NCBI RefSeq assembly: GCF_003019035.1 | Contig: NZ_CP027447.1 | Reading direction: 5' to 3' (one strand) | From: Escherichia coli | GTDB taxonomy: Bacteria; Pseudomonadota; Gammaproteobacteria; Enterobacterales; Enterobacteriaceae | Length of the DNA stretch: 64,000 nucleotides | In this document: in pieces, positions 1-64,000 of the stretch | Position numbering within the stretch: the stretch's first letter is position 1 | How the letters are laid out: every line of letters starts with the position of its first letter | The notes under the pieces: generated by a model | Databases searched by the model: none | The model's input: the letters and a program-made list of their open reading frames with translations, nothing else | Told to the model about the DNA's origin: nothing | Translations under genes and position numbers: made by a program

Positions 1-1967
1 CGCCGCAGGCCCTGACGGCGTTAAGCAATGCCGGTTTTGTTAAGCGCAGTCTTAAGGAACTGGAAAATGGCAACGTCCCGGAAATCAGCCATGAGAACGG
101 CGCTTTAATCGCCACCTTCAGTGACGGTGTCCGTACCCAACTGGCGAGCGGTCAGGCACTGAAAGAGGCCCGGTGCAGTTGCGGGGCCAGCGGCATGTGC
201 CGCCATCGCGTGATGCTGGTGTTAAGTTATCAGCGACTTTGCGCCACCACTCAGCCCACGGAAAAAGAAGAAGAGTGGCAGCCTGCAATCTGGCTGGAAG
301 AACTGGCTACCCTGCCCGATGCCACCCGCAAACGTGCACAGGCGCTGGTCGCTAAAGGCATCACCATTGAGTTATTCTGTGCGCCGGGCGAAATTCCCTC
401 AGCCCGCTTACCGATGAGTGACGTGCGTTTTTATTCCCGCAGCAGCATTCGCTTCGCCCGCTGTGATTGCATTGAAGGAACGCTGTGTGAACATGTCGTA
501 CTGGCGGTACAGGCCTTTGTCCAGGCCAAAACTCAGCAGGCGGAATTTACTCATTTAATCTGGCAGATGCGCAGCGAACACGTCACATCATCTGACGATC
601 CGTTTGCCAGCGAAGAAGGCAACGCGTGTCGTCAATATGTTCAGCAATTAAGCCAGGCATTATGGCTTGGCGGCATCAGCCAGCCGCTTATTCACTACGA
701 GGCCGCTTTCAGCCGCGCGCAGCAAGCGGCAGAGGCCTGCAACTGGCGCTGGGTGAGTGAGTCACTACGACAGCTACGGGCAAGCGTTGATGCCTTCCAC
801 GCCCGCGCCAGTCACTATCATGCCGGAGAATGCTTACGTCAGCTTGCGGTATTAAACAGTCGATTAAATTGCGCACAAGAGATGGCGCGCCGCGACAGTA
901 TCAGTGAAGTTCCTCCCATGCCGTGGCGAACGGTGGTTGGCGCAGGCATTGCTGGCGAAGCAAAGCTTGATCATTTGCGGCTGGTGTCGCTAGGTATGCG
1001 TTGCTGGCAGGATATTGAGCAGTATGGTTTACGCATCTGGTTTACCGATCCCGACACCGGCAGTATTTTGCACCTTTCGCGCAGTTGGCCGCGAAGTGAA
1101 CAGGAAAACTCACCGGCAGCGACGCGTCGGCTGTTGAGTTTTCAGGCAGGCGCGCTGGCGGGTGGACAAATTGTTTCACAGGCAGCGCGTCGCAGTGCCG
1201 AAGGCGAACTGCTATTCGCGACCCGCAACCGCTTAAGTAGCGTTGTGCCGCTGTCGCCAGACGCCTGGAAAATGCTGAGTGCGCCGCTGCGCCAGCCAGG
1301 CATTGTGGCTTTACGTGAATATTTACGCCAGCGTCCCCCCGCCTGCATACGACCACTCAACCAGGTCGATAACTTATTTATTCTGCCAGTCGCTGAGTGT
1401 ATTTCACTCGGTTGGGATAGCAGCCGCCAGACACTGGATGCGCAGGTAATCAGCGGCGAAGGTGAAGATAACGTGCTGACATTATCCCTACCAGCCTCTG
1501 CCTGTTCGCCCTTTGCTGTTGAACGCATGGCGGCGCTTTTGCAACAAACAGACGACCCCGTGAGTCTGGTTTCTGGCTTTGTCAGCTTTGTAGAGGGGCA
1601 ATTGACACTGGAACCACGGGTGATGATGACAAAAACCCGCGCCTGGGCGCTGGACGCAGAAACTGCGCCTGTAGCACCGCTACCTTCTGCCAGCGTTTTG
1701 CCTGTGCCGTCTACCGCTCATCAGTTGCTGATGCGCTGCCAGGCGTTACTTATTCAACTGCTCCATAACGGCTGGCGCTATCAGGAACAGAGTGCTATTG
1801 GTCAGGCAGAGTTGCTGGCGAATGACCTCACCGCGGTGGGTTTTTATCGGCTGGCACATGTGTTGGGACAATTTCGTAATACAGAAAGCGAGGCACGGGT
1901 AGAAGCAATGAATAACGGTGTTTTGCTTTGCGAACAATTATTCCCCATGCTTCAGCAACAAGGATGA
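1..1967 (+). CDS. yehQ: SWIM zinc-finger domain protein YehQ, 5'-truncated by window edge (frame open from nt 3)
   Basis: Frame open from window start to stop at 1967; two CxC..CxH SWIM-like motifs (CSCGASGMCRH, CDCIEGTLCEH); position immediately upstream of yehR matches E. coli synteny. Confidence 0.75.
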   Translation, partial: PQALTALSNAGFVKRSLKELENGNVPEISHENGALIATFSDGVRTQLASGQALKEARCSCGASGMCRHRVMLVLSYQRLCATTQPTEKEEEWQPAIWLEELATLPDATRKRAQALVAKGITIELFCAPGEIPSARLPMSDVRFYSRSSIRFARCDCIEGTLCEHVVLAVQAFVQAKTQQAEFTHLIWQMRSEHVTSSDDPFASEEGNACRQYVQQLSQALWLGGISQPLIHYEAAFSRAQQAAEACNWRWVSESLRQLRASVDAFHARASHYHAGECLRQLAVLNSRLNCAQEMARRDSISEVPPMPWRTVVGAGIAGEAKLDHLRLVSLGMRCWQDIEQYGLRIWFTDPDTGSILHLSRSWPRSEQENSPAATRRLLSFQAGALAGGQIVSQAARRSAEGELLFATRNRLSSVVPLSPDAWKMLSAPLRQPGIVALREYLRQRPPACIRPLNQVDNLFILPVAECISLGWDSSRQTLDAQVISGEGEDNVLTLSLPASACSPFAVERMAALLQQTDDPVSLVSGFVSFVEGQLTLEPRVMMTKTRAWALDAETAPVAPLPSASVLPVPSTAHQLLMRCQALLIQLLHNGWRYQEQSAIGQAELLANDLTAVGFYRLAHVLGQFRNTESEARVEAMNNGVLLCEQLFPMLQQQG

Positions 1968-2091
1968 AATAGTGCTTTTTATTAAGAGTTCTACTCCTGT
2001 TCCGGACTGCTCACGCCACAGTATTAGGCATATCCTATATAGCCCCTGGTGAGAGTCACCAGTTCCTTGATTAAATAAAATGGAGTTTTAC

Positions 2092-2553
2092 ATGAAGGCT
2101 TTCAATAAGCTGTTTTCCCTTGTTGTTGCATCTGTTCTGGTTTTCTCTCTTGCTGGCTGCGGTGACAAAGAAGAATCAAAGAAATTCAGCGCCAATCTGA
2201 ACGGCACTGAAATTGCCATTACCTATGTCTACAAAGGTGACAAGGTGCTTAAGCAATCTTCTGAAACCAAAATTCAATTTGCCTCCATTGGTGCAACCAC
2301 CAAAGAAGATGCCGCCAGGACACTTGAGCCGTTAAGCGCCAAATACAAAAACATCGCGGGTGTTGAAGAAAAATTAACCTATACCGATACCTACGCGCAG
2401 GAAAACGTGACTATTGATATGGAAAAAGTGGATTTTAAAGCCCTGCAGGGTATTTCAGGAATCAACGTTTCTGCTGAAGATGCCAAAAAAGGTATCACTA
2501 TGGCGCAAATGGAACTGGTGATGAAAGCCGCTGGTTTTAAAGAAGTGAAATAA
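2092..2553 (+). CDS. yehR: Lipoprotein YehR (DUF1307), 153 aa
   Basis: ORF 2080..2553; start at internal ATG gives MKAFNKLF..LAGC lipobox signal peptide; synteny. Confidence 0.85.
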   Translation: MKAFNKLFSLVVASVLVFSLAGCGDKEESKKFSANLNGTEIAITYVYKGDKVLKQSSETKIQFASIGATTKEDAARTLEPLSAKYKNIAGVEEKLTYTDTYAQENVTIDMEKVDFKALQGISGINVSAEDAKKGITMAQMELVMKAAGFKEVK

Positions 2554-2593
2554 TCTGTCGGCGGCCATGTTTCGCATGGCCGCCATACCCGTC

Positions 2594-3064
2594 TTAGCTT
2601 TTCTTCACATGCTGGCGCGCTGCCAGTCCACGCAGAAAATAACGTAAAAATTGATCGCCGCATTCGCGGAAGTTTTTATGATCCGGTGCACGCATCATCG
2701 CCGTAATTTCCGGCATCGAAACGCGGAACTGCTGTTCGGTGAGGATCGCCAGAATGTCATCGGTTTTAAGCGAAAACGCGATGCGTAATTTTTTCAGCAC
2801 GATGTTGTTATTAATGCGACGTTCCGGCTCCAGTGCCGGAGCAGACTCATCCTTGCCGCGTTTTTCATAAATCAGGCCATTGAGGAATGAAGACAAAACA
2901 ATGTCCGGACAACGCTGAAAACCCTCTTCGTCTTCTTTACGTAGCCAGACGGCGATCTGTTCCGCGGTGGCTTCGACATTACCCAGCGCCAGAATACGCA
3001 CCAGGTCATTATTATTGGCTTTCAAAATGTAGCGCACGCTGCGCAGAATATCGTTACTTAGCAT
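2594..3064 (-). CDS. yehS: DUF1456 protein YehS, 156 aa
   Basis: ORF 2594..3121 trimmed to internal ATG (MLSNDILRSV...); synteny. Confidence 0.8.
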   Translation of the reverse strand: MLSNDILRSVRYILKANNNDLVRILALGNVEATAEQIAVWLRKEDEEGFQRCPDIVLSSFLNGLIYEKRGKDESAPALEPERRINNNIVLKKLRIAFSLKTDDILAILTEQQFRVSMPEITAMMRAPDHKNFRECGDQFLRYFLRGLAARQHVKKS

Positions 3065-3110
3065 GAGGCCTTCAGGTGTTGATGAGGCAAAAAGCCATTT
3101 TAGCAGTCTT

Positions 3111-3830
3111 TTACAGGCCAATCGCCTCTTTTAAGCTTTTCAGATAACGGCGGCTGACCGGCACGGTTAAGCCATTACGCAAAATCAACTCGGCCTGACC
3201 GTTATCTTCCAGACGAATCTCCTGTAAATGCGCGAGGTTAACCAGATACTGACGATGGCAGCGCAGTAGTGGTGTACGACTCTCCAGGGTACGTAATGTC
3301 AGTTCGGTAAAGCCCTCTTTCCCTTCGTGACTGGTAACGTAGACACCGCTCATCCGACTGCTGACAAATGCCACATCTTTCATTTGCAGCAAATAAATCC
3401 GACTATGCCCCGTACAAGGGATAAATTTCAGCGCCTGTTGATTTTCCGGTAACAACGAAACATCCTGCTTGCTGCGCTCCAGACGCAATCGCGCCAGCGT
3501 TTTCTCCAGTCGCGCTTCATCAATTGGCTTCAGCAGATAATCAAAGGCATGTTCTTCAAAGGCTTTAATGGCGTATTCATCAAACGCGGTGAGAAAAACA
3601 ATATACGGACGATGTTCCGGGTCGAGCATCCCCACCATTTCCAGACCACTGATGCGCGGCATCTGGATATCGAGGAACAGCACATCCGGGCGCAGTTTAT
3701 GCACCGCGCCGATCCCTTCCACGGCGTTTGAACACTCACCAACGATTTCAATATCGCTCTGCTCCTGCAAAAATACGCGCAGGTTCTCCCGTGCTAACGG
3801 TTCATCATCGACAATTAAGACTTTAATCAT
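3111..3830 (-). CDS. btsR: LytTR-family response regulator BtsR (YehT), 239 aa
   Basis: Receiver domain [17 protein letters not shown]-terminal LytTR domain; ATGA overlap with upstream kinase gene. Confidence 0.9.
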
Positions 3831-5512
3831 GCCTCGTCCCTCCATGGTAGTCGTAACGTTATTCGGGTGTAACTATCAGGCTCACAGGCGACGCTTATCC
3901 CATAGTCATCGCCAAACCGTTCACGTAAACGCTTATCCACCAGATTCATCCCCAGCCCACTGGCATTGGTTACCGGTTGATACAAACCGGCATTGTCTTC
4001 GATCTCCAGCATCAAATGTTGCCCCTCACGTCGGGCGCTGATTGCCACTCGCCCTGTATCCAGCAGTTGTGATGTCCCATGTTTAATGGCGTTTTCCACT
4101 ATCGGTTGCAGGGTAAACGCGGGCAATTGCTGCTGGGATAATTCTTGCGGAATAGCAATGTTGACCTGCAACCGCGACTGGAAGCGCGCCTTTTCAATTT
4201 GCAGATAAGCGTTCACATGTTCAATTTCGTCGGCGAGAGTAACAAACTCCGAAGGCCGCTTTAAGTTTTTGCGGAAAAAAGTGGAAAGATACTGCACCAG
4301 CTGGCTGGCCTGTTCGCTGTCGCGGCGGATCACCGCTTTAATGGTGTTAAGCGCATTAAACAAAAAATGGGGATTCACCTGGGCGTGAAGCAGTTTGATC
4401 TCTGACTGGGTGAGCATCGCTTTTTGCCGCTCATATTGCCCGGCGAGGATCTGCGCCGAAAGCAGTTGCGCAATCCCCTCACCCAGCGTGCGATTGATTG
4501 AACTGAATAAACGGTTTTTGGCTTCATACAATTTGATGGTACCCATCACTCGCTGATTTTCACCACGCAACGGAATGACCAGCGTCGACCCCAGTTTGCA
4601 TTGCGGATGCAAAGAGCAACGGTAAGGCACTTCGTTGCCATCAGCGTAGACCACTTCACCGGTTTCAATCGCTTTTAAGGTGTAAGTCGAAGAAATCGGT
4701 TTGCCGGGTAAATGGTGGTCGTCACCAATTCCGGTAAAGGCCAGCAATTTCTCTCGATCGGTAATCGCGACTGCACCAATATCCAGCTCCTGATACAGCA
4801 CCTGTGCCACTTTCATGCTGTTCACTTCGTTAAACCCCTGACGCAAAATGCCTTCCGTCGAGGCCGCCACTTTCAGCGCAGTGGCAGAAAAAGCTGAAGT
4901 GTATTTTTCAAACATCGCGCGTTTATCGAGCAATATACGCATAAACAGTGCCGCGCCGACGGTATTGGTGACCATCATTGGCGCAGCAATATTACTCACC
5001 AGACGCACCGCATCTTCATAAGGTCGGGCGATCGCCAGGATGATCAACATTTGCACCATTTCAGCGACGAACGTAACGGCACCGGCGGTAATGGGGTTAA
5101 AGACTTTATCAGTGCGCCCGCGACGGATCAGGATGCTGTGTACCAGGCCGCCGAGCAATCCTTCAACGATGGTCGAGATCATGCAACTTAGCGCGGTCAT
5201 GCCCCCCATCGAATATCGATGTAACCCGCCGGTCAGACCAACCAGCCCACCGACGACCGGACCGCCGAGTAAGCCGCCCATTACCGCGCCTATCGCACGG
5301 GTATTGGCAATAGAATCGTCAATGTGCAACCCAAACCAGGTGCCCATGATGCAGAAGATGGAAAAGACGATGTAGCAGAGAAATTTATGCGGCAGACGAA
5401 CCGTGACCTGCATTAACGGTATGAATAATGGCGTTTTACTCATTAACCACGCAATGACTAAAAAAACGCACATCTGCTGAAGCAGCAGCAACACCAGATT
5501 AAAATCGTACAT
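3827..5512 (-). CDS. btsS: Sensor histidine kinase BtsS (YehU), LytS family, 561 aa
   Basis: Multi-TM N-terminus, GAF and HisKA_3/HATPase regions; ORF 3827..5527 trimmed to [10 protein letters not shown] start. Confidence 0.9.
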
Positions 5513-5733
5513 ACCCGCAAACCACACTTCCCTTTAAAACGCGTAACATACATTGCCTGCGTTTAACTTTCTTTGAACTCTTGCAGAAAAATGAGAATTC
5601 GTGAGTATGATCACTCAAAATCGCCTGGCAAAAATAAAATCACCCTATAGATGCACAAAAAACGGGCAAAACTACCTGGTTCGCAAAACTGCGTCTAAAG
5701 TTAAACCGGGACCTCGCGAGCAAGGGTGAGACG

Positions 5734-6465
5734 ATGGCGCTTTACACAATTGGTGAAGTGGCGTTGCTTTGTGATATTAACCCTGTCACGTTACGCGCGT
5801 GGCAGAGGCGTTACGGATTGCTGAAACCGCAACGGACAGACGGCGGTCATCGGCTGTTCAACGATGCCGATATTGACCGGATCCGCGAGATCAAACGCTG
5901 GATCGACAACGGCGTGCAGGTCAGCAAAGTTAAAATGCTGCTCAGTAATGAAAATGTTGATGTGCAGAACGGCTGGCGCGATCAGCAAGAAACATTACTG
6001 ACTTACCTGCAAAGCGGCAATCTGCATAGCCTGCGAACGTGGATCAAAGAGCGCGGTCAGGATTACCCCGCCCAGACACTCACCACGCACCTGTTTATTC
6101 CACTGCGCCGACGGCTTCAGTGCCAACAACCGACTCTCCAGGCGCTGCTGGCGATCCTCGACGGCGTACTGATCAACTACATCGCCATCTGTCTGGCTTC
6201 GGCGCGCAAAAAACAGGGTAAAGATGCACTGGTGGTTGGCTGGAATATTCAGGATACCACTCGTCTGTGGCTGGAGGGCTGGATTGCCAGTCAACAAGGA
6301 TGGCGCATTGATGTCCTCGCCCACTCGCTCAATCAACTACGCCCTGAACTGTTCGAAGGTCGTACATTGCTGGTGTGGTGCGGTGATAATCGAACCTCCG
6401 CCCAACAGCAGCAACTCACCAGTTGGCAGGAACAAGGCCATGATATTTTCCCACTCGGCATTTAA
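5734..6465 (+). CDS. mlrA: MerR-family transcriptional regulator MlrA (YehV), 243 aa
   Basis: N-terminal MerR HTH (YTIGEVALLCDINPVTLRAWQRRYGL); length and synteny. Confidence 0.9.
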   Translation: MALYTIGEVALLCDINPVTLRAWQRRYGLLKPQRTDGGHRLFNDADIDRIREIKRWIDNGVQVSKVKMLLSNENVDVQNGWRDQQETLLTYLQSGNLHSLRTWIKERGQDYPAQTLTTHLFIPLRRRLQCQQPTLQALLAILDGVLINYIAICLASARKKQGKDALVVGWNIQDTTRLWLEGWIASQQGWRIDVLAHSLNQLRPELFEGRTLLVWCGDNRTSAQQQQLTSWQEQGHDIFPLGI

Positions 6466-6524
6466 TGATTCGTTAACAAATGCGCTTTACTGTACAATCC
6501 TTTCGTTAACATAAGGAGTGCATT

Positions 6525-6632
6525 ATGCGCATAGCTAAAATTGGGGTCATCGCCCTGTTCCTGTTTATGGCGTTAGGCGGAATTGGTGGCGTCATGCTCG
6601 CAGGTTATACCTTTATTTTGCGTGCTGGCTGA
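6525..6632 (+). CDS. yohO: Small membrane protein YohO, 35 aa ([35 protein letters not shown])
   Basis: Read directly from sequence; below the ORF-track size cutoff; AGGAG Shine-Dalgarno 6-8 nt upstream; single hydrophobic helix. Confidence 0.7.
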
Positions 6633-7344
6633 ACGCCTGCACCAGCCTTTCAAACAGGCGGTCTGCGATGATCGCCGCCAGTGCCACCAGTAATGCCCCC
6701 TGGATCACATACGCGGTATTAAATCCGCTAAGCCCGATGATGATCGGCGTACCCAGCGTGCTGGCCCCTACCGTTGAGGCGATCGTCGCCGTACCAATGT
6801 TGATAATCACCGAAGTTCGCACGCCCGCCAGAATCACCGGAGCCGCCAGCGGTAGCTCGACCTTACGCAGTCGCTGACCACGACTCATTCCCATACCTTT
6901 CGCAACTTCTGTCACGCTGGCATCAATCGCTCCCAGCCCGGCAAGTGTCGCCTGCAGGACGGGTAGCACACCGTAAAGGATCAAGGCGATAATCGCCGGT
7001 TGCAGGCCAAAGCCGATCACCGGAACGGCAATCGCCAGCACTGCAACGGGCGGAAAAGTCTGCCCAACGGCAGCAATAGTTTCCACCAGTGGGCGAAATT
7101 CCGCGCCCCACGGGCGAGTAACAATAATTCCTGCACCAGTGCCAATGATCACCGCAAACAAACTCGAAATTCCCACCAGCCAGAAATGAGCCAGTGCCAG
7201 AGCTGCAAAACTTTCTTGCTGATAAACGGGGCGTGGCAGTTGTGGGAACAAGGCAGCAAACAGCGGCTGGCTGTAAGGCAGCCAGAAAATCAGTGCCACA
7301 AACAAAGCAATGAGCCAGAACAGCGGATCGCGCAACATCTTCAT
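6613..7344 (-). CDS. yehW: ABC transporter permease YehW (osmoprotectant uptake system), 243 aa
   Basis: Polytopic permease ORF; first gene of 4-gene ABC operon; synteny. Confidence 0.9.
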
Positions 7345-7348
7345 ACGC

Positions 7349-8275
7349 TTACGCCTCCACCAGCAGATCCTGAAAATGCAGCGTGCCGCAAGGCTGGCCC
7401 TGCGTGTTCATCACCGGCAGCACCTCGCATCCCCGCGCGACAAACAGGGAGAGCGCATCGCGTAGCGTCATCTCTTCTGCCAGTGCCTCACCTTCTGCAC
7501 GTTCTTCGCGACGCACGTAATCCGCCACACTACGTAACGAAAGCAGGCGCACACCCAGTTCACTACGTCCAAAAAACTGGCGAACAAAATCATTCGCCGG
7601 ACGAGTCAGCATCGTCAGCGGATTGCCCTGCTGCACCACTTCACCGTGATCCATCAATACCAGATGTTCTGCCAGCCGTAGCGCCTCATCAATATCATGA
7701 GTGACCAGCACAATAGTGCGCCCCAGCAAACGGTGAATGCGCGTCATCTCTTGTTGCAACGCGCCGCGCGTTACCGGGTCCAGTGCGCCAAAAGGTTCAT
7801 CCATCAGTAAGACTTGCGGATCGGCAGCCAGTGCGCGCGCCACTCCCACACGTTGCTGCTGACCACCGGAAAGCTGATGCGGATAACGCTCACGTAAATT
7901 TGACTCCAGCCCCAGTAGCGCCATTAATTCGTCGATACGATCGTCAATCCTCGCCCGCGACCATTTTTGTAATTGCGGCACGGTAGCGATGTTTTGCGCC
8001 ACGCTCCAGTGGGGAAACAGGCCAATAGATTGAATGGCATAGCCCATCCGGCGGCGCAACTCCAGCACTGGCAGCGAGCGAATTTCTTCTCCGGCAAAGC
8101 GGATCACGCCACTGTCATGCTCCACCAGGCGGTTAATCATTTTCAGAGTGGTGGATTTACCGGAGCCTGATGTACCAATCAGCACTGAAAAACTCCCCTC
8201 CTGAAAATTGAGATTGAGATCGTTAACGGCTTTTTGTGCGCCGAACAGTTTGCTGACATGGCTAAATTCAATCAT
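7349..8275 (-). CDS. yehX: ABC transporter ATP-binding protein YehX, 308 aa
   Basis: Walker [13 protein letters not shown] signature LSGGQQQR, C-terminal CBS-like region. Confidence 0.9.
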
Positions 8276-9425
8276 TACGTTTCACCTTCAGCAGTGCGAT
8301 AAGCAAATCGAACAGCGCGTCGGTAAGCACCGCCAGAACAATTACCGGGATCACCCCCAGCAACACTAAATCAATGGCACTGCTTAGCAGCCCCTGGAAA
8401 ACCAGCGCACCAAAACCGCCTGCGCCGATTAACGCTGCAATCACCGCCATACCTACAGTTTGCACCATCACCACCCGCAGGCTGCGCAGAAATACCGGTA
8501 ACGCCAGCGGTAACTGAACATGCAGGAATCGCTGCGCCCCGCTCATCCCCATCGCTCTGGCGCTCTCCAGCACATCGCGCGGGATCTGGTTCAAGCCGAC
8601 TACCACGCCGCGCACCAGCGGCAGCAAGGCATAGAGCACCAGCGCAATCAGTGCGGGTGTCATTCCGGTTCCTGCTATGCCCAGCTTACCCAGCCACGGA
8701 AAGGCCGTCACCAGCGCGGCAAGCGGCGCAATCAACAGGCCAAAGAGCGCCACCGAAGGCACGGTCTGAATGACATTGAGTAGCGAAAAAATCGCCCCCT
8801 GCCGCGCGGTGGAAAAGTAGCACCAGACGCCCAACGGCACACCAATCACTAACGCAGGCAGCACCGCACCAAACAGCAACGTCAGATGTTGCGCCAGCGC
8901 GTCATCAAACACATCCTGACGGTTGGCGTATTCTTTCATTAGCGAGAGATCGTTAAGCACGCCGGAATACAGCAACCACAGCGGAATGATGGCAATCTGC
9001 ATATGCAACAACCAGCGCCACAGCGGATGCGTGGAGATTCGTCGGATGGCATCGCTACAGGCAAGCAATGCCAGCGCCGCAGCCAGCCAGAAACCACTGC
9101 CGAGGCTGGTACGCGCCAGCGCACTGCCATTTTGCGCCAGTTGTGTCGCCGCCTTTCCAGCTCCCCACACCAGCAATACGAAGACGAATTGCGCCAGAAT
9201 GAGTGCAAAAATGCTGCCTTTTTTAGCGGGAATAACACAGGCTGTCAGCCAGGCGCAACCAACGCCCACCAGCATCCAGATCGTTTGCGGCCACAGCTGC
9301 CAGAGATGGCGCCCCTCACCCGAAACTAAACGATTAGGCGCGTAACTGATAAACGGCAGCGCCGCTGCGATTGCCGTCAGCAACAGCAGCAGCGCCAGAA
9401 CAGGATTAATACGTAGATAAGTCAC
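8268..9425 (-). CDS. yehY: ABC transporter permease YehY, 385 aa
   Basis: Polytopic permease; 8-nt overlap with yehX; synteny. Confidence 0.9.
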
Positions 9426-9431
9426 GGGAAA

Positions 9432-10349
9432 TTACTTCGTCCACCCTTTTTGTTTCAGGTAGTCGGCAGCCACTTTTTTGGCATCCAGTCCTTCAACTGC
9501 AATGCTGGCATTCAGTTGCTGCAATGTTTTTGCATCGAGGCTGGCGAAGACTGGCTGTAGCCACTGTGCCATTTGCGGATACTCCTTCAGCACCGACTCA
9601 CGCACCACTGGTGCAGGCGCGTAGATAGGCTGCACGCCTTGCGGATCGCTTAAGGTTTGCAACCCCAGTGCCGCGACCGGACCGTCAGTGCCGTAAGCCA
9701 TTGCGGCATTAACGCCAGAAGTTTGCTGGGCAGCGGCCTTGATCGTTACCGCCGTGTCGCCACCAGCCAGTGACAGCAACTGATCCTGACCGAGCTTAAA
9801 GCCATAGGCTTTTTCAAAGGCGGGTAACGCATCGGCGCGTTCGATAAACTCTGCTGAGGCAGCCAGTTTGAAGGTGCCACCCTCTTTCAGATAACGACTC
9901 AGGTCAGCAAGCGAAGTGAGTTTGTTTTTCTCTGCCACATCCTGACGCACGGCGATGGTCCAGGTGTTATTTGCAGGCGCGGGCGTCAGCCAGATTAACT
10001 TGTTTTGCTCTGCATCGAGTTTTTTGACTTTCTCATAGCCTTGCTGCGCGTTTTTCCATGCCGTATCGTTTTCATCTTTAAAGAAAAACGCGCCATTGCC
10101 AGTATATTCCGGATAGATATCCAGCTCACCAGAAGTGATCGCCCCGCGCACTACGGGAGTCGTTCCCAATTGCACTTTATTTACCGTAGGAACGCCGTGA
10201 CTTTCCAGCACCTGCAAAATGATATTGCCGAGCAGCGCGCCTTCGGTATCGATTTTTGAACCGACTTTAACGGGGGAAGCCGCGTGCAGCGGCAGGCTCA
10301 CGGCTGCCAACAAAACCAGTGAACCTGCCCAGACCTTTGAGAGTGGCAT
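9432..10349 (-). CDS. osmF: Periplasmic substrate-binding protein OsmF (YehZ), 305 aa
   Basis: Signal peptide then glycine-betaine-binding-like fold; operon with yehYXW. Confidence 0.9.
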   Translation of the reverse strand: MPLSKVWAGSLVLLAAVSLPLHAASPVKVGSKIDTEGALLGNIILQVLESHGVPTVNKVQLGTTPVVRGAITSGELDIYPEYTGNGAFFFKDENDTAWKNAQQGYEKVKKLDAEQNKLIWLTPAPANNTWTIAVRQDVAEKNKLTSLADLSRYLKEGGTFKLAASAEFIERADALPAFEKAYGFKLGQDQLLSLAGGDTAVTIKAAAQQTSGVNAAMAYGTDGPVAALGLQTLSDPQGVQPIYAPAPVVRESVLKEYPQMAQWLQPVFASLDAKTLQQLNASIAVEGLDAKKVAADYLKQKGWTK

Positions 10350-10497
10350 GATGCTTTCCTCAATCTTTTACTGTTGTTTTCAGCGAATTAAGAGAAAAGC
10401 ATAGTTGATAATGGCGGGGTTAGCCTGAGCGGAAGGAATCAGTTGCAGAATCAGATAAATACTTAAAGGGCGCAAACGTCGCGCCCTTGCTAAAGCA

Positions 10498-12795
10498 TTA
10501 CAGCAACTCAAACTCGCCTTTCTTAACGCGTGCGGAATCAGTGCCGATAAAGACATTGAACTTGCCAGACTCGGCGTCATATTTCATCTGTTGATTCCAG
10601 AACTTCAGCGCCTCGATATCAATCGGGAAGCTGACGGTCTGGGTTTCGCCCGGTTTCAGGGTGATTTTCTCAAAGCCTTTCAGCTGTTTTACCGGGCGAC
10701 TCATGGAAGCCGTCACATCCTGCAGGTACATCTGAACTACCGTCGCCCCTTCGCGCTTACCGGTGTTCGTCACCTGCACGCTGGCGGTCACTTTGCCGTC
10801 ACGCTTCATGGTCGGCGCAGAAAGTTTCACATCAGAGACGGTGAAAGTGGTATAGCTCAGACCATAGCCGAACGGATAAAGCGCCCCGTTAGCTTCATCA
10901 AAATAACGCGAAGTGTATTTGTTCGGCTTGTCGGCATTATACGGGCGACCGGTATTCAGATGACTGTAGTACACCGGGATCTGCCCGACAGAACGCGGGA
11001 AGGACATCGGCAGCTTGCCGGACGGGTTGTAATCGCCAAACAATACATCGGCAATTGCATTACCGCCTTCAGTCCCCGCAAACCAGGTTTCCAGAATCGC
11101 ATCCGCCTGCTGATCTTCTTTCACCAGCGCCAGCGGACGCCCGTTCATCAGCACCAGCGCCAGCGGTTTACCGGTGGCTTTCAGCGCCGCAATCAAGTCA
11201 CGTTGGCTTTGCGGAATAGTGATATCGGTACGGCTGGAGGCCTCGTGCGCCATCCCCTGAGCTTCACCGACCACAGCCACCACCACATCAGATTGCTTCG
11301 CGGTTTGCACCGCTTCATCAATCATCTCTTGCGGCGAGCGCGGATCAACTTTGACCGCCTCTTCATACTGATTCAGGAAATCGATAATGCCTTTGTCACT
11401 GGTAACGTTCGCCCCTTTGGCATACAGCACTTTACCGTTTTCGCCGACGGCGTTTTTAATCCCGGTCAGTACGGTCACAGATTGATCGGCAACACCGGCT
11501 GCTGACCAGCTGCCCATCACGTCACGTTTGCTGTCCGCCAGTGGCCCTACCACCGCAATGGTTGCCGTTTTTTTCAGCGGCAGCGTTTCAAGACGGTTTT
11601 TCAGCAACACCAGGCTTTCGCGCGCCACTTCACGCGCTTCTTTGCGGTGCAGGCGGCTTTCGGCATTGGTATCCACCGGGTCAGACTCTTTCGGACCGAG
11701 ATGGCTGTACGGGTCGTTAAACAACCCCATATCATATTTAACGTTCAGTACATGACGGGCAGCGTCATCCAGCTCTTCCATCGTCACTTTGCCGGATTTG
11801 ATCAACCCAGGCAGATACTTCGAGTAATACTCGTCGCTCATACTCATGTTGATGCCGGATTTCAGCGCCACGCGCACCGCATCTTCCGGGTCTGCCGCCG
11901 TGCCATGTTTAATCAGCTCTTTGATTGCGCCGTGATCGGAAACGGTGATGCCTTTAAAGCCCCACTGGTCGCGCAGAACATCTTTCAGCAGCCAGGAGTC
12001 GGAGGTGGCTGGCGTGCCGTTCAGCGAGTTCAGCGCCACCATCACCGCGCCGCTGCCTGCGTCCAGCCCCGCTTTGTACGGCGGCATATAATCATTAAAC
12101 AGGCGCTGCGGACTCATATCGACGGTGTTGTACTCTTTACCGCCTTCTACCGCGCCGTATGCGGCAAAGTGTTTGACGCTGGTCATCACCGAGTAGCGAT
12201 CTGCCGGGCTTTTACCCTGCATCGCTTCCACCATGGTTTTGCCCATTATTGAGGTGAGATACGTATCTTCGCCAAAACCTTCGGAAGCACGTCCCCAGCG
12301 CGGATCGCGCGAGACATCGACCATCGGTGCCCAGGTCATGTTCAGGCCATCATCTGCCGCTTCATAAGCAGAGACACGCCCGACTGTTTTCACTGCATCG
12401 AGGTTAAAAGACGAGGCCAGACCGAGGCTAATCGGGAACACCGTGCGCTGACCGTGCAGCACGTCGTAAGCAAAGAAAAGAGGAATTTTCAGGCGGCTTA
12501 ATTCCATCACCTGATCCTGCATGGCGCGGATATCCTGACGGGTTACGGTGTTGAAAATCGCCCCAACCTGACCGTCTTTGATCATCTCGCGGATCGCCTC
12601 TTTCGGGTTATCCGGGCCGACGCTGATTAAGCGCAGCTGACCAATTTTCTCATCAACTGTCATTTTCTTAAGCAGTTCGGTGACGAACGCATCCCGCGCT
12701 TCGGGCGTTAATGGATGGTTGCCGAATAAATCATCCGCCAGTGCTGGCTGCAGGGCCAGACTCACCGCGATTCCTACTGAACATAGCCATTTCAT
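10498..12795 (-). CDS. bglX: Periplasmic beta-glucosidase BglX (GH3), 765 aa
   Basis: ORF 10498..12867 trimmed to MKWLCSVGIAVSLALQPALA signal-peptide start; GH3 domains. Confidence 0.9.
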   Translation of the reverse strand: MKWLCSVGIAVSLALQPALADDLFGNHPLTPEARDAFVTELLKKMTVDEKIGQLRLISVGPDNPKEAIREMIKDGQVGAIFNTVTRQDIRAMQDQVMELSRLKIPLFFAYDVLHGQRTVFPISLGLASSFNLDAVKTVGRVSAYEAADDGLNMTWAPMVDVSRDPRWGRASEGFGEDTYLTSIMGKTMVEAMQGKSPADRYSVMTSVKHFAAYGAVEGGKEYNTVDMSPQRLFNDYMPPYKAGLDAGSGAVMVALNSLNGTPATSDSWLLKDVLRDQWGFKGITVSDHGAIKELIKHGTAADPEDAVRVALKSGINMSMSDEYYSKYLPGLIKSGKVTMEELDDAARHVLNVKYDMGLFNDPYSHLGPKESDPVDTNAESRLHRKEAREVARESLVLLKNRLETLPLKKTATIAVVGPLADSKRDVMGSWSAAGVADQSVTVLTGIKNAVGENGKVLYAKGANVTSDKGIIDFLNQYEEAVKVDPRSPQEMIDEAVQTAKQSDVVVAVVGEAQGMAHEASSRTDITIPQSQRDLIAALKATGKPLALVLMNGRPLALVKEDQQADAILETWFAGTEGGNAIADVLFGDYNPSGKLPMSFPRSVGQIPVYYSHLNTGRPYNADKPNKYTSRYFDEANGALYPFGYGLSYTTFTVSDVKLSAPTMKRDGKVTASVQVTNTGKREGATVVQMYLQDVTASMSRPVKQLKGFEKITLKPGETQTVSFPIDIEALKFWNQQMKYDAESGKFNVFIGTDSARVKKGEFELL

Positions 12796-12990
12796 ATGGA
12801 TTTTTCTTCCTCTGTTGCCCGACGTGGCAGCGAAAATGGTGCAAAAACCGTAGTTTGCCATAAGCATGATGGAGAGAGAAAAAGAATGCTCAGTTTATTG
12901 TCTGAATTTTCAAAATATTCACTCGCTGAATTGTCATACAAGGCGCTATTCTAGTTTGTGATATTTTTTCGCCACCACAAGGAGTGGAAA

Positions 12991-14706
12991 ATGTCTTCCA
13001 TGACAACAACTGATAATAAAGCCTTTTTGAATGAACTTGCCCGTCTGGTCGGTCATTCACACCTGCTCACCGATCCCGCAAAAACGGCCCGCTATCGCAA
13101 GGGCTTCCGTTCTGGTCAGGGCGACGCGCTGGCTGTCGTTTTCCCTGGCTCACTACTGGAATTGTGGCGGGTGCTGAAAGCCTGCGTCACCGCCGACAAA
13201 ATTATTCTGATGCAGGCCGCTAATACAGGTCTGACCGAAGGATCGACGCCAAACGGTAACGACTATGATCGCGATATCGTGATCATCAGCACCCTGCGTC
13301 TCGACAAGCTGCACGTACTCGGTAAGGGCGAACAGGTGCTGGCCTATCCGGGCACCACGCTCTATTCACTGGAAAAAGCCCTCAAACCGCTGGGACGCGA
13401 ACCGCACTCGGTGATTGGATCATCGTGTATAGGCGCATCGGTCATCGGCGGTATTTGTAACAACTCCGGCGGCTCGCTGGTGCAGCGTGGCCCGGCGTAT
13501 ACCGAAATGTCGTTATTCGCGCGTATAAATGAAGATGGCAAACTGACGCTGGTGAACCATCTCGGGATTGATCTGGGCGAAACGCCGGAGCAGATCCTTA
13601 GCAAGCTGGATGACGATCGCATCAAAGATGACGATGTGCGTCACGATGGTCGTCACGCCCACGATTATGACTATGTCCACCGCGTTCGTGATATTGAAGC
13701 CGACACGCCCGCACGTTATAACGCCGATCCGGATCGGTTATTTGAATCTTCTGGTTGCGCCGGGAAGCTGGCCGTCTTTGCGGTACGTCTTGATACCTTC
13801 GAAGCGGAAAAAAATCAGCAGGTGTTTTATATCGGCACCAACCAGCCGGAAGTGCTGACCGAAATCCGCCGTCATATTCTGGCTAATTTCGAAAATTTGC
13901 CGGTTGCCGGGGAATATATGCACCGGGATATCTACGATATTGCGGAAAAATACGGCAAAGACACCTTCCTGATGATTGATAAGTTAGGCACCGACAAGAT
14001 GCCGTTCTTCTTTAATCTCAAGGGACGCACCGATGCGATGCTGGAGAAAGTGAAATTCTTCCGTCCGCATTTTACCGACCGTGCAATGCAAAAATTCGGT
14101 CACCTGTTCCCCAGCCATTTACCGCCACGCATGAAAAACTGGCGCGATAAATACGAGCATCATCTGCTGTTAAAAATGGCGGGCGATGGCGTCGGTGAAG
14201 CCAAATCGTGGCTGGTGGATTATTTCAAACAGGCCGAGGGCGATTTCTTTGTCTGTACGCCGGAGGAAGGCAGCAAAGCGTTTTTACACCGTTTCGCCGC
14301 TGCGGGCGCAGCAATTCGTTATCAGGCGGTGCATTCCGATGAAGTCGAAGACATTCTGGCGCTGGATATCGCTCTGCGGCGTAACGACACCGAATGGTAT
14401 GAGCATTTACCGCCGGAGATCGACAGCCAGCTGGTGCACAAGCTCTATTACGGCCATTTTATGTGCTATGTCTTCCATCAGGATTACATCGTGAAAAAAG
14501 GCGTGGATGTGCACGCGCTGAAAGAACAGATGCTGGAACTGCTGCAGCAGCGTGGCGCGCAATACCCTGCCGAACATAACGTCGGTCATTTGTATAAAGC
14601 ACCGGAGACGTTGCAGAAGTTTTATCGCGAGAACGATCCGACCAACAGTATGAATCCGGGGATCGGTAAAACCAGTAAGCGGAAAAACTGGCAGGAAGTG
14701 GAGTAA
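12991..14706 (+). CDS. dld: FAD-dependent D-lactate dehydrogenase Dld, 571 aa
   Basis: N-terminus MSSMTTTDNKAFLNELARLVG recognised; AAGGAG Shine-Dalgarno upstream of the ATG at 12991. Confidence 0.92.
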   Translation: MSSMTTTDNKAFLNELARLVGHSHLLTDPAKTARYRKGFRSGQGDALAVVFPGSLLELWRVLKACVTADKIILMQAANTGLTEGSTPNGNDYDRDIVIISTLRLDKLHVLGKGEQVLAYPGTTLYSLEKALKPLGREPHSVIGSSCIGASVIGGICNNSGGSLVQRGPAYTEMSLFARINEDGKLTLVNHLGIDLGETPEQILSKLDDDRIKDDDVRHDGRHAHDYDYVHRVRDIEADTPARYNADPDRLFESSGCAGKLAVFAVRLDTFEAEKNQQVFYIGTNQPEVLTEIRRHILANFENLPVAGEYMHRDIYDIAEKYGKDTFLMIDKLGTDKMPFFFNLKGRTDAMLEKVKFFRPHFTDRAMQKFGHLFPSHLPPRMKNWRDKYEHHLLLKMAGDGVGEAKSWLVDYFKQAEGDFFVCTPEEGSKAFLHRFAAAGAAIRYQAVHSDEVEDILALDIALRRNDTEWYEHLPPEIDSQLVHKLYYGHFMCYVFHQDYIVKKGVDVHALKEQMLELLQQRGAQYPAEHNVGHLYKAPETLQKFYRENDPTNSMNPGIGKTSKRKNWQEVE

Positions 14707-14711
14707 TAATT

Positions 14712-14737
14712 ACGGATGGCAGAGTATCGCCATCCGT
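14712..14737. terminator. Hairpin between convergent dld and pbpG (9-bp stem ACGGATGGC/GCCATCCGT), likely bidirectional terminator
   Basis: Perfect inverted repeat seen in sequence, flanked by T/A-rich runs. Confidence 0.5.
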
Positions 14738-14744
14738 CATTCAT

Positions 14745-15677
14745 TTAATCGTTCTGTGCCGTCTGCCCCGCCGCCGCCATTTGGGCGGCTTTTTGTTTTT
14801 TATAGCTCAACGCTGCTGCCGGAACAGGCATCACTTTACCGGTTTCAATCCAGGTACGCAGGCGGCTGGCATCGGCAAAATGGGTATATTTGCCAAACGC
14901 GTCCATTACTACCAGCGCCACCGGTTTATTATTGATAACCGTACGCATCACCAGACAATGGCCCGCCGCATTGGTAAAGCCGGTTTTGGTTAACTGAATA
15001 TTCCAGTTATCGCGATACACCAGATGGTTAGTATTGCGGAACGGCAGCGTATACGTCGGGTTAGAGAAGGTTGCCATATCTTCCCGGGTGGTACTTAACT
15101 GCCCGATCAACGGATATTGTTTGCTGGCAATGAGCAGTTTGGTTAAGTCACGGGCAGTTGAAACGTTATGCACCGACAATCCGGTAGGTTCAACAAAGCG
15201 CGTGTTGTTCATTCCGAGCGATTTCGCTTTCGCATTCATTGCCTTAATAAAGGCTTTGTAACCACCGGGATAATGGTGCGCAAGGCTTGCCGCCGCGCGG
15301 TTTTCTGAAGACATCAGCGCCAGCAACAGCATATCTTTACGGCTGATTTCGCTGTTCAGTCGTACGCGCGAATAGACCCCTTTCATCTCCGGCGTCTGGC
15401 TGATATCCACTTTTAGTTTTTCATCCAGCGGCAGTCGTGCATCCAGCACAACCATCGCGGTCATTAATTTGCTGATAGACGCAATCGGACGCACCAGATC
15501 CGGGTGGTTCGAATAGATCACTTTGTTAGTATTCAGATCAACAATCATCGCGCTACCGGAAGCAATTTCCGGTTGTGACGCGGTGGTAGCGGCTGCCGTT
15601 TTCGCAACGGCCTGCGGTGCAAAAGGCACAGCCAGCATCAGGGCCAGGCTAAATAAAGAAACTCGAAATTTCGGCAT
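14745..15677 (-). CDS. pbpG: D-alanyl-D-alanine endopeptidase PBP7 (PbpG), 310 aa
   Basis: Signal peptide, SxxK motif (SISKLMT), class C PBP; ORF trimmed to MPKFRVSL start. Confidence 0.9.
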
Positions 15678-15850
15678 GATGAGCATTCAGATAGTGGTTC
15701 ACGCGCACGGGTTGCGCACCGCCGGAGTAAGGATTTACTGAGGCTAGCGACGCCATCATAACGAGCAAAAAGTGCGATCGTCAAAGAAGAATCGTGAGGA
15801 AATGCTGCATTGCTGACATTTACGCCAGCAATGCAGCGCAAAAGAACTTT

Positions 15851-16438
15851 CTAGAACAAACGATAACCGTAGCCCCATAGTATAACGGTAAGGGCGAGCA
15901 GCACTTCCAGCACCAGCACGCCTATCGCCAGTGTCGAACTGGAGAAGCTAAGTCCTTCCTCTTTGTTGATATTCAGGAAGCTCGGAATACCGAGATACAG
16001 CAGGTAGCCGGTGTAAAACAGCGCCACCGTGCCGACCAGCGCACACAACCAGACCAGCGGGTAAAGCGCCACCAGACCGCTTAAAAACAGCGGAGTTGCA
16101 ACGTAGCCCGCGAAGACCATGCAGTGCGCAAGTGACGGACGCTGCGGATAATTGCGCGCCATCCACCAGATGACCCGCCCCATCACCGCGACCCCAGCCA
16201 GCATAACGCCATAAAACAAGACAGCCAGCGCCAGTCCGGTAAACCAGGATAACTTCAGGATAGTGCCATCGCCAAAATTCCAGCCAATCTGTGTAGTGCC
16301 AATGAAGGCGCAAATCACCGGAATCGCCGCCATCAGCAAAACGTGGTGGGTGTAGTGATGAGAAATCGTTTCGTTTTCGCGATTAATCACCTGCATTTCA
16401 CGATCGGGATGGGAAAACAGTCCCCAGACATGGCTCAT
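15851..16438 (-). CDS. yohC: Inner membrane protein YohC (Yip1 family), 195 aa
   Basis: Polytopic membrane ORF; start trimmed to MSHVWGLF; synteny. Note: my manual base count disagrees with the ORF-track frame by 1 nt in this region; track frame used. Confidence 0.8.
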   Translation of the reverse strand: MSHVWGLFSHPDREMQVINRENETISHHYTHHVLLMAAIPVICAFIGTTQIGWNFGDGTILKLSWFTGLALAVLFYGVMLAGVAVMGRVIWWMARNYPQRPSLAHCMVFAGYVATPLFLSGLVALYPLVWLCALVGTVALFYTGYLLYLGIPSFLNINKEEGLSFSSSTLAIGVLVLEVLLALTVILWGYGYRLF

Positions 16439-16607
16439 ACCGCCCCCTTGTTGTGAGTTCATGAACCTGACAGTTCAAGTATAAGTCAGCTTGTGATTAT
16501 TTTTTGTTCGCTCATGTAATTTGCACCGTCTGATGTACGTCCTTTTTCAGCGTGAATGATTCACAGGGTGTATGCTTACAGGCAAGCAAAGGGAGACAGA
16601 CTGTCCT

Positions 16608-17186
16608 ATGGATCTCAATACACTCATCTCACAATATGGTTATGCCGCGCTGGTTATCGGTAGCCTGGCGGAAGGTGAAACCGTGACTTTGCTGGGAGGC
16701 GTTGCGGCACATCAGGGGCTATTAAAGTTCCCGCTGGTGGTACTTTCTGTGGCGCTTGGCGGCATGATTGGCGACCAGGTGCTTTATCTGTGCGGGCGGC
16801 GGTTTGGCGGCAAGCTGTTACGCCGTTTCTCGAAACATCAGGATAAAATTGAGCGGGCGCAGAAACTTATCCAACGCCATCCGTATCTGTTTGTCATTGG
16901 TACGCGTTTTATGTATGGCTTTCGGGTCATTGGCCCGACGCTGATTGGTGCCAGCCAGCTGCCGCCGAAAATCTTTCTGCCGCTGAATATTCTCGGCGCA
17001 TTTGCCTGGTCGCTGATTTTTACCACTATCGGTTACGCTGGTGGGCAGGTGATTGCGCCGTGGTTGCACAATCTCGACCAGCATTTGAAGCACTGGGTCT
17101 GGTTGATTCTGGTCGTGGTTCTGGTGGTAGGCGTGCGCTGGTGGCTGAAACGGCGCGGGAAGAAAAAGCCGGATCATCAGGCGTAA
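16608..17186 (+). CDS. yohD: DedA-family inner membrane protein YohD, 192 aa
   Basis: DedA/SNARE-associated membrane ORF; start trimmed to MDLNTLISQYGY. Confidence 0.85.
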   Translation: MDLNTLISQYGYAALVIGSLAEGETVTLLGGVAAHQGLLKFPLVVLSVALGGMIGDQVLYLCGRRFGGKLLRRFSKHQDKIERAQKLIQRHPYLFVIGTRFMYGFRVIGPTLIGASQLPPKIFLPLNILGAFAWSLIFTTIGYAGGQVIAPWLHNLDQHLKHWVWLILVVVLVVGVRWWLKRRGKKKPDHQA

Positions 17187-17204
17187 AACCATTGCCCTGG
17201 ATAA

Positions 17205-17277
17205 GGTGTTCGCGCCGCATCCGACATCCGGTGCACCATGCCTGATGCGACGCTGGCGTGTCTTATCTGGCCTAACC
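17205..17277. repeat. REP/BIME-like palindromic units between convergent yohD and yohF
   Basis: Sequence ...GCGCCGCATCCGACATCCGGTG... and TGCCTGATGCGACGCTGGCGTGTCTTATCTGGCCTA resemble E. coli REP consensus (GCCGGATGCGGCG / GCCTGATGCGACGCT type). Confidence 0.5.
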
Positions 17278-17305
17278 CATTGAAATAACCACGCACCTCA
17301 CTGCG

Positions 17306-18067
17306 CTATTCTGGGTTGAACTGCGGATTCGCCAACATAAAGCCGCCATCCACTATCAACGACTGCCCGGTGGTGTAATTTGCGCCCTCCGAACAAAGCC
17401 ATACCACCAGGCTGGCAATCTCATGCGTTGTGCCAAAACGTCGCAAGGGAATCGAAGGCTCCGCGTCAGGCTTCACGTCGCCGCCATCCATGCCGTTCAT
17501 TGGCGTGGCGATCGCCCCAGGTGCGACTGCGTTCACCAAAATTTTATGCCTGACCAGCTCCAGCGCCATTGCTTTGGTTAACCCGCCGAGCGCATGTTTA
17601 GCGGCTGTGTAGGCGCTGGCATCCGGCAGCGGCGTATGTTCATGTACCGATGTAATGTTGATGATGCGACCGCCCTGCCCTTGTTTCACCATCTGACGAG
17701 CCGCAATTTGCGAGCATAAAAATGCGCCATCGACATCAACGGTAAAAATCTTGCGCCACTCATCGAAAGCCATATCAAGAAACGGCGCTTTGGTCATTGC
17801 GCCCGCATTATTCACCAGCACATCAATACGCCCCAGCCGTTGAATAAGTTTCTCCAGCGCCAGTGCCCCTTCTGGTAGATTGCCGAGATCCAGTTGCACG
17901 ATCTCCGCACGTACGCCGTAGCTAACTACCTCACGCGCGGTATCTTTTGCCCCTTCTTCATCTGAGTGCCAGGTAATGCCAATATCAAACCCCTGCTGCG
18001 CCAGTAATAACGCGCACTCTTTGCCGATCCCCGAATCGGAGGCGGTAATTATCGCGACCTGTGCCAT
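17306..18067 (-). CDS. yohF: Short-chain dehydrogenase/reductase YohF, 253 aa
   Basis: TASDSGIG NAD(P)-binding motif, SDR catalytic region. Confidence 0.85.
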   Translation of the reverse strand: MAQVAIITASDSGIGKECALLLAQQGFDIGITWHSDEEGAKDTAREVVSYGVRAEIVQLDLGNLPEGALALEKLIQRLGRIDVLVNNAGAMTKAPFLDMAFDEWRKIFTVDVDGAFLCSQIAARQMVKQGQGGRIINITSVHEHTPLPDASAYTAAKHALGGLTKAMALELVRHKILVNAVAPGAIATPMNGMDGGDVKPDAEPSIPLRRFGTTHEIASLVVWLCSEGANYTTGQSLIVDGGFMLANPQFNPE

Positions 18068-18119
18068 CGAATTCTCCACTTAACGCTCAACAAACGTTAA
18101 GTATAGAAGGCGCATATCA

Positions 18120-19556
18120 TCAGCGTTTGTAACCCCCGCCCAGCGCACCGGTGAGTTGAATGGAAGCATCCAGCCACTGTCCCTGCAAGAGCAGACCATT
18201 GGCCCGCTCACGCAGCGCGGGGATTCTGGCTTCGCTGACGCGGGAACCAGCAATGATGCCCGCGTTAAAGCGCGCCTGCGCAAGACCTACCACACGCAAG
18301 GCATCGTGCTCAATTTGCGCCTGATGCTGGTTTTTCTCCGCCAGTGTCTGAACCTGGCTGGCCGCCCGCGCCACGTCATTTACCGCTTCAACCACCGCTT
18401 TGTTGTAGCTGGCGATAGACAAGTTGCTTTCGGCTTTTGCAATATCGAGGTTGGCGTTAAGACGACCACTATCGAAAATGGGTAGCGTCAGGCCTGCCGT
18501 AACGCCCATTTGCTGCGCGGAATGACGGAACAGATCGCTTAAGTGCAACGCATCCTGTTGCAGGAAGGCCATCAGGTTGATGTCAGGATAAAATGCCGCT
18601 TTTGCCGCATCAATAGTGCTTAACGATGACTCAACGTACCAGTGCGCCGCCTGCAAATCTGCCCGCCGGGCCAGTAAGGAGTACCCCAGTTCATCAGGAA
18701 GCTGGCTTGCCACTTTCGGCAACGCGACCGGATTAAGCTTCAATGCCTTTGTCTGGTGATTTGTAAGTGCGCTTAACCGTGCCTCAATAATTTTCATTTT
18801 CCCCGCGACATCGTTGAGCTGCTGCCGGGTTTTGCTGGCATTAATATCGGTTTCCACACCTTCAACTGCAGAAGTAATCCCGTTCTGATATAGCTGGCGA
18901 TCGGTGGCGATAATGGTGTTCTGCTCTTTTTCGATTTGCTGTAAGACCGTGTTTAACGCCGCCTGGGTTTGCCACTCCCAGTACAGGCGGGCTACGCTGC
19001 CAGCCAGCAATTGGCGGGTTTGCTCGCGTTCCGCCGCCCGTGCTTTAACCGTACCGAGGCGAGCAGTAACCTCCGCCCGATTCTTTCCCCAGATATCGAG
19101 ATGCCAGCCCGCCGTTAAGCCAAAAGTACCGTTGGTGTACCACGGACCGGTCGTACCTGCGGCAGGATCGTTCAGAGCAAACGGCCCCATTAACCCTTCT
19201 GCAGACATTTTTTGCCGCTCCATATCCGCAGAAAAGTCGATCTGCGGACCATCCTGAGTGGCAACTGCCTTCGCCTGGGCTTCAGCCAGCTGAATGCGCT
19301 GTTCAGCCACCTGCATATCCGGTGCGTTCTGTAGTGCGTTATTAATTAATGAGGTGAGTTGATTATCGTGATACTCCAGCCACCATTGGCTGTCTGGCCA
19401 ACCATTTTTCAGCGCCGTGGGTAATGCGGTGTCAACTTGTGTCGCGGGTGTTTGCTGGCTTAACGCCTGGCGGGTTTCATGCATAGGCGCACACCCGGCC
19501 AGCATCAGTAACAGCGGAAAACAGGCGATGGCTGGATAAAAAGAATCACGATTCAT
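18120..19556 (-). CDS. mdtQ: Outer membrane efflux factor (OMF/TolC-like lipoprotein) MdtQ, apparently intact, 478 aa
   Basis: Uninterrupted ORF; start at MNRDSFYPAIACFPLLLMLAGC (lipoprotein signal, lipobox LAGC); OMF family. Confidence 0.8.
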   Translation of the reverse strand: MNRDSFYPAIACFPLLLMLAGCAPMHETRQALSQQTPATQVDTALPTALKNGWPDSQWWLEYHDNQLTSLINNALQNAPDMQVAEQRIQLAEAQAKAVATQDGPQIDFSADMERQKMSAEGLMGPFALNDPAAGTTGPWYTNGTFGLTAGWHLDIWGKNRAEVTARLGTVKARAAEREQTRQLLAGSVARLYWEWQTQAALNTVLQQIEKEQNTIIATDRQLYQNGITSAVEGVETDINASKTRQQLNDVAGKMKIIEARLSALTNHQTKALKLNPVALPKVASQLPDELGYSLLARRADLQAAHWYVESSLSTIDAAKAAFYPDINLMAFLQQDALHLSDLFRHSAQQMGVTAGLTLPIFDSGRLNANLDIAKAESNLSIASYNKAVVEAVNDVARAASQVQTLAEKNQHQAQIEHDALRVVGLAQARFNAGIIAGSRVSEARIPALRERANGLLLQGQWLDASIQLTGALGGGYKR

Positions 19557-19779
19557 GGGGGAATAATCAGGTAAGAAAAGGTGCGCGGAGATTACCGTGT
19601 GTTGCGATATATTTTTTAGTTTCGCGTGGCAATACATCAGTGGCAATAAAACGACATATCCAGAAAAATATACACTAAGCGAATGATATCTTCCGATTTA
19701 TCTTAATCGTTTATGAATAGCGGCAAAGGGCTTCGTTTTTTCCTATACTTATTCAGCACTCACAAATAAAGGAACGCCA

Positions 19780-19863
19780 ATGAAAATTATACTCTGGGCT
19801 GTATTGATTATTTTCCTGATTGGGCTACTGGTGGTGACTGGCGTATTTAAGATGATATTTTAA
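19780..19863 (+). CDS. yohP: Small membrane protein YohP, 27 aa (MKIILWAVLIIFLIGLLVVTGVFKMIF)
   Basis: Read directly from sequence; below the ORF-track cutoff; Shine-Dalgarno-like AAAGGAA upstream; single TM helix. Confidence 0.65.
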   Translation: MKIILWAVLIIFLIGLLVVTGVFKMIF

Positions 19864-19967
19864 AAATCAGATATGGCATATAAGTTGTCAGGTCAGTAAC
19901 TCGATATTTTGTGTACTTGATTTACAAACAGCTCCGGTGTTGGTGGCGTCAAAATCGCTGAAGCGTT

Positions 19968-20140
19968 CCCCGAAGGCCGGGGCAGCCCACATGGATGTGG
20001 GCTGAGGGCGCGTCTTACAAGGACGTTACCTCGCGCCCGACCCGGTAGCCGAAGGGGATAAGCTGAAGGTACCGCGCAGCGGCGATTTTGTTCGCCAGAG
20101 CCCGGGGGTGCAGGGGGAGGAGGCGATTGTCCTCCCCCTG
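19968..20140. other. GC-rich, hairpin-dense intergenic element between yohP and dusC (at least four strong inverted repeats)
   Basis: Hairpins read directly: CCCCG-5nt-CGGGG (19968-19982); CAGCCCACAT-GG-ATGTGGGCTG (19983-20004); GGGCGCG-19nt-CGCGCCC (20006-20038); CAGGGGGAGGA-8nt-TCCTCCCCCTG (20111-20140). Confidence 0.4.
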
Positions 20141-20230
20141 CGCGCTCCTTGCGCCAGTGGCAATATGTGGCTTAGCTCATGAAAGGAGCGCAACAAGATG
20201 ATGAAGCTAAATAAGCGATTCATTGTCTCA

Positions 20231-20265
20231 GATAAGCTGCGATTCCACTATTATCGCAGCTTATC
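20231..20265. other. 13-bp perfect inverted repeat (GATAAGCTGCGAT-9nt-ATCGCAGCTTATC) spanning the dusC stop codon
   Basis: Seen in sequence; right arm encodes the last codons of dusC, left arm lies just 3' of the stop; no U-run on either strand so not a classical intrinsic terminator. Confidence 0.4.
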
Positions 20266-21201
20266 GATATCAATTGCCTGAATAGCCCTTGCAATATCAG
20301 GGGAATTATTCAACACCCGAACATGCTGAAATAATTCTGTTGCTTCATCGTATTCTTTACGCAAATAACTCAACCACTGTTTAATCCGCGCTACGTGATA
20401 TAACCCGGTATCGCCCTGCTTTTCCAGACGGGTATATTTTTGCAGCAAAGCAACCACCTCCGGCCACGGCATTCGCGGTTCGTTATATTTCACCACACGG
20501 CTCAGGTTGGGAATATTGAGCGCCCCGCGACCAATCATCACCGCGTCACAGCCGCTGATCGCCATACACTGTTGCGCGCTCTGCCAGTCCCAGATTTCAC
20601 CGTTGGCAATCACCGGAATATTCAGCCGTTGGCGAATCTCACCAATCGCCTGCCAATCAATATGCTCCGCGCGGTAACCCTGCTCTTTTGTCCGCCCATG
20701 CACCACCAGCTCCGTAGCGCCAGCCTGTTGAACCGCATCGGCGATTTCAAATTTCTTCTCACCGCTGTCCCAGCCCAGACGCACTTTCACACTGACGGGC
20801 AAATGCGCCGGTACAGCTTCGCGCATCGCTTTTGCACCCTGATAGATGAGTTCAGGATCTTTGAGTAACGTCGCCCCACCGCCGCTACCGTTAACCGTTT
20901 TCGACGGGCAGCCGCAATTGAGATCCACGCCCCAGGAACCTAACTCGACTGCACGGGCGGCGTTCTCTGCCAGCCATTGTGGGAACTGGCCTAACAACTG
21001 CACGCGCACCAGCGTACCGGATGGTGTCCGGCTGGCGTTTTGTAGCTCAGGGCAAATGCGATGAAAGACTTTTACCGGCAGCAGTTGATCCACCACGCGG
21101 ACAAACTCGGTGATGCACAGATCGTAGTCGTTAACTTCGGTCAGTAATTCCCGCACCAGAGAGTCAAGCACACCCTCCATCGGAGCCAGTAACACACGCA
21201 T
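20251..21201 (-). CDS. dusC: tRNA-dihydrouridine synthase C (DusC), 315 aa
   Basis: ORF trimmed to [11 protein letters not shown] start; Dus family TIM barrel. Confidence 0.9.
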
Positions 21202-21403
21202 ATCATCACCCGCCAAAAAATGAGGCGCTATGTTAGCGCCTATGGTCAGCGGATTAAAGGTCTGCAAAGAGGGATTGCTGCAAACTGCAATCCCTCTCTA
21301 TGCTTGATGTATGCCTGAGTTCGCTGCGCATTGTGTAATACCGGGGAGCGAAAAAATAAGCGCTGATTTCTTAATGTGATCGGTAGCACGTTTTACGAAT
21401 TAA

Positions 21404-22530
<1,127 letters not shown>

Positions 22531-22584
22531 AATTTGCGATGCGTCGCGCATTTTTGATGTAAGTTTCACGCGTTGCATAATTAA

Positions 22585-22600
22585 TGAGATTCAGATCACA
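22585..22600. promoter_or_regulatory. CRP-like site TGAGATTCAGATCACA in the cdd promoter
   Basis: 15/16 match to TGTGA-N6-TCACA, about 60 bp upstream of cdd ATG; cdd is a known CRP/CytR-regulated gene. Confidence 0.4.
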
Positions 22601-22659
22601 TATAAAGCCATAACGGGTTCGTAAACTGTTATCCCATTACATGATTATGAGGCAACGCC

Positions 22660-24655
<1,996 letters not shown>

Positions 24656-24706
24656 TATTTTCCCTTTTCTGTTAATTATTGAGAATAATTATTACTTCAC
24701 TTAATA

Positions 24707-24737
24707 AGCTGCGGATATAACATTCTGAACCGCAGCT
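24707..24737 (+). terminator. Stem-loop downstream of yeiS (AGCTGCGG-15nt-CCGCAGCT), putative terminator/attenuator before preT
   Basis: 8-bp perfect inverted repeat followed by ATTTGTG. Confidence 0.35.
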
Positions 24738-24848
24738 ATTTGTGAATCCTTTCACAGTTTAAATTTCCCCACGCGCATAGCCTTAATATCAGCACGCAAT
24801 ATTTATTTAGCGTTCGCCTTAATTACTCATAGCATTAAGGAAGATCAC

Positions 24849-26087
24849 ATGCCGCAACAAAATTATCTGGATGAACTCACTCCGGCTTTTACGCCTTTAC
24901 TGGCGATTAAAGAAGCCTCTCGCTGTTTATTATGTCATGACGCTCCCTGTAGTCAGGCTTGCCCGGCGCAAACTGACCCAGGGAAATTTATCCGCTCAAT
25001 TTATTTTCGTAATTTTAAAGGTGCTGCCGAGACAATTCGCGAAAATAATGCCCTCGGTGCCGTTTGTGCCAGAGTGTGCCCGACGGAGAAATTATGCCAA
25101 AGCGGTTGTACACGTGCCGGTGTTGATACTCCCATTGATATCGGTCGCTTACAGCGTTTTGTTACTGATTTTGAACAACAAACCGGGATGGAAATTTATC
25201 AGCCCGGTACTAAAACGCTCGGCAAAGTCGCGATTATTGGCGCGGGTCCTGCCGGATTGCAGGCCAGTGTGACACTGACAAACCAGGGTTATGACGTCAC
25301 GATCTATGAGAAAGAAGCACAACCCGGTGGCTGGTTGCGTAACGGCATTCCGCAATTCCGGTTACCGCAATCGGTGCTGGATGCAGAAATCGCCCGTATA
25401 GAAAAAATGGGCGTGACCATTAAATGCAATAACGAAATCGGTAACACACTCACCCTGGAGCAGCTGAAAGCGGAAAACCGCGCGGTACTGGTCACCGTGG
25501 GGTTATCGAGCGGTTCGGGGCTACCACTGTTTGAGCATAGCGACGTTGAGATTGCCGTCGACTTCCTGCAACGTGCACGACAGGCGCAAGGCGATATCAG
25601 CATTCCACAAAGCGCATTAATTATCGGCGGCGGTGATGTCGCGATGGACGTAGCCAGCACGCTGAAAGTTCTCGGCTGTCAGGCGGTAACCTGCGTAGCG
25701 CGTGAAGAGTTAGATGAGTTTCCGGCAAGCGAAAAAGAGTTTGCCAGCGCCCGGGAGTTGGGCGTTTCGATCATCGATGGATTTACACCTGTAGCCGTGG
25801 AAGGCAATAAAGTCACCTTTAAGCATGTTCGTTTACCAGGTGAACTAACGATAGCGGCGGACAAAATTATTCTCGCCGTCGGTCAGCATGCCAGACTGGA
25901 TGCCTTTGCGGAGTTAGAGCCGCAGCGTAACACCATCAATACACAAAATTACCAGACCCGCGATCCGCAAGTCTTTGCTGCTGGCGATATTGTTGAGGGT
26001 GACAAAACCGTGGTCTATGCCGTGAAAACCGGGAAAGAAGCCGCCGAGGCGATTCATCACTATTTAGAGGGAGCTTGCTCATGTTAA
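24849..26087 (+). CDS. preT: NAD-dependent dihydropyrimidine dehydrogenase subunit PreT (YeiT), 412 aa
   Basis: Fe-S Cys clusters at N-terminus, FAD/NAD Rossmann GAGPAG motif. Confidence 0.9.
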
Positions 26088-27316
26088 CGAAAGATCTTTC
26101 GATTACTTTTTGCGGCGTGAAGTTTCCCAACCCGTTCTGCCTCTCTTCTTCGCCTGTAGGCAACTGCTATGAGATGTGTGCCAAAGCCTACGACACAGGC
26201 TGGGGCGGCGTGGTGTTTAAAACGATCGGCTTTTTTATCGCCAACGAAGTCTCGCCGCGTTTTGATCATCTGGTGAAAGAAGATACCGGTTTTATCGGCT
26301 TCAAAAATATGGAGCAGATTGCTGAACATCCGTTGGAAGAGAATCTGGCCGCCCTGCGTCGGCTGAAAGAAGATTACCCGGACAAAGTATTGATCGCTTC
26401 AATCATGGGCGAAAATGAGCAGCAATGGGAAGAGCTGGCGCGTCTGGTGCAAGAAGCTGGCGCGGATATGATCGAGTGTAACTTCTCCTGTCCGCAAATG
26501 ACTTCTCATGCGATGGGTAGCGATGTCGGGCAAAGCCCGGAGCTGGTAGAAAAATATTGTCGGGCAGTAAAACGTGGTTCCACGCTGCCAATGCTGGCGA
26601 AGATGACGCCGAATATCGGTGATATGTGCGAAGTGGCGCTGGCGGCGAAGCGCGGCGGCGCAGATGGCATTGCGGCGATTAACACCGTTAAATCCATCAC
26701 CAATATCGATCTTAATCAGAAAATCGGTATGCCGATCGTTAACGGTAAATCGAGTATTTCCGGATATTCCGGTAAAGCGGTAAAACCGATCGCCCTGCGC
26801 TTCATTCAGCAAATGCGTACCCATCCAGAACTGCGCGATTTCCCGATCAGCGGTATCGGCGGCATTGAAACCTGGGAAGATGCGGCGGAGTTTTTATTGC
26901 TCGGTGCAGCGACGTTGCAGGTGACCACCGGCATTATGCAGTACGGGTATCGGATAGTGGAAGATATGGCAAGCGGGTTGTCGCATTATCTCGCCGATCA
27001 AGGGTTTGATTCGTTGCAGGAGATGGTAGGTCTGGCGAATCACAATATTGTCCCGGCGGAAGATTTAGACCGCAGTTATATTGTCTATCCCCATATCAAT
27101 CTTGATAAATGTGTTGGCTGTGGACGCTGTTATATTTCCTGTTACGACGGCGGTCACCAGGCGATGGAATGGAGCGAGAAAACCCGCACACCGCATTGTA
27201 ATACCGAGAAATGCGTGGGTTGTCTGCTTTGTGGTCACGTCTGCCCGGTGGGTTGTATTGATCTCGGAGAAGTGAAGTTTAAGAAAGGCGAGAAAGAACA
27301 CCCGGTAACGTTGTAG
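26081..27316 (+). CDS. preA: NAD-dependent dihydropyrimidine dehydrogenase subunit PreA (YeiA), 411 aa
   Basis: DHOD-like TIM barrel plus C-terminal 2x[4Fe-4S] ferredoxin motifs (CVGCGRC, CVGCLLC); overlaps preT. Confidence 0.9.
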
Positions 27317-27327
27317 AACCCGCGTCA

Positions 27328-27375
27328 CATCCGGCATTTGGCACCGAATGCCGGATGCAGCGCATCCGGCAATAC
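27328..27375. repeat. REP-like hairpin between convergent preA and mglC (CATCCGGCATT-8nt-AATGCCGGATG plus GCAGCGCATCCGGCAA)
   Basis: 11-bp inverted repeat with REP-like GCCGGATG core. Confidence 0.5.
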
Positions 27376-27386
27376 CCATATTCACA

Positions 27387-28397
27387 TCATTTCTTACGCG
27401 CGTATTTCAGTGAATCCAGCGCTACGGCGAAGATAATAATCGCCCCTTTGATGATGTACTGCCAGTATGGGTTTACGCCGATATACGTCAGGCCATAGTT
27501 GATGACGGTAAAAATAATTACCCCGGTCACCACGCCAATCACCGTCCCCACACCGCCGCTGAACGATACGCCGCCCACCACGCACGCTGCGATAGCATCC
27601 AGTTCATACATAAAGCCGAGGTTGTTGGTGGCAGAGCCGATACGTCCGGCTTCTAACATCCCGCCGAAGGCATAGAACACACCAGACAACGCGTAGATCA
27701 TCAGCAGGTTCAGGCCGACGTTGACACCAGATACTTTCGCCGCTTCCGGGTTACCGCCAATGGCAAAAATGTTCTTACCGAAGCGGGTTTTGTTCCACAA
27801 CACCCAGACGAACGCCACCGCAATCAACGCGTAGAAGGTGATGTAAGAGAGACGGAAACTCCCCAGTGCGACAAAGCCCTGAGCAAAGGTAGAGAAGCCA
27901 CTGTCAAAACCAGAAATTGGCGACGCCCCGACAAAGTCGTAATAGAGCGAGTTGATGCCATAGACGATGATCATCGTGCCGAGCGTGGTAATGAACGGCG
28001 TCACGTTGAGATAGGCGATAATCAGACCGTTGATCAAACCGATCACCGCACCAATGGCACAGACAATCAGAATAACCAGCACAATCGGCATCGTCGCCAT
28101 TTCCGGGAATACTTTGTTAGCGTTATCCATGGACTGCAATAACGTCGCTGCCACCACGGCTGCCAGCCCTACCTGACGTCCCGCAGAAAGGTCGGTCCCC
28201 TGGGTGACAATTAACCCTGCCACACCAAGCGCGATAATAATACGCACCGATGACTGGGTGAGAATATTACTTAAGTTCAACAGACTTAAAAATGTTGGGT
28301 CCTGGAAAATAATAATTGCCAGCAAAACTAAAAGAACGACGTAAATACCGCCTTCTTTCAGGTAAGTAAGAAAACTTTTCTTATTTAACGCACTCAT
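27387..28397 (-). CDS. mglC: Galactose/methyl-galactoside ABC transporter permease MglC, 336 aa
   Basis: Polytopic permease; operon mglBAC. Confidence 0.93.
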   Translation of the reverse strand: MSALNKKSFLTYLKEGGIYVVLLVLLAIIIFQDPTFLSLLNLSNILTQSSVRIIIALGVAGLIVTQGTDLSAGRQVGLAAVVAATLLQSMDNANKVFPEMATMPIVLVILIVCAIGAVIGLINGLIIAYLNVTPFITTLGTMIIVYGINSLYYDFVGASPISGFDSGFSTFAQGFVALGSFRLSYITFYALIAVAFVWVLWNKTRFGKNIFAIGGNPEAAKVSGVNVGLNLLMIYALSGVFYAFGGMLEAGRIGSATNNLGFMYELDAIAACVVGGVSFSGGVGTVIGVVTGVIIFTVINYGLTYIGVNPYWQYIIKGAIIIFAVALDSLKYARKK

Positions 28398-28412
28398 GGG
28401 AAGCCCCTAATC

Positions 28413-29933
28413 TTAAAGGTGCAAAGACGCAAGACGCAGAATTTCGCTTTGCGTTGTTGTTTTTGTATCGACAATTCCGGAAACGAGACCATTGCTCATG
28501 ACCAGAATACGGTCTGTTATCCCTAACAACTCTGGCATTTCGGAGGAGATAATAATAATCCCCTTGCCTTTCTTCGCCAGTTCGGCAATTAACTGATAAA
28601 TCTCAAACTTAGCCCCAACGTCAATACCGCGCGTCGGTTCATCGAGCATTAATATTTCTGGTTGCGTTAACAGCCAGCGACCAATAATCACTTTTTGCTG
28701 ATTACCACCGGAGAGCGAACCTATTTGCGTCCGATGACCTGGCGTTTTTACCCGCATCGAATCAATGACCCACTGGGTATCGCTTTTCATCCGCGAATTA
28801 TCCAGCAAGCCAACTTTATTTTTGTAGTTGCGAATATTGGAAATTAACGAGTTAAAACCGATATCCAAATAGGCATAAATTCCCGTTGAGCGGCGCTCCT
28901 CAGTTACCAGAGCAAATCCGTGGTTTATGGCTTCATTGGCATTATGGTTATTGATCTTTTTGCCGTGCAACGTAATGGTGCCAGCCGATTTCTCGCGAAT
29001 ACCAAATAACGTCTCAACAATATCGGTACGTTTCGCCCCCACCAGCCCGGCAATACCGAGGATCTCCCCTTTATGCAGATCAAACGAGACATCACGGATC
29101 GACGGCTGGCGCAGTGACGTCAGGTTACGCACCTCGAGGATGACTTCGCCCGGCTTGTTTTCTTTGTCAGGGAAACGCTGGTTAAGAGAACGCCCAACCA
29201 TCATGGCGATGATCTTGTCCATCGTCAGCCCTGCCAGCGGTTCGGTGGCGATCCACTGACCGTCGCGCAATACGGTAACTTCATCACATAACTGGAAGAT
29301 TTCTTCCATTTTATGCGAGATATAAACAATACCGCAGCCGCGCTCTTTTAATTTACGAATAATAGTGAACAGATGATTGACCTCTTTTTCGGTCAACGAA
29401 GAAGTCGGTTCATCCATAATCACAATTTTCGCGTTATAGGAAAACGCTTTGGCGATTTCGATCATCTGCATTTGCGAAACGGATAATGTGCCGACGCGCG
29501 CACGCGGATCGATATCAATATCCAGTTCATCAAAAATCGCTTTGGTTTCGCGGTACATTTTGTCCTGATCGACAAACATGCCTTTGGTGGGATATCGCCC
29601 CAGCCACATGTTATCCATCACCGAACGTTGTAATACCAGATTTAACTCCTGGTGTACCATCGAAATACCATTTTCCAGCGCTTCTTTGGCAGAATGGAAA
29701 TCGATCTCTTTACCCTGGAATAAAATGGTGCCGGAGTCTTTTTGATAAATACCAAACAGGCATTTTAATAATGTTGATTTTCCTGCGCCGTTTTCCCCCA
29801 TTAATGCATGGATAGAATGTGGCCGGACTTTTAAATTAACGTTATCAAGTGCCTTAACACCGGGAAAAGACTTGTTGATACCGCTCATTTCCAACAAGTA
29901 TTCCCCGGAAGACGGAGTCGTTGAGCTGACCAT
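28413..29933 (-). CDS. mglA: Galactose/methyl-galactoside ABC transporter ATP-binding protein MglA, 506 aa
   Basis: Duplicated ABC ATPase with two Walker A motifs ([18 protein letters not shown]). Confidence 0.93.
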
Positions 29934-29993
29934 ATAATTTTACCTTGTTGGCCATACAATAAGGGCGCAGTAAACGACTGCGCCCAATCAGTC

Positions 29994-30992
29994 TTATTTC
30001 TTGCTGAATTCAGCCAGGTTGTCTTTATCTACGCCAACATAAGGTACGCGGACCACTTTGTTGTCGATTTTCCAGTTGGTGCCATCAGCCGCACCTTTGC
30101 CATCGGCCAGGTTTTTCGCCAAATCAAAGGTCGCTTTCGCCTGGTTGTTAGCATCGTTCAGTACGGTGCCCGCCAGTGCACCGGATTTCACCAGCGCCAG
30201 CGCTTCTGGCAGCGCATCGACGCCAAACACCGGAATGCTGGACTTGTTGTGTGCTTTCAGTGCTTCTACCGCGCCCATTGCCATCGCATCGTTGTTGGCG
30301 ATAACCACTTCGATTTTGTTGGCGTTCGGGCCAGACAGCCAGGCGTCCATCTTATCTTTCGCCTGAGCGGTGTCCCACATAGCGGTATCTAACTGTAACT
30401 GTTCAGTTTTGATGCCTTTGTCGTTCAATTCTTTAATCACGTAAGTGGTACGTGCTTCTGCATCCGGATGGCCCGGCTCACCTTTCAGCAGTACGAACTG
30501 AATCTGACCGTCTTTGTTCAGATCCCAACCCTGATTCGCCGCCCAGTGTTTAGCAATCAAATCGCCCTGAATAATGCCGGACTCTTTGGAGTCAGTGCCA
30601 ACGTAGTAGGCTTTGTCGTAGCTATCCAGCGCCTTACGAGACGGTTCTTTGTTGAAGAAAACCACCGGCACGTTTTGCCCACGCGCTTTCTCAATCACCG
30701 TACCCGCAGCTGCCGGGTCAACCAGGTTGATTGCCAGTGCCTTCACCCCTTTCGCCAGCAATACGTCGATCTGATCGTTCTGCTTGGACTGGTCATTCTG
30801 AGAATCATTCATCAGCAGCTGAACATCTGGCGCGGCTTTCGCATCTTGCTCAATAGCCTTGCGCACCACAGACATAAAGTTATCGTCGTACTTGTAGATT
30901 GTTACACCAATGCGAGTATCAGCAGCGTGTGCAGCGGCACCGAATAACATGCTGGCCATCACAGCAGACAGGGTTAACACCTTCTTATTCAT
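29994..30992 (-). CDS. mglB: D-galactose/D-glucose-binding periplasmic protein MglB, 332 aa
   Basis: Signal peptide [23 protein letters not shown] recognised; length. Confidence 0.93.
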
Positions 30993-31243
30993 GGTATCTC
31001 CGGTTTTTCTTATGCAGGGTAGTGCTTGAGATAAATGCTCGGCGGGGCAGTAGAGTTAATGAAGTGTTACTGAACGCCGAAGCTCACTTTTTAAAATTCG
31101 TTCTTCCATGCCCGGTAACGCTCCAGAAAACGGCTTTAATTGTTGTTATGACGCTATTACCTCGGTGAAAGTGATTATTCACTGTTACATACGGGTTACA
31201 ACGTTAAAACGGTGCAATCATAGCTATCACATTGTTAAGATAC

Positions 31244-31259
31244 TGTGAAATCACTCACA
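31244..31259 (-). promoter_or_regulatory. Consensus CRP site TGTGAAATCACTCACA upstream of mglB
   Basis: Perfect TGTGA-N6-TCACA; mglBAC is known to be CRP-activated. Confidence 0.5.
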
Positions 31260-31260
31260 G

Positions 31261-31277
31261 ATTGAAAGCGGTTACAT
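31261..31277 (-). promoter_or_regulatory. GalR/GalS-type operator (ATGTAACCGCTTTCAAT on the minus strand) overlapping the galS stop codon
   Basis: 14/16 match to gal operator consensus GTGnAAnCGnTTnCAC, adjacent to the CRP site. Confidence 0.45.
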
Positions 31278-32312
31278 CGCCTGATTTGTTGAGTTAGTGA
31301 TCGCCGCCGCATTCTGGCGTGTTGCGACAGAATGGCGACGCACTAACGTCGGCATAAAACAGTGGCTGGCACGAGGATCAATATTGCCTGCTGCCCCCAG
31401 CAAGGCCAGTTCGGTGGCTAATTTCGCCATTGAAGCAATGGGATAACGCACGGTCGTTAATTGCGGGTCGGTGTAACGGGCGATGGGAATATCATCGAAA
31501 CCGATGATGGAGAGATGTAACGGAATCGCAATGCCATTATCTTTTAATGCTGTCAGTGCGCCAGCGGCCATATTGTCGTTATAAGCAAATACAGCGGTAA
31601 GTTGTAGATTGCGCCCCAGCAGTTCAACCATCGCCGCCTCACCGCCCGGCATGTCAGGCGTGCCAGTGCCAATCCAACTTTCCGGCGGAATAATATCCTG
31701 CTCTTTCAACGCACTCATCCAGCCTGCTTTACGCATGGCGTCATCTTCAATGCCGTGGCTGGAAGAAAGATAACCAATACGTTGATGGCCGTTATTCAGC
31801 AACATGCGCGTCGCCATTCGGGCACCACTGAGATTATCCAGGCAAACGCAACGATGGGCGTACCCCGGCACAACGCGGTTGATTAACACCATACCGGGAA
31901 TGTTATCCATAAATTGTGCCAGTTCATCATCACTCAATGCTTTTGAGTGAACAATCAACGCATTACAACGCTGGCGAATTAACACCTCAATGGCATGACG
32001 CTCTTTTTCCGCTTCATGATAGCTATTACCTATTAGCACATATTTCTGGTGCTGCTGGGCGACCAGATCCACCGCTTTTACCAGCGCGCCGAAAAACGCA
32101 TCAGAAACGTCCATCACCACCACGCCAATGGTGTCGCTAACCTGAGTTGCCAGCGCCTGGGCATTGGCATTTGGTCGATAATCCAGCTCACTAACGGCTT
32201 TCATTACTGCTTCACGCGTGTCGGCACTGACCAGCGTGCTGTTATTGAGCACTCGGGAAACCGTTGCCACAGAGACGCCAGCCTGACGCGCTACATCACG
32301 AATGGTGATCAT
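31272..32312 (-). CDS. galS: LacI/GalR-family repressor GalS, 346 aa
   Basis: N-terminal [26 protein letters not shown]; periplasmic-binding-like effector domain. Confidence 0.9.
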
Positions 32313-32453
32313 ATTCACTACCTGTTATGAGATTGCAGTAAATGACTGCTTGCTGGCGGCTATTTTGTCAGCACTGAATACAGGACTTCGTGAATCGAGT
32401 CACAGCAATGGAAACGGTTACAGCCGTTTTGTTAACGAATGTGATCCAGATCG

Positions 32454-33611
32454 TTATCTTGATGTTTTAGATCTTGCCGGCCCAGCTGCACGCAAAGTTA
32501 ACTGACGCCAGAGCCATTCCACCGGCCCCTGGCGGAAGTAACGCAGCCAGATAACAGAGAAGAGAATATTCGCCAGCCATACCGGAATAACAAACGCCAG
32601 CAATTCCAGACGGTCAAACAGCATAAACAAACCGAGGTGGTAAAAAAGCGTGGTACAAATCAGCGTTTGCAATAGATAGTTGGTCAGTGCCATCCGTCCG
32701 ACGCAGGCGATTGCCAGAACCAGCTTAAAGCGGCTTAATTGCGGCCAGAAGCCATAAAATAGCGACGCATAGCCAATCGCCTGAAACGGCGCACTCAGTT
32801 CCCGCGGCATCTGAAGTAAAAAGGCGCACCAGCGATAGGCCCAGTCCAGCTGCCATTGCAGGGCGATGGCAGGAAGGTTAATGGTCACCCCAATCGCCAC
32901 CAGCACAAAACCAGTACGACGATAGTGACGTAAGCTGAACTGCCCTTTCAGCCAGCCGCTGCGCATCAGCGCCGCACCAATGAGCATCATCCCTGCCAGT
33001 TGCCAGCCATACTGTGCGCCCAGTGCCAGTAAACTGTTGCCAACACCATCGGCACGATTACTGATCGCTTCAACGCCGCCGTGAAGCTTCCAGTATTTTT
33101 CATACAAAATAGCCGATGCATCCGGCGTCCAGGCGCGGCTGGTCTGGCTGTCGGAAATCAGCCCCAATAACAGCAAAACGCCAAGCCCCACCAGATAAAG
33201 CATGACGCCTGTATTAAACAGGCTTTTTACCGATGGCGCATCGCGCACCAGCCGCCAGCAGATTAAGCCCACCAGCCCGTAAGCCAGCAGAATATCGCCG
33301 TCCCAGAACAATAAACCGTGAATAAAGCCCAGCAAGACTAACAGCGTTAACCGCGACTGGATCCAGCGTCTGCCACGGGGCAACAACATTTGTAGGCCAG
33401 CACCAAACAGCAGCGCAAAAAGCGTGAGGAATTTCACCTGGCCGATGAGATCGAGAAATGCCCAGGTCCATGCATCCTGCGGCGTAATAGCGCCGTACCA
33501 GGCGGGATTGAGATAAGCCGCCTTTGGTAGCCCAAAGGCGCTGATGTTTAATAGCAGGATCCCCAGAATGGCGACGCCGCGAACAAAATCGAGCGTGACG
33601 TTGCGCTCCAT
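32454..33611 (-). CDS. yeiB: DUF418 family inner membrane protein YeiB, 385 aa
   Basis: Polytopic membrane ORF; synteny upstream of folE. Confidence 0.85.
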   Translation of the reverse strand: MERNVTLDFVRGVAILGILLLNISAFGLPKAAYLNPAWYGAITPQDAWTWAFLDLIGQVKFLTLFALLFGAGLQMLLPRGRRWIQSRLTLLVLLGFIHGLLFWDGDILLAYGLVGLICWRLVRDAPSVKSLFNTGVMLYLVGLGVLLLLGLISDSQTSRAWTPDASAILYEKYWKLHGGVEAISNRADGVGNSLLALGAQYGWQLAGMMLIGAALMRSGWLKGQFSLRHYRRTGFVLVAIGVTINLPAIALQWQLDWAYRWCAFLLQMPRELSAPFQAIGYASLFYGFWPQLSRFKLVLAIACVGRMALTNYLLQTLICTTLFYHLGLFMLFDRLELLAFVIPVWLANILFSVIWLRYFRQGPVEWLWRQLTLRAAGPARSKTSR

Positions 33612-33627
33612 GGTTCCTGCCTTTTAA

Positions 33628-34296
33628 TCAGTTGTGATGACGCACAGCGCGCAGAAATTCGTGGCGCGTATTCTGACTGGATTTGAACAATCCACCAAGA
33701 GAGGTCGTTGTTGTGGCACTGGTTGCGTCGCGGATGCCACGCGCTTTCACGCAGTAATGCACCGCGTCGATAGAGACAGCCACGTTATTGGTGCCCAGCA
33801 GCGTTTGTAGCGCAATGAGAATTTGCTGGGTCAGACGTTCCTGTACCTGTGGGCGCTGGGCAAAGAACTGCACGATGCGGTTAATTTTTGACAGACCGAT
33901 CACCGAATCTTTCGGGATATAAGCCACCGTCGCTTTGCCATCGATGGTAACAAAATGGTGTTCACAGGTGCTGGTCAGGGTGATATCGCGCACGGTGACC
34001 ATTTCATCGACCTTCATTTTGTTTTCAATGAGGGTGATTTTCGGGAAATTGGCGTAATCCAGACCGGAGAAAATTTCATCGACATACATTTTAGCGATGC
34101 GATGCGGCGTTTCCATCAAACTGTCATCAGCCAGGTCGAGATTCAGCAGCTGCATGATTTCGGTCATATGACCAGCAATAAGGCTTTTGCGCGTTTCGTT
34201 ATCCATTTCATGCACGGGCGGGCGCAGCGGTGTTTCCAGTCCTCGCGCAACTAACGCTTCATGAACCAGGGCCGCTTCTTTACTGAGTGATGGCAT
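33628..34296 (-). CDS. folE: GTP cyclohydrolase I FolE, 222 aa
   Basis: Conserved catalytic region (TSTCEHHFV); length. Confidence 0.93.
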
Positions 34297-34519
34297 TTAT
34301 GATTTCTCCTGCAGGTGTGACGCCTCCGCCCTGCGTGGGGGCAAAGTTATTAAGCTGATTTACAGCCGATTATTGTGCGTGAGGCGGCGCACATAATCCA
34401 GTATTCACAGCGATAATTATTGTAATTGCCGCTGCCTTTCATCAGCAGATGTTAAAACATCGTTATGCAAATACGGAAGTGAAAGTTACTCACAGCACAT
34501 TGAATAAACGGTATGATGA

Positions 34520-35389
<870 letters not shown>

Positions 35390-35788
35390 TCACCAGCAAA
35401 GGGTATTTTCCAGCGCCGTACTAAAATCACGGTCATCTGCGTGCGGGGCTGGAGACTTCTGGTTTAAATCTGTCAGTTGCTGGCGCACCTGAAGTCGCCC
35501 TGCCCCTTCGCCGCTGGAAGAATTTTCGTTGAAATTACGCATTTCAGCTTCGAACAATATGGCATCGAGATTTTGCAATTTATTCAGCGCGCGCAGAAGA
35601 GAAATGAGGGTATCAAGATTTAAACTTCCTCCCTTTTCAATCCGCTTGACCGTTGCAATGCCCACCAATGCACGATCGGCTAACTGCTGTTGGGTCAATG
35701 ATAATGAGATCCGCGTTTCTTTAATGCGTGCACATAGAGATAAAATAATTTCGTTGTTATTCATCGTATTATATTTCATCTTACGCAT
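35390..35788 (-). CDS. XRE-family helix-turn-helix transcriptional regulator (accessory island gene); start codon uncertain among three in-frame ATGs (35788, 35779, 35764)
   Basis: HTH_XRE signature LTQQQLADRALVGIATVKRIEKG; stop abuts yeiG stop with no intergenic gap; overlaps the 3' end of the upstream dehydratase gene. Confidence 0.7.
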   Translation of the reverse strand: MRKMKYNTMNNNEIILSLCARIKETRISLSLTQQQLADRALVGIATVKRIEKGGSLNLDTLISLLRALNKLQNLDAILFEAEMRNFNENSSSGEGAGRLQVRQQLTDLNQKSPAPHADDRDFSTALENTLCW

Positions 35789-37133
35789 CCTTTTTTCTTG
35801 GCTGCAATTTGCTCAGACAGCCATGATAAGTTTCACGGTATTTAGCGCTCATATCCTTTCCGGTTTCATACATCGCGGAAATTATCTCATCCAGCGTAAT
35901 GCACGGCTCGCTTATGCGACTCAACGCCATCGTCGTTGCGTTGATAGCTTTCACAGCTGAAATAGCATTTCGTTCAATACAAGGAATTTGTACCTGCCCG
36001 CCAACTGGATCACAGGTCAAACCTAAATGGTGTTCCATTGCAATTTCTGCCGCGCTGAGTACCTGAGTCACTGACCCGCCCATAAGTTCTGCTAATCCTG
36101 CTGCCGCCATTGAACTGGCAACGCCTATTTCTCCCTGACATCCAACTTCAGACCCCAGAATAGAGGCATTTTTTTTGAACAGAATGGCGATGGCACCGGC
36201 GGTCAGAAAAAAGCGAGTAACGGAGTAAGTATCAAGTTCATGAATGAATTTATCATACCAACACAGTACGGCCGGGATAATACCGCTCGCGCCGTTGGTG
36301 GGTGCTGTCACGACGCGTCCACCAGCAGCATTTTCTTCGCTCACCGCAATGGCAAAAGTATTAACCCAATTGATCGCAGTCAGGAAGTCATTAGTAAACC
36401 CCTTTGCCTGCAACGATTTATATAAAGCACAGGCACGACGGTTAACCTGATACGGACCTGGAAGTAATCCTTCTGTATGCATCCCGCGATAGACCGCATC
36501 CTTCATTACTTCCCATTTTTTATTGAAATCGTCATGCAAAAAACCAGATGTCTGGCAGTGCAGTTCGTTTTTCATCATTAATGCCGCGACAGATAATCCG
36601 TTTTGCTGACAAAGTTTTAATAATTCGTTTGCGTTCTGGAATTCAAAAGGATGTGGAGTGACTGATGGAGGAATAATCGCCTCTCCTGCTTTTAGCACTT
36701 GACCGTCGCCGATAGAAAACCAGGTTTCTTCATAAAGTGTAAACCAGTCATCTCTGGCACGAAATGTCATCGCATAAGGGTGCCCCGGATGCGCCTGTGG
36801 ATTAGAAAGAATGGATACACTGACGTTGACACCAGGCATAACTTCCAGCGTCGCCTCAGTTTCTGCACGCCTGATGGCGGACATTTCCATGCGGATATCA
36901 ACACTGTCAGGTAAGTGGCCTTGCAAACCGAGATAAATCGCCACATCAACATTATGGCACTTGCGGCTTAATGACAGTGCACCATAAAGTTCGACATCAA
37001 TTTTCCGCAACAAAGGTAACATTTCTCGCTGTTTCAATTGTGAGACAAAATTATAAGCCGCACGCATTGGCCCGACAGTGCGGGAACTGGATGGACCTAT
37101 AACGATTTTGAATATATCTACGCAGCTTTCCAT
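35781..37133 (-). CDS. Fe-S L-serine dehydratase paralogue (SdaA/SdaB/TdcG family), about 450 aa (accessory island gene)
   Basis: Aligns by eye along its length with E. coli SdaA ([62 protein letters not shown]); start set to ATG at 37133 ([17 protein letters not shown]) rather than the upstream TTG. Confidence 0.85.
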
Positions 37134-37188
37134 TTTTGTAAATAATTCCTTCAACGTTGAAAACTCGTTATTCGTTATATCCTAGCAA

Positions 37189-37260
37189 AGATATCAAAAA
37201 TGGTACTTTTAGTATCTTATTATTTCAAGGTATCAAAAAAAGTACTTTTTTATCTTTTAT
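37189..37260. promoter_or_regulatory. Two direct-repeat copies of an approximately 27-bp palindrome-containing motif (TATCAAAAA..GTACTTTT..TATCTT) in the divergent island promoter; putative operator
   Basis: Copy 1 around 37191-37219, copy 2 around 37230-37258; copy 2 contains the perfect 16-bp palindrome AAAAAAGTACTTTTTT. Confidence 0.4.
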
Positions 37261-37343
37261 TTAACATTCACAACTGTGATTGTCAGATACATCAGCCTCT
37301 ACGAAATCTTATTATAATCATCGCAGATAAAAAGGAGCGGTAA

Positions 37344-38231
37344 ATGACGATTATTTATTTCTTGTCGCCAACAGGCATCGACATCACCCAAAAATGTCTG
37401 AAAGATTATCTGCAACATTTAAAGATTTCCCCCTCGGTGTTTTCGTTAACAACGAATTACAGTAGGCAAATAAATAGAGAGTATCTAAAGCTAGTATTAC
37501 CAAATGATGTTACCAACCCTGCTTTTTATGCTGGTTTACGTCACCGTGCTGATCATCATCATTTTGATTTTTTCCGCAAACCTACGGACTTACCGGCTGA
37601 GGGAATTATTGCCTTTGATATGGATTCCACCTTTGTTGAAGAGGAAGGTGTTGATGAAATAGCCCGTAGACTCGGCATCTCTGAAAAAATCACCGCACTG
37701 ACCCGTGAAGCGATGGAAGGGAAAATCGATTTTGATACCAGTTTTACCCGGCGAATTGCCATGCTTAAAGGAACGCATAAAGATATATTGCATCAAGTTT
37801 GTGAACAGATGACTCTTTCACCAGGTCTTGAAACTATTCTTCCCATACTAAAAGAAAAAGGATTCAAGACGGCAATTATATCTGGAGGTTTGGATATTTT
37901 TACTGAGCGATTGAAGGAAAAATATCAACTTGATTTTGCATTTTCTAACTCTGTGCGCATTAAGGAAGATCTGTTAACTGATACAATTACCTTACCTATT
38001 ATGAATGCAGAAAAGAAAAAGCAAACCCTGATAAATTTAGCGACAGAGTTAGCTATCTGCCGTGAAAACATCATTGCCTGCGGAGATGGCGCTAATGATA
38101 TTCCTATGCTTCTGCATGCCGGGAATGGCGTGGCATGGAAAGCAAAACCTAAAACCCGGGAAAAAGTTGCTAACCAGATTAATTTTAATGGTTTCGAGTC
38201 GCTTCTCTTTTTTATAGAAGAAAAATTATAG
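37344..38231 (+). CDS. HAD-superfamily phosphoserine-phosphatase-like protein (SerB paralogue), 295 aa (accessory island gene)
   Basis: HAD motifs DMDSTF (I), SGG (II), GDGANDIPML (III); collinear with SerB catalytic domain; AAGGAG Shine-Dalgarno 8 nt upstream of ATG. Confidence 0.8.
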   Translation: MTIIYFLSPTGIDITQKCLKDYLQHLKISPSVFSLTTNYSRQINREYLKLVLPNDVTNPAFYAGLRHRADHHHFDFFRKPTDLPAEGIIAFDMDSTFVEEEGVDEIARRLGISEKITALTREAMEGKIDFDTSFTRRIAMLKGTHKDILHQVCEQMTLSPGLETILPILKEKGFKTAIISGGLDIFTERLKEKYQLDFAFSNSVRIKEDLLTDTITLPIMNAEKKKQTLINLATELAICRENIIACGDGANDIPMLLHAGNGVAWKAKPKTREKVANQINFNGFESLLFFIEEKL

Positions 38232-38263
38232 CGCCATAAAGTTTACAGAAAAGGAAACTCACG

Positions 38264-39586
38264 ATGAGCTTGAAAAAATTTATTTTCAGCCAGGCCGACC
38301 AACCGGTGGTCAAACGGCAAGAAGAAGTTGATCATACTTATAAAAAATTTCGCATTGAAATCATCACCTCTGTATTTATCTCTTATGCCGTATTTTATTT
38401 AACCCGCAAGAATTTCTCTGCGGCCATGCCGGCGATGTTAACGGATACGTCATTAACTGCACAAGATTTCGCTATCATGTCGTCGGTCTTTTACATTCTT
38501 TATGGCTCCATGAAGTTTGTAGGTGGCATGTTAGTTGATAAAATTAATCCACGCGCGATGACCGGCCCCGTACTTATTGGCGTCGGTATTGTTAATATTC
38601 TTTTCGGTTTTTCAGACAGCGTTGCTGCGTTCTATATCCTGTACAGCCTTAATGCTATTCTTCAGGGTACCAGTTTTCCGCCGATGGCAAAAATTATGGC
38701 CTCGTGGTTCTCTAAAAATGAACGCGGGCGCTGGTGGGCAGTTGTTGAAGCGGCGCATAATATTGGCGGTAGTCTTGCGCCTCTCCTGACAAGCTTTGCT
38801 ATTGCTTTTAGTGGCAGCTGGAAGATGGGCTTTTATGTTCCGGGTGTAATCTCACTGATTATGGGGATTGTTGCCTTGTTTACGATAAAAGATCGTCCCG
38901 GCACGCTCGGTTTGCCTAACGTCGGTAAGTGGCGCAACGACCCGACAGAACTTGCACAAGTTAAAGCAAGTCCGGTTGATCTCAGTTTTTGGCAAATATT
39001 CGTTAAATATATTCTTACCAACCCATTAGTTTGGCTCATTATCCTCGGGGATATGTCGGTCTATATTGCACGCACCATCCTCAATGACTGGCCACAAATT
39101 TATTATTCTCAGGTTCATAACTGGAGCCTGATTAAAGCGAACTCCATTATATCCTGGTTTGAAGCAGGTGGACTTGCTGGGGGATTACTGGCGGGATACT
39201 TGTCCGATTTCATGTTTAAAAGTAACCGCTGGATGACCGGATTAATCTTTGCCATCGCTTTATGTATTTGCATCGTTCTCGTACCGCTGGTGCAGGACGT
39301 CTCCTATACATTAACGGCTATTCTGTTTACAATCATGGGGTTTGCATTGTATGGACCGCATATGTTATTCGCTGTCGGGTGTCTTGATGTTACGCATAAA
39401 GATGCGGCAGGTTCCATTACTGGATTCAGGGGCTTGTTTAGTTATTTAGGCGCGGCAATGGCAGGGCTTCCAGTTATTATGGTGAAAAACAGTTGGGAAT
39501 GGTCAGGAGTGTATATTTACGCCGTCATTACCATTTTGCTGACAACATTTTCACTGGCCTTACTGGCAAAATTTCATCGGTTATAA
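38264..39586 (+). CDS. MFS transporter of the organophosphate:phosphate antiporter (OPA) family, GlpT/UhpT/PgtP-like, 440 aa (accessory island gene)
   Basis: 12-TM MFS; OPA-family signatures (YLTRKNFSAAMP, WFSKNERGRWW, LYGPHMLFAVG, AAGSITGFRGLFSYLGA) resembling GlpT; Shine-Dalgarno AAGGA upstream. Confidence 0.8.
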   Translation: MSLKKFIFSQADQPVVKRQEEVDHTYKKFRIEIITSVFISYAVFYLTRKNFSAAMPAMLTDTSLTAQDFAIMSSVFYILYGSMKFVGGMLVDKINPRAMTGPVLIGVGIVNILFGFSDSVAAFYILYSLNAILQGTSFPPMAKIMASWFSKNERGRWWAVVEAAHNIGGSLAPLLTSFAIAFSGSWKMGFYVPGVISLIMGIVALFTIKDRPGTLGLPNVGKWRNDPTELAQVKASPVDLSFWQIFVKYILTNPLVWLIILGDMSVYIARTILNDWPQIYYSQVHNWSLIKANSIISWFEAGGLAGGLLAGYLSDFMFKSNRWMTGLIFAIALCICIVLVPLVQDVSYTLTAILFTIMGFALYGPHMLFAVGCLDVTHKDAAGSITGFRGLFSYLGAAMAGLPVIMVKNSWEWSGVYIYAVITILLTTFSLALLAKFHRL

Positions 39587-39610
39587 ATCCAGAAACGAAT
39601 TTCTGGCATT

Positions 39611-39637
39611 ATGCCCGGCGGGATCCGCGCCGGGCAT
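39611..39637. terminator. Hairpin ATGCCCGGCG-7nt-CGCCGGGCAT between island transporter gene and cirA (convergent), likely bidirectional terminator
   Basis: 10-bp GC-rich perfect inverted repeat; a second weaker hairpin CCAGAAA-CGAA-TTTCTGG lies at 39589-39606. Confidence 0.5.
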
Positions 39638-39644
39638 CTTCTCA

Positions 39645-41636
39645 TCAGAAGCGATAATCCACTGCCATAAAGTAACGACGTCCGTCTTCGTTATAGCTGT
39701 AGTCGTCACGACTGAGATCCTTGTCGCCAAGGTTCAGCACGCCTGCGCGCAGTTTGACGTCTTTAGTTACCTGCCAGGCCGCACCGGTATTCCAGATGGT
39801 ATAACCGCCCGGTGTTTTAGCCGTCGCGCTGTCGGCGCGTTTCTGCCCGGTATAGTGACCAGAAACATAGAATGACCAGTCTTCCAGCGCCAGCGGTTTC
39901 CAGTCCAGCGTACCGTTAGCAGTATGGAACGGCAGATCGGATAGCGGTTTGTTTTCGCCGTTGCTGACATCACGACCATCGTTGTAGGTGTAGTTGAGTG
40001 ACAGTTTCCATTCATCGTTGAACGGAATTTTCAGCTCGGTTTCCACGCCCTGAATACGTGCTTTGTTAACGTTGTAGTAGCTGAATACCGGTATGCGCCG
40101 TCCGTTAGCGCCCGTCTCAAAACCGACAAAGTTTTGGTAGCCCGGTGCAGCATTGACATCAGACGTACGGCTGATGCTGATGCGATCTTTCACATCGTTA
40201 CGGAAAACGGTAACGCTGGACTCCACCCCTTCCAGCCAGCCGTCTTCACCCATGTAGTAAAGCCCCAGCTCCCAACTTTCGCTGGTTTCTGGTTTCAGAT
40301 CCGGGCTACCCACAATCTTACATGCGCCACGGCAGGAATTGCTCGTCCAGTCAGGGCTAAGTTGCAACAGAGAAGGTGCTTTAAATGCCGTCGCCCAGCC
40401 CCCTTTCACCGTTACGGTGTCGGTGGCGTTATAAACCAGGTAGGCACGCGGACTCCAGTGTTCACCGTAGGTTTCGTGATCGTCCATACGCACGCCGGTC
40501 GTCAGCGCCAGCGGCTCGAAGATCCGCCATTCATCTTCCACAAACAGCGCGTACTGGCTGGCAGACGTTTTGGAGCTGGTTCCCCCGGTCAGGTTCACCG
40601 CATCGCTAAGTTTGTCGTGACGCCATTCACCGCCAACCGTGAGAAACTGATTAATCGCCGTCAGCGGCAACGTGTATTTGCCGTCGACCGTATTGCTTTC
40701 GGAAGTTATCGGGCTGCTGTTGCCAGGGTTTTTGTTCTCGACTTTCTCACCGTAGTATTTCAGTTCGCTGGTGCCGTAATCCCAACGCCCATTATGGCTG
40801 ACGGAGTAGTTCTGGCGTTCCAGGCGGTTTTTGTCCAGCGAGTCGGAATCACGATCCTGACGGTCGAAACCGTATCCGGCAGTAAAATCGTGATTTTGAT
40901 TCGGTGTCCAGGCAAATTCGACATTGCCGTCGCGGCTGGAGAATCCTTCAATACGCGGCGTTTCTCCGGTATCGGTGGTCGTTGAGTTTTGCGGGTCATC
41001 CTTTTCACGTTTTGCCAGGCTGCCGTAAGCTTTCATTCCCAGCACACCATCAATTAATGGTCCACTGGTAAAGAACTGACCGTTATAGGTATCACCGCGA
41101 TCGCGATGTTCCTGAATGGTGGTATCGACGGTAACGGTACCCGACCATTTCTGACCGATTTTTTTGGTGATGATATTCACTACACCGCCGAGTGCATCGG
41201 AACCGTACAGCGACGACATCGGGCCACGGACCACTTCAATACGTTCGATGGAATCGACCGGGATCCAGTTCAGATCGAAATCATTGTGGCGGAAGACGGC
41301 ATTGCGGGAGTTAACGCGTTTACCGTCGACAAGAATCAGGGTGTAGCTGCTGTCCAGACCACGAATACTAACGCCCTTACGGTTATCCCCTTCGTTCGTC
41401 AGTTGTACGCCAGGCACTTCTTTGAGCACATCCTTCAGATTCTGTACCGGTTTTCGCTGCAGGTCTTCCTGGGTAATGACGCTGATACTGGCGGGTGCAT
41501 CTTTAAGGTTTTGCTCAACGGAAGATGCAGTGACAACCATCGTTTCGCCATCATCATCGACCGCTAACACAGGCCATGCACAAGAAATAGCGGACAAACA
41601 CAGCCCGACCCGTACGAAAGGGTTCAACCTAAACAT
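39645..41636 (-). CDS. cirA: TonB-dependent catecholate siderophore / colicin I receptor CirA, 663 aa
   Basis: Signal peptide [25 protein letters not shown], TonB box, C-terminal aromatic residue; length. Confidence 0.93.
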
Positions 41637-41814
41637 TCCATATCTCCATGAGGTAACTACGAAAATAAAATGGGTTATCGCTCACATCTTCTTCATGTCC
41701 CCTTGCGTACGGCAGCATCGCGGTGGACTTATTTGTATGCAGGTGATCATCCCAGAAAGCCGGAAGAGCCTCTGATTTGTCAGCCTTTTTTGATTGCGGC
41801 GTAACGATAATGCA

Positions 41815-41850
41815 AACGATAACAATTATCAATCCAAATGATAAATTTTA
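41815..41850 (-). promoter_or_regulatory. Fur-box-like region in the cirA promoter (GATAATGCAAACGATAACAATTATCAATCC)
   Basis: GATAAT/ATTATC hexamer arrays resembling the Fur consensus GATAATGATAATCATTATC; cirA is known to be Fur-regulated. Confidence 0.45.
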
Positions 41851-41879
41851 TATCCGCATGATTTGTCAGGGAAATGGAA

Positions 41880-41909
41880 TTGAAAAAGCCCTCTCGGTTG
41901 AGAGGGCTT
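41880..41909 (-). terminator. Rho-independent terminator of lysP
   Basis: Hairpin AAGCCCTCTC-GGTT-GAGAGGGCTT followed on the minus strand by a U-run (plus-strand GAAAAA). Confidence 0.6.
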
Positions 41910-41928
41910 AGCAAGGAAGGGAGGAAAC

Positions 41929-43398
41929 TTATTTCTTATCGTTCTGCGGGAACTTCATTTCGCTGTAACGTACGAAGTGTGTTCCTTTAATCAGCTTGTA
42001 GCCGAACCAAATAATCAGGAACAGCGGGATACCAATATACGTTGCCGCTACGCCGCCCCAGTCAATGGTATCTTTCAGGAACGCTTCGTAGTTCTGGCCC
42101 AAAGTGATAATCAGACACAGAATGAATGCGAAGATCGGCCCCAGTGGGAAGAAACCTGAACGGTACGGCAGATCGTTAATGTCGTGTCCCTGCAATACGT
42201 AACCGCGACGGAAGCGGTAGTGGCTAATGGCAATCCCCAGCCAGGCGATAAAACCCGTCATCCCGGAGGTGTTCAGCAGCCACAGGTATACCGTCTGGTT
42301 GCCAAACATGGAGGTCAGGAAGCACAGACCGGCAATCACCGTCGTCGCATACAGCGCATTACGCGGCACGCCACCACGCGACAGTTTAGCGAAAATGCGC
42401 GGCGCTTTACCGTCACACGCCAGAGTGTACAGCATACGAGTAGACGCATACATACCGGAGTTACCCGCTGACAGCACCGCCGTCAGAATAACTGCGTTCA
42501 TCACCGCCGCCGCAGAGAGCAGACCCGCGTGCTGGAACACCAGGGTGAACGGACTAACGCTGATGTCTTTAACATCGTTACGCAGCAGGCTCGGATCGGT
42601 GTACGGAATAATCAGGCTGATAATCAGGATCGCGAACACATAGAACAACAGGATTCGCCAGAACACCTGACGTACCGCGCGTGGAATGTTTTTCGCCGGA
42701 TCTTCGGACTCGCCTGCAGCAATACCGATCAGTTCGGTTCCCTGGAAAGAGAAGCCGACAATCATAGCTACGCCGATCATCGCCGCAAAACCACCAGCAA
42801 ACGGCGCTTCGCCGATTGTCCAGTTGCTCCAGCCTGCAGGCTGCGCGCCTTTGAAGATACCGATAATCATCAGCACGCCAACGATGATAAAGACAATAAC
42901 TGTCGTGACTTTGATCAGTGAGAACCAGTATTCCGCTTCACCAAAGCCGCGAACAGAGATGTAGTTCAACAGGAAGATAACGCCGAGGAACAGCGCACTC
43001 CAGATCCAGCCCGGTGTATCCGGGAACCACCAGCTCATGACTAGCTGAGCTGCAACCAGGTCAACGGCGATAGTCACCGCCCAGTTGTACCAGTAGTTCC
43101 AGCCCAGCGCGAAGCCAAAGCCTTCTTCAACATAGTTCTGACCGTAAGTGGCAAACGAACCGGAAACCGGCATATATGCAGCCAGTTCACCGAGACTGGT
43201 CATCAGGAAGTAAACCATCAGGCCAATCAGCATATACGAGAGCAATGCCCCGCCCGGACCTGCCTGAGAAATCGTTGCGCCAGAGGCAACAAAAAGACCT
43301 GTACCGATGGAACCGCCAATGGCAATCATCGTCAGGTGACGCGCCTTTAATTCACGGCGTAAGCCCGGCGCTTCTGTAGTTTTAGTTTCGGAACCCAT
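41929..43398 (-). CDS. lysP: Lysine-specific permease LysP (APC family), 489 aa
   Basis: 12-TM amino-acid permease; length and synteny. Confidence 0.93.
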   Translation of the reverse strand: MGSETKTTEAPGLRRELKARHLTMIAIGGSIGTGLFVASGATISQAGPGGALLSYMLIGLMVYFLMTSLGELAAYMPVSGSFATYGQNYVEEGFGFALGWNYWYNWAVTIAVDLVAAQLVMSWWFPDTPGWIWSALFLGVIFLLNYISVRGFGEAEYWFSLIKVTTVIVFIIVGVLMIIGIFKGAQPAGWSNWTIGEAPFAGGFAAMIGVAMIVGFSFQGTELIGIAAGESEDPAKNIPRAVRQVFWRILLFYVFAILIISLIIPYTDPSLLRNDVKDISVSPFTLVFQHAGLLSAAAVMNAVILTAVLSAGNSGMYASTRMLYTLACDGKAPRIFAKLSRGGVPRNALYATTVIAGLCFLTSMFGNQTVYLWLLNTSGMTGFIAWLGIAISHYRFRRGYVLQGHDINDLPYRSGFFPLGPIFAFILCLIITLGQNYEAFLKDTIDWGGVAATYIGIPLFLIIWFGYKLIKGTHFVRYSEMKFPQNDKK

Positions 43399-43602
43399 AC
43401 AAAAATGCTATCCATCTTAAAAATGAGGCGCGATTGTAGCAGACGATTGGCAATCCTTCCGGCAGAAATACACGGTTATAAGACACCTTCATGATCGCCC
43501 AGGGATTATAAGTAAAGCAGCCAATCTCTTTTCTGGCGAATGCATGCTGAGGGCGCTGCGTCACGAAATCGACACAGCACCAGCATGTTCTTGTACAGCA
43601 AC

Positions 43603-44484
43603 TTAACGCGGTACATTCGCGGGATCGCAATAGTCCAGAAAGCGCCGTAGCGCGTTGGAAAGGTGTTTTTGCCGATGATGTATACGCCACAACGTACGCA
43701 TCAGGCGCGGCAGAGGGACCGCAACTTCACTTAATGTGCCTGCCTGCAATTGATCTTCAATCACCCGTCGCGACAGGCAACTAATTCCCAACCCATGACG
43801 CACCGCATGTTTGATTGCCTCGGAGTTACCTAATTCCATCGCCATCTCAAACTTCGGTAAATGTGACAGCAACAGATAATCGACAATCTCCCGCGTGCCG
43901 GAACCGCGTTCACGCAGGATCCACGGCGCAGCGGCCAGCTGCTCTAAGGTGACCGGACCACGGGCCAACGGCGAAGTCGGGGCGGCGAAAACCACCAGCT
44001 CGTCTTCCAGCCACGGTTCAGAGATGATTTCAGTGCTGTGGCACGGTCCTTCAATAAAGCCAATATCAACGCGGAAATCCAGCACCGCTTGCATCACGTC
44101 CTGGCTGTTCCCAACGCTAAGTTCAATCGGCAACTGCGGATAATCATGGCGATAACGGGCGATAACTGCAGGCAGAATGTAGTTACCGATAGTACTACTG
44201 GCATAGATACGAATCGCGCCGTTGTCTTCGCGAAACAGTTGTTCGATTTCAACCGCCTGTTCAAGCAGTGCCAACGCTCGCGGATAGAGCAGCCGCCCGT
44301 GTTCATTAACTACCAGTCTTTTCCCCACGCGATCAAACAGTTGAACGCCAAGCTGCCCTTCCAGGTCGGTCAAGGCTGCGCTCACTGCTGATTGCGACAA
44401 CGCCAGCATCACCGACGCCTGGGTGGTTGATCCACTTTTCAATACTTCTGCAAAAACTTCCAACTGCCGGAGGGTGATGTGCAT
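43603..44484 (-). CDS. yeiE: LysR-family transcriptional regulator YeiE, 293 aa
   Basis: N-terminal LysR HTH ([24 protein letters not shown]); divergent from yeiH. Confidence 0.88.
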
Positions 44485-44582
44485 AGTCGCTTACCACTTA
44501 TAAAGATTAATTATAAATATATAATCAATTTTATTTTTAAACCAGTTAGTCGTAACCTTATGCCCGGTTAAAGGAGAGGGTT

Positions 44583-45632
44583 ATGACGAATATCACCTTA
44601 CAGAAACAACATCGTACACTGTGGCATTTTATTCCGGGGTTAGCCCTGAGTGCAGTTATCACCGGGGTCGCCCTGTGGGGTGGTTCCATTCCCGCGGTTG
44701 CGGGTGCCGGGTTTAGTGCCCTCACCCTCGCAATCTTGTTGGGGATGGTTTTAGGCAACACCATCTATCCGCACATCTGGAAAAGCTGTGACGGTGGTGT
44801 GCTGTTTGCCAAGCAATATTTATTACGTCTGGGTATCATTCTTTATGGCTTCCGTCTGACGTTCTCGCAAATTGCCGATGTCGGTATCAGTGGGATCATC
44901 ATTGACGTGCTGACGCTGTCCAGTACCTTCCTGCTGGCTTGCTTCCTGGGGCAGAAAGTGTTTGGTCTGGATAAGCACACCAGCTGGTTGATCGGTGCCG
45001 GTAGCAGTATCTGTGGTGCTGCCGCGGTACTGGCGACTGAGCCGGTAGTGAAAGCGGAAGCCAGTAAAGTAACCGTGGCTGTTGCAACCGTTGTTATCTT
45101 CGGGACCGTCGCGATTTTCCTCTACCCGGCGATATATCCGCTGATGTCTCAATGGTTTAGTCCGGAAACTTTCGGTATCTACATTGGTTCTACTGTGCAC
45201 GAAGTGGCGCAGGTGGTGGCGGCAGGTCATGCCATCAGCCCGGATGCAGAAAACGCAGCAGTTATTTCCAAAATGCTGCGCGTGATGATGCTGGCTCCGT
45301 TCCTCATCCTGCTGGCGGCGCGTGTTAAACAGCTGTCTGGGGCGAACAGCGGCGAGAAAAGCAAAATCACTATTCCGTGGTTTGCCATCTTGTTCATCGT
45401 AGTTGCCATCTTTAACTCGTTCCACCTGTTACCGCAGAGCGTAGTGAACATGCTGGTAACGCTGGATACCTTCCTGCTGGCAATGGCGATGGCGGCGCTG
45501 GGTCTGACTACTCACGTCAGCGCGCTGAAAAAAGCCGGGGCGAAACCTCTGCTGATGGCTCTGGTACTGTTTGCCTGGCTGATTGTTGGTGGTGGTGCGA
45601 TTAACTATGTGATTCAAAGCGTCATCGCATAA
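44583..45632 (+). CDS. yeiH: UPF0324 family inner membrane protein YeiH, 349 aa
   Basis: Polytopic membrane ORF divergent from yeiE. Confidence 0.88.
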
Positions 45633-45648
45633 ACCACTACATCTTGCT

Positions 45649-45696
45649 CCTGTTAACCCGCTATCATTACCGTTTTCCTCCAGCGGGTTTAACAGG
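45649..45696 (+). promoter_or_regulatory. Long stem-loop between yeiH and nfo whose 3' arm contains the nfo Shine-Dalgarno sequence
   Basis: CCTGTTAACCCGCT-19nt-AGCGGGTTTAACAGG (14 bp with a 1-nt bulge); AGGAG of the right arm lies 9 nt upstream of the nfo ATG. Confidence 0.4.
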
Positions 45697-45705
45697 AGTC
45701 CTCGC

Positions 45706-46563
45706 ATGAAATACATTGGAGCGCACGTTAGTGCTGCTGGCGGTCTGGCAAATGCCGCAATTCGCGCCGCCGAAATCGACGCAACCGCGTTTGCCTTGTT
45801 CACCAAAAACCAACGTCAGTGGCGTGCCGCACCGCTCACGACGCAAACCATCGATGAATTCAAAGCCGCCTGTGAAAAATATCACTACACATCGGCGCAA
45901 ATTCTTCCCCACGACAGTTATCTGATTAACCTCGGACATCCGGTCACTGAAGCTCTGGAAAAATCGCGCGATGCCTTTATAGATGAAATGCAGCGTTGCG
46001 AACAGCTGGGGCTTTCTTTGCTCAACTTCCACCCTGGCAGCCATCTGATGCAGATTTCAGAAGAGGATTGCCTTGCGCGTATTGCCGAATCCATCAACAT
46101 TGCGCTGGATAAAACTCATGGTGTGACAGCGGTGATTGAAAACACCGCCGGTCAGGGCAGTAACTTAGGGTTTAAATTCGAACATCTCGCGGCGATTATC
46201 GACGGCGTGGAAGATAAATCCCGCGTCGGCGTCTGCATTGATACCTGCCATGCTTTCGCTGCCGGGTATGATTTGCGTACTTCTGCCGAATGCGAGAAAA
46301 CGTTCGCGGATTTTGCCCGTATTGTCGGCTTTAAGTATCTGCGCGGGATGCACCTTAACGATGCGAAAAGCACCTTTGGCAGCCGCGTTGACCGCCATCA
46401 TAGCCTCGGTGAAGGCAATATCGGTCATGATGCGTTCCGCTGGATCATGCAGGACGACCGTTTCGACGGCATTCCGCTGATCCTTGAAACCATCAACCCG
46501 GATATCTGGGCAGAAGAGATCGCCTGGCTGAAAGCGCAACAAACTGAAAAAGCGGTAGCCTGA
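45706..46563 (+). CDS. nfo: Endonuclease IV (Nfo), 285 aa
   Basis: AP endonuclease family 2 TIM barrel; N-terminus [14 protein letters not shown]. Confidence 0.93.
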
Positions 46564-46565
46564 AG

Positions 46566-47654
46566 ATGAACAACCGGGAGAAGGAGATCCTTGCAATATT
46601 AAGGCGTAACCCGCTGATTCAGCAGAACGAAATTGCGGATATGCTGCAAATCAGCCGTTCGCGTGTTGCAGCGCATATTATGGATTTAATGCGCAAAGGT
46701 CGGATTAAAGGCAAAGGTTACATTCTCACCGAGCAGGAATACTGCGTAGTGGTGGGGACAATCAATATGGATATTCGCGGGATGGCGGATATCCGTTACC
46801 CGCAAGCGGCTTCTCATCCCGGTACCATTCATTGCTCGGCAGGCGGCGTTGGACGCAATATCGCCCACAATCTGGCGCTGTTAGGCCGCGACGTCCATTT
46901 GCTTTCAGTGATTGGCGATGACTTTTATGGCGAAATGCTCCTGGAAGAAACGCGCCGCGCCGGCGTGAATGTCTCCGGCTGCGTTCGTTTACATGGTCAA
47001 AGCACATCGACGTATCTGGCAATTGCCAATCGAGACGATCAAACCGTGCTGGCGATTAACGATACCCATCTGCTGGATCAGTTGACACCGCAACTACTGA
47101 ACGGGTCGCGCGATTTACTTCGTCATGCGGGCGTGGTACTGGCTGATTGCAACCTGACAGCCGAGGCGCTGGAGTGGGTCTTTACCCTCGCTGATGAAAT
47201 CCCGGTGTTTGTCGATACCGTTTCAGAATTCAAAGCGGGCAAAATCAAACACTGGCTGGCGCATATTCACACTCTGAAACCCACTTTGCCGGAGCTGGAA
47301 ATTTTATGGGGCCAGCCGATAACCCGCGATGCTGATCGTAATGCCGCAGTGAATGCGTTGCATCAGCAAGGCGTTCAGCAACTGTTTGTTTATTTGCCCG
47401 ATGAGTCTGTTTATTGCAGCCAAAAGGATGGCGAACAATTTTTGCTGACTGCGCCAGCGCATACGACGGTAGACAGTTTTGGTGCTGACGATGGTTTTAT
47501 GGCGGGCCTGGTGTATAGCTTTCTGGAAGGAAGCAGTTTCCGTGATAGTGCCCGTTTTGCGATGGCCTGCGCGGCAATTTCACGCGCCAGCGGCAGCTTA
47601 AACAACCCTACCCTGTCTGCCGATAACGCGCTTTCATTAGTGCCGATGGTGTAA
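46566..47654 (+). CDS. yeiI: PfkB-family sugar kinase with N-terminal HTH, YeiI, 362 aa
   Basis: N-terminal winged-helix then ribokinase-like fold; parallels psuK. Confidence 0.88.
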   Translation: MNNREKEILAILRRNPLIQQNEIADMLQISRSRVAAHIMDLMRKGRIKGKGYILTEQEYCVVVGTINMDIRGMADIRYPQAASHPGTIHCSAGGVGRNIAHNLALLGRDVHLLSVIGDDFYGEMLLEETRRAGVNVSGCVRLHGQSTSTYLAIANRDDQTVLAINDTHLLDQLTPQLLNGSRDLLRHAGVVLADCNLTAEALEWVFTLADEIPVFVDTVSEFKAGKIKHWLAHIHTLKPTLPELEILWGQPITRDADRNAAVNALHQQGVQQLFVYLPDESVYCSQKDGEQFLLTAPAHTTVDSFGADDGFMAGLVYSFLEGSSFRDSARFAMACAAISRASGSLNNPTLSADNALSLVPMV

Positions 47655-47662
47655 CAATCTTG

Positions 47663-47696
47663 CCGGATTCGACGCTTGACCGCGTCTTATCCGGCT
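47663..47696. repeat. REP-like palindrome between convergent yeiI and nupX
   Basis: GCCGGATTCGACGCTTGACCGCGTCTTATCCGGC, REP-like. Confidence 0.45.
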
Positions 47697-47709
47697 CATA
47701 ACTCGCGCA

Positions 47710-48960
47710 CTACGCTAAGCCAATAAAGAACCCGGCAATGGTGGCACTCATCAGGTTAGAAAGTGTCGCCGCCGCCAGCGCGCGTAAACCAAGCTGGGCG
47801 ATTTCCGGCGCGCGGTGTGGCGCAACCGCAGAAAATGCCCCCACCACCACCCCGATAGAACCAAAGTTAGCGAAACCGCACAACGCGAAGGAAATAATCG
47901 CCACGGTTTTAGCATCCAGAGTGCCAGCTGTTTGCAGATAAGGTGAGAAATTGAGGTAAGCGACAAATTCATTAATCGCCAGTTTCTGTCCAATCAAACT
48001 CCCGGCAAGATTCGCATCACTCCAGTCAACCCCCATCACCCACGCCAGTGGAGCCAACAGGTAACCTAAAATGGACTCCAGCGAGGCATGTTCAAAACCA
48101 AACCAGCCGCCAACGCCGCCGATAATACCGTTAATCAACGCAATTATTGCAACAAATGCCATCACCACTGTCGCTACACCGGCGGCGATTTTCAGCCCGG
48201 TCATTGCCCCTGTCGCAGCGGCTTCAATAATGCTTTTTGGCGGTGTTTCGGTGAAAGAGAGGTTATTAAAGGAAACCTGCGAAGATTCCGTAGCCGGACT
48301 TAACAGGCGGGCAAACAAGATCCCACCAGGGATAGCCATTAACGATGCCGCCAGCAGATATTCCACAGGCACGCCCAGTGCGGCGTAACCAATCATTGTC
48401 GAACCAGCAATCGAGGCCATCCCGCTACAAATCGCTGTAAATAATTCATTGCGATTCAGACGATCGATAAAGGGTTTGACGATTGCCGGAATTTCGTTTT
48501 GCCCGAGGAAAATGGTAGTGACCGCGACGAACGACTCGATCTTGCTGATATTTAACGCTTTCTGGAAGATACCGCCGAGAATGCGAATTAAGATCCCCAT
48601 CACACCGATGTAGTAGAGAATACTCACCAGTGCTGTAACGAAGATAATTGCCGGTAATACCCTGAAACCAAAGATAAATCCTGCACCATCAAATAAGGTG
48701 TCCATTTTCGGTCCGACCAGAGAACCGAAGATAAATGCGCTACCTGCATCGCTGTACGCCATCACTTTATGCACGCCAAAAGCGACTTTTTCTGCGACCC
48801 AACGCCCTGGCGGTAACCAAAGCATAATGCCGCCAATCACGACCTGTAACACTAACGCCGCGCCAACGGTACGCAGGCTGATCTTCTTCTTGTTTACTGA
48901 CAGCAAAAACGCAATTGCCAGCAGTACCACCATTCCCAGAACACTTCTCATGACATCCAT
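47710..48960 (-). CDS. nupX: NupC-family (CNT) nucleoside transporter NupX, 416 aa
   Basis: CNT family; close paralogue of the psuT ORF in this window. Confidence 0.88.
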   Translation of the reverse strand: MDVMRSVLGMVVLLAIAFLLSVNKKKISLRTVGAALVLQVVIGGIMLWLPPGRWVAEKVAFGVHKVMAYSDAGSAFIFGSLVGPKMDTLFDGAGFIFGFRVLPAIIFVTALVSILYYIGVMGILIRILGGIFQKALNISKIESFVAVTTIFLGQNEIPAIVKPFIDRLNRNELFTAICSGMASIAGSTMIGYAALGVPVEYLLAASLMAIPGGILFARLLSPATESSQVSFNNLSFTETPPKSIIEAAATGAMTGLKIAAGVATVVMAFVAIIALINGIIGGVGGWFGFEHASLESILGYLLAPLAWVMGVDWSDANLAGSLIGQKLAINEFVAYLNFSPYLQTAGTLDAKTVAIISFALCGFANFGSIGVVVGAFSAVAPHRAPEIAQLGLRALAAATLSNLMSATIAGFFIGLA

Positions 48961-49059
48961 AGTTATTATCTCTTCATGTCATTTTGGGCGACGGCTTTCT
49001 GCCCATCAGAAATAGCCAGGCTTGCATCTTGCGATACCGGCCCGGCTTGATATCACCAC

Positions 49060-50001
49060 TTAGTGGGTTTTGATGTAGCCGCGCACGCACTCTTCGACTA
49101 ATCCCCAGAACCAGTCGGTATCAATAGTGATGCCGACTTTGGTATTGGCGGGCTTGCCAAGAACGCCCAGCTCGTCGCAGACGGTACGCCCGTAACAAGG
49201 GCCACTGTTGACGTCCACTTCGACGTACATCTCCTGGGTTTTAATGCCATCGGGGTTAATCAGATAACCGATACAGGTGGCGTCATGTACCGGGCCGCCA
49301 GCCAGACCGTAGTTTTCGAACTGCGTTTTGAGAGTGAAGTTCATGATGTCGCTGAACAGCTCTCCGGCGGGGCCGCCTGCTCTTTCCATCCGTGCAATCA
49401 CGTCCGGAGTGCAAACGGTCTGGTTGGTGAGATCGAGGCCCATCATCACTAATGGAACGCCGGAGGTGAACACCACGCGTGCGGCTTCCGGGTCAGCAAA
49501 AATGTTGAACTCGGCAGATGGGGTGAAGTTGCCAGTACCGTAAGCGCCGCCCATCAGTACAATTTCACGGATTTTTGGCAAGATTGCGGGTTGCATACGC
49601 ATTGCCACCGCGATATTTGAAAGCGGACCAACCGGCACCAGAGTGATATCGCCATCGCTTGCCATCAGGGTATCGATGATATATTTCACCGCATGGGTGT
49701 TTTCTGCCTGACGAGTCAGCGGTTCGAATACCGGACCATCCAGCCCGGTTTCACCGTGAATATTATCGGCAACGATTTGTTGACGCATAATGGGTTGCGG
49801 CATCCCCGCATAAACCGGAACATTAATCTCCAGTTTCTGGCAAACATTCAGGCCATTAATTAATGTTTTATCGAGGGTTTGATTCCCCGCCACAATAGTG
49901 ATACCTAATAAATCAATCGCCGGATGTTTCGCTGCCATCATCATTGCAATAGCATCATCATGACCCGGATCACAATCCAGAATAATTTTTCTCTTTTCCA
50001 T
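49060..50001 (-). CDS. rihB: Pyrimidine-specific ribonucleoside hydrolase RihB, 313 aa
   Basis: Nucleoside hydrolase DxDxxxDD N-terminal motif ([15 protein letters not shown]). Confidence 0.9.
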
Positions 50002-50169
50002 TGTTTATTTCCTCTGTTTCCAGTTGCGTTATTTTTTCTACAGCAAAGAAAATTCGACCGGGCCGATGATTGAATCTTAACAACAGCGTACGTATGCTAA
50101 ATATGAGAAATCTCATAGCGGATAAATATCGTGAAAGAAATCCACAATAATGATCTTAAGCAGCAATTG

Positions 50170-50829
50170 ATGAGTGAATCCGCGTTTAAGGATTGCTTTT
50201 CAACGGATGTTTCAGCCGATACGCGGCTGTTTCATTTTTTAGCGCGTGACTACATAGTGCAGGAAGGGCAACAGCCGTCCTGGCTGTTTTACCTGACGCG
50301 AGGCCGCGCCAGGCTTTACGCCACGCTTGCTAATGGTCGCGTGTCGCTGATCGATTTCTTTGCCGCCCCCTGTTTTATTGGTGAGATTGAGTTAATCGAT
50401 AAAGACCATGAACCGCGTGCGGTACAGGCTATTGAAGAGTGTTGGTGCCTTGCGCTCCCTATGAAACATTACCGCCCGCTGTTATTAAACGACACGCTAT
50501 TTTTACGAAAACTCTGCGTTACTTTAAGCCATAAAAATTATCGCAATATTGTTTCTTTAACTCAGAATCAATCATTTCCGTTAGTGAATCGCCTGGCAGC
50601 ATTTATATTACTCTCACAAGAAGGTGATCTTTATCACGAAAAGCATACGCAAGCGGCAGAGTATTTAGGCGTTTCTTATCGACATCTTTTATATGTTCTC
50701 GCGCAATTCATTCACGACGGTTTATTAATTAAAAGCAAGAAAGGATATCTAATTAAAAACAGAAAGCAGTTGTCAGGACTGGCGCTGGAGATGGACCCGG
50801 AGAATAAATTCTCCGGGATGATGCAGTAA
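50170..50829 (+). CDS. yeiL: CRP/FNR-family regulator YeiL, 219 aa
   Basis: cNMP-binding-like domain and C-terminal HTH; ORF-track start 50131 is a GTG, trimmed to ATG ([10 protein letters not shown]). Confidence 0.8.
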
Positions 50830-50852
50830 AAAATAATCTGCAATAGCGCGAT

Positions 50853-50888
50853 TGCCGGATGCAACGCTTAATAAGGCGTACATCCGGC
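50853..50888. repeat. REP-like palindrome between convergent yeiL and psuT
   Basis: GCCGGATGCAACGCTTAATAAGGCGTACATCCGGC, REP-like. Confidence 0.45.
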
Positions 50889-50896
50889 AATGAAAC

Positions 50897-52147
50897 TCAA
50901 GCTAAACCAATAAAGAACCCGGCAATGGTCGCGCTCATCAGGTTGGAAAGCGTTGCTGCTGCCAGCGCCCGTAAACCAAGCTGAGCGATTTCCGGTGCGC
51001 GTTTTGGCGAAATAGCCGAAAATGCCCCAACGACAACACCGATAGAACCAAAGTTAGCAAAACCACAAAGCGCAAAGGAGATAATCGCAATGGTTTTCAC
51101 TTCCAGTGTACCACCCGTTTGCAGATACGGAGAGAAACTCAGGTAAGCGACAAATTCGTTTATCGCCAGTTTCTGCCCAATCAGGCTACCGGCAAGGTTA
51201 GCATCGCTCCAGTCTACTCCCATGATCCACGCCAGTGGCGCCAGCACATAGCCAAAAATACTTTCCAGAGAAGCATTGGCGAAACCAAACCAGCCGCCAA
51301 TTCCGCCGATAATGCCGTTGATCAGCGCAATAATTGCAACAAACGCCATTACCACCGTCGCTACACCAGCGGCGATTTTCAGCCCGGTCATTGCACCGCT
51401 CGCCGCCGCTTCGATAAAGCTTTTTGGCGGCGTTTCGCTGAACGACAGGTTTTCAAATGTCACCTGTGAAGGCTCGGTTGCTGGGCTAAGAATACGCGCA
51501 AACAAAATACCGCCGGGGATAGCCATCAGCGATGCCGCTAACAGGTAGTCAATCGGCACGCCCATTCCGGCATAACCAATCATCATCGAACCGGCAATGG
51601 ACGCCATCCCGCTACAAATTGCGGTAAACAACTCGTTGCGATTCATGCGATCGATAAACGGTTTTACGATCGCCGGGATCTCGTTTTGCCCGAGGAAAAT
51701 AGTAGTGACTGCAACAAAAGACTCGATTTTGCTGATGTTAAGGGCTTTCTGAAAAATGCTGCCAAGAATACGAATCAGCAGCCCCATCACGCCAATGTAG
51801 TACAGCAGACTGATGAGCGCAGTAACGAAGATAATCGCCGGAAGTACGCGAAAGGCGAAGATAAAACCCGCACCGTCAAACAAGACATCCATTTTCGGCC
51901 CAACCAGCGAACCAAAAATGAAGGCGCTACCGGCATCACTGTAAGACATCACTTTATGAACGCCTAATGCCGCCTGTTCTACTGCCCATTTTCCCGGTGG
52001 GAAGTAGAGCATGATGCCACCAATAGCAATTTGCAGCAGCAGCGCGGCTCCAACCGTGCGCAAACTGATGCTCTTTTTATTCACTGACAACAGAAATGCT
52101 ATTGCCAGTAACACCACCATCCCCACAACACTTCTCATTATATCCAT
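50897..52147 (-). CDS. psuT: NupC-family nucleoside (putative pseudouridine) transporter PsuT (YeiM), 416 aa
   Basis: CNT family, paralogue of nupX; operon with psuG and psuK. Confidence 0.88.
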   Translation of the reverse strand: MDIMRSVVGMVVLLAIAFLLSVNKKSISLRTVGAALLLQIAIGGIMLYFPPGKWAVEQAALGVHKVMSYSDAGSAFIFGSLVGPKMDVLFDGAGFIFAFRVLPAIIFVTALISLLYYIGVMGLLIRILGSIFQKALNISKIESFVAVTTIFLGQNEIPAIVKPFIDRMNRNELFTAICSGMASIAGSMMIGYAGMGVPIDYLLAASLMAIPGGILFARILSPATEPSQVTFENLSFSETPPKSFIEAAASGAMTGLKIAAGVATVVMAFVAIIALINGIIGGIGGWFGFANASLESIFGYVLAPLAWIMGVDWSDANLAGSLIGQKLAINEFVAYLSFSPYLQTGGTLEVKTIAIISFALCGFANFGSIGVVVGAFSAISPKRAPEIAQLGLRALAAATLSNLMSATIAGFFIGLA

Positions 52148-52240
52148 AATGATTTTCCCTTCATGCCAGTAAACCCGGCGTCAGCGCCAGGTTTTGGTAT
52201 GTATGATCAGTACGGGCGACGGCTTTCTGCCCGCCAGAAA

Positions 52241-53179
52241 TTAACCCGCGAGACGCTGGTATTCTTTGGCAATTTCGCTCGCCAGAATGGCGTTGTTGAA
52301 CACCAGTTGGATGTTGGATTTCAGGCTGTCACCGCCAGTCAGTTCAGCAACACGAGCCAGCAGGAACGGTGTGCTTTCTTTACCAATAACGCCCTGCTCT
52401 TCGGCTTCGGCGACGGCTTGATCTATGGCTGCATTGATAGATTCCTCCGGCATCGCAAACTGCTCCGGGATCGGATTCGCCACTACCAGGCCGCCGTTCA
52501 AACCGGTTTGCCATTTCACTGCCATTGCACGAGCGATTTCCGTGGCACTATCAAGGCGAATGCTGACGTCAAACGGGCTGGTACGGCAGAAAAACGCAGG
52601 CAGCGCTTTTGTCTGATAGCCAATTAACGGCACACCGAAGGTTTCTAAATATTCTGTTGTTAATCCTAAATCGAGAATAGATTTTGCACCGGCACAAACA
52701 ACGGTGACATTAGTATTTGCCAGTTCTTGCAAATCGGCAGAAATATCGAAGGTATGTTCCGCCCCGCGATGCACACCACCAATTCCCCCGGTGGCAAATA
52801 CTTTAATTCCGGCAAGCGCCGCAATAATCATCGTTGAAGCCACAGTGGTTGCGCCATTTTTTCCGGCGGCAACGACAAAAGGTAAATCGCGACGACTAAC
52901 TTTGGTCACGTTATGCCCTTCGCGACCCAGCAATTCAATTTCTTCTTTGCTTAAACCCACTTTCATCACGCCGCCAATAATGGCGATAGTGGCAGGTACA
53001 GCGCCCTGTTTACGAATAGTTCCTTCAACTTCAATTGCGGTCTGGGCATTTTGTGGGAACGGCATCCCGTGAGAAATAATGGTCGATTCCAGCGCCACAA
53101 CCGGTTTTTTGTTTTTTAAAGCGTCCTGCACTTCCGGGGAAATTTGTAATAATTCAGGGGAAATTTTTAATTCAGACAT
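52241..53179 (-). CDS. psuG: Pseudouridine-5'-phosphate glycosidase PsuG (YeiN), 312 aa
   Basis: Indigoidine synthase A-like family; overlaps psuK by 13 nt. Confidence 0.9.
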   Translation of the reverse strand: MSELKISPELLQISPEVQDALKNKKPVVALESTIISHGMPFPQNAQTAIEVEGTIRKQGAVPATIAIIGGVMKVGLSKEEIELLGREGHNVTKVSRRDLPFVVAAGKNGATTVASTMIIAALAGIKVFATGGIGGVHRGAEHTFDISADLQELANTNVTVVCAGAKSILDLGLTTEYLETFGVPLIGYQTKALPAFFCRTSPFDVSIRLDSATEIARAMAVKWQTGLNGGLVVANPIPEQFAMPEESINAAIDQAVAEAEEQGVIGKESTPFLLARVAELTGGDSLKSNIQLVFNNAILASEIAKEYQRLAG

Positions 53180-54108
53180 TCTGCGTTCTCCACTAACGAT
53201 ATAACGTTGGCAATCGATAAATCGGGGTTATTGGTGTATTCACAGGAGAGCGCCATTGACGAACATCCCTGTGCGAAACGAACAGATTCGGCAAACGGCA
53301 TTCCGTCTACCCAACACGAAGCAAGTCCCGCCATCATGGCATCACCCGCTCCGGTAACATTAATGACATTGGTTTTGATCGGCGCAGACCAGCCACTTTC
53401 ACCGCTGATATCGCTGTAATAAACGCCATCGCCGCCCATGCTCAATACCAGTCGGTTCAGGCCATGTTGATGGAACCAGGCAGCAACTTTTGCCACATCT
53501 TCACGCCCTGACAGCGCAATCCCACTCAGGGTTTCCGCTTCAAGGCGGTTTGGCTTGAGAGTGTGGATTTGATTTAGACGGTCGCGCACTTTGACACATT
53601 TCCACGCAGAAACCGGATCGACAAATACGGGTACGTTGGCGGCATTATCCAGAATCCATGCCAGTGCCTCTTCACTGATATTACAGTCCGCGACAATGAC
53701 CTTTGCCCTCTGAATAAATTCACGATGCTGTGCGAGATATTCAGCTGTAATAGCGTTGCTAATATTCATGTCATTTATAGCAACCAGCATTTCACCGGTA
53801 TTATCGAGTAATGATAAATAGCTCGACGTATTTTCTCCCGGCACAATCAGGCATTTATCGACATAAACACCAGATTGATTGGTTTGCGTTAGCAACGATT
53901 GACCATAAAAATCACTGCCTACTGCGCTCAGTAGCCAGGCTTTATTCCCCAGCAACGCCAGGTTTTGTGCAATATTGCGCCCTACTCCACCAGGCGTAAA
54001 CTTTATTTTACCTGGATTTGAATCCGCATAATTTAATGATTCATGTGAATATCCGGCGACATCAATATTCGCCGAACCTATAATTACGACATAATCCTTT
54101 TCGCGCAT
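53167..54108 (-). CDS. psuK: Pseudouridine kinase PsuK (YeiC), PfkB family, 313 aa
   Basis: Ribokinase-like fold with GAGD motif (VTGAGDAMMAG). Confidence 0.9.
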   Translation of the reverse strand: MREKDYVVIIGSANIDVAGYSHESLNYADSNPGKIKFTPGGVGRNIAQNLALLGNKAWLLSAVGSDFYGQSLLTQTNQSGVYVDKCLIVPGENTSSYLSLLDNTGEMLVAINDMNISNAITAEYLAQHREFIQRAKVIVADCNISEEALAWILDNAANVPVFVDPVSAWKCVKVRDRLNQIHTLKPNRLEAETLSGIALSGREDVAKVAAWFHQHGLNRLVLSMGGDGVYYSDISGESGWSAPIKTNVINVTGAGDAMMAGLASCWVDGMPFAESVRFAQGCSSMALSCEYTNNPDLSIANVISLVENAECLN

Positions 54109-54175
54109 AGCACGTCCTCTGGTAAAAAATTACCAACCCTGTCAATCCACAAGAATATAGATACTGCAAAGACGG

Positions 54176-54211
54176 TTTAAACATGTGTTCATATTTAAAC
54201 ATGTGCTCATA
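54176..54211. repeat. Perfectly abutting tandem direct repeat, 2 x 18 bp (TTTAAACATGTG[T/C]TCATA), in the psuK promoter region
   Basis: Seen in sequence about 68-103 bp upstream of the psuK start codon; each unit contains an ACATGT palindrome. Confidence 0.45.
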
Positions 54212-54344
54212 GTATGCATGTTTTACGTAAAGTAAATTACCGCCAGAGAGGCAAAATGGGCAGATTTGAGCAGGCTCACAAAACGCGATTAAATGCCTGA
54301 ATTATAAAAACGGGGAATTTGTGACGGGAGGCACAGAACAGGAA

Positions 54345-54378
54345 CAATAAAAAAGGGCAGAAAATAATCTGCCCTTGA
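54345..54378 (-). terminator. Rho-independent terminator downstream of fruA (end of fruBKA operon)
   Basis: Hairpin AAGGGCAG-8nt-CTGCCCTT followed on the minus strand by UUUUUUAUU. Confidence 0.6.
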
Positions 54379-54531
54379 GGAAATAACCTTAGTGTTTGAT
54401 GAACATTTCAGGTTTCTACTGAAAGATAAAACCATTTAAATTCATAAAATTACATTCACAAACTGGTCATTCCCTTTGCGCGCATCAAATGTTACAGGGC
54501 AGGAAATTTCTGCCCTGGAACACACCTTTTA

Positions 54532-56223
54532 TTACGCTGCTTTTGCTACTGCGTCCACTTCCGGACGTTTCAGGAAGGCATAGGCCAGACCCGCCACCAG
54601 CGTACCGGCAATAATGGCTACCAGGTAACCCAATACCGGCGTAATCGCGCCAGGGATCAGCAGAACAAACAGACCACCGTGCGGTGCCATCAGTTTCGCA
54701 CCAATCGCCATTGAGATTGCGCCAGTCAGCGCCCCACCCACGATACAGCACGGCAGCACACGCATCGGATCACGGGCAGCAAACGGAATTGCACCTTCCG
54801 AAATAAAGCACAGTCCCAGTACCAGAGCAGCTTTGCCCCCTTCCTGCTGCGCCTTGTCGAATTTGCGACGCGCTACCATTGTTGCCAGCCCCATTGCCAG
54901 CGGTGGCACCATACCTGCCGCCATAATCGCCGCCATCGGGCCATAGGTTTGAGTACTCAGCAGACCCACACCGAACGCGTACGCTGCTTTGTTTACCGGA
55001 CCGCCCATGTCAGTACACATCATGCCACCGAGGATCGCCCCCAGCAGAACCGCATTCGCAGTCCCCATGGTCTGCAGCCAGTGAGTCAACCCTTCGAGAA
55101 TGCCAGCAACCGGTTTACCGATCAGGTAGATCATCGCCAGACCGACCACCAGACTGGAAATTAGCGGAATGATCAGAATCGGTTTCAGCGCCTCCATACT
55201 CTGTGGCAGTTTCAATTGCGTACTGATTAACTTCGCAATGTAACCAGCCAGGAAGCCCGCAATAATACCGCCAATGAAGCCAGAACCGGTGCTGACCGCC
55301 AGCATACCGCCAATCAGACCCGGCGTGAGACCCGGACGATCGGCAATGGAAAAGGCAATATAACCTGCCAGTACCGGCACCATCAACGCAAAGGCTGAAC
55401 CACCACCAATCTGCATCAGCGCCGCAGCCAACGTACCCGGCTCTTTAAACGCTTCGATACCAAAAGCAAAAGAAAGCGCGATACACAGACCACCTGCAAC
55501 GACCATCGGCAGCATGTAAGAGACGCCCGTCAGCAAGTGACGGTAAGCGCCTGCACTCTCTTTCTTACCTTCAGTGGTCGCTGTTTGAGCTTTGCCCGCT
55601 GGTTCATACGGCGTTGCTTCAGCAACCGCTTTATCCAGTTCCTGCGCAGTTTTCTTCAGCGCCAGACCGGTAGAGGTGCGATACATCGGTTTACCAGCAA
55701 ATTTCGCCAGATCCACTTCGATATCTGCCGCCACAATCACCAGATCCGCTGCGGCGACTTCTTCAGGGGTGATTGCATTACCCGCGCCAACAGAACCACG
55801 GGTTTCAACTTTCACCCACCAGCCACGTTTTTTCGCTTCGGTTTCAATGGCTTCAGCCGCCATAAAGGTGTGTGCTACGCCAGTCGGGCAAGCAGTCACC
55901 GCAACTACGCGTTTCGGACCGCTGGCGGCAACCGGTGCTGTCGCAGCGACCGGCGCAGTGTAAGGTTTCGCATGGCCTTTGGCTTCACTCAGGAACAGCT
56001 CAGGGTGCGCAACTGCCCGGGAAATATCGCCCAGCCAGACATTTTTACCGTTCAGCGCGCTGTCATTCGGGATGGAATCACCGAGAACAATCGCCATTTC
56101 TGCGTCGTTCGGATTGTCGATGATTTCCAGTTTTGCTTTTCGCGCCGCCGCGCCCAGCAGGGTCTTCGCCATATAGGCGCGTGCCTGACCGAGATTAGCG
56201 TCAATAATCAGCAGCGTTTTCAT
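54532..56223 (-). CDS. fruA: PTS fructose-specific EIIB'BC component FruA, 563 aa
   Basis: Duplicated IIB domains and IIC membrane domain; operon fruBKA. Confidence 0.93.
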   Translation of the reverse strand: MKTLLIIDANLGQARAYMAKTLLGAAARKAKLEIIDNPNDAEMAIVLGDSIPNDSALNGKNVWLGDISRAVAHPELFLSEAKGHAKPYTAPVAATAPVAASGPKRVVAVTACPTGVAHTFMAAEAIETEAKKRGWWVKVETRGSVGAGNAITPEEVAAADLVIVAADIEVDLAKFAGKPMYRTSTGLALKKTAQELDKAVAEATPYEPAGKAQTATTEGKKESAGAYRHLLTGVSYMLPMVVAGGLCIALSFAFGIEAFKEPGTLAAALMQIGGGSAFALMVPVLAGYIAFSIADRPGLTPGLIGGMLAVSTGSGFIGGIIAGFLAGYIAKLISTQLKLPQSMEALKPILIIPLISSLVVGLAMIYLIGKPVAGILEGLTHWLQTMGTANAVLLGAILGGMMCTDMGGPVNKAAYAFGVGLLSTQTYGPMAAIMAAGMVPPLAMGLATMVARRKFDKAQQEGGKAALVLGLCFISEGAIPFAARDPMRVLPCCIVGGALTGAISMAIGAKLMAPHGGLFVLLIPGAITPVLGYLVAIIAGTLVAGLAYAFLKRPEVDAVAKAA

Positions 56224-56239
56224 TATGCCTCTCCTGCTG

Positions 56240-57178
56240 TCAGTTAAAAGGTTGTAAGTCGACGCGCGCCATCATTGCGGCCAACTGCGGACGATCGGTA
56301 ATACCCACATTGCTTTGACTTACCGCCAGGGCTGCAACAGCTGTCGCCAGACGCAGTGTGTGTTCACTGGATTCACGCATCAGCAAGCCATAAATCAGGC
56401 CACCAACCATAGAATCCCCTGCGCCAACGGTGCTTACGACATCGACTGACGGTGGTTTGGCGATCCATTCGCCGGAGGCATTAACCCAAAGCGCGCCTTC
56501 GGCACCCAGTGAAATAACGACATGCGCGATACCCTGTTCACGCAGCGCATGCGCAGCTTCAATAACATCTTTCATTTCAGGCAGTTTACGGCCCGCCCAG
56601 ATTTCCAGCTCGCGGCGGTTAGGTTTCACCAGCCACGGTGCCGCTTTCAAACCTGCTACTAACGCTTCACGGCTACTATCAAAGATAATGCAAGGACACT
56701 GACTACGCAGGCGAGTCATCCAGTCGGTGAACGCTTCCGGGCTGACGCCTGACGGTAAGCTTCCGCTGACACAGACCATATCGAACTGACCGAGCCAGCT
56801 CAGAGAATCAGTCACAAAGCGTTCCCAGTCGGCGGGGGTGACTTCAAAACCCGAGAAGTTGAAGTCGGTCACTTCGCCGTCTTTTTCCGTCAGCTTAACG
56901 TTAATTCGGGTGCGCCCCTGTACAACCTGGAAACGGTTGGCAATGCCCAGCTCGCTGAACAGTTGCTGAAAACCATCCTGATTGTCTTTACCCAGGAAGC
57001 CGCCAACGGTGACATCAATTCCCAGGTCTTTTAATACTTTGGCCACGTTGATGCCTTTACCCGCCGCATGCAGACCGGTGGTTTTCACCAGGTTCACTTC
57101 GCCGCGTTCAATTTCCGGGCAGAAACCAACAAGGTCATAAGCCGGATTAAGGGTGATCGTAGCAACACGTCTGCTCAT
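56240..57178 (-). CDS. fruK: 1-phosphofructokinase FruK, 312 aa
   Basis: PfkB family; between fruB and fruA. Confidence 0.93.
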   Translation of the reverse strand: MSRRVATITLNPAYDLVGFCPEIERGEVNLVKTTGLHAAGKGINVAKVLKDLGIDVTVGGFLGKDNQDGFQQLFSELGIANRFQVVQGRTRINVKLTEKDGEVTDFNFSGFEVTPADWERFVTDSLSWLGQFDMVCVSGSLPSGVSPEAFTDWMTRLRSQCPCIIFDSSREALVAGLKAAPWLVKPNRRELEIWAGRKLPEMKDVIEAAHALREQGIAHVVISLGAEGALWVNASGEWIAKPPSVDVVSTVGAGDSMVGGLIYGLLMRESSEHTLRLATAVAALAVSQSNVGITDRPQLAAMMARVDLQPFN

Positions 57179-58308
57179 TATGCGCCCTCCCCAAGACCAG
57201 CAGCGATAGCGTCGCCAATGGCTTTCAGCGCCTGTTCAGCATCTGCACCCTGGGCGGTAAAGCGTAGGCGATGACCTTTCTTAACGCCAAGTGCCACAAC
57301 TTTCATCAGACTACGTCCGTTTGCCGGTTTGCCGGTGCCATCAAGGTTTGTCACGGTAATATCACTGTTAAATTGTTTAATGGTATTGACCAGCATGGTA
57401 CCTGGACGAGCATGCAGGCCGTGTTCATTGCGCACCACAAACTCCGCGCTTAACACGTCGTCGGTCGGCGCATCATCGCTGGTCAGCAGCGCCAGCAACG
57501 TTGCAGCATCCGCTTTCAGCAAGCGGTCAGCTTTATTATCGAGCAACAAATCAGCGAGACGCTTAAGAACCGCGATGGGCTGATCGTCATTCATCGCCAC
57601 ACTCACCAGCATGGCTGCCGTTTCGCCGTCCACATCAAAAGCATTTGCCGCACGGCTTACCGCAATCGCGCTACGCAAATTGCCTTCAGCGCTATCGCTC
57701 AGCCAGATGCCCTGTCCGAGGTTCAGCGGTTGTTCATTGATGGCTTTAGTGACGAAGGTGGCGTCAACTGCCCCTGCTTCTTTCAGACGCGCAGCGTTAA
57801 TCGCCTGAAGCGTCAGCAGATCGCTGGCGACAATATCCAGCGTCAGCATTTCGTTATCGAGCTTCAGCTGCTCACTCTGCTTTTCGCCCATCAGCAATGC
57901 GCGAAGTTCTTCTGCTGTCGTTGCTGACTTCAGCTGTTCAGCAACGGAATCATCGCTTAGTACGTGGGTCAGCTGGCGTAACAGACCCAGATGTTCATCC
58001 GAGCTGGCAGCAATACCGATCGCCACGTACGCTACCTGGCCGTCACCCCAGGTGACGCCTTCCGGGAACTGAAATACCTGAACGCCGGTTTTCAGCACCT
58101 GATCGCGGGTGTCGGTAGTGCCGTGTGGAATAGCAATACCATTGCCGAGGAACGTAGAGGTTTGCTGTTCGCGCGCCAGCATGCCATTGACGTAGCCTTC
58201 AGCTACATTACCGGCCTGCACCAGCGCCGCAGCGACCTGGCGAATCGCCTCTTCTTTGTCTCCGGCCTTTTCGCCCGGATGGATGTCCTGTACGGATAAC
58301 TGGAACAT
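57178..58308 (-). CDS. fruB: PTS fructose-specific EIIA-M-FPr fusion protein FruB, 376 aa
   Basis: N-terminal EIIA(Fru), C-terminal HPr-like domain; 1-nt overlap with fruK. Confidence 0.93.
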
Positions 58309-58322
58309 AGTTCTCCTCTCTT

Positions 58323-58343
58323 GCTGAATTGAAACGATTCAGC
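58323..58343. promoter_or_regulatory. Cra (FruR) operator-like site GCTGAATTGAAACGATTCAGC just upstream of the fruB start codon
   Basis: Matches Cra consensus core TGAAWCGnTTCA; fruBKA is the classical Cra-repressed operon. Confidence 0.55.
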
Positions 58344-58394
58344 TTCTATGAGAAAAAAAGCGCCAACCTGGCTTAGGGTTAAAGACAAGATCGC

Positions 58395-58410
58395 GCTGAA
58401 ACGTTTCAAG
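58395..58410. promoter_or_regulatory. Cra (FruR) operator GCTGAAACGTTTCAAG in the fruB promoter
   Basis: Near-perfect match to the Cra consensus. Confidence 0.6.
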
Positions 58411-58675
58411 AAAGCATAATACTTCTGTTTCAGCACGCAAGGAAAGCCGTAAAGTAATGAGCAAAAGTTTGATGTGCTGCACAATTTTTTGTCATTTTTC
58501 CTAATTGCTGATGGGAAAATCCGTTATCAGCAATTTCATTTCAGCAGCGTCAGCAGCCAATCAGCAACAGTGAAATGGCATTTTGATTATTCGTGGCGCT
58601 TTTGATTTCGCTGTCTGTTTATTTTCTAACAAGCAGCGTAAACTCCGCGTCTTCCTCTTCCAGTGATCGACCAGC

Positions 58676-59857
58676 ATGCATAACTCCCCCGCAGTCTCCA
58701 GCGCGAAATCGTTTGACCTGACCTCGACGGCGTTTTTAATCGTTGCCTTTCTCACCGGTATTGCGGGCGCTCTGCAAACCCCGACACTCAGTATTTTCCT
58801 TACCGATGAAGTACATGCCCGTCCGGCGATGGTGGGATTCTTCTTTACCGGCAGCGCTGTCATTGGGATTATGGTCAGTCAGTTTCTCGCCGGGCGCTCT
58901 GATAAGCGCGGCGATCGCAAATCGCTGATTGTCTTTTGCTGCCTGTTAGGCGTGCTGGCCTGCACCCTTTTTGCCTGGAATCGCAACTACTTTGTTTTGC
59001 TATTCGTTGGCGTCTTTCTTAGCAGCTTTGGCTCGACCGCTAACCCGCAAATGTTTGCCCTTGCACGTGAACATGCCGACAAAACCGGACGTGAGGCGGT
59101 GATGTTCAGCTCTTTTTTACGCGCTCAGGTTTCACTGGCATGGGTCATTGGCCCGCCGCTGGCTTATGCCTTAGCGATGGGTTTCAGCTTTACGGTAATG
59201 TATCTGAGCGCAGCGGTAGCGTTTATTGTTTGCGGCGTGATGGTGTGGCTGTTTTTACCGTCGATGCAAAAAGAGCTTCCGCTGGCGACCGGCACGGTTG
59301 AAGCGCCGCGCCGTAACCGTCGCGATACGCTGCTGCTGTTTGTCATTTGTACATTGATGTGGGGCTCGAACAGCCTGTACATCATCAACATGCCGCTATT
59401 TATTATCAACGAACTGCATCTTCCCGAGAAACTGGCAGGCGTGATGATGGGGACCGCCGCCGGGCTGGAAATCCCGACCATGTTGATTGCCGGATATTTT
59501 GCCAAACGTCTGGGTAAGCGTTTCTTAATGCGCGTTGCTGCCGTGGGTGGCGTCTGTTTTTACGCAGGAATGCTGATGGCGCATTCACCTGCCATTCTGT
59601 TGGGCTTGCAGCTGCTAAATGCTATTTTTATTGGCATTCTGGGCGGCATCGGGATGCTCTATTTTCAGGATTTGATGCCCGGTCAGGCAGGTTCAGCCAC
59701 CACGCTCTATACCAACACGTCGCGCGTGGGCTGGATCATCGCAGGATCTGTGGCGGGCATCGTCGCCGAGATCTGGAATTATCACGCTGTGTTCTGGTTT
59801 GCGATGGTGATGATTATCGCCACTCTGTTTTGCTTACTGCGGATTAAAGATGTTTAA
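58676..59857 (+). CDS. setB: MFS sugar efflux transporter SetB, 393 aa
   Basis: 12-TM MFS ORF; length and synteny. Confidence 0.88.
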
Positions 59858-60108
59858 GGCGCGGTCAGCATTTCCAGATCGATAAGCCAGGTCATTGCCT
59901 GCTGACGCGAGTTACCGCACATTTCAGCGCTGGCTTGTAAGCCTGCACAGACTTTCGGCCGCAGTGGCGAGGTGAAAATTTTACAGCGTTGCTGTTCATC
60001 AAGCTGAATGCAGGGCGTATTGGCGGGCTTGCCATCTGGCATACCGGGAATAGGGCTGGAAATTGAAGGGGCAGTGCAACACGCCCCGCAACCCGGACGG
60101 CATTCCAT
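59854..60108 (-). CDS. yeiW: Small cysteine-rich protein YeiW, 84 aa
   Basis: ORF 59854..60240 trimmed to internal start [14 protein letters not shown]...; 8 Cys; 4-nt convergent overlap with setB stop. Confidence 0.65.
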
Positions 60109-60262
60109 ACGTTGTTCTCTTAAGGTTAACCACCGGATTGATGAGCGCGCACAGTACCACCTTTTTTGCACCAGCAAAAGTGCGAATACCACTTGCCCGA
60201 AAGGCCCGTCGCGAGTACTTTGTCGCGATATTTTTGACATTTTCGACTACAGGAATTTTTCG

Positions 60263-60835
60263 ATGCCAAGAGCGAACGAAATTAAAAAAGGTATGGTACT
60301 GAATTACAACGGCAAACTGCTGCTGGTTAAGGATATTGATATTCAGTCGCCCACTGCCCGCGGTGCCGCTACGCTGTACAAAATGCGTTTTTCTGATGTC
60401 CGTACCGGGCTGAAAGTAGAAGAGCGTTTCAAAGGTGATGATATCGTTGACACCGTGACGCTGACCCGCCGTTACGTTGACTTCTCCTATGTCGATGGCA
60501 ACGAATATGTCTTTATGGATAAAGAAGACTATACCCCGTATACCTTCACCAAAGATCAGATTGAAGAAGAGTTGCTGTTTATGCCTGAGGGCGGCATGCC
60601 GGACATGCAGGTGCTGACCTGGGACGGTCAACTGCTGGCGCTTGAGCTGCCGCAGACCGTTGATCTGGAAATCGTTGAAACCGCACCTGGCATCAAAGGG
60701 GCATCTGCCAGCGCCCGTAACAAACCGGCGACATTGAGCACTGGTCTGGTGATTCAGGTACCAGAATACTTAAGCCCGGGCGAAAAAATTCGTATCCATA
60801 TCGAAGAACGCCGTTATATGGGTCGTGCTGACTAA
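60263..60835 (+). CDS. efpL: Elongation factor P-like protein EfpL (YeiP), 190 aa
   Basis: N-terminus [25 protein letters not shown] (EF-P KOW-like fold); ORF-track entry 60008..60835 has a spurious N-terminal extension. Confidence 0.88.
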
Positions 60836-60853
60836 CTTCAGCCGCATGCAGAA

Positions 60854-60881
60854 AAGGGATAGCTCAGGCTGTCCCTTTTTT
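60854..60881 (+). terminator. Rho-independent terminator of efpL
   Basis: Hairpin AGGGATAG-6nt-CTGTCCCT followed by TTTTTT. Confidence 0.65.
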
Positions 60882-61057
60882 AATTTATTATACCAATCTT
60901 CTATTTTGCGCTTCCTGAACACCTTACGCCCGCAATTTTCACTCGTTGATTGATCGCCCTCACACTTCATCGCATTAACAATCCAGACCAATTTCAATTG
61001 CTGTCATATAACTTTACACTGTCATTGTTAATTAATCGTTACTAAGACGTGACTCCT

Positions 61058-62524
61058 ATGAATACAATCGCCTCCGTTACGCTCCCGCATCATGTACACG
61101 CTCCACGCTACGATCGCCAGCAGTTGCAATCACGTATCGTTCATTTTGGCTTTGGAGCCTTTCACCGCGCTCATCAGGCGTTACTGACCGATCGTGTGCT
61201 GAATGCCCAGGGCGGCGACTGGGGGATCTGTGAGATCAGCTTGTTCAGCGGCGATCAACTGATGAGCCAGCTCCGCGCACAGAACCATTTATATACCGTG
61301 CTGGAGAAAGGTGCGGACGGCAATCAGGCGATAATTGTCGGTGCCGTTCACGACTGCCTGAATGCAAAACTGGATTCCTTAGCGGCAATTATTGAGAAAT
61401 TTTGCGAGCCACAGGTGGCAATTGTTTCCCTGACGATTACCGAAAAAGGCTATTGTATTGACCCGGCCACCGGTGCACTCGACACCAGCAATCCGCGGAT
61501 TATTCACGATCTTCAAAATCCTGAAGAACCTCACTCCGCGCCGGGTATTCTCGTCGAAGCACTGAAACGACGCCGTGAACGCGGCCTTGCACCGTTTACC
61601 GTACTCTCCTGCGACAATATTCCCGACAATGGCCATGTGGTGAAAAACGCGGTGCTGGGGATGGCGGAAAAACGTTCACCAGAACTCGCCGGGTGGATAA
61701 AAGAACACGTCAGTTTTCCGGGAACCATGGTCGACCGTATTGTTCCGGCAGCAACCGACGAATCACTGGCGGAAATCAGCCAGCATCTGGGGGTGAATGA
61801 TCCCTGTGCGATTAGCTGCGAACCGTTTATCCAGTGGGTGGTGGAAGATAACTTCGTCGCTGGGCGTCCTGCCTGGGAAGTCGCAGGTGTACAAATGGTG
61901 AATGATGTCCTGCCATGGGAAGAGATGAAACTGCGTATGCTTAATGGCAGCCACTCTTTTCTCGCTTATCTGGGTTACCTCTCAGGATTCGCCCATATCA
62001 GTGATTGCATGCAGGATCGCGCATTTCGCCATGCCGCCAGAACATTAATGCTGGATGAGCAAGCGCCGACACTGCGGATTAAAGATGTCGATTTAACACA
62101 ATATGCGGATAAGTTAATTGCACGTTTTGCTAACCCGGCGCTGAAACATAAGACCTGGCAAATCGCGATGGATGGCAGCCAGAAATTACCGCAACGTATG
62201 CTGGCAGGTATTCGCATACATCTGGCGCGCGAAACGGACTGGTCGTTGCTGGCATTAGGCGTTGCAGGCTGGATGCGTTACGTCAGCGGCGTTGATGATG
62301 CCGGAAATGCCATTGATGTTCGCGATCCGCTTAGCGATAAAATTTGCGAACTTGTTGCGGGCAGTAACAGTGAACAACGCGTAACCGCCCTGCTTTCTCT
62401 GCGTGAAGTTTTCGGTGATGATCTGCCAGATAACCCGCATTTTGTGCAGGCAATCGAACAAGCCTGGCAACAAATCGCACAATTCGGCGCGCATCAAGCG
62501 CTATTAAACACCCTCAAAATTTAA
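61058..62524 (+). CDS. yeiQ: Mannitol-dehydrogenase-family oxidoreductase YeiQ, 488 aa
   Basis: Long-chain mannitol dehydrogenase family Rossmann N-terminus (HFGFGAFHRAHQ); start trimmed from GTG to ATG MNTIASV. Confidence 0.85.
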   Translation: MNTIASVTLPHHVHAPRYDRQQLQSRIVHFGFGAFHRAHQALLTDRVLNAQGGDWGICEISLFSGDQLMSQLRAQNHLYTVLEKGADGNQAIIVGAVHDCLNAKLDSLAAIIEKFCEPQVAIVSLTITEKGYCIDPATGALDTSNPRIIHDLQNPEEPHSAPGILVEALKRRRERGLAPFTVLSCDNIPDNGHVVKNAVLGMAEKRSPELAGWIKEHVSFPGTMVDRIVPAATDESLAEISQHLGVNDPCAISCEPFIQWVVEDNFVAGRPAWEVAGVQMVNDVLPWEEMKLRMLNGSHSFLAYLGYLSGFAHISDCMQDRAFRHAARTLMLDEQAPTLRIKDVDLTQYADKLIARFANPALKHKTWQIAMDGSQKLPQRMLAGIRIHLARETDWSLLALGVAGWMRYVSGVDDAGNAIDVRDPLSDKICELVAGSNSEQRVTALLSLREVFGDDLPDNPHFVQAIEQAWQQIAQFGAHQALLNTLKI

Positions 62525-62541
62525 CGATTTCTGCGGTTAAA

Positions 62542-62585
62542 GCGGATGAAGCTCGCCTTCGTCCGCTCTCCCCTTCTCTTTTCTG
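62542..62585 (+). terminator. Putative terminator downstream of yeiQ
   Basis: Hairpin GCGGATGAAG-5nt-CTTCGTCCGC followed by a T/C-rich tract. Confidence 0.45.
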
Positions 62586-62641
62586 CCTTTTTTAGCCAGG
62601 ATTAACGCTCAGTTAACTTTTAAGAGTATTGCGGAGCCGTT

Positions 62642-63628
62642 GTGACCAGAACCAACCTCATCACCGGTTTTCTCGGCAGCGGGAAAACTACGTCGATTCT
62701 TCATCTGTTAGCCCATAAAGATCCCAACGAAAAATGGGCGGTACTGGTTAATGAATTTGGGGAAGTCGGAATTGATGGTGCTTTGCTCGCCGATAGCGGC
62801 GCATTGCTGAAAGAGATCCCCGGCGGCTGCATGTGCTGCGTTAATGGTTTACCTATGCAGGTAGGGTTGAATACCTTACTGCGTCAGGGAAAACCAGACC
62901 GCTTGTTGATAGAGCCGACCGGGCTGGGCCATCCGAAACAAATCCTCGATCTCTTAACCGCACCAGTCTATGAACCGTGGATAGATCTGCGCGCCACGTT
63001 GTGCATTCTCGATCCACGCCTGCTGCTGGACGAAAAAAGCGCCAGCAATGAAAACTTCCGTGACCAGCTGGCTGCCGCAGACATTATTGTCGCCAATAAA
63101 TCCGACCGTGCGACGCCCGAAAGTGAGCAAGCGCTACAGCGCTGGTGGCAGCAAAATGGTGGCGATCGGCAATTAATTCACAGTGAGCATGGGAAAGTTG
63201 ACGGTCATCTTCTGGATTTGCCGCGTCGCAATTTAGCCGAGTTGCCCGCCAGCGCCGCGCATTCTCATCAGCATGTCGTGAAAAAAGGGTTAGCAGCGTT
63301 AAGCCTGCCAGAGCATCAACGCTGGCGTCGCAGTCTGAACAGTGGACAAGGACATCAGGCCTGCGGCTGGATATTCGACGCTGATACGGTATTCGACACC
63401 ATTGGCATTCTGGAATGGGCGCGACTTGCACCGGTAGAACGCGTCAAAGGCGTGCTGCGTATTCCCGAAGGGCTGGTGCGAATCAACCGTCAGGGCGATG
63501 ACCTGCACATTGAAACGCAAAACGTTGCGCCACCGGACAGTCGTATTGAGCTGATTTCCAGCAGCGAAGCTGACTGGAATGCTTTGCAGAGCGCGCTGTT
63601 GAAGCTTCGTTTAGCGACTACCGCGTAA
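62642..63628 (+). CDS. yeiR: COG0523 zinc-associated GTPase YeiR, 328 aa
   Basis: Walker A GFLGSGKTT, CxCC motif (GGCMCCV); GTG start. Confidence 0.85.
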   Translation: MTRTNLITGFLGSGKTTSILHLLAHKDPNEKWAVLVNEFGEVGIDGALLADSGALLKEIPGGCMCCVNGLPMQVGLNTLLRQGKPDRLLIEPTGLGHPKQILDLLTAPVYEPWIDLRATLCILDPRLLLDEKSASNENFRDQLAAADIIVANKSDRATPESEQALQRWWQQNGGDRQLIHSEHGKVDGHLLDLPRRNLAELPASAAHSHQHVVKKGLAALSLPEHQRWRRSLNSGQGHQACGWIFDADTVFDTIGILEWARLAPVERVKGVLRIPEGLVRINRQGDDLHIETQNVAPPDSRIELISSSEADWNALQSALLKLRLATTA

Positions 63629-63666
63629 GGTTGCCTGCGTTTTTCAGTAAGATAATTAGAGAAAAT

Positions 63667-64000
63667 ATGATTAAAAATTTGCCGCAAATAGTGTTGTTGA
63701 ATATTGTCGGCCTCGCGCTGTTTCTTTCCTGGTATATTCCCGTTAATCATGGATTCTGGTTGCCGATTGATGCGGATATTTTTTATTTCTTTAATCAGAA
63801 ACTGGTCGAAAGTAAGGCCTTTTTATGGCTGGTTGCATTGACCAACAATCGCGCCTTCGACGGTTGTTCACTGCTGGCGATGGGTATGTTGATGCTGAGT
63901 TTCTGGCTGAAAGAAAACGCCCCTGGCAGACGACGTATCGTGATTATTGGTCTGGTCATGCTATTAACTGCAGTGGTATTAAACCAGCTGGGTCAGGCAT
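63667..64000 (+). CDS. lpxT: Lipid A 1-diphosphate synthase LpxT (YeiU), 3'-truncated by window edge
   Basis: ATG at 63667 opens a frame running to the window end (MIKNLPQIVLLNIVGLALFLSWYIP...), PAP2-family membrane protein by synteny. Confidence 0.75.
   Translation, partial: MIKNLPQIVLLNIVGLALFLSWYIPVNHGFWLPIDADIFYFFNQKLVESKAFLWLVALTNNRAFDGCSLLAMGMLMLSFWLKENAPGRRRIVIIGLVMLLTAVVLNQLGQA

Follow-up and report, generated by a model that had tools for sequence, protein, structure and literature searches.

The window analysed here is a stretch of 64,000 nt of Escherichia coli DNA, in which two convergent core genes, yeiG and cirA, are separated by a segment filled by four genes and a 210-nt promoter region (Table 1). 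The left junction is abrupt, as the first-pass annotation had reported: the yeiG stop codon directly precedes TCA at 35390-35392, the reverse-strand TGA stop of the HTH gene, which is the distal member of the minus-strand pair formed with the L-serine ammonia-lyase gene. The counterpart of the HTH gene in Salmonella enterica LT2 is STM2195, a 'putative DNA-binding protein' without a K-12 b-number (PMC3487940).

Table 1. Features of the yeiG-cirA segment and its flanks (positions in the window)
Feature	Position	Strand	Remarks
yeiG (S-formylglutathione hydrolase)	34553..35389	+	left flanking core gene; TAA stop 35387-35389
Left junction	35389..35390		yeiG stop abuts HTH stop, 0 intergenic bases
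HTH_3/XRE-family regulator, 129 aa	35390..35779	-	Pfam HTH_3, E = 2.6e-9
L-serine ammonia-lyase (single-chain, Fe-S type), 450 aa	35781..37133	-	Pfam SDH_beta and SDH_alpha
Divergent promoter region, 28% GC	37134..37343		two direct repeats and palindrome TCACAACTGTGA, candidate operators
SerB-type phosphoserine phosphatase paralogue (HAD-IB), 295 aa	37344..38231	+	Pfam HAD/Hydrolase; NCBIfam TIGR00338
MFS transporter, organophosphate:phosphate antiporter family (UhpC/PgtP/GlpT-like), 440 aa	38264..39586	+	Pfam MFS_1
Hairpin 1, CCAGAAA-CGAA-TTTCTGG	39589..39606		fold prediction
Hairpin 2, ATGCCCGGCG-loop-CGCCGGGCAT	39611..39637		cirA-proximal two-way terminator-like stem
cirA (catecholate siderophore / colicin I receptor)	39645..41636	-	right flanking core gene

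The L-serine ammonia-lyase scored 543.8 bits against NCBIfam TIGR00720 (cutoff 345). The SerB-type phosphatase, whose gene is the quickest-evolving of the four, would count as a phosphoserine phosphatase by the TIGR00338 equivalog cutoff (208.5 bits vs 144.15), and lies below the cutoff of NF008350, the model of E. coli-type full-length SerB (203 vs 413). Its named homologues came from E. coli, E. whittamii, Scandinavium, Salmonella and Citrobacter. The MFS protein fell short of the NCBIfam cutoffs for UhpC (426/564), PgtP (TIGR00881; 343/408), GlpT (278/633) and UhpT (197/497); judged by these scores it is a member of the wider organophosphate antiporter family and of none of these four subfamilies. 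Membership in these families suggests that the block may take up O-phosphoserine or a similar organophosphate and convert it to serine and then to pyruvate and ammonia, under the control of the XRE regulator. No paper describing the four-gene pathway was found in the literature searched.

In the divergent promoter region the conserved direct repeats lie at 37188-37210 and 37227-37249 and the palindrome within 37267-37280. Among E. coli, E. whittamii, Salmonella, Citrobacter and Scandinavium the palindrome and the cores of the repeats vary little or not at all, whereas the remaining spacer is poorly conserved. At the other end of the block, the two hairpins ahead of the cirA stop, already pointed out in the first-pass annotation, both fall within the 58-nt spacer that separates the stop of the MFS gene (39586) from that of cirA (39645). 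This spacer has a predicted folding energy of -28.8 kcal/mol on the plus strand and -30.1 kcal/mol on the minus strand (z = -4.5 and -4.8, respectively), and none of 200 shuffled sequences folded as well. Hairpin 1 occurs in E. coli alleles only and is not kept in E. whittamii or in contig L097, whereas hairpin 2 is kept in both; the right arm of hairpin 2 and the bases downstream of it are common to the K-12 hairpin GCCCGG-TTCG-CCGGGC.

Signatures of mobility were sought in and around the block. The only Pfam domains in it are HTH_3, SDH_alpha/beta, HAD and MFS_1, with no integrase, recombinase or transposase; no tRNA or tmRNA gene was found within 30000-45000; no direct or inverted repeat pairs the two block ends, the junction windows not having even a 4-mer in common; and no mobility gene is annotated from yeiB to cirA in the identical RefSeq record (E. 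coli SCU-301, NZ_CP051751.1). An Rfam search gave no match, and the plasmid collection contained no true copy of the block, its best matches (about 72% identity) being mislabelled pieces of Salmonella chromosome. Domain, tRNA and repeat searches together with the RefSeq annotation thus bear out the earlier statement that integrase, transposase, tRNA and flanking repeats are lacking. In composition the block departs from the host chromosome (42.9% GC vs 52-53% in the flanks), and in each host examined (E. coli, E. whittamii, Salmonella, Citrobacter and Scandinavium) the block lies below its flanks (42.9-50.3% vs 52-55%). A mobile genomic island was considered and rejected: the composition fits, but an integrase, a tRNA/att site, flanking repeats and, in the plasmid collection, near-identical copies are all missing, and the E. 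coli copies are themselves up to 5.2% apart. The block resembles tRNA-associated genomic and pathogenicity islands in its GC content below that of the flanks and its patchy occurrence within the species, and differs from them in having no tRNA, integrase, direct repeats or mobility genes and in being syntenic across genera.

Base-by-base collinearity with the K-12-type site ends at 35381, 8 nt before the yeiG stop, after which the window reads CAGGAATAA and K-12 CTGAAGTGA; the final 8 nt of yeiG (35382-35389) are AGGAATAA here and TGAAGTGA in K-12. Collinearity picks up again at 39628, or at 39613 if the left arm of the hairpin, GCCCGG, is counted as homologous, which places the indel's right end within hairpin 2 (39613-39628). 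The right arm of hairpin 2 is common to both states, whereas four of the last eight bases of yeiG and the 6 nt AAGTCC of the empty spacer are not collinear, the latter having no counterpart in the block. No target-site duplication was seen at the block junctions in the comparison with K-12. The breakpoints thus lie nowhere else, and no missed repeats or mobility remnants came to light; what changes is the polarity of the event. The first-pass annotation had read the locus as a precise insertion between convergent 3' ends; a 4.2-kb indel relative to K-12, exactly between these 3' ends and with the boundaries as placed, stands, but the insertion reading does not, the block occurring at this junction in several genera.

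The C-terminal tail of the HTH gene (35390-35520) is GC-rich, as had been noted (56.5% vs 39.0% in the remainder of the gene), and it had been proposed that this tail may derive in part from ancestral intergenic or terminator DNA. This was not upheld: the K-12 spacer measures just 31 nt, and its best local alignment with 35390-35520 was matched by 28% of 2000 shuffled sequences, i.e., it is at chance level. The tail comprises 46 codons, a length kept in five genera, with conserved motifs GRLQVRQ and ALENxLCW and a dN/dS of 0.13-0.39. By these comparisons it is conserved coding sequence and not captured K-12 spacer DNA.

The four block genes are found at the yeiG junction in E. whittamii, Salmonella enterica, Citrobacter werkmanii, Citrobacter sp. 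FP75 and a Scandinavium contig, the last with the genes in matching order. In E. whittamii (GCA_014836715.1) yeiG (4210-5046) is followed directly by the HTH gene (5047-5436); the two genes also abut in C. werkmanii and Citrobacter sp. FP75 (yeiG ending ...ctgaagtga, then TCACCA...) and overlap by 12 nt in Salmonella and Scandinavium. The block is absent from Kluyvera, Leclercia, Pseudocitrobacter, Phytobacter, Enterobacter and Klebsiella, where yeiG directly adjoins cirA. Various other Enterobacteriaceae carry differing cargo at the convergent yeiG-cirA junction, which in this respect resembles a hotspot at the level of the family.

The Salmonella enterica LT2 locus has the same four genes in the same order and orientation and the same neighbours (folE-fghA-HTH-SDH-serB-MFS-cirA-lysP, fghA being yeiG). 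We take the LT2 block to be STM2195-STM2198, between yeiG/fghA (STM2194) and cirA (STM2199). The Salmonella HTH protein is 76% identical to that of the window over its full length and the MFS protein 92%, and the repeats of the divergent promoter are conserved. Differences are an overall nucleotide identity of about 72%, a yeiG longer by 7 codons and overlapping the HTH gene, another hairpin in the spacer before cirA, and the presence of the block in all five Salmonella records matched, whereas in E. coli it is a rare allele.

Nucleotide identity between the window and E. whittamii is 84-94% for the block genes and 90-94% for the flanks; against Salmonella, Citrobacter and Scandinavium it is 69-78% and 73-87%, respectively. 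Divergence of the block and of the flanks is closely correlated (Pearson r = 0.99 over 36 taxon pairs, drawn from nine phylogenetically non-independent taxa or alleles), the block evolving at about 1.4-1.6 times the flank rate. We therefore consider it probable (roughly 80%) that 35390-39612 is an old, chromosomally fixed four-gene block inherited by the strain and not a recent island. As judged from its orthologues, the block has occupied this site from the last common ancestor of E. coli and E. whittamii onward, if not longer, the latter species serving as the only outgroup for the ancestral state within Escherichia; very probably it was already there in the ancestor that Escherichia shares with Salmonella, Citrobacter and Scandinavium. 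Any insertion event would then date to, or before, the common ancestor of the block-bearing genera, and the question in E. coli would be one of loss or allelic replacement and not of gain. For an old inherited block the absence of mobility genes and flanking repeats is expected, so that the mechanism of acquisition left unexplained in the first-pass annotation ceases to be a puzzle at this junction.

Within E. coli the block occurs in 85-89 of 5,426 complete genomes (about 1.6%), in one copy each and always on the chromosome; among the matches listed, each block match also overlaps yeiG. About 98% of E. coli, K-12 included, have a single 'empty' junction in which yeiG and cirA lie 30-31 nt apart around a small hairpin; the 110-nt K-12 junction was found in 5,333 of the 5,426 genomes, with at least 99% identity in 4,908, among them MG1655 and O157:H7. 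E. coli copies of the block are as much as 5.2% apart and lie 12.0-12.8% from E. whittamii, the corresponding figures for the flanks being 4.1% and 7.3-7.9%, and no E. coli genome was more than 89.5% identical to the E. whittamii locus. Divergence of up to 5.2% among E. coli copies makes the block about as old as the species. Entry of the 4.2-kb segment into the lineage of the strain by a recent illegitimate or site-specific insertion, which would agree with its absence from most E. coli, its low GC content and its abrupt junctions, is on this account highly improbable: four other taxa carry the block at this very junction, its divergence there tracking that of the flanks, and the spread among E. 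coli copies, the want of a near-identical plasmid copy and the lack of mobility genes, tRNA and repeats all speak against it.

The trees of the block and of the flanks are in partial conflict within E. coli (r = 0.48, with differing groupings, for six E. coli alleles), and this conflict indicates recombination, as far as can be read from the alleles compared. Since both states are bounded by the same core genes, they could be exchanged by ordinary homologous recombination through yeiG with the sequence upstream of it and through cirA with the sequence downstream of it, and an integrase, a transposase, a tRNA site or a target duplication would be neither required nor expected; from the tree conflict we infer that block and empty states have probably been swapped in this way. 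Both states are found on matched flanking backgrounds: the empty allele L099 and the block-bearing allele L089 differ by 0-2% in each 300 nt as far as the final 9 nt of yeiG. Variable segments that lack mobility genes and change places by way of the core genes on either side are familiar in E. coli from the O-antigen cluster between galF and gnd and from the pan-genome 'hotspots' of integration or loss. Like O-antigen-type segments, the yeiG-cirA block occupies a fixed site between core genes without integrase, tRNA or repeats, has alternatives on similar backgrounds and shows signs of recombination in the flanks; unlike them, the site has only two states in E. coli (the block or the 31-nt spacer), and the block is orthologous across genera.

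The ends of yeiG bear on the origin of the empty state. A yeiG ending in ...AQYLLK* (CTGAAGTGA/TAA) is common across Enterobacteriaceae; block-bearing E. coli alleles end in CAG[G/A]AATAA, block-bearing Escherichia alleles as a whole in C[A/G]G[G/A]AATAA, and Salmonella has CGGGAC. The ending CTGAAGTGA of the empty allele is that of C. werkmanii and codes for LLK*, as in Kluyvera and Enterobacter. Retention of this widespread ending, together with the CGGGA/CAGGA common to block-bearing Escherichia alleles and Salmonella, would be compatible with an empty state that is ancestral in Escherichia. In that case crossovers in yeiG and cirA would have brought the block, in a single event and from a related genus, into the stem of E. 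coli and E. whittamii, where it would have segregated since. No named homologue from E. albertii or E. fergusonii appeared among the SerB-like matches, which points the same way but is weak evidence, about a quarter of the proteins of the collection being named. The divergence of the block from Salmonella, Citrobacter and Scandinavium (27-29%) is, however, star-like and proportionate to that of the flanks, which would make any import about as old as the genera, and in neither E. whittamii nor E. coli are the flanks excessively similar to those of another genus; such an early import is accordingly regarded as improbable.

A further, less likely possibility is an old two-allele polymorphism. The block-free allele would then not stem from a deletion inside E. 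coli; it would have coexisted with the block-bearing one from a time before E. coli and E. whittamii diverged, or have come back in from a relative without the block, and recombination would have trimmed the linked foreign sequence to a few bases by the indel. The differences between the states are indeed clustered in the four yeiG bases, AAGTCC and the hairpin loop, bordered by identical stretches of 24 nt on the upstream and over 90 nt on the downstream side, and this patch goes with the empty state without exception even where the yeiG backgrounds are very unlike (L099 vs K-12). The empty junction of L099 has variants of its own (TAA, AGTCT), as expected for an old allele. A single complex deletion with filler bases would, however, give the same pattern, and an empty junction at least 99% identical over 110 nt in so many genomes also fits a younger, spreading allele.

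Under the preferred reading of an old inherited block, the empty allele most likely arose in one deletion or replacement event. The stretch removed would have run from the end of yeiG into the cirA-proximal terminator hairpin, whose left arm and loop would have been lost as well, and TGAAGTGA and AAGTCC would have remained as a short non-collinear patch. An empty allele with the widespread ending would not be obtainable by simple deletion from a block allele of the present-day type, and AAGTCC without a counterpart implies an unclean deletion, an event predating the E. coli/E. whittamii split, or import from a lineage in which the block was never present. The GC content of the block, below that of the flanks in every host examined, hints at an original entry, which would be too old for its mechanism to show in the junctions.

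The block also has points in common with the enterobacterial organophosphate:phosphate antiporter systems (UhpT/UhpC, GlpT, PgtP), the MFS protein having its best matches there and lying in a small regulated cluster, as pgtP and uhpT do. They differ in that the MFS protein here lies under every named subfamily cutoff, in its partners, which are a SerB-type phosphatase and an L-serine ammonia-lyase, and in the one-component XRE regulator, which stands in place of a two-component system. That the block/empty polymorphism is older than E. coli, the block-free allele having been kept or repeatedly brought back in because an otherwise undescribed module for uptake and breakdown of organophosphate-serine, probably O-phosphoserine, helps in some niches and is costly in others, is a tentative and rather unlikely proposal.

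The finding as such is an ordinary one. Set against K-12 the block looks foreign, with low GC, abrupt ends and no counterpart in the reference, yet it is an old resident that the reference lacks, and the yeiG-cirA block is an example of how a K-12-centred comparison can give the wrong polarity of an indel. Its four genes represent a coherent uncharacterised pathway kept in five genera together with operator-like repeats, in which an organophosphate antiporter would supply a SerB-type phosphatase and this in turn an L-serine dehydratase.

The four-gene block that separates yeiG from cirA (35390-39612; features in the table below) was not acquired by the strain from which the window derives. The window is matched at 100% over 34900-40200 by E. 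coli SCU-301 (NZ_CP051751.1). Regarding the gene products, a pathway is predicted in which the organophosphate antiporter would supply the SerB-type phosphatase and this in turn the L-serine ammonia-lyase (SDH), O-phosphoserine or a like compound being imported and converted to pyruvate, ammonia and phosphate. A literature search returned nothing on a yeiG-cirA island, nor on phosphoserine uptake or utilisation; in Salmonella, STM2195 appears, as a table entry only, as a putative DNA-binding protein without K-12 orthologue (PMC3487940). The SDH stop codon (35781-35783) and the HTH start codon (35777-35779) are separated by one base.

Features of the yeiG-cirA region of the window
Feature	Position	Strand	Remark
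yeiG	34553-35389	+	
yeiG stop codon	35387-35389	+	TAA
HTH stop codon	35390-35392	-	TCA as read in the window
HTH_3/XRE regulator	35390-35779	-	129 aa
L-serine ammonia-lyase (SDH)	35781-37133	-	TIGR00720 above cutoff
Divergent promoter region	37134-37343		AT-rich, 210 nt
Direct repeat, first copy	37188-37210		AAGATATCAAAAATGGTACTTTT
Direct repeat, second copy	37227-37249		AAGGTATCAAAAAAAGTACTTTT
Palindrome	37267-37280		TCACAACTGTGA
SerB-type phosphatase	37344-38231	+	TIGR00338 above cutoff
Organophosphate:phosphate-antiporter-family MFS	38264-39586	+	nearest UhpC/PgtP/GlpT, under every cutoff
Hairpin 1	39589-39606		
Hairpin 2, cirA-proximal	39611-39637		
cirA	39645-41636	-	

The SDH/serB divergent promoter region contains two 23-nt direct repeats, 39 nt apart, and a palindrome, the cores of which are invariant or nearly so in five genera, which does not hold for the remaining spacer. 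Repeats and palindrome are likely operator sites, the repeats (37188-37249) being the probable site of action of the XRE protein.

The K-12-type site, also found in MG1655, has 31 nt between yeiG and cirA and reads ...CAGTATTTAC TGAAGTGA / AAGTCC GCCCGG TTCG CCGGGC ATCTTCTCA / (cirA stop). Collinearity of the window with K-12 stops at 35381 and restarts at 39628 (39613 counting the hairpin left arm GCCCGG), 14-22 nt of K-12 being replaced by about 4.2 kb. The boundaries are where the first-pass annotation had put them, and the alignment showed no target duplication at the breakpoints. Neither a repeat search (7-nt seeds, 34900-40200) nor a side-by-side reading of the two junction sequences gave flanking repeats or a target-site duplication, the K-12 patch CTGAAGTGAAAGTCCGCCCGG had no second place in the window with up to 3 mismatches allowed, and the K-12 spacer aligned with the whole block at chance level.

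At the left junction the stop codons of yeiG and the reverse-strand HTH gene follow one another with zero gap, as had been described, and this abutting-stop junction is common to E. coli (...caggaataa/TCACCAGCAAAGG), E. whittamii (...cgggaataa/TCACCAGTAAAGG) and Citrobacter (...ctgaagtga/TCACCAATACAG), so that the last yeiG codons are homologous in all three groups; the comparison backs the placement of the junction at the yeiG/HTH gene boundary. A left breakpoint within yeiG at 35381 is set aside in view of the block-bearing Citrobacter alleles, whose yeiG closes with CTGAAGTGA or CTGAAATAA immediately ahead of TCACCA. The ends of yeiG thus correspond by homology, which puts the real junction at the gene boundary and leaves an 8-nt patch at the end of yeiG that differs from K-12. 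Since the stops abut, the convergent yeiG and SDH-HTH transcripts are left without room for a terminator, and their antisense overlap is likely. At the right junction the two hairpins reported ahead of the cirA stop were recovered in the 58-nt spacer, which folds with z-scores of -4.5 on the + and -4.8 on the - strand (none of 200 shuffles folded as well). They have no good T-run, and a terminator scan found no canonical intrinsic terminator at the left or right junction. The cirA-proximal hairpin contains the right end of the indel, and its right arm is shared by the block and empty states.

The reported absence of mobility features holds: there is no tRNA, no repeat pairing both ends and no mobility domain, a tRNA/tmRNA search found none, and an Rfam search (E <= 0.1) gave no match. 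A plasmid origin was rejected, the full-length matches in the plasmid collection being mislabelled Salmonella chromosome pieces only; so was a recent import from E. whittamii, every E. coli locus being at most 89.5% identical to the E. whittamii locus.

The GC-rich tail of the HTH gene is real (56.5% GC at 35390-35520 versus 39.0% in the remaining gene). The suggestion that it derives from K-12 intergenic or terminator DNA did not hold, as 28% of shuffles scored as well in alignments of the 31-nt spacer with 35390-35520. A likeness to the spacer at 35488-35515 (CTGAAGT...CGCCC...TTCGCCG) is at chance level, and the Salmonella protein keeps this stretch as GRLQVRQ. The tail is coding sequence: a length of 129 aa is common to the E. 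coli, E. whittamii, Salmonella, Citrobacter and Scandinavium proteins, the tail motifs GRLQVRQ and ALENxLCW are kept, tail dN/dS is 0.13-0.39, and the E. whittamii and Salmonella genes have the GC-rich tail too.

Regarding other taxa, the order in Salmonella enterica is folE-fghA(yeiG)-HTH-SDH-serB-MFS-cirA-lysP; the block lies between yeiG and cirA in E. whittamii and one Scandinavium contig, and, in the sample of yeiG-bearing genomes, directly after yeiG in Citrobacter werkmanii and Citrobacter sp. FP75. It is lacking in C. youngae, Kluyvera, Leclercia, Pseudocitrobacter, Phytobacter, several Enterobacter and Klebsiella; in the block-free genera (Kluyvera, Leclercia, Enterobacter, Klebsiella etc.) cirA, where present, directly adjoins yeiG. 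Nucleotide identity to the window was 84-94% for block genes and 90-94% for flanking genes in E. whittamii, and 69-78% and 73-87%, respectively, in Salmonella, Citrobacter and Scandinavium. Block divergence was proportional to that of the flanks (yeiB, folE and lysP; r = 0.99, 36 pairs, nine taxa or alleles), the block diverging about 1.4-1.6 times as fast as they do. E. coli block copies differ by 12.0-12.8% from E. whittamii and by at most 5.2% from one another, the flanks by 7.3-7.9% and at most 4.1%. The block is thus inherited, and the proportional divergence, the distance to E. whittamii and the conserved repeats indicate that it has resided in E. coli for about the lifetime of the species. 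The reading as an inserted island is supported in part: the boundaries were right, and the tail idea and the polarity were wrong, the block being old and syntenic across genera with a divergence that follows its flanks. Block GC lies under flank GC in every host examined, which hints at an original entry; this entry predates these genera, and its mechanism is beyond recovery.

Across Enterobacteriaceae the convergent yeiG/cirA junction has varied repeatedly. Three Citrobacter loci (L007, L008, L009) have, downstream of yeiG or of the block, another TonB-dependent receptor in place of cirA; it is about 36% identical and lies on the opposite strand, so conservation of the block's right neighbour does not extend to that genus. 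Other cargo was seen at this junction in Pseudescherichia vulneris (locus L015, 8841-10493; also L016), by eye a LysR-type-like regulator and a small membrane ORF, and in Enterobacter sp. BIGb0383 (locus L017, 8838-11653), an 811-aa ORF that by eye is PQQ-type glucose dehydrogenase-like.

Within E. coli, the block was found in 85-89 of 5,426 complete genomes, in one copy each, all chromosomal, and every match listed extended into yeiG too. Of the 110-nt K-12 junction, at least 80% was covered in 5,333 genomes; in 4,908 its identity was 99% or more. The empty E. coli locus L099, which has its own junction variant ctgaagtaa/AGTCTGCCCGG, and the block-bearing L089 are 0-2% apart per 300 nt as far as the last 9 nt of yeiG; both states thus occur on matched backgrounds. 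The tree of E. coli block copies, ((window,L088),(L089,L093)),(L090,L092), disagrees with the flank tree, ((window,L088),(L090,L092)),(L089,L093), and block and flank divergence correlate within the species with r = 0.48 only, which points to recombination across the locus. Block and empty states would be exchanged through homologous recombination within the conserved flanks, for which no special machinery would be needed.

The empty state has a single junction architecture, and the empty allele would have arisen once, by a deletion or replacement that spanned the stretch between the end of yeiG and the hairpin. It keeps the widespread yeiG ending CTGAAGTGA (every Escherichia block allele has C[A/G]G[G/A]AATAA, Salmonella CGGGAC), and the AAGTCC of its spacer has no source in the block; from these two features it may predate E. 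coli or have come from a block-free relative.

In E. coli, a few copies of the block show decay by IS1, and in one the SDH gene carries a frameshift. In strain VE-T9 (NZ_AP027963.1, L005, 2900-3884) IS1 stands in place of most of SDH, the whole SerB-like gene and the MFS start, and H85 (NZ_CP172867.1) has a similar IS1A-linked truncation. The L-serine ammonia-lyase gene annotated as frameshifted is that of the Shiga-toxin-lineage strain 90-3040 (NZ_CP027459.1, L091, 12400-13753); the block is thus undergoing decay in part of its carriers. At the same site, a different deletion in strain 20332 (NZ_CM190157.1, L006, 3654-5523) fused yeiG and cirA, both truncated with their 3' parts gone. One E. 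coli lineage, represented by L089 and L093 (block-bearing; yeiG at 11172-12008) and L099 (empty; yeiG at 11764-12600), has a yeiG allele that differs by 8-10% from all other E. coli yeiG, close to its 10-12% distance from E. whittamii and well in excess of the neighbouring genes (about 4%); this allele thus occurs with and without the block. Regarding cirA, forms of 1992 and 1980 nt differ by a 12-nt indel (window and loci L003, L089, L090, L092, L093, L099 and L101), divergence peaks at 4-6% at 300-600 nt from the 3' end, and the gene of APEC strain BEN2908 contains an internal stop. Such variation would fit diversifying pressure acting on a receptor for colicin and phage.

All descriptive claims of the first-pass annotation hold in the sequence checks, and its observation as a whole is confirmed. 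Nothing about the locus is out of the ordinary: an ancestral accessory block, lacking in most of the species, was misread as an island because K-12 serves as the reference.

Follow-up and report, generated by a model that had tools for sequence, protein, structure and literature searches.

A four-gene locus between yeiG and cirA of Escherichia coli as a candidate module for the use of external O-phospho-L-serine

Within the 64,000-nucleotide stretch of Escherichia coli DNA that we analysed (contig NZ_CP027447.1; hereafter the window), a 4,245-bp segment (35383..39627) lies between yeiG (plus strand) and cirA (minus strand), and it is rather probable that its genes make up a self-contained module through which external O-phospho-L-serine is used. 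In such a module an antiporter of the organophosphate:phosphate (OPA) family would bring in O-phospho-L-serine, with cytoplasmic phosphate going out, and the phosphatase SerB2 would split phosphoserine into L-serine and phosphate, thereby renewing the counter-substrate of the antiporter. An oxygen-labile Fe-S dehydratase would then turn L-serine into pyruvate and ammonia, while a small XRE-family regulator, probably a repressor, would govern both divergent promoters via two 16-bp boxes. The cargo, the direction of flux, the box-binding protein and the inducer are what we infer; support for the pathway comes from linkage that persists through rearrangement and deep divergence, from invariant phosphatase residues and from an acidic residue, specific to the transporter's clade, at a presumed cavity position.

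The absence of the whole segment from E. coli K-12 is evident from an empty-site alignment, composition and a genome count. An earlier note on this DNA had described yeiG and cirA as adjacent and convergent in K-12, and had made its case for accessory status depend on the four genes being missing there; genome comparison agrees on both counts, the two stop codons lying 31 bp apart around an empty site. On the left, K-12 homology stops at 35382, within the final two yeiG codons, and on the right it restarts at 39628, in a terminator hairpin common to both. This is the second of two hairpins that lie between the stop codons of the transporter gene and of cirA (39589..39635), as read from the sequence and its alignment with K-12. 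Hairpin 1 (39589-39606) reads CCAGAAA-CGAA-TTTCTGG; hairpin 2 (39613-39635, GCCCGGCG...CGCCGGGC) is a lengthened form of the K-12 yeiG/cirA terminator and contains the right junction. The about 4.2 kb of AT-richer DNA described earlier is equally real: GC content is 0.430 in the segment versus 0.515 in the rest of the window, the lowest of all 4.2-kb stretches (next minimum 0.472; z = -4.7). The four genes, arranged in two divergent units as the note had placed them, are confirmed by their reading frames and by the PGAP annotation of a 100%-identical genome (NZ_CP051751.1), with which the gene coordinates agree. Among 5,426 complete E. coli genomes, 5,424 have yeiG and 89 carry the segment, always as a single chromosomal copy. 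It is full length in 85 of the carriers, all four frames are intact in 85 genomes, and IS1 interrupts it in a few. The carriers' alleles differ from one another by 1-7%.

Downstream of yeiG, this set of four genes recurs with unchanged order in three subspecies-level loci of Salmonella, in nine Citrobacter loci and in E. whittamii. At third codon positions, E. coli and Salmonella are 48-50% identical in the island and 48-63% in the flanks; for E. coli versus E. whittamii, dS is 0.24-0.59 and 0.49-0.56, respectively. Recent import of the block is ruled out by this synteny together with the flank-like synonymous divergence. The block is thus an old locus, syntenic within the Escherichia-Salmonella-Citrobacter lineage and situated just after yeiG; since its position is shared and its synonymous divergence equals that of the flanks, it has been lost by most E. 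coli, and the divergent E. coli lineages that keep it number at least four or five. Consequently, the term "accessory island" used earlier is valid solely as a description of presence or absence inside E. coli (89/5,426) and not of origin; the block has neither mobility genes nor a tRNA nor flanking repeats. All four genes are under purifying selection (dN/dS 0.03-0.25).

All four families also recur, in changed order, in a second version of the module (L050/L051), with identities to the block of 71% (OPA), 50% (Sda), 50% (HAD) and 53% (HTH). The pair of transporter and SerB-type phosphatase appears again in Photobacterium lutimaris and in the metagenome contigs L045/L046, with a fragment of it in L047; the pair of HTH gene and dehydratase of the Arg type (see below) recurs in L049. 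In Gallibacterium the transporter (77-81%) is present with no adjacent partner genes, which speaks against a phosphoserine module. A 2-hydroxyacid dehydrogenase gene adjoins the relatives in L048, L045 and L006 and could indicate a phospho-hydroxy-acid cargo.

The transporter (38264..39586, plus strand; 440 aa) is an OPA-family member of the MFS (GlpT 1PW4, E 4e-68). It resembles GlpT, UhpT and PgtP (OPA, TC 2.A.1.4) in the MFS fold and in the phosphate-binding Arg pair plus Lys, His, Asp and Glu; GlpT R45, K46, K80, H165, R269, D274 and E299, phosphate-site residues included, are all kept. Like them, it is encoded beside a cargo-handling enzyme, and it is expected to exchange an organophosphate for phosphate from inside the cell. 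However, it stays under the cut-off of every named subfamily (UhpC 426 vs 564, PgtP subfamily 343 vs 408, GlpT 278 vs 633, UhpT 197 vs 497), so that sequence does not name its cargo, and it differs further by Val161-Glu162. These residues occupy what are presumed to be positions in the GlpT cavity. The protein belongs to a narrow, distinct clade in which the pair Trp161-Asn162, beside H165, is replaced by Val/Leu-Glu in 13/13 members versus 0/71 other relatives. Trp-Asn is found in 67 of those 71, including UhpC, UhpT, GlpT and 54-55% relatives without a SerB neighbour; a 48% relative has Asp at 162 and adjoins a different HAD phosphatase and a EutH gene. Val/Leu-Glu at this site would suit an amine-bearing cargo. 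The constraint on the transporter is the strongest among the four genes (dN/dS 0.03-0.06).

Upstream of it lies the gene for the SerB-type phosphoserine phosphatase SerB2 (37344..38231, plus strand; 295 aa), in which a HAD-IB catalytic domain (residues 88-290) follows an N-terminal domain of ~85 aa. Its score with the SerB equivalog model TIGR00338 (208.5 bits) exceeds the cut-off of 144, and all of its catalytic and phosphoserine-binding residues are those of SerB and M. jannaschii PSP (HAD-IB; 1F5S, 3N28). In all nine transporter-linked phosphatases, merely 36-63% identical overall, the residues D11, D13, E20, M43, F49, R56, S99, G100, K144 and GDGAND of M. jannaschii PSP are invariant; E20 binds the amine and R56 the carboxylate. 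A near-full-length match to PDB 4EZE (E 8.6e-118) leads to a sequence almost identical to the Salmonella SerB2 orthologue, deposited only as "haloacid dehalogenase-like hydrolase". In contrast to the housekeeping serB, serB2 is an extra copy with its own N-terminal domain, scores 203 with the E. coli-type SerB model (cut-off 413) and is co-transcribed with the transporter, which indicates a catabolic rather than a biosynthetic role. Among the four genes it evolves fastest (dN/dS 0.17-0.25; 57-81% identity between genera).

On the minus strand, sda2 (35781..37133; 450 aa) encodes a paralogue of Fe-S L-serine dehydratases (TIGR00720, 543.7 bits, cut-off 345; dN/dS 0.10-0.13); like the other family calls of the earlier note, this one stood up. 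Sda2 shares with type 2 enzymes (SdaA, SdaB, TdcG; Legionella LSD, 4RQO) the fused beta and alpha domains and, when aligned to 4RQO, the three cluster cysteines. It departs from them in the signature, GPSSS-R-T instead of GPSSS-H-T, and in RKCHNVD instead of GKGHGTD, and has a basic tail in place of the C-terminal Cys, which in the Legionella enzyme is the fourth iron ligand and an intrinsic inhibitor (PMC12647591). The signature Arg is fixed in 13 Sda2 orthologues, whereas 111 family representatives have His in 108 cases, Arg in two and Phe in one. These deviations are common only to two sister lineages, each linked with the same HTH family. The His to Arg change and the missing Cys count against the phosphoserine module; Sda2 represents an atypical dehydratase lineage, and its specificity for L-serine is assumed.

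The regulator gene (35390..35779, minus strand; 129 aa; Pfam HTH_3 E 4e-9) had been thought to overlap sda2, but its conserved start, MKY(N/F)TM, lies 1 nt past the dehydratase stop codon, leaving no overlap; its own stop codon abuts that of yeiG. After the HTH (residues 17-66) comes a linker that looks disordered, and the C-terminus carries the conserved motif LENTLCW. NCBIfam matches are generic and sub-threshold only. The family is limited to Escherichia, Citrobacter, Salmonella and Scandinavium (dN/dS 0.07-0.2), and its gene is invariably beside or downstream of an Arg-type dehydratase gene. This protein is the proposed control element of the block, where known OPA systems have GlpR, UhpABC or PgtABC. 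Between sda2 and serB2, a control region of GC 0.28 (37134..37343) was analysed by phylogenetic footprinting over 13 species; no Rfam element was found in it. Two operator-like boxes lie on its plus strand 39 bp apart: box 1, ATATCAAAAATGGTAC (37191..37206), conserved in all 13 loci and part of the 23-nt direct repeat D1, and box 2, GTATCAAAAAAAGTAC (37230..37245), recognised from the footprint and the direct repeat. Their pattern matches just twice in the window against 0.33 expected, and related copies stand upstream of the HAD-OPA-HTH operon of the rearranged module L050. Box 1 overlaps the -10 of the sda2 promoter predicted by scanning (TTGAAA-17-TACCAT, 37228 to 37200, minus strand). A footprinted TTCACA-AC-TGTGAT element (37267..37280, plus strand), in which CTGTGAT is invariant, lies ~32 nt upstream of the -10 of the serB2-transporter operon. 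That -10 (TATAAT, 37313-37318) and the RBS (AGGAG, 37333-37337) are conserved (37313..37337, plus strand); no -35 is recognisable for this promoter. Promoter, RBS and boxes are conserved across genera.

The same architecture might serve another cargo, such as phosphothreonine, phospho-D-serine, phosphoethanolamine or a phospho-hydroxy acid, e.g. 3-phosphoglycerate, with the phosphatase and dehydratase acting on that cargo or only loosely coupled. We regard this as unlikely, even though it would accommodate the sub-threshold transporter scores, the 2-hydroxyacid or phosphoglycerate-dehydrogenase-like neighbours in L048, L045 and L006, and the dehydratase Arg, which could mean a different substrate. 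The 48% relative with Asp162 may likewise indicate that an acidic residue marks amine cargos generally. However, every linked phosphatase retains both the Glu that binds the amine and the Arg that binds the carboxylate in bona fide phosphoserine phosphatases, the SerB equivalog cut-off is passed, and 3-phosphoglycerate enters glycolysis without a phosphatase or deaminase. In addition, L006, whose only such neighbour is the dehydrogenase, has Trp-Asn instead of Val-Glu and so falls outside the functional transporter clade. Quite improbable is a module handling endogenous serine and phosphoserine pools, as overflow or an alternative biosynthetic branch, with the transporter exporting or exchanging internal phosphoserine. 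OPA antiporters exchange reversibly, and the block enzymes are additional isozymes in a genome that already has serB, sdaA, sdaB and tdcG. Moreover, the Salmonella Typhimurium regulator gene STM2195 shows a mild deficit of transposon insertions in LB (percentile 15-17; PMC3487940), a pattern consistent with derepression draining internal pools at a cost. Nonetheless, an exporter paired with a phosphatase and a deaminase has no evident logic, transporter, hydrolase, catabolic enzyme and local repressor form the usual nutrient-use layout (glpT, uhpT, dsdXA), and it is the transporter that is most constrained.

That the block is a decaying remnant, now functionless in E. coli, seems very unlikely. 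Some 98% of complete E. coli genomes are without it, IS1 disrupts it in some carriers and SerB2 has diverged rapidly, but the intact frames, low dN/dS and cross-genus conservation of the control elements all argue otherwise. As to the MFS protein being a UhpC-like membrane sensor and no carrier, its top NCBIfam score is with the UhpC subfamily model; yet that score misses the cut-off, UhpB-type kinases and UhpA-type regulators are absent from or beside the block in every genus, and even the nearest outgroup proteins lack uhpAB neighbours, which makes this reading extremely unlikely.

In the literature searched, no phosphoserine antiporter is described, and the only appearance of the block genes is the passing mention of those of Salmonella in Tn-seq work, with no experimental study found. 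The sole phosphoserine uptake route that we found described in E. coli is PhnCDE of the PHO regulon (PMC4394545), an ABC system for phosphorus scavenging in phosphate starvation, whereas the antiporter of the block is proposed to be tied to serine catabolism. The proposed phosphoserine module resembles sdaCB, tdc and dsdCXA in combining a dedicated importer, a deaminating enzyme yielding pyruvate and ammonia, and local regulation. It differs from them in that the imported species would be a phosphate ester, which calls for an antiporter from another family and an extra phosphatase step. The presence of dsdCXA also varies among E. coli. A pathway making phosphoserine a nutrient for those E. coli that have kept the locus would be plausible and unsurprising.

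The four genes lying between yeiG (34553-35389, plus strand) and cirA (39645-41636, minus strand) form two divergent units, as described in the earlier note, and all four are intact. On the minus strand the L-serine dehydratase gene sda2 (35781-37133) is followed by the gene of an XRE-type HTH regulator (35390-35779), and on the plus strand the SerB-type phosphatase gene serB2 (37344-38231) is followed by that of an MFS/OPA transporter (38264-39586). E. coli SCU-301 is 100% identical to the window and has the same four genes annotated by PGAP. The claimed absence from K-12 was confirmed, the stop codons of yeiG and cirA being 31 bp apart there. Homology to K-12 ends at 35382 and restarts at 39628 within a terminator hairpin, and because of the former the last two yeiG codons differ from those of K-12. 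Simple precise excision in K-12 is not supported, as about 14 nt of the empty site have no match in the island. The AT-rich character also holds: GC content is 0.430 versus 0.515, the lowest of any 4.2-kb stretch in the window (z = -4.7). The one claim that failed is the overlap of the regulator and dehydratase genes; the regulator starts 1 nt past the dehydratase stop codon, a start that is settled by the conserved N-terminus MK(Y/F)xTM. At the opposite end of the regulator gene, its stop (TCA on the plus strand) abuts the TAA of the convergent yeiG at 35387-35392 without a spacer or terminator, and in Salmonella the pair shares 12 nt. The sda2-HTH operon and yeiG could affect each other by convergent read-through or antisense action.

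All four family assignments made previously were upheld, that of the regulator at the level of a generic domain. Sda2 scores 543.7 bits with TIGR00720 (cut-off 345.1) and has fused Pfam SDH_beta and SDH_alpha domains. According to the alignment to 4RQO, the three 4Fe-4S cluster cysteines are kept (GCQGE, LTCDP and IPCIERN). Instead of the N-terminal signature GPSSSHT, all 13 orthologues have GPSSSRT, the signature His being present in 108 of 111 family representatives; in addition, RKCHNVD replaces GKGHGTD. The C-terminal Cys tail is likewise missing from the dehydratase, which ends in a basic tail. A Cys occurs within the final four residues in 89 of the 111 representatives, and in the Legionella enzyme the C-terminal Cys is both the fourth iron ligand and an intrinsic inhibitor (PMC12647591). 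By these residues, Sda2 belongs to an unusual dehydratase lineage.

SerB2 exceeds the TIGR00338 equivalog cut-off (208.5 versus 144.15 bits) and aligns along its whole length with PDB 4EZE (E = 8.6e-118). Deposited simply as a 'haloacid dehalogenase-like hydrolase', 4EZE has nearly the sequence of the Salmonella SerB2 orthologue. The nine phosphatases whose genes are linked to a transporter gene have identities down to 36%, yet none departs from the catalytic motifs: D92-M-D94-S-T (DxDxT, with the nucleophile and acid Asp), S180-G181, the conserved Lys and GDGAND. Equally invariant in all nine are E101, R137, M124 and F130, corresponding to E20, R56, M43 and F49 of the M. jannaschii phosphoserine phosphatase (PSP). 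In the M. jannaschii enzyme this Glu holds the serine amine, the Arg its carboxylate and Met/Phe its side chain.

The transporter is a GlpT homologue (1PW4, E = 4e-68, residues 18-426) with a Pfam MFS_1 match and a 12-TM MFS architecture. The residues R45, K46, K80, H165, R269, D274 and E299 of GlpT are kept, and the counterparts of R45, R269, K80 and H165 (R48, R270, K84 and H165) are conserved clade-wide; in GlpT, the R45/R269 Arg pair, K80 and H165 are phosphate-site residues. At the same time, the transporter remains under every named-subfamily cut-off (GlpT 278 versus 633, UhpT 197 versus 497, PgtP 216 versus 750). Its score for UhpC, 426.4 bits, is also under the NF008661 cut-off of 564. 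With the genuine uhpABCT of K-12 as the comparison for UhpC-type loci, neither a UhpB kinase nor a UhpA response regulator was found beside the transporter at any locus compared, and for lack of these partners a UhpC-type glucose-6-phosphate sensor was rejected. The transporter belongs to a narrow clade with identity of at least 61%, after which identity drops to 55% or less. At the pair of positions 161-162 beside H165, all 13 clade members have Val/Leu-Glu. Of 71 other relatives, 67 have Trp-Asn, among them UhpC, UhpT and GlpT of E. coli as well as the 54-55% relatives. An amine-bearing cargo would call for just such a change, in which a bulky Trp is lost and a carboxylate gained next to the substrate-binding His. 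A 48% relative at another locus (L059:6001-9254) has Trp-Asp at these positions and is followed by a HAD-IIA-type phosphatase, with a EutH gene adjoining; this pair, too, may serve to take up an amine organophosphate such as phosphoethanolamine.

What the sequences show are the families of the genes, the residues at their key sites, their linkage, the selection on them and the conservation of the boxes; the cargo, the direction of flux, the inducer and the pairing of protein with DNA are inferred. The scheme that we favor, and consider reasonably likely, is the uptake and breakdown of phosphoserine. O-phospho-L-serine from outside would be imported against internal phosphate, SerB2 would free L-serine and regenerate phosphate for the next exchange, and Sda2 would convert serine to pyruvate and ammonia, while the regulator would hold both operons off until a signal comes. 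As the dehydratase is an Fe-S enzyme, its nature points to the use of the module under low oxygen. Purifying selection acts on each of the four, their dN/dS being 0.03-0.25 (transporter 0.03-0.06, dehydratase 0.10-0.13, regulator 0.07-0.2 and phosphatase 0.17-0.25). The main rival, which we regard as unlikely, is that the cargo is another amine- or carboxylate-bearing organophosphate. The presumed amine and carboxylate contacts of the phosphatase are those of a phosphoserine enzyme and do not vary among its transporter-linked homologues. On the other hand, a glycerate- or phosphoglycerate-dehydrogenase-like gene adjoins three of the compared loci (L045, L048 and L006), and this neighbor might offer serine an alternative route through hydroxypyruvate, or else could signal that the cargo is a different one.

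Linkage outside the syntenic locus bears on the phosphoserine scheme too. Transporter and SerB-type phosphatase genes are paired in Photobacterium lutimaris (L004) and on metagenome contigs L045 and L046, with a fragment in L047; no SerB neighbor accompanies the Trp-Asn relatives at L006, L057, in Edwardsiella and in P. angustum. Searching from the dehydratase side, we found that the two nearest lineages (~50% identity) both have Arg; one, at L049, is followed by an HTH gene of the same type, and the other belongs to a rearranged copy of the whole module (L050/L051). Transporter plus phosphatase and dehydratase plus regulator are thus independently recurring sub-modules, which are joined in enterobacteria. 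The rearranged module lies on a Salmonella contig with phage-like neighbors: the HAD phosphatase, transporter and HTH genes are co-stranded and the dehydratase gene is convergent (identities 50%, 71%, 53% and 50%, respectively). In L050 the module (1168-5129) lies on an 8.6-kb Salmonella enterica contig between autotransporter genes and genes of phage lysis/tail type, which raises the possibility that this highly divergent version is mobile. The same contig carries a near-perfect operator-like box, ATATCAAAAAAAGTAC (L050:7395-7410), ~200 bp upstream of a DUF1441 gene and 2.3 kb from the module.

The regulator has a Cro/C1-type HTH (Pfam HTH_3, E = 4e-9, residues 19-66) and a conserved C-terminal motif (LENTLCW, YENVVIW, QNNVSW), and its family is limited to a few enterobacterial genera. 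An alignment of the 210-bp intergenic control region from 13 species revealed two conserved boxes, RTATCAAAAAYRRTAC at 37191-37206 and RTATCAAAAAYRRTAC again at 37230-37245, 39 bp apart. A TTCACA-AC-TGTGAT element (37267-37280), a -10 box (37313-37318) and the RBS are conserved as well, whereas the spacer around the boxes is otherwise diverged and AT-rich. The box has no further copy in the 64-kb window, where 0.33 matches are expected. The conservation of the boxes, the overlap of box 1 with the predicted -10 of the dehydratase promoter and the presence of two related boxes within 120 bp upstream of the HAD-transporter-HTH operon in the rearranged module together suggest that the linked HTH protein may be a repressor acting at the two boxes. 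Transposon insertions in its Salmonella counterpart, STM2195/t0660, are mildly under-represented in LB (PMC3487940), a weak fit to a repressor that is costly to lose. No riboswitch or leader RNA was detected in the control region (no Rfam match at E ≤ 1). Inspection by eye for CRP and Pho boxes left a TGTGA half-site as the only conserved piece; the Salmonella direct repeat CTGTGAT-N3-CTGTGAT is Pho-box-like, but neither its spacing nor its position is right, and E. coli does not keep it. A defence or toxin-antitoxin role of the HTH-enzyme pair was rejected, with zero PADLOC matches and antitoxin-model scores far under cut-off.

The block is present in 89 of 5,426 complete E. coli genomes, always chromosomal and in a single copy, and yeiG is present in 5,424. 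Apparent plasmid-borne copies are mis-assigned pieces of the Salmonella chromosome containing fghA/yeiG. Deviant GC content and patchy presence within E. coli are features of a horizontal island, but there is no integrase or transposase, tRNA target or flanking direct repeat at the island, and its synonymous divergence from both Salmonella and E. whittamii equals that of the flanks. Downstream of yeiG, the same gene order is seen in Salmonella (enterica, arizonae, diarizonae), at nine Citrobacter loci and in Escherichia whittamii. When E. coli is compared with Salmonella, third codon positions at conserved residues are 48-50% identical for island genes and 48-63% for flanking genes; in the comparison with E. 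whittamii, dS is 0.24-0.59 for the island and 0.49-0.56 for yeiG and cirA. Among four island-positive E. coli lineages the island diverges by 1-7%, at least as much as the flanks. Recent import together with flanking DNA is not supported either, both flanks being uniformly 97-99% identical to K-12. Synteny preserved in three genera, flank-like divergence, uniform flanks and the lack of mobility hallmarks show that the island did not arrive recently. Most simply read, it goes back to the ancestor of the Escherichia-Salmonella-Citrobacter lineage and has been lost from most Escherichia. It may still have come from a GC-poor donor at a much earlier time, since module GC is below that of the flanks in every genus compared and relatives of the transporter occur in Gallibacterium (77-81% identity) and Photobacterium (69%). 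In a few E. coli genomes the block is disrupted by IS1, as secondary insertions only; in H29 (NZ_CP073939.1) and H30 (NZ_CP172867.1), IS1A accompanied by partial deletions has hit the dehydratase or phosphatase region, so erosion of the locus is still ongoing. As a caution, DNA that is GC-poor and found in <2% of E. coli genomes need not be a recent import but can be ancestral and in the course of being lost.

Several observations concern the neighborhood. Among island-positive E. coli (L053-L055), pairwise identity of yeiG is 90.2-96.8% versus 96-99% in neighboring genes, and its C-terminus is variable (YLQE, YLRE, YLQK, YLLK), which points to recombination at the junction or to a loosening of constraint there. 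In most Citrobacter loci (L008-L010, L012, L013, L019, L021; ~7700-9700) cirA is replaced by another TonB-dependent receptor gene, ~35% identical to CirA at the protein level, downstream of the transporter gene and on the opposite strand; the position of the module is conserved on the yeiG side only. Elsewhere in the window, a 275-bp segment between dusC and yohP (19940-20213) has the reverse orientation in K-12, where it matches the other strand at 88.7% identity, and the mglC-preA intergenic region (27342-27375) is ~170 bp longer in K-12, probably owing to a REP-type indel. The stretch 47000-53000 (nfo-yeiI-nupX-rihB-yeiL-psuT) is 90-96.7% identical to K-12 per kb, compared with 97-99.6% in the remaining window, and its two nucleoside-transporter paralogues cross-match at 79%.

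Thousands of genomes carry automatic annotations of the four genes, and the structure of one orthologue has been deposited. For the Salmonella counterparts (STM2195-2198, STM14_2708-2711, STY tags) and for 4EZE/EFI-501419/t0658, we found incidental mentions only and no functional study; the Salmonella tags show up in Tn-seq tables and one tag in a SNP list. In one such screen STM14_2709 mutants were fitter under iron restriction (PMC9308263). This gene of the yeiG-cirA block is probably that of the dehydratase, and the gain could come from sparing the cell a costly Fe-S enzyme, whose gene lies next to the iron-regulated cirA. As for phosphoserine transporters, the PHO-induced Phn system (PMC4394545) is the sole uptake route that we found described. 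The module has a familiar antiporter-plus-enzymes design with a probably new cargo, and nothing about it runs counter to expectation; concrete handles on it are the Val-Glu signature and the dehydratase of Arg type. A bolder reading, which we hold slightly less likely than not, is that the Val161-Glu162 clade is the first dedicated phosphoserine:phosphate antiporter, its linked phosphatase recycling the counter-ion, and that a co-evolving Arg-type, tail-less dehydratase and XRE regulator travel along, the regulator motif ...EN(T/V)(L/V)xW perhaps sensing enzyme or substrate status by direct contact. Together these would open up phosphoserine from host or food (e.g. from phosphoproteins such as casein and phosvitin) in the anaerobic gut to the minority of E. 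coli that carry the module as well as to Salmonella and Citrobacter.

If the phosphoserine scheme is true, an amino-acid phosphate ester would be a new substrate class for a textbook antiporter family, and a simple sequence signature at positions 161-162 would explain transporter specificity. It would have a bearing on phosphoserine feeding in genetic-code-expansion work and on genome-scale metabolic models, which currently carry these genes only as redundant isozymes. Finally, it would mean that an uncharacterised catabolic route, core to Salmonella and Citrobacter, is missing from laboratory E. coli, and would thus bear on nutrient-niche differences among these gut bacteria.

Follow-up and report, generated by a model that had tools for sequence, protein, structure and literature searches.

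A four-gene island between yeiG and cirA

The window, that is, the whole 64,000-nt stretch of Escherichia coli DNA that was analysed, carries a homologue of the L-serine dehydratases grouped with genes for a regulator, a phosphatase, and a transporter (Table 1). The dehydratase belongs to a group referred to here as the Arg lineage, after an arginine at position 18. The island (4.25 kb, low GC) lies between yeiG and cirA and was present in 89 of 5426 complete E. coli genomes (~1.6%); the dehydratase occurs throughout Salmonella and Citrobacter.

Table 1 Genes and features of the island, with positions in the window.
Feature	Position	Strand	Size	Basis or remark
XRE-family HTH regulator	35390..35788	-	132 aa	profile matches
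Arg-lineage type-2 [4Fe-4S] L-serine dehydratase homologue	35781..37133	-	450 aa	beta and alpha domains in a single chain
C-terminal tail of the dehydratase, [14 protein letters not shown]	35781..35828	-		basic, without the canonical GGLA...C terminal cysteine
Segment with Fe-S ligand cysteines Cys332, Cys374, Cys385	35979..36140	-
Tyr120 codon	36774..36776	-		stands where the HxN motif has an invariant Asn (Legionella His124/Asn126)
His60 codon	36954..36956	-		retained equivalent of the Legionella catalytic base His61; alignment to 4RQO
Arg57 codon CGC	36963..36965	-		replaces family-invariant Gly; Gly 52/52 background, Arg 12/12 clade
Arg18 codon CGC	37080..37082	-		replaces Legionella His19 of the GPSSSHT motif; plus strand gcg
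Divergent promoter region	37134..37343	.		two operator-like repeats, 37188-37218 and 37227-37257
SerB-type phosphoserine phosphatase paralogue (HAD-IB)	37344..38231	+	295 aa	TIGR00338, 208.5 vs 144.15
MFS transporter, organophosphate:phosphate antiporter type (UhpC/GlpT/PgtP-like)	38264..39586	+	440 aa

The dehydratase reading frame begins with ATG, and its N-terminal 23 residues are [23 protein letters not shown]. The ATG at 37133 was taken as the real start, in preference to an upstream TTG at 37154, because all homologues start with MESC. Pfam identified SDH_beta (PF03315, E = 1.2e-39) and SDH_alpha (PF03313, E = 7.1e-83), and the TIGR00720 (sda_mono) score of 543.8 bits lay above the cut-off of 345.1. 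The closest structural reference was the Legionella enzyme (PDB 4RQO, E = 1.4e-108), for which native residue numbers were obtained by subtracting 18 from the chain numbers. An AF2 model of the dehydratase (pLDDT 93.4) revealed the same fold (TM 0.86 to 4RQO, 44% identity over the structural alignment), and the two proteins share the single-chain beta-alpha architecture, the GPSSS loop, and the TAPTNG motif.

E. coli SdaA, SdaB, and TdcG (EC 4.3.1.17) have the same domains, belong to the same TIGR00720 family, and are 50-54% identical to the dehydratase, which stands in a phosphatase/antiporter/XRE island and not in an sdaC-sdaB or tdc operon. The NCBIfam equivalogs for SdaA and SdaB/TdcG were both missed (511.5 vs 873 for NF011614 and 467.1 vs 942 for NF011598), and a neighbour-joining tree placed the Arg lineage as a monophyletic sister group of SdaA/SdaB/TdcG on a long branch. 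A sequence-only reading of this DNA had raised the possibility of a divergent subfamily, and these results bear it out: by sequence criteria, the dehydratase represents a distinct, uncharacterised sub-lineage of the type-2 enzymes. Its PGAP product name is the same as that given to SdaA, SdaB, and TdcG, and the label 'TdcG' on some records of the lineage is a misnomer.

The XRE gene shares its first 8 nt with the end of the dehydratase gene, which makes co-transcription of the two genes probable, and a homologous regulator stands beside the dehydratase at loci L001, L003, L005, L007, L009, L010, and L013. In the divergent promoter region, the footprints TTTTTrATACC and GTAyCAyTTTTrATAT were kept in five taxa amid otherwise diverged DNA. 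A scan for promoter and terminator consensus sequences gave fewer matches than shuffled controls.

The phosphatase matched PDB 4EZE over its full length (E = 8.6e-118), a structure of the Salmonella-type orthologue that is labelled only 'HAD-like hydrolase'. Along with the HAD-IB fold and the DxD nucleophile motif of SerB and the M. jannaschii phosphatase (1F5S), it retains Asp92, Asp94, Glu101, Met124, Phe130, and Arg137, which correspond to Asp11, Asp13, Glu20, Met43, Phe49, and Arg56 of 1F5S; Glu20 and Arg56 are residues that bind phosphoserine. It differs from SerB in having another N-terminal domain, of 85 aa, in its score against the enterobacterial SerB equivalog (NF008350, 203 vs 413), and in being part of a catabolic-looking cassette rather than of serine biosynthesis.

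The transporter shares the MFS fold with GlpT, UhpT, UhpC, and PgtP. It matched GlpT (1PW4, E = 4.2e-68), and the Arg, Lys, and His residues of the phosphate site were conserved in the alignment; presumably these are GlpT Arg45, Lys80, His165, and Arg269. It belongs to the organophosphate:phosphate antiporter family. The best subfamily match was UhpC, a hexose-phosphate sensor/transporter, and its scores fell under every equivalog and subfamily cut-off (UhpC, PgtP, GlpT, UhpT), so that any substrate assignment is a guess. A literature search returned no example of a bacterial organophosphate:phosphate antiporter with phosphoserine specificity.

All four genes were found at the yeiG-cirA locus in E. 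coli, E. whittamii, Salmonella, C. koseri, and another enterobacterium. Locus L007 holds the same four genes in another order and at another site, with a dehydratase that is only 50% identical. More distant relatives of the lineage adjoin an XRE homologue together with either a serine-type permease and a canonical dehydratase or an NAD-glutamate dehydrogenase, neighbours that point to the catabolism of amino acids and specifically of serine. A scan of genome contigs with the phosphatase as query recovered one locus (E. whittamii), the exact peptide patterns used being too strict. Searches of the literature by Salmonella locus tags and by the 4EZE/EFI target returned no functional study of the locus or of phosphoserine transport or utilisation. 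They yielded no more than an entry in a Tn-seq list, a silent SNP, and a remark on the better growth of STM14_2709 mutants under iron restriction.

Arg18 and the other altered residues of the dehydratase

The N-terminal motif, [11 protein letters not shown], contains Arg18 where the canonical enzymes have His, as the sequence-only reading had described. When this position was examined across the family, it was observed that His occupies it in 52/52 diverse background type-2 L-serine dehydratases; among representatives of clusters at 50% identity, 118 of 125 have it. His is likewise present in E. coli TdcG (P0062, which we take to be TdcG from its N-terminus and which the source lists simply as L-serine ammonia-lyase) and in the 104 remaining canonical matches from gamma-proteobacteria. 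His/Arg variation at the motif is thus not common. Arg was found in 12/12 clade sequences of the same comparison, in all 16 clade members from four genera, and in a further 22/22 full-length cluster members from E. coli and Salmonella. It was confined to a single lineage, comprising rare E. coli, E. whittamii, Salmonella, Citrobacter, Scandinavium, and two outliers of about 50% identity, and it persists without exception in members as distant as 48-51% identity, although by then most residues of the protein differ. All copies examined were intact, and dN/dS was 0.07-0.10, with purifying selection along the whole length. Conservation across genera and these dN/dS values rule out a sequencing error, a chance event, or a pseudogene as the source of Arg18.

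Besides His18, the family-invariant residues altered in the Arg lineage are S52A, T56S, G57R, G59C, and N120Y, so that the LTGKGHxTD segment of canonical enzymes reads LSRKCHNVD and the HxN motif reads HPY (Asn in 52/52 background sequences vs Tyr in 12/12 of the clade). T62V and S326L are further changes. In total, eight positions that are invariant in the 52 diverse type-2 enzymes were changed and then fixed in the clade. Several of the eight sit in the loops on which the catalytic His and the HxN motif are found. In the Legionella enzyme, the HxN motif faces the cluster, and residue 19 presumably belongs to the active site. Relative to the Legionella enzyme, the changes correspond to His19 to Arg, Gly58 to Arg, and His124/Asn126 to HPY.

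The catalytic core was retained. The three Fe-S ligand cysteines named in the sequence-only reading were located as EVGC332QGE, LGLTC374DP, and QIPC385IERN; they align with Cys343, Cys385, and Cys396 of 4RQO, and in alignment A2 Cys332 and Cys374 were invariant and Cys385 nearly so. Also kept are Ser15/Ser17 and Thr279, substrate-carboxylate ligands by alignment, and His60, whose Legionella counterpart His61 is the catalytic base and yields an inactive enzyme in the H61A variant (PMC12647591). With the purifying selection, this set of residues makes it likely that the protein is active, in keeping with the earlier expectation.

The C-terminal end of the dehydratase differs as well. In the Legionella enzyme, Cys458 provides a fourth iron ligand in the position of the substrate, and cysteine is a competitive inhibitor (PMC12647591). 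A tail of this type is missing here: GGLA...C was absent from all 16 full-length Arg sequences counted, and a terminal Cys was absent from 15 of them, the exception being C. koseri, which ends ...RKRC. Among His sequences, a terminal Cys was present in 162/180 and absent in 18/180. Strict co-variation of His19 with the Cys tail is ruled out by these 18 His-type enzymes, and the tail can evidently be lost without the His being lost. The AF2 confidence of the tail (pLDDT 68/62 for the dehydratase vs 76/59 for canonical TdcG) did not separate the two proteins. The loss of the terminal Cys, G57R, N120Y, and the four-gene cassette had no part in the sequence-only reading.

Substrate, regulation, and a proposed role in the cassette

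From the observed sequence features, conservation, selection, and linkage, we infer the enzyme activities, transported substrate, and regulatory consequences as follows. We consider it somewhat better than an even chance that the protein is a functional [4Fe-4S] L-serine dehydratase of a distinct lineage, with altered regulation, that serves in a cassette for phosphoserine uptake and catabolism. In enterobacteria, the MFS antiporter would exchange phosphate for external O-phospho-L-serine, the SerB paralogue would release L-serine and phosphate from it, and the dehydratase would carry out the last step, the conversion of potentially toxic serine to pyruvate and ammonium, while the XRE protein may control the divergent promoters. 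In the dehydratase, the active-site loops of the beta domain appear remodelled (H18R, S52A, T56S, G57R, G59C, N120Y) around a retained catalytic core, and the chemistry of serine to pyruvate and ammonium is probably unchanged. The terminal cysteine of canonical enzymes acts as a plug of the active site, a fourth iron ligand, and an intrinsic competitive inhibitor; the Arg-lineage enzyme, in which it is gone, is probably free of auto-inhibition by the tail, and its HxN site is altered. The remodelled loops and the loss of the Cys together suggest that Arg18 is the signature of an enzyme with probably different regulation. A shift in regulation has no obvious need of as much change as two new arginines and a tyrosine in loops of the active site, and these residues would also suit an anionic or bulkier substrate. 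As canonical L-serine dehydratases already exist in E. coli and Salmonella, a fourth enzyme of the same activity calls for an argument from co-regulation.

The sequence-only reading had also considered an altered substrate preference, and a neofunctionalised enzyme, in which a remodelled pocket (Arg18, Arg57, Cys59, Val62, Tyr120, Leu326) shifts specificity, is an unlikely but arguable alternative. The substrate might be L-threonine or another beta-hydroxy amino acid, or D-serine derived from D-phosphoserine, or an anionic compound such as O-phospho-L-serine that is bound by the arginines and undergoes direct beta-elimination. Such a shift would fit the fixation of changes at the eight otherwise invariant positions, several of them in the catalytic-His and HxN loops, the gain of positive charge at two sites and the removal of polar groups by T62V, S326L, and N120Y, and the long branch with scores under the SdaA and SdaB/TdcG cut-offs. 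However, neither the catalytic base nor the residues that bind the carboxylate have changed, and only Arg18 marks the whole lineage, G57R, G59C, and T62V being absent from the outlying Arg members P0121 and P0122. The genomic context argues mildly against an altered preference, since the product of the adjacent SerB-type phosphatase is L-serine and related members adjoin a serine-type permease and a canonical dehydratase; this phosphatase, moreover, shows every hallmark of an enzyme for L-phosphoserine, which direct elimination of phosphoserine would make superfluous.

Alternatively, the substitution may be neutral, with a dispensable His19 replaced by an Arg that was fixed by chance in an ancestor, leaving an ordinary fourth L-serine dehydratase isozyme. 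The Legionella H19A variant reportedly keeps substantial activity, which implies that His19 is not essential for catalysis, and the change from His (CAC) to Arg (CGC) takes one transition. One Phe and two Gln also occur at this position among the cluster representatives. A neutral origin is nonetheless improbable in our view: the counts for His indicate a strongly constrained site, Arg is equally invariant within its own lineage even among the most distant members, and it co-occurs with changes at other invariant sites and with the loss of the Cys tail.

It is more doubtful that Arg18 and Arg57 build an anion pocket by the unique iron for some other anionic or phosphorylated beta-substituted amino acid, which would entail a new organophospho-amino-acid route and a new specificity of the antiporter. 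Very improbable, finally, is a catalytically inactive paralogue that acts with the XRE protein as a sensor or co-regulator: the constant pairing and probable co-transcription with this small regulator and the loss of several family-invariant residues would suit it. Against it stand the purifying selection over the entire protein, the phosphatase and transporter neighbours, which suit a catabolic role, and the retention of the catalytic base, of each of the three cluster ligands, and of the residues that bind the substrate carboxylate.

Meaning for the dehydratase family and for enterobacteria

The Fe-S L-serine dehydratases are treated as a uniform family, and the present enzyme is automatically annotated like SdaA or TdcG. 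The Arg lineage offers a natural experiment on the roles of His19, the HxN motif, and the 'tail-in-mouth' Cys. A nutrient route of phosphoserine import and catabolism was not described in the searchable literature. As a single-residue finding, Arg18 is modest, and the hypothesis at the level of the cassette is the more useful one: linked to a SerB paralogue and an organophosphate antiporter, the dehydratase may allow its hosts to take up phosphoserine intact and to turn it into pyruvate, ammonium, and phosphate. Should the two arginines instead form an anion pocket, the island would encode an undescribed catabolic route that belongs to the core of Salmonella and occurs sporadically in E. coli.

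Family assignment and distribution of Arg18

The minus-strand gene at 35781..37133 encodes a protein of 450 amino acids. A TTG at 37154 offers a possible upstream start adding seven residues; the ATG was taken as the real start because MESC begins every homologue. Some E. coli submissions of the dehydratase cluster call the 457-residue form from this TTG, and some name the protein 'L-serine dehydratase TdcG'; both look like annotation errors. The protein contains the Pfam domains SDH_beta and SDH_alpha, scored 543.8 bits against the single-chain L-serine ammonia-lyase model TIGR00720 (cut-off 345.1), and matched the Legionella pneumophila enzyme (PDB 4RQO) with E=1.4e-108. Its AF2 model (pLDDT 93.4) superposed on 4RQO with a TM of 0.86. 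Legionella residues are given in native numbering, which is the PDB chain numbering minus 18. Cys332, Cys374, and Cys385 align to Legionella Cys343, Cys385, and Cys396, confirming the three Fe-S ligands expected in the sequence-only reading. The arginine reported there in place of the histidine of the N-terminal GPSSSHT-type motif was also borne out: it is Arg18, with the codon CGC (gcg on the plus strand, 37080-37082), from which the His codon CAC differs by one transition. Judged by its domain architecture, curated score, Cys ligands, and catalytic base, the protein belongs to the type-2 Fe-S L-serine dehydratases. However, His19, the Asn of an HxN motif, and a C-terminal Cys are typical of characterised members, and the island protein lacks all three. 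It is an orthologue of neither SdaA nor SdaB/TdcG; the enzyme family is known, and this variant of it is uncharacterised.

Of the 120 top-ranked database matches, 15 proteins (67-98% identity) had arginine, and these came from E. coli, Citrobacter spp., Scandinavium, Salmonella enterica, and metagenomic sequences. Identity then fell sharply to 54%, and the remaining 105, canonical gamma-proteobacterial proteins including one that we take to be E. coli TdcG (P0062), all had His. A further search covered 1.84 billion sequences, each representing one 50%-identity cluster; 125 representatives spanned the N-terminus, with His in 118, Arg in four, Gln in two, and Phe in one. Besides the query and its orthologue in Salmonella, Arg was present in P0121 and P0122, the two nearest outliers. 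In the curated alignment, His occupied the position in 52/52 diverse type-2 enzymes (38-54% identity) and Arg in 12/12 members of the Arg clade. Outside that alignment, another 22 full-length E. coli and Salmonella sequences from the cluster all had Arg (22/22). A neighbour-joining tree grouped the Arg clade with P0121, P0122, and P0127, a Gln variant, as a single lineage whose sister is SdaA/SdaB/TdcG. The common His/Arg variation raised as a counter-possibility in the sequence-only reading was not found, since Arg is confined to one lineage in both the counts and the tree. Arg18 is a real, lineage-defining substitution. The Gln variant (locus L010, 5527-8359) has the motif GPSGPQT and no terminal Cys, and appears to be an independent case of a tail-less, non-His paralogue.

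The cassette between yeiG and cirA

The 4.25 kb island has a GC content of 0.38-0.47, compared to 0.50-0.55 in the flanks. It fills the yeiG-cirA spacer (window 35389-35392 and 39586-39645), which is 31 bp in K-12 (L014 3747-3779), and the stop codon of its XRE regulator directly abuts that of yeiG.

Features of the island and its flanking genes
Feature	Coordinates	Strand	Remark
yeiG	34553-35389		flanking gene
XRE-family regulator	35390-35788	-	start overlaps dehydratase stop by 8 nt
Arg-lineage L-serine dehydratase homologue	35781-37133	-	
Imperfect palindromic repeat, ~31 nt	37188-37218		divergent promoter region; operator-like
Imperfect palindromic repeat, ~31 nt	37227-37257		divergent promoter region; operator-like
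HAD-IB phosphatase, SerB type	37344-38231	+	divergently transcribed
MFS transporter, organophosphate:phosphate antiporter type	38264-39586	+	
cirA	39645-41636		flanking gene

The phosphatase scored above the SerB equivalog cut-off (TIGR00338, 208.5 vs 144.15) and in alignment retains Asp11/Asp13, Glu20, Met43, Phe49, and Arg56 of the M. jannaschii phosphoserine phosphatase, the last four of which we take to be the phosphoserine-recognition residues. Its full-length match, PDB 4EZE (E=8.6e-118), presumably a Salmonella Typhi structural-genomics target, was deposited only as 'haloacid dehalogenase-like hydrolase'; although a structure exists for the cassette phosphatase, a literature search on 4EZE found neither a publication nor a substrate assignment. 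The transporter aligned with GlpT (1PW4, E=4.2e-68) with conservation of the basic residues of the GlpT phosphate site; its best subfamily match was UhpC, with a score under every curated cut-off.

The promoter repeats have the form AAGrTATCAAAAA..GTACTTTT..TATCTT. Five taxa, among them E. whittamii, Salmonella, C. koseri, and another enterobacterium, share the core sequences TTTTTrATACC and GTAyCAyTTTTrATAT within diverged surrounding DNA, and both repeats probably serve the XRE regulator as operators.

The island was present in 89 of 5426 complete E. coli genomes, chromosomal and single-copy in all, and was 100% identical to that of strain SCU-301. Salmonella, C. koseri, another enterobacterium, and E. 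whittamii carry all four genes at this locus as well. That Salmonella, Citrobacter, and E. whittamii share the site suggests one of two histories: an ancestral island that most E. coli have lost, or re-entry through flanking homology. By cluster names, S. enterica subspecies carry the Arg clade; S. bongori has the neighbouring regulator. Between E. coli and the Salmonella locus L001, amino-acid identity was 92% for the transporter, 74% for the XRE protein, 72% for the dehydratase, and 63% for the phosphatase, against 87-96% for yeiG, cirA, and folE; rates are uneven, in that constraint on the transporter matches that on core genes and is much weaker on the two enzymes.

P0121 (50% identical) lies at a rare second locus in Salmonella enterica GCA_040089445.1 (L007 1168-5129), where dehydratase, XRE, MFS, and HAD genes occur in rearranged order with 50-71% identity. 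This copy adjoins phage-lysis, phage-tail, and autotransporter genes, which indicates a mobile module, and linkage that has outlasted 50% divergence and a change of gene order speaks for a functional tie between the cassette genes. In the high-GC organism encoding P0122 (GC 0.67), the dehydratase and an XRE homologue adjoin an NAD-glutamate dehydrogenase. Directly before P0127, in tandem, lie a canonical serine dehydratase and a serine-type permease; an XRE homologue is also encoded upstream. Across the loci compared, the XRE regulator is the constant partner of the dehydratase, and the contexts are all of amino-acid, specifically serine, catabolism.

Active-site and tail changes

The clade has substitutions at further positions where all 52 background sequences agree (S52A, T56S, G57R, N120Y, G143A/D, and A441G/S); it also carries G59C (background Gly in 51/52), S326L, A328S, G316A, and T62V. 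LTGKGHxTD becomes LSRKCHNVD, with the motif histidine retained (His60, Legionella His61). HPY stands in place of HxN (Legionella His124/Asn126), and a basic tail replaces the canonical C-terminus ...GGLAxxVxxC. Thoden, Holden and Grant reportedly found in 2014 that in the Legionella enzyme both His19 and His61 lie beside the substrate position and that H19A keeps substantial activity, and are said to have proposed that His124/Asn126 bind an activating serine or trap the Cys tail; these residue numbers agree with the 4RQO alignment. Across 197 full-length sequences, the terminal Cys was present in 162 and absent from 18 with His at position 19 (Legionella numbering), and was absent from 15 with Arg and present in one (C. 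koseri, ...RKRC); the one Phe sequence (P0266) has it. In the Legionella enzyme, His61 is the catalytic base (H61A is inactive), Cys458 is the fourth iron ligand and occupies the substrate position, and cysteine is a competitive inhibitor (PMC12647591). The residues kept and changed point to an Arg lineage altered in elements tied to tail-in-mouth and activation behaviour, with its catalytic core kept.

A changed substrate specificity would fit the two new arginines, the tyrosine, and several polar-to-hydrophobic changes in active-site loops, but is rather unlikely given the unaltered catalytic base and carboxylate ligands, the SerB-like adjoining phosphatase, and the fact that Arg18 alone is common to the whole lineage. 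Neutrality of the H-to-R substitution is distinctly unlikely, given how very strongly His is constrained outside the lineage and Arg within it.

Orthologues are intact in E. coli, E. whittamii, Salmonella, C. koseri, and another enterobacterium, with dN/dS of 0.07-0.10 in pairs with estimable dS; by these measures the dehydratase gene is functional, its activity being predicted. It is very improbable that the homologue is an inactive regulatory paralogue.

A putative route for phosphoserine

Sequence features, conservation, and linkage incline us, on balance, towards a cassette for phosphoserine import and catabolism, in which all activities are predicted. The MFS antiporter would exchange external O-phospho-L-serine for phosphate, the SerB paralogue would convert it to L-serine and phosphate, and the Arg-lineage dehydratase would convert L-serine to pyruvate and ammonium, with the XRE protein controlling both divergent units. 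A dedicated dehydratase would be sensible because sudden intracellular release of serine is harmful, and the lack of an auto-inhibitory Cys tail could let the enzyme remove it efficiently.

A literature search for work characterising the locus found no paper. The sole functional hint found was that STM14_2709 transposon mutants grew better under iron restriction; from tag adjacency to STM14_2708/STM2195, this Salmonella gene is probably orthologous to the dehydratase, and the phenotype would then fit expression of an Fe-S protein.

The single-residue change is modestly interesting. The conserved cassette around the Arg-lineage dehydratase suggests phosphoserine catabolism, and it is this hypothesis, together with the natural loss of tail-in-mouth elements, that gives the system experimental interest.

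Follow-up and report, generated by a model that had tools for sequence, protein, structure and literature searches.

The operators of the Cro protein and the repressor of phage 434 have the form ACAA-N6-TTGT, with a 6-bp spacer that is not contacted by the protein and whose A/T content tunes the affinity. The C proteins of restriction-modification systems, for example C.Esp1396I and C.AhdI, bind as two dimers to two neighbouring dyads and activate or repress transcription depending on which site is filled, their C-boxes being contiguous (about 35 bp in total) and overlapping the promoter. Hence, a small helix-turn-helix (HTH) protein of this kind need not be just a repressor. In Shewanella oneidensis, HipB recognizes four GTGTA-N6-TACAC operators upstream of hipBA and inserts its C-terminal Trp into HipA (PMC4150777). 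[quoted passage not shown] Furthermore, the promoter of E. coli sdaCB, which serves serine uptake and deamination, is known to be regulated by CRP and Lrp (PMC10882989).

The locus analysed here is a chromosomal four-gene island of E. coli between yeiG and cirA, situated in a window of 64 kb, by which we mean the whole stretch of DNA that was analysed. RefSeq annotation and Pfam/NCBIfam scans (Table 1) show two divergent operons on either side of an intergenic region of 210 bp (37134-37343, 28% GC). The first gene of the sdh-xre operon encodes an L-serine ammonia-lyase (SDH) and is followed by the gene of an XRE protein, while the opposite operon comprises a serB-like gene and a gene for a transporter of the major facilitator superfamily (MFS). 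The GC content of the island is 34-47%, compared to 52-55% in its flanks. The transporter scored 426 bits with NF008661 and 343 bits with TIGR00881, each under the respective equivalog cut-off. Judged from family membership, the encoded pathway may consist of the uptake of an organophosphate, most likely phosphoserine, its dephosphorylation to serine and the deamination of serine to pyruvate. Enterobacteriaceae that catabolize serine have a fitness advantage in the gut, and the island would add organophosphate uptake and dephosphorylation to serine deamination. An earlier sequence-only reading of this DNA had named the XRE protein as the only regulator of the island, with which gene annotation and domain scans agree. 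A HipA domain is absent from the island and from every orthologous or paralogous locus examined, where the neighbours of the regulator gene encode SDH, SerB-like proteins, MFS or SdaC-like transporters. A riboswitch or leader RNA in the intergenic region was ruled out by an Rfam scan of positions 36900-37600, which returned zero RNA families at E<=1.

Table 1. Genes and regulatory features of the island, with positions in the 64-kb window.
Feature	Position	Strand	Basis or remark
XRE / HipB-like regulator, 129 aa	35390-35779	-	Pfam HTH_3, E=2.7e-9
L-serine ammonia-lyase, single-chain Fe-S type	35781-37133	-	TIGR00720, 544 bits
Box 1: dyad ATATC-AAAAAT-GGTAC 37191-37206, axis 37198.5; T tract 37207-37210	37191-37210	+	repeat, conservation, position weight matrix (PWM)
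Candidate sdh-xre promoter: TTGAAA 37228-37223, 17-nt spacer, TACCAT 37205-37200	37200-37228	-	weak
Box 2: dyad GTATC-AAAAAA-AGTAC 37230-37245, axis 37237.5; T tract 37246-37251	37230-37251	+	repeat, conservation, PWM
Conserved block TTAACATTCACAACTGTGAT, universal core TGTGAT 37275-37280	37260-37281	+	outside the repeats; candidate CRP-type half-site
-10 hexamer TATAAT of the serB-like/MFS promoter	37313-37318	+	start at about 37325, inferred
Shine-Dalgarno AGGAG of the serB-like gene	37333-37337	+	conserved in alignment
SerB-type phosphoserine phosphatase homologue (HAD)	37344-38231	+	TIGR00338, 208 bits (cut-off of 144 exceeded)
MFS transporter, organophosphate:phosphate antiporter type (UhpC/PgtP/GlpT-like)	38264-39586	+	NF008661, TIGR00881

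The stretch of 5 kb around the boxes is 100% identical to E. coli strain SCU-301. Among 5,426 complete E. coli genomes, only 86 possess it in full, each of them as a single chromosomal copy. By a scan of species-representative genomes and look-ups of individual proteins, we found the module with its four genes also in Salmonella enterica subsp. arizonae and diarizonae, in Citrobacter (eight species or more, C. koseri among them), in Scandinavium and on several metagenomic contigs, with XRE orthologues of 65-78% identity. Its usual location is the yeiG site, and in the loci L080-L083 it has other neighbouring genes. Since the boxes travel with the four-gene module into these different chromosomal contexts, they are intrinsic to it.

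Two motif copies about 39 bp apart had been noticed between the divergent operons, and the repeat search found them as a direct repeat of 23 nt (37188-37210 and 37227-37249) with 20 of 23 positions identical (87%) and a spacing of 39 bp. The similarity reaches about 31-33 nt if one 1-nt indel is allowed, and TATCTT follows each copy. Among 300 dinucleotide-preserving shuffles of the 210-bp intergenic region, the best 23-mer direct repeat had on average 15.1 and at most 18 matching positions, so that none of the shuffles reached the observed value. The pattern RTATHAAAAANRRTAC, with one mismatch or less, occurs in the 64-kb window at the two boxes only, against 0.09 occurrences expected. Similarly, the PWM gave just two matches above 20 bits per locus, the two boxes, in a search of the window together with about 130 kb of flanks from the orthologous loci; the strong sites in the window and the orthologous loci scored 20-32 bits (box 1 here 29.6 bits) and the next best 16 bits or less. 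The matrix was trained on these very sites, hence only the absence of other matches is informative.

For phylogenetic footprinting, the intergenic regions of 16 orthologous clusters from E. coli, Salmonella arizonae/diarizonae, Citrobacter, Scandinavium and metagenomes were aligned. Both boxes keep their position, orientation and a spacing of 38-40 bp in all 16 clusters, although the surrounding DNA has diverged, and the XRE gene lies inside the same module in each of them. The alignment contains four conserved islands, i.e. box 1, box 2, the block TTAACATTCACAnCTGTGAT and the -10 hexamer, with mean top-base fractions of 0.92, 0.86, 0.87 and 0.84, respectively, compared to 0.54-0.58 elsewhere. 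The distance from box 2 to the ATG of the serB-like gene is 111-114 bp in the 16 orthologues, and that from box 1 to the ATG of sdh ranges from 51 to 70 bp. Within E. coli, nine haplotypes differ at 18 intergenic positions, of which approximately six would be expected in the boxes, the TGTGAT block and the -10 hexamer were variation even, but not one substitution was found in these elements; the sole box variation is a 1-nt indel in the A run of box 2 in one assembly. Chance or neutral duplication as the origin of the repeats is ruled out by these conservation data, and both boxes are very probably functional protein-binding sites.

The 32 sites of the orthologous clusters were combined in one matrix (R1 T2 A3 T4 C5 A6-A10 Y11 R12 A13 T14 A15 C16 Y17 T18 T19 T20), in which C16 is kept in 31 sites, T2, A3 and T4 vary little or not at all and C5 carries information too. 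When all possible axes of symmetry were tried on this matrix, two signals appeared. The first has its axis at 8.5, with complementarities of 0.79 for the pair 4/13, 0.87 for 3/14, 0.78 for 2/15 and 0.51 for 1/16. It defines the conserved unit, RTATC-AAAAAY-RATAC with a T tract behind it, as a dyad of 16 bp in which two 5-bp half-sites, centred 11 bp from each other, enclose a 6-bp spacer (5-6-5). This is the geometry of XRE-type operators. The second signal, at positions 13-14.5, pairs the A tract with the T tract at a mean complementarity of 0.50-0.57. It corresponds to the A-tract/GTAC/T-tract palindrome that the sequence-only reading had placed at the centre of each copy, with an axis in GTAC. 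This palindrome is real in E. coli, where box 2 indeed contains a perfect 16-bp version of it (AAAAAAGTACTTTTTT at 37236-37251), and the tract complementarity extends across the family. As the recognition unit, however, it is highly improbable. The A/T-tract symmetry is independent of the register, and its inner pairs fail (0.08 for 12/15 and 0.07 for 11/16), so that an axis in GTAC leaves ATAC, the most conserved bases, without a partner. Moreover, most orthologues have the box sequence AAAAACAATACTTTT, which is not palindromic, and paralogous boxes lack one or both tracts. The GTAC arises from an unusual G at position 13 that E. coli has in both boxes; the palindrome is hence specific to E. 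coli, and the dyad axis of the 32 sites falls within the A tract. A simple dimer model does not account for the T tract that is conserved 3' of each box and lacks a symmetric partner.

The same A and T tracts raise the question whether a dedicated protein is needed at all. The A5 and T4-6 tracts of each box are about 11 bp apart and thus in phase with the helix, and they lie in an intergenic region and an island of low GC content, as would suit DNA that is curved or that serves an AT-rich acquired island as UP element or H-NS nucleation site, without a dedicated sequence-specific protein. We regard this reading as very unlikely, because the most informative positions (C16, T2, A3, T4 and C5) are outside the A/T tracts, the half-sites of a paralogous locus (L100, see below) persist around the spacers ATAACT and AGAACT without any A tract, and the boxes of Salmonella and Citrobacter are kept amid far less AT-rich DNA.

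The probable binder of the boxes, the regulator of the island itself, has the fold of a small HTH protein. In a model predicted with AlphaFold2 (AF2), its HTH domain consists of five helices and is confident (pLDDT 82-95), helix 2 spanning residues 30-37 and helix 3 residues 41-48, while a disordered tail with pLDDT below 50 begins at about residue 87. The model used here is the one from the more diverse alignment, the one from 19 close orthologues being poor (pLDDT 63, helices fused). Neither the Pfam/NCBIfam scans nor the AF2 model contain a recognizable sensor domain. A profile search against the PDB retrieved 4ghj, 434 Cro, Legionella HipB and Shewanella HipB, and the top match in Foldseek was 4ghj, after which came HipB of Shewanella, Legionella and Pseudomonas, controller proteins of restriction-modification systems and 434 Cro. 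The Shewanella HipB structure, among the best matches, shares 34% identity with the XRE protein at a TM score of 0.81, and 434 Cro has a homologous HTH (profile E=1.2e-5; 36% identity in Foldseek). E. coli HipB was absent from the sequence matches at E<=0.01. The best NCBIfam match is TIGR03070 (couple_hipB), with 41.5 bits under its cut-off of 71.65; because of this score and the missing hipA partner the protein is not classed as a HipB antitoxin, and we describe it as HipB-like in operation and toxin-less. The regulator family seems undescribed; a full-text search of incomplete coverage, hence weak evidence, gave no relevant publications on the island, the regulator family, the operator or phosphoserine catabolism in Enterobacteriaceae.

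Compared to the characterized relatives, the box geometry fits well. Shewanella HipB, likewise a small XRE HTH dimer, has multi-copy dyads of the same 5-6-5 arrangement (16 bp), but its half-site is GTGTA and not GTATC, and the locus here differs from hipBA in having two instead of four copies, no hipA kinase gene, catabolic targets and boxes that lie upstream of the main promoter. With E. coli HipB, a precedent for cooperative binding to several operators, the boxes have a TATC-containing half-site in common, whereas the spacer is 8 bp there and 6 bp here, and the HipA partner is absent here. In general, several palindromic operators upstream of the operon are a mark of hipBA loci, with four in the published cases, two here and three in L100. 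The operators of phage 434, again with half-sites of 4-5 bases around a 6-bp spacer, lie adjacent to each other, while those described here are 39 bp apart, have a different half-site and do not belong to a phage switch. The C proteins are also small XRE dimers and among the top structural matches, but their contiguous boxes cover the promoter and their genetic context is entirely different.

An exhaustive HMMER search extended the analysis to relatives of the regulator with 36-53% identity, in which the recognition helix GIATxKR is retained. A serine dehydratase gene adjoins the regulator in each of the five gene contexts fetched, which show three gene orders: SerB-like–MFS–XRE with a convergent SDH gene (L093/L094), XRE convergent with an operon of a SdaC/TdcC-type serine transporter and SDH (L095, L100 and L099), and SDH–XRE (L097). 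In all three groups with the promoter region on the contig, paired GTATC-N6-RATRC boxes are found upstream of the catabolic operon. They read GTATCAAAAATCATCC and GTATCATTTTTAATGC in L095 (38 bp apart), GTATCATAACTGATGC and GTATCAGAACTAATAC in L100 (40 bp apart, with a third box, GTATACCTTGCGATAC) and ATATCAATAATAATAT and GTATCATTTTTGTGAT in L093 (35 bp apart). No boxes were seen on the short contigs of the family loci L097 and L099. The spacer of the second box is T-rich and not A-rich in L095 and L093, and given the spacers of L100 mentioned above, it is the half-sites that represent the constant feature. Among recognition-region residues and box variants, such as A13-to-G in E. coli and a Q-to-L exchange at residue 38, no clean co-variation was found.

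Furthermore, we inspected 68 loci of distant homologues, with 28-65% identity over the matched HTH segment. Perfect GTATY-N6-RATAC dyads occur in two of their promoter regions only. In a hipB-hipA operon of Sphingobacteriaceae (L032), two perfect GTATT-N6-AATAC dyads, GTATTAAAAACAATAC and GTATTATAAGTAATAC, lie upstream of hipB, the former being identical, letter for letter, to box 2 of C. koseri. In a DUF4160/HTH operon from Chloroflexi (L041), in DNA of 62% GC, a GTATC-N6-GATAC dyad (GTATCATAAGTGATAC, then TTTT) is located 37 bp upstream. The other 620 kb of the fetched loci contain no perfect dyad. Once one mismatch is allowed, the dyad density upstream of the 68 distant homologues shows no enrichment (0.12 per kb, compared to 0.095), hence this line of evidence consists of two loci.

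These comparisons bear on the most serious competitor, namely that an unlinked host factor, such as a nucleoid protein or a serine or nitrogen regulator, binds the boxes and that XRE binds elsewhere, for example at the TTCACAnCTGTGAT block. Module co-occurrence alone does not tell whether XRE targets the boxes or the TGTGAT block, which is equally conserved, because both are conserved together with the regulator family. All close family members are from Enterobacterales and hence have common global regulators, and the E. coli sdaC promoter binds CRP and Lrp (PMC10882989). We compared the boxes by eye with the consensus sequences of such factors. The left part of the box resembles the WATCAA of the IHF consensus, but the TTR part fails; the span from G to C is 16 bp and not the 15 of Fis; the half-site order is reversed with regard to FNR; and for Lrp, the boxes have no convincing fit, and a 12/15 Lrp-like match in the E. 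coli DNA that separates the two boxes is not conserved. NarL and CRP are misfits as well. The dyad, however, also lies upstream of XRE homologues in Bacteroidota and Chloroflexi, taxa without these enterobacterial factors, about 190 kb of scanned host DNA contain no further strong sites, and it is the TGTGAT block that better fits a CRP half-site, at class II distance. Hence, we consider the host-factor reading unlikely.

Phylogenetic footprinting, the co-occurrence in rearranged loci and the dyads of distant homologues are independent lines that favour XRE as the binder, and they agree with the box geometry and with the HipB structures among the top Foldseek matches. From this comparative evidence, the boxes are probably paired operators of the island's own HipB-like XRE protein, as had been proposed before. 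The proposal that this protein acts as a repressor fared less well, since both boxes lie upstream of the TATAAT promoter; by analogy with HipB we lean towards repression, at about even odds.

The TATAAT hexamer that had been noticed downstream of the second copy is present and conserved. All 16 orthologues have TATAAT, TACAAT, TATGAT or TAAAAT at this place, 24-26 nt before the ATG. In each of them, 28-29 nt separate the end of box 2 from TGTGA and 31-32 nt separate TGTGAT from the -10 hexamer, and the promoters of the paralogous loci L095 and L100 show the layout TGTGAT-31/32-TAAAAT as well. With a presumed start of transcription 7 nt past the -10 hexamer, the TGTGA site would be centred at -41.5 or -42.5 in 15 of the 16 orthologues, where class II CRP sites are positioned (PMC10882989). 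The left half-site is perfect and invariant and the right half-site TCACA is not conserved (0-2 of 5 positions match), so that CRP at the TGTGAT block is a candidate only. The poor -35 region of the serB-like/MFS promoter is as expected for an activator-dependent promoter, and a conserved -35 element was found for neither of the two promoters in the orthologue alignment. The paralogous family loci with operons of a sdaC-like transporter and SDH, together with TGTGAT at the class II distance, resemble sdaCB, but the K-12 sdaCB locus has no linked XRE gene, and CRP is a candidate here on the basis of a half-site.

Calculated from the presumed start, the boxes are centred at about -87 and -126 of the TATAAT promoter and do not cover its core, so that the divergent sdh-xre promoter is the only one that simple occlusion could affect. 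On the minus strand, box 1 includes a -10-like hexamer, TACCAT, which reads TATCAT in most orthologues. A scan with the sigma-70 consensus gave one site on the minus strand, in which this hexamer is paired with TTGAAA, while chance alone would yield 1.9; given this expectation and the lack of a conserved -35, the scan does not establish an sdh promoter. Autoregulation of sdh-xre via occlusion at box 1 is hence plausible but weakly supported.

In our model, one XRE dimer would occupy each 16-bp site, with its recognition helices (IATVKRIE) in successive major grooves and the A-rich spacer providing a narrow, bendable minor groove, like in the 434 and HipB operators. The two dimers would thereby be spaced by 39 bp, and their distance from the serB-like/MFS promoter, whose TGTGAT element is near -42 and whose TATAAT spans -12 to -7, is rigidly conserved. 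Most likely, XRE modulates from this upstream position the promoter of the genes for uptake and dephosphorylation of phosphoserine, which would be under catabolite control (CRP-type), whereas at box 1, which overlaps the -10-like TAYCAT facing sdh-xre, it may regulate its own operon. The kind of switch is familiar, i.e. paired dyad operators of a small XRE dimer; modestly unusual are the use of a toxin-less HipB-like protein for serine and phosphoserine operons and operators fixed upstream of a CRP-type promoter. The HipB-type antitoxin fold would here regulate metabolism and do so with no toxin involved. The operator GTATC-N6-GATAC, which comes in pairs spaced by about 39 bp, offers a motif for regulon prediction, and a known operator at a fixed promoter position makes the regulation of the island and of the related sdaC-like/SDH operons directly testable.

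One might also speculate about the signal that XRE perceives. As a domesticated, toxin-less HipB, it could receive its signal through the tail and not through a ligand domain, the tail either docking on the SDH or SerB-like enzyme or acting as a Lon degron, a reading that we rate as quite unlikely. The motifs involved would be a basic R-x-R patch and a near-terminal N-x-hydrophobic-x-Trp; docking would resemble the insertion of the HipB Trp into HipA, with the dehydratase as the always adjacent partner, and operator occupancy would be set by the substrate occupancy of the enzyme or, alternatively, by proteolysis. If true, these regulators would constitute, in gut Enterobacterales, a family of XRE switches that are coupled to enzymes and govern the catabolism of serine and phosphoserine. 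[quoted passage not shown] Across the family the basic R-x-R patch is kept, and 17 of the 21 aligned members have the Trp at or near the C-terminus.

Taken as a whole, the serine island, with its XRE regulator, L-serine dehydratase, SerB-like phosphatase and MFS transporter, looks like a module for the import and breakdown of phosphoserine (coordinates of all features are collected in the table below). The yeiG gene (+) and the XRE gene (-) meet stop codon to stop codon at 35389/35390 with 0 intergenic bases, which puts the edge of the island precisely where yeiG stops. Only 86 of the 5,426 complete E. coli genomes carry the island, and the yeiG site is its location also in Salmonella arizonae/diarizonae and many Citrobacter. 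Our literature search found no paper on the serine island. In E. coli 2013C-3492 the island L-serine ammonia-lyase is annotated as frameshifted (pseudogene), despite which the regulatory region of the island is intact.

Judged from the encoded proteins, the island genes differ greatly in their divergence between E. coli and Citrobacter/Salmonella. Protein identity reaches 90-92% for the MFS transporter, the degree to which the flanking yeiG is also conserved, and falls to 72-77% for the dehydratase, 70-75% for XRE and just 57-62% for the SerB-like protein.

Coordinates of the features discussed, by sequence
Feature	Sequence	Position	Remarks
Serine island	window	35390-39586	XRE, L-serine dehydratase, SerB-like phosphatase, UhpC/PgtP-like MFS transporter
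XRE gene	window	35390-35779	minus strand
Lrp-like sequence	window	37210-37224	between the boxes
Conserved block	window	37260-37281	invariant TGTGAT at its end
TGTGAT	window	37275-37280	
SerB-like phosphatase gene	window	37344-38231	plus strand
Weak box-like sequence	window	37602-37621	minus strand
MFS transporter gene	window	38264-39586	plus strand
Ammonia-lyase gene annotated as frameshifted	2013C-3492, NZ_CP027445.1	~4727615-4728968	L086
Dyads of hipB-hipA locus	L032, Sphingobacteriaceae	5839-5970	
Operon	L041, Chloroflexi	1035-1808	DUF4160 protein; 165-aa protein with C-terminal HTH_3 domain
AATCGCT array	L100	5496-5701	

The tail of XRE (residues ~87-129) is predicted to be disordered, and two short motifs in it are kept among relatives with 36-53% identity, namely a basic patch, R-x-R-x-(R/K/Q), and N-x-(V/L/M)-x-W near the C-terminus. 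A speculative role for the basic patch would be contact with the T tract that is conserved beside each of the two dyad boxes, the candidate XRE operators.

Similar dyads occur at two loci of distant XRE homologues. Upstream of hipB in L032 there are two perfect GTATT-N6-AATAC dyads, one ending directly before the hipB ATG and one of the two having the same sequence as Citrobacter koseri box 2; both are probably operators of that locus's HipB. Moreover, a perfect dyad, GTATCATAAGTGATAC, followed by TTTT precedes the L041 operon in surrounding DNA of 62% GC.

In the conserved block, TGTGAT stands at a fixed 31-32 nt from the -10 hexamer, a layout that recurs in the paralogous sdaC-like/SDH promoters L095 and L100, and its position is compatible with the class II distance of CRP. 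No TCACA right half-site of a CRP-type dyad was found at this block, which takes the form of an everted repeat, TCACA-N2-TGTGA, in E. coli and Citrobacter and of a direct repeat, two copies of CTGTGATA, in Salmonella.

Between the boxes, the E. coli sequence TAGTATCTTATTATT matches the Lrp consensus, YAGHAWATTWTDCTR, at 12 of 15 positions; it is poorly conserved among orthologues. Furthermore, a weak box-like sequence (13.5 bits), ATATCAAAGGCAATAATTCC, lies within the serB-like coding region and has counterparts at the equivalent position in two orthologous loci (L007 and L084); it is probably conserved coding sequence and not a third operator. Finally, the stretch that separates the XRE gene of L100 from its convergent serine dehydratase gene holds 29 perfect tandem copies of the 7-mer AATCGCT.

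What the first reader, a model, noticed from the sequence alone, without database searches (positions are those of the whole stretch)
45649..45705. Stem-loop sequestering the nfo ribosome-binding site
A 14-bp stem (with a 1-nt bulge) lies between yeiH and nfo, and its 3' arm includes the AGGAG Shine-Dalgarno sequence of nfo. This could act as a translational control or as a yeiH 3' stabiliser. nfo is known to be SoxS-inducible, so an additional post-transcriptional layer would be of interest.
Basis: seen in the sequence. Interest (0 to 1): 0.3.

Follow-up and report, generated by a model that had tools for sequence, protein, structure and literature searches.

The report
nfo promoter nested inside a hairpin
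The stem-loop between yeiH and nfo in E. coli is real and conserved, but nfo's own promoter fires from inside its loop, so the hairpin can hide the nfo ribosome-binding site only on transcripts reading through from yeiH, much as IS10 is shielded from outside promoters.

Summary
Window 45646-45699 folds into a 17-pair stem (one bulged U, 19-nt loop, -25.9 kcal/mol, z = -4.1), and its 3' arm contains the nfo AGGAG.

The nfo promoter lies inside the hairpin:
- a 12/14 SoxS/MarA/Rob box at 45624-45643;
- 18 bp downstream, a -10 TATCAT at 45662-45667, with TATnnT invariant in 31 Enterobacteriaceae species;
- a published nfo 5' end 29 nt upstream of the ATG (window 45677), which is in the loop.

nfo's own mRNA therefore lacks the left arm, and its predicted SD is about 0.6 unpaired. 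Read-through RNA from yeiH carries both arms, and its SD is 0.001-0.004 unpaired.

The inverted repeat is kept across Enterobacteriaceae despite loops of roughly 17-50 nt. Native arm pairs fit better than swapped ones (0/50,000 permutations). Edwardsiella has a canonical yeiH terminator sharing CCTGTTAACC, which suggests the hairpin derives from a terminator.

Best reading (confidence about 0.5): a terminator-derived hairpin that keeps nfo translation independent of yeiH transcription, like IS10 fold-back protection. None of this is tested experimentally. Modest interest; a new member of a known kind.

The parts
44583..45632 (+). yeiH coding sequence. Its transcripts are the only known source of RNA carrying the left arm.
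   Evidence: ORF list; annotated yeiH in E. coli genomes. A yeiH TSS 17 nt upstream of the gene is listed in Kim 2012.
45624..45643 (+). SoxS/MarA/Rob box (marbox/soxbox) ATCGCATAAACCACTACATC. It overlaps the yeiH stop codon and lies 18 bp upstream of the -10.
   Evidence: 12 of 14 specified positions match AYNGCACNNWNNRYYAAAYN; the background frequency of scores >=12 is 1e-4 per position. It is the best match at the same 18-bp gap in 25 of 31 species. The consensus is taken from PMC2064960. The same site is predicted as SoxS in Mendoza-Vargas 2009 file 6.
45646..45662 (+). Left (5') arm of the hairpin, GCTCCTGTTAACCCGCT. It occupies the spacer of the nfo promoter, about -31 to -15 relative to the mapped 5' end.
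   Evidence: Conserved in Enterobacteriaceae.
45662..45667 (+). -10 hexamer TATCAT of the nfo promoter, at the 5' edge of the loop.
   Evidence: TATnnT is invariant in 31 species (invariant T25 A26 T27 T30). Assigned as the sigma70 -10 'acccGCTATCATtacc' with PATSER score 4.83.
45663..45681 (+). 19-nt loop, containing most of the -10 and the nfo transcription start.
   Evidence: Loop length is variable across the 31 species; the shortest is about 17 nt and the longest about 50 nt by my reading of the printed sequences.
45673..45677 (+). nfo transcription start. The mapped 5' end is at 45677 (-29). A true start 1-4 nt further upstream in the T run is possible.
   Evidence: Mendoza-Vargas 2009 Table S1: nfo, distance -29, 454 reads, frequency 3. 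The authors did not verify 5'-triphosphates.
45682..45699 (+). Right (3') arm, AGCGGGTTTAACAGGAGT, with bulged U at 45688. It is present in every nfo transcript.
45694..45698 (+). nfo Shine-Dalgarno AGGAG, 7 nt before the ATG.
   Evidence: Sequence. Predicted unpaired probability is 0.64 in nfo's own transcript and 0.001-0.004 in read-through RNA.
45706..46563 (+). nfo (endonuclease IV) coding sequence.

Best explanation
The inverted repeat brackets the nfo promoter. The SoxS/MarA/Rob box and the left arm lie upstream of the start. The -10 and the transcription start lie in the loop. The right arm, which contains the SD, is the first part of the nfo 5' UTR.

Two RNA isoforms follow from this layout:
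- Transcripts from nfo's own stress-activated promoter begin 5-9 nt before the right arm, lack the left arm and have an accessible SD.
- Transcripts that read through from yeiH (no other terminator lies between the genes) carry both arms and fold into a roughly -26 kcal/mol hairpin that buries the SD.

The hairpin therefore keeps nfo translation independent of yeiH transcription. It may also act as a weak terminator or 3' protective structure for yeiH mRNA. It probably descends from the yeiH intrinsic terminator.

Shown: the structure, its conservation, the promoter geometry, the published 5' end, and the predicted accessibility difference. Inferred: that read-through RNA exists in vivo and that its translation is blocked.
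For: Structure: (-25.9 kcal/mol, z = -4.06).

Promoter inside the hairpin:
- 5' end at -29 with the -10 GCTATCAT;
- TATnnT invariant in 31 species;
- a 12/14 marbox at a fixed 18-bp gap in 25 of 31 species;
- an RNA polymerase holoenzyme binding site listed for the yeiH>nfo spacer;
- nfo described as driven by SoxS through a marbox.

Isoform difference:
- SD unpaired 0.64 versus 0.001-0.004, and RBS opening cost about 9 versus about 16-17 kcal/mol in E. coli;
- medians of 0.53 versus 0.007 and a difference of 10 kcal/mol in 31 Enterobacteriaceae, against 0.63 versus 0.39 and 1.9 kcal/mol in 18 other Enterobacterales.

Selection on pairing:
- 80.5% of cells paired, against 36-50% when the partner is slid;
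- native left/right arms bind better than swapped ones: -23.5 versus -21.3 kcal/mol with 0/20,000 permutations, 0/50,000 with trimmed arms, and 1/50,000 after dropping the Citrobacter clade and near-duplicates;
- loop length varies widely (roughly 17-50 nt by my reading), which argues against a dimeric protein site.

No canonical terminator is found in the E. coli spacer.

Terminator ancestry: Edwardsiella has GCACCCTGTTAACC-TAT-GGTTAGCAGGGTGT followed by a T-run just after yeiH. Of 25 occurrences of CCTGTTAACC in 457 kb of loci, 23 lie in this spacer.
Against: - No direct evidence was found here that yeiH transcripts reach nfo in vivo. No 3' end for yeiH or nfo was found in the held part of one Term-seq supplement.
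- The mapped 5' end rests on 3 reads, and 5'-triphosphates were not verified, so it could be a processing site in the loop.
- Column-wise covariation is no better than shuffles: 2 pairs with double changes against 2.5 expected.
- There is no strand asymmetry. G-U versus A-C counts are 39 versus 22, or 23 versus 22 without the -10 T pair. Plus- and minus-strand folds do not differ (p = 0.36). An RNA role on the + strand is therefore not proven.
- In the Citrobacter/Kluyvera clade the SD-containing outer helix is absent.
Confidence: 0.5

Rival explanations
1. The hairpin is only the yeiH terminator or 3'-end stabiliser. Its overlap with the nfo SD and promoter is a by-product of squeezing both functions into about 70 nt, and has no consequence for nfo translation.
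For: Other families have canonical yeiH terminators upstream of the nfo promoter, and the Edwardsiella one shares CCTGTTAACC. The Citrobacter version has a 14-bp stem, a 9-nt loop and a T-rich tail. About half of the species have a T-rich stretch after the stem.
Against: E. coli has a 19-nt loop and no U-tract (UCCUCGCA). No terminator is called by the scan or by my own scan, yet the stem is intact and the region is nearly invariant in 5425 genomes. The outer helix CUCCUG/CAGGAG is kept in most genera even though the left half sits in a promoter spacer with no other known constraint.
Confidence: 0.22
2. One reading: the hairpin forms in the nfo mRNA itself and adds translational control on top of SoxS induction.
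For: The SD lies in the 3' arm and the hairpin is very stable. A second, unmapped promoter inside yeiH cannot be excluded. The mapped 5' end was not shown to be triphosphorylated.
Against: The 5' end is at -29, inside the loop. The invariant -10 and the marbox at class II spacing place the start between the arms in all 31 species. The promoter scan finds nothing upstream of the left arm.
Confidence: 0.06
3. A DNA-level element: the inverted repeat flanking the -10 and start site binds a protein or extrudes as a cruciform, and so modulates the nfo promoter.
For: The repeat brackets the core promoter. There is no G-U versus A-C bias and no strand bias, so DNA pairing fits the data as well as RNA pairing.
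Against: The spacing between the arms varies widely (roughly 17-50 nt), and the bulge comes and goes. That is incompatible with a fixed dimeric site. The arms co-vary rather than keeping one recognition sequence. No known operator motif was recognised by inspection only.
Confidence: 0.07
4. A relic: two independently constrained motifs (promoter spacer and RBS) that happen to be complementary through descent from an old terminator, with pairing no longer selected.
For: Most stem columns are simply conserved, and column-wise covariation is no better than shuffles.
Against: The arm-swap tests show that native arms fit each other better than arms from other species. Individual compensated changes are visible in the printed sequences: Shimwellia UGUCAAA/UUUGACA, Enterobacter sp. 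ENT03 CCCGG/CCGGG, and Kosakonia GACCC/GGGUC. A promoter spacer has no known reason to be conserved.
Confidence: 0.12

Closest known systems
IS10/Tn10 (and IS50) protection from external promoters, also called fold-back inhibition (Davis, Simons & Kleckner 1985, cited in PMC13181058)
   Same: The gene's translation signals sit in the 3' arm of a hairpin whose 5' arm lies upstream of the gene's own transcription start. Only transcripts entering from outside can fold and hide the ribosome-binding site.
   Different: Here it is a chromosomal housekeeping/stress gene pair, not a transposase. The upstream arm lies in the promoter spacer of an activator-dependent promoter. The structure seems to derive from the upstream gene's terminator. 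The effect on translation is predicted, not measured.
Intrinsic (Rho-independent) terminator of the upstream gene
   Same: A G+C-rich stem immediately after the yeiH stop codon. It appears homologous to a canonical terminator in Edwardsiella, and the Citrobacter version is terminator-like.
   Different: The E. coli version has a 19-nt loop that holds a promoter's -10 and start site, and it has no U-tract. It is not called a terminator by the scans.
Class II SoxS/MarA/Rob-activated promoters (from my own knowledge of Martin et al. 1999: fumC, micF, sodA, inaA, nfo)
   Same: A forward marbox overlaps the -35 region 18-19 bp from the -10, with no recognisable -35 hexamer. nfo is a known regulon member.
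   Different: Nothing differs for the promoter itself. The new point is that its spacer and initial transcribed region are mutually complementary.
Lambda sib retroregulation of int (from my own knowledge)
   Same: An RNA structure is complete only in transcripts of one origin (read-through), so the fate of the message depends on which promoter made it.
   Different: sib acts at the 3' end through RNase III and decay. Here the structure is at the 5' side of the gene and is predicted to act on ribosome binding.

Membership tests
Intrinsic terminator | G+C-rich stem directly after the upstream gene | tested here: met
   17-pair stem of -25.9 kcal/mol, starting 13 nt after the yeiH stop codon.
Intrinsic terminator | Short loop (about 3-8 nt) | tested here: not met
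   The loop is 19 nt in E. coli. It is met in Edwardsiella (3 nt) and nearly met in Citrobacter (9 nt).
Intrinsic terminator | U-tract immediately after the stem | tested here: not met
   The tail is UCCUCGCA. No terminator is called in 45300-45900 on the + strand or by my scan. A U-rich tail is present in several other genera.
Class II SoxS/MarA/Rob promoter | Match to the 20-bp box AYNGCACNNWNNRYYAAAYN | tested here: met
   12 of 14 positions at 45624-45643; background frequency 1e-4 per position. The same site is predicted.
Class II SoxS/MarA/Rob promoter | Box in forward orientation, 18-19 bp upstream of the -10, overlapping the -35 | tested here: met
   The gap is 18 bp in E. coli and in 25 of 31 species. 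The spacing rule itself is recalled from the literature (Martin et al. 1999), not read here.
Class II SoxS/MarA/Rob promoter | Transcription start about 7 nt after the -10 | tested here: inconclusive
   The published 5' end at -29 (45677) is 10 nt after the hexamer and follows a T run. There were 3 reads, and triphosphates were not verified.
Class II SoxS/MarA/Rob promoter | Activator binding and activation | not testable with these tools
   Only a literature statement that nfo is SoxS/marbox-driven.
IS10-type read-through protection (fold-back inhibition) | Ribosome-binding site in the 3' arm of a stable hairpin | tested here: met
   AGGAG at 45694-45698 lies within the right arm 45682-45699.
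IS10-type read-through protection (fold-back inhibition) | The gene's own transcription start lies between the arms | tested here: met
   The 5' end at 45677 lies in the loop 45663-45681, and a conserved -10 sits at the edge of the loop. Caveat as above.
IS10-type read-through protection (fold-back inhibition) | Read-through transcripts are translated much less than the gene's own transcripts | not testable with these tools
   Only predicted: SD unpaired 0.64 versus 0.001-0.004, with a difference of about 7-8 kcal/mol in opening cost.
IS10-type read-through protection (fold-back inhibition) | Part of a mobile element | tested here: not met
   Single-copy chromosomal locus in 5425 genomes. So it works like this system but is not a member of it.
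Described cis-regulatory RNA (riboswitch, thermometer, leader) in Rfam | Match to an Rfam covariance model | tested here: not met
   No match at E <= 1 in 44400-46800 on either strand.
Repetitive extragenic element (REP/BIME-like) | Many copies per genome | tested here: not met
   One place per genome for the 141-nt query. This used megablast only, so diverged copies would be missed.

The most novel reading that the evidence does not exclude
A promoter deliberately housed in the loop of a conserved hairpin works as a promoter-choice switch. The hairpin was captured from the upstream gene's terminator. It lets nfo be translated only from its stress-activated start and silences every transcript arriving from yeiH. 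This would be a general way for tightly packed, co-oriented genes to stay translationally independent without a terminator.
Probability: 0.35. Interest if true: 0.45.

Novelty: new member of a known kind. Interest (0 to 1): 0.3.

Why it matters
nfo is a textbook SoxRS/Mar/Rob regulon gene, and its induction is usually discussed purely as promoter activation. If the hairpin works as inferred, the 73-nt spacer holds three things at once: an activator-dependent promoter, a ribosome-binding site, and a device that makes nfo translation depend on which promoter made the RNA. That would explain how two co-oriented genes with no terminator between them can be regulated independently. It would also give a chromosomal counterpart to the IS10/IS50 read-through protection. 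In practice it warns that reporter fusions or expression constructs carrying DNA upstream of about -30 will behave differently from the native nfo mRNA. The claim is computational, and the concept is already known, so the interest is modest.

Tried and rejected
- **Rfam.** An E-value search over 2.4 kb found nothing.
- **Consensus promoter/terminator scan.** It gave only an unrelated TTAACA-17-TACATT match overlapping the ATG and no + strand terminator. That is expected for an activator-dependent promoter with no -35.
- **Literature.** I found no paper describing this hairpin or a classical nfo primer-extension start (and a sequence-string search).
  - Older key papers could not be read: two PMC ids I guessed for Saporito & Cunningham 1988 and Jair 1995 are not held, and Seo 2015 is not in the library. 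Fawcett & Wolf 1994, Li & Demple 1994 and Martin 1999 were not found by any search. A mention of the dyad symmetry in those papers cannot be excluded.
  - TSS or 3'-end supplements with nothing for nfo: PLoS Genet 2025 MarA, Salmonella MarA/SoxS, Kim 2012 (yeiH start only), Adams 2021 Term-seq, Cappable-seq. Conway 2014 has no supplements held. Several of these files were cut when stored, so absence is weak evidence.
- **Column-wise covariation on a MAFFT alignment.** It was no better than shuffles. I therefore used an alignment-free arm-swap test instead.
- **Strand assignment.** G-U versus A-C counts and plus- versus minus-strand folding were both uninformative.
- **Within-species polymorphism.** The region is almost invariant in E. 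coli, so it offers no natural stem variants to examine.
- **Operator motifs.** A LexA-like CTGT...ACAG reading was considered and rejected on spacing, by inspection only.

Full report
**What is there**

The window is E. coli chromosome. A 501-nt query around the site matches 5425 of 5426 complete genomes once each, under genes annotated yeiH and nfo. yeiH is 44583-45632 and nfo is 45706-46563, both on the + strand, with a 73-nt spacer. In MG1655 the nfo ATG is at 2,250,840.

Folding 45633-45720 as RNA gives one dominant hairpin:
- left arm 45646-45662;
- 19-nt loop 45663-45681;
- right arm 45682-45699;
- 17 pairs (16 Watson-Crick plus a terminal G-U) with one bulged U;
- -25.9 kcal/mol, against -14.4 +/- 2.8 for 200 dinucleotide shuffles (z = -4.06, none as stable).

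The repeat finder recovers both ungapped halves of the stem. AGGAG at 45694-45698 lies in the 3' arm, 7 nt before the ATG.

The sequence alone is not remarkable, because the window holds 19 inverted repeats of at least 13 nt within 40 nt of each other. No Rfam family matches.

**Where nfo transcription starts**

Table S1 of Mendoza-Vargas et al. 2009 (PMC2760140) lists an nfo 5' end 29 nt upstream of the start codon. It comes from 454 reads (frequency 3), and the sigma70 -10 is assigned to 'acccGCTATCATtacc'. A companion table predicts a SoxS site, TCATCGCATAAACCACTACATC. Position -29 is window 45677, inside the loop and 5 nt before the right arm.

The authors state that they did not verify 5'-triphosphates. 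The position follows a run of four T, so the true start may be 1-4 nt further upstream. That is still within the loop.

Independent comparative evidence agrees with this placement.
- I fetched 80 Enterobacterales nfo loci. yeiH lies upstream in most of them.
- In 31 Enterobacteriaceae species the hexamer at this position is TATnnT without exception.
- The 20-bp box ATCGCATAAACCACTACATC (45624-45643) matches the soxbox/marbox consensus (quoted in PMC2064960) at 12 of 14 specified positions. Scores of 12 or more occur at 1e-4 per background position.
- The best box lies exactly 18 bp upstream of the -10 in 25 of the 31 species.

From my own knowledge of Martin et al. 1999, this is the geometry of a class II SoxS/MarA/Rob promoter. 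Two further points fit. The literature describes nfo as SoxS/marbox-driven. An RNA polymerase holoenzyme binding site is listed for the yeiH>nfo spacer.

The consensus promoter scan finds nothing here. That is expected for an activator-dependent promoter without a -35.

The consequence is that the left arm is promoter spacer DNA, at about -31 to -15. It is not part of the mRNA made from nfo's own promoter.

**What the hairpin can and cannot do**

I modelled an nfo transcript starting at 45673-45677 and extending 36 nt into the gene. Its SD is unpaired with probability 0.64, and opening the ribosome-binding region (-16 to +13) costs about 9 kcal/mol. In RNA that starts in yeiH the SD is unpaired with probability 0.001-0.004, and the opening cost is 16-17 kcal/mol.

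The same contrast holds across species:

| Group | SD unpaired, own transcript (median) | SD unpaired, read-through (median) | Extra opening cost (median) |
|---|---|---|---|
| 31 Enterobacteriaceae | 0.53 | 0.007 | 10 kcal/mol |
| 18 other Enterobacterales without the repeat | 0.63 | 0.39 | 1.9 kcal/mol |

It can act only on transcripts that enter from upstream.

**Is the pairing itself selected?**

On a MAFFT alignment of the 31 spacers, 80.5% of cells form pairs under the E. coli structure. The figure falls to 36-50% when the 3' partner is slid by 1-3 columns. Column-wise covariation is no better than shuffles, however: 2 pairs with changes on both sides against 2.5 expected. Most columns are simply conserved.

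An alignment-free test is more informative. I paired each species' left arm with every species' right arm.
- Native combinations are more stable than non-native ones: -23.5 versus -21.3 kcal/mol, with 0 of 20,000 permutations as good.
- The result holds with arms trimmed to the stem: -21.4 versus -19.1, 0 of 50,000, with 25 of 29 species showing a favourable interaction term.
- It also holds after removing the Citrobacter clade and near-duplicate relatives: -22.6 versus -20.8, 1 of 50,000.

Individual compensations are visible in the sequences printed:
- Shimwellia has UGUCAAA/UUUGACA, which also removes the bulge.
- Enterobacter sp. ENT03 has CCCGG/CCGGG.
- Kosakonia has GACCC/GGGUC.

Loop length varies widely among the 31 species, from about 17 to about 50 nt by my reading of the printed sequences. 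That argues against a dimeric protein-binding site.

I could not assign the strand or the molecule. G-U versus A-C counts are 39 versus 22, but 23 versus 22 once the pair involving the -10 T is removed. Plus- and minus-strand folds are equally stable (p = 0.36).

Within E. coli, the 141 nt around the site are at least 99% identical in 5424 of 5425 genomes, and 38 of 40 evenly sampled rows are 100% identical. So there are no natural variants to examine.

**Origin**

In Yersinia, Serratia, Providencia and Edwardsiella, a canonical intrinsic terminator follows yeiH. The nfo promoter lies downstream of it, with the terminator ending 60-350 nt before the ATG.

The Edwardsiella terminator is GCACCCTGTTAACC-TAT-GGTTAGCAGGGTGT followed by a T-run. 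It shares the 10-mer CCTGTTAACC with the E. coli left arm. Of 25 occurrences of that 10-mer in 457 kb of fetched loci (about one expected by chance), 23 lie in the yeiH-nfo spacer.

In Citrobacter and Kluyvera the outer helix and the AGGAG are missing. The stem instead runs through the -10 (AACCCGCTATACTC/GAGTATGGCGGGTT), with a 9-nt loop and a T-rich tail ending 6 nt from the ATG.

I infer that the Enterobacteriaceae hairpin descends from the yeiH terminator and that the nfo -10 and start site now sit in its loop. In E. coli the loop is 19 nt and there is no U-tract. Efficient intrinsic termination is therefore unlikely there, and read-through from yeiH into nfo is expected. I found no direct measurement of this.

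**Best explanation and rivals**

My best reading, at confidence about 0.5, is a terminator-derived hairpin that forms only in read-through RNA. It keeps nfo from being translated from yeiH transcripts and may also protect or define the yeiH 3' end. nfo's own promoter, firing from the loop, gives an mRNA with a free SD.

| Rival | Confidence | Main point |
|---|---|---|
| yeiH terminator/stabiliser only, SD overlap incidental | 0.22 | Fits the ancestry, but E. coli lacks terminator features while keeping the stem |
| Relic with no current function | 0.12 | Opposed by the arm-swap tests |
| DNA-level element acting on the promoter | 0.07 | Opposed by the variable spacing between arms |

**Comparison with known systems**

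The closest functional parallel is the protection of IS10/Tn10 (and IS50) transposase from external promoters. There the ribosome-binding site is sequestered only in transcripts that start outside the element (Davis, Simons & Kleckner 1985, as cited in PMC13181058).

The two features I could test are met: the RBS lies in the 3' arm, and the gene's own start lies between the arms. The functional feature, reduced translation of read-through RNA, is not testable here. The locus is not a mobile element. So it works like that system rather than belonging to it.

As an intrinsic terminator it fails on two of three defining features in E. coli. As a class II SoxS/MarA/Rob promoter it passes the sequence and spacing tests.

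I found no paper that describes this hairpin. The oldest nfo papers were not readable, so an earlier mention of the dyad symmetry cannot be excluded.

**Verdict**

The arrangement is neat, compact and plausible, but it is untested and conceptually familiar. Interest is 0.3. Novelty: a new member of a known kind.

Noticed in passing
L061 about 2409-2447 and L074 about 2393-2431 (Edwardsiella ictaluri / E. hoshinae): A canonical yeiH intrinsic terminator (14-bp stem, 3-nt loop; a T-rich tail in L061, weaker in L074) shares the 10-mer CCTGTTAACC with the E. coli left arm. It lies upstream of the nfo promoter, not around it.
   Followed up: partly
L005, L007, L012, L014 (Citrobacter spp., Kluyvera), the 70 nt before the nfo ATG: nfo has no recognisable AGGAG. 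The conserved hairpin is shifted inward so that the -10 (TATACT) forms part of the stem, and it ends 6 nt from the ATG with a T-rich tail. How nfo is translated there is unclear.
   Followed up: partly
L036, L040, L050 (Yersinia, Pectobacterium), yeiH-nfo spacer of 255-402 nt: The spacer is expanded by a repeat that looks like an ERIC/IRU element (recognised from memory, not tested). It sits between the yeiH terminator and the nfo promoter.
   Followed up: no
L056 (Pantoea stewartii), 1349-nt spacer between yeiH and nfo: An insertion carries an open reading frame (MKRTSPTPTPHDALFRQFL...) that resembles Rpn/transposase_31-family proteins from memory. It was not searched.
   Followed up: no
window 45600-45740: The 141 nt spanning the yeiH end, the spacer and the nfo start are at least 99% identical in 5424 of 5425 complete E. 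coli genomes (38 of 40 sampled rows 100%). The flanking 501 nt vary more, with 176 genomes at 95-99% identity.
   Followed up: partly
window 46563-46566: The yeiI ORF starts 2 nt after the nfo stop codon, which suggests nfo-yeiI co-transcription. Anything that blocks ribosomes or RNA polymerase at the nfo start could therefore also affect yeiI.
   Followed up: no
Upstream of nfo in Serratia, Yersinia, Pectobacterium, Photorhabdus and Edwardsiella loci (for example L037, L041, L051, L061): A different conserved promoter core, [AG]TG[CT]CATAAT[GA], lies about 25 nt before the SD. nfo therefore keeps its own close-in promoter across the whole order, even where the hairpin is absent.
   Followed up: partly
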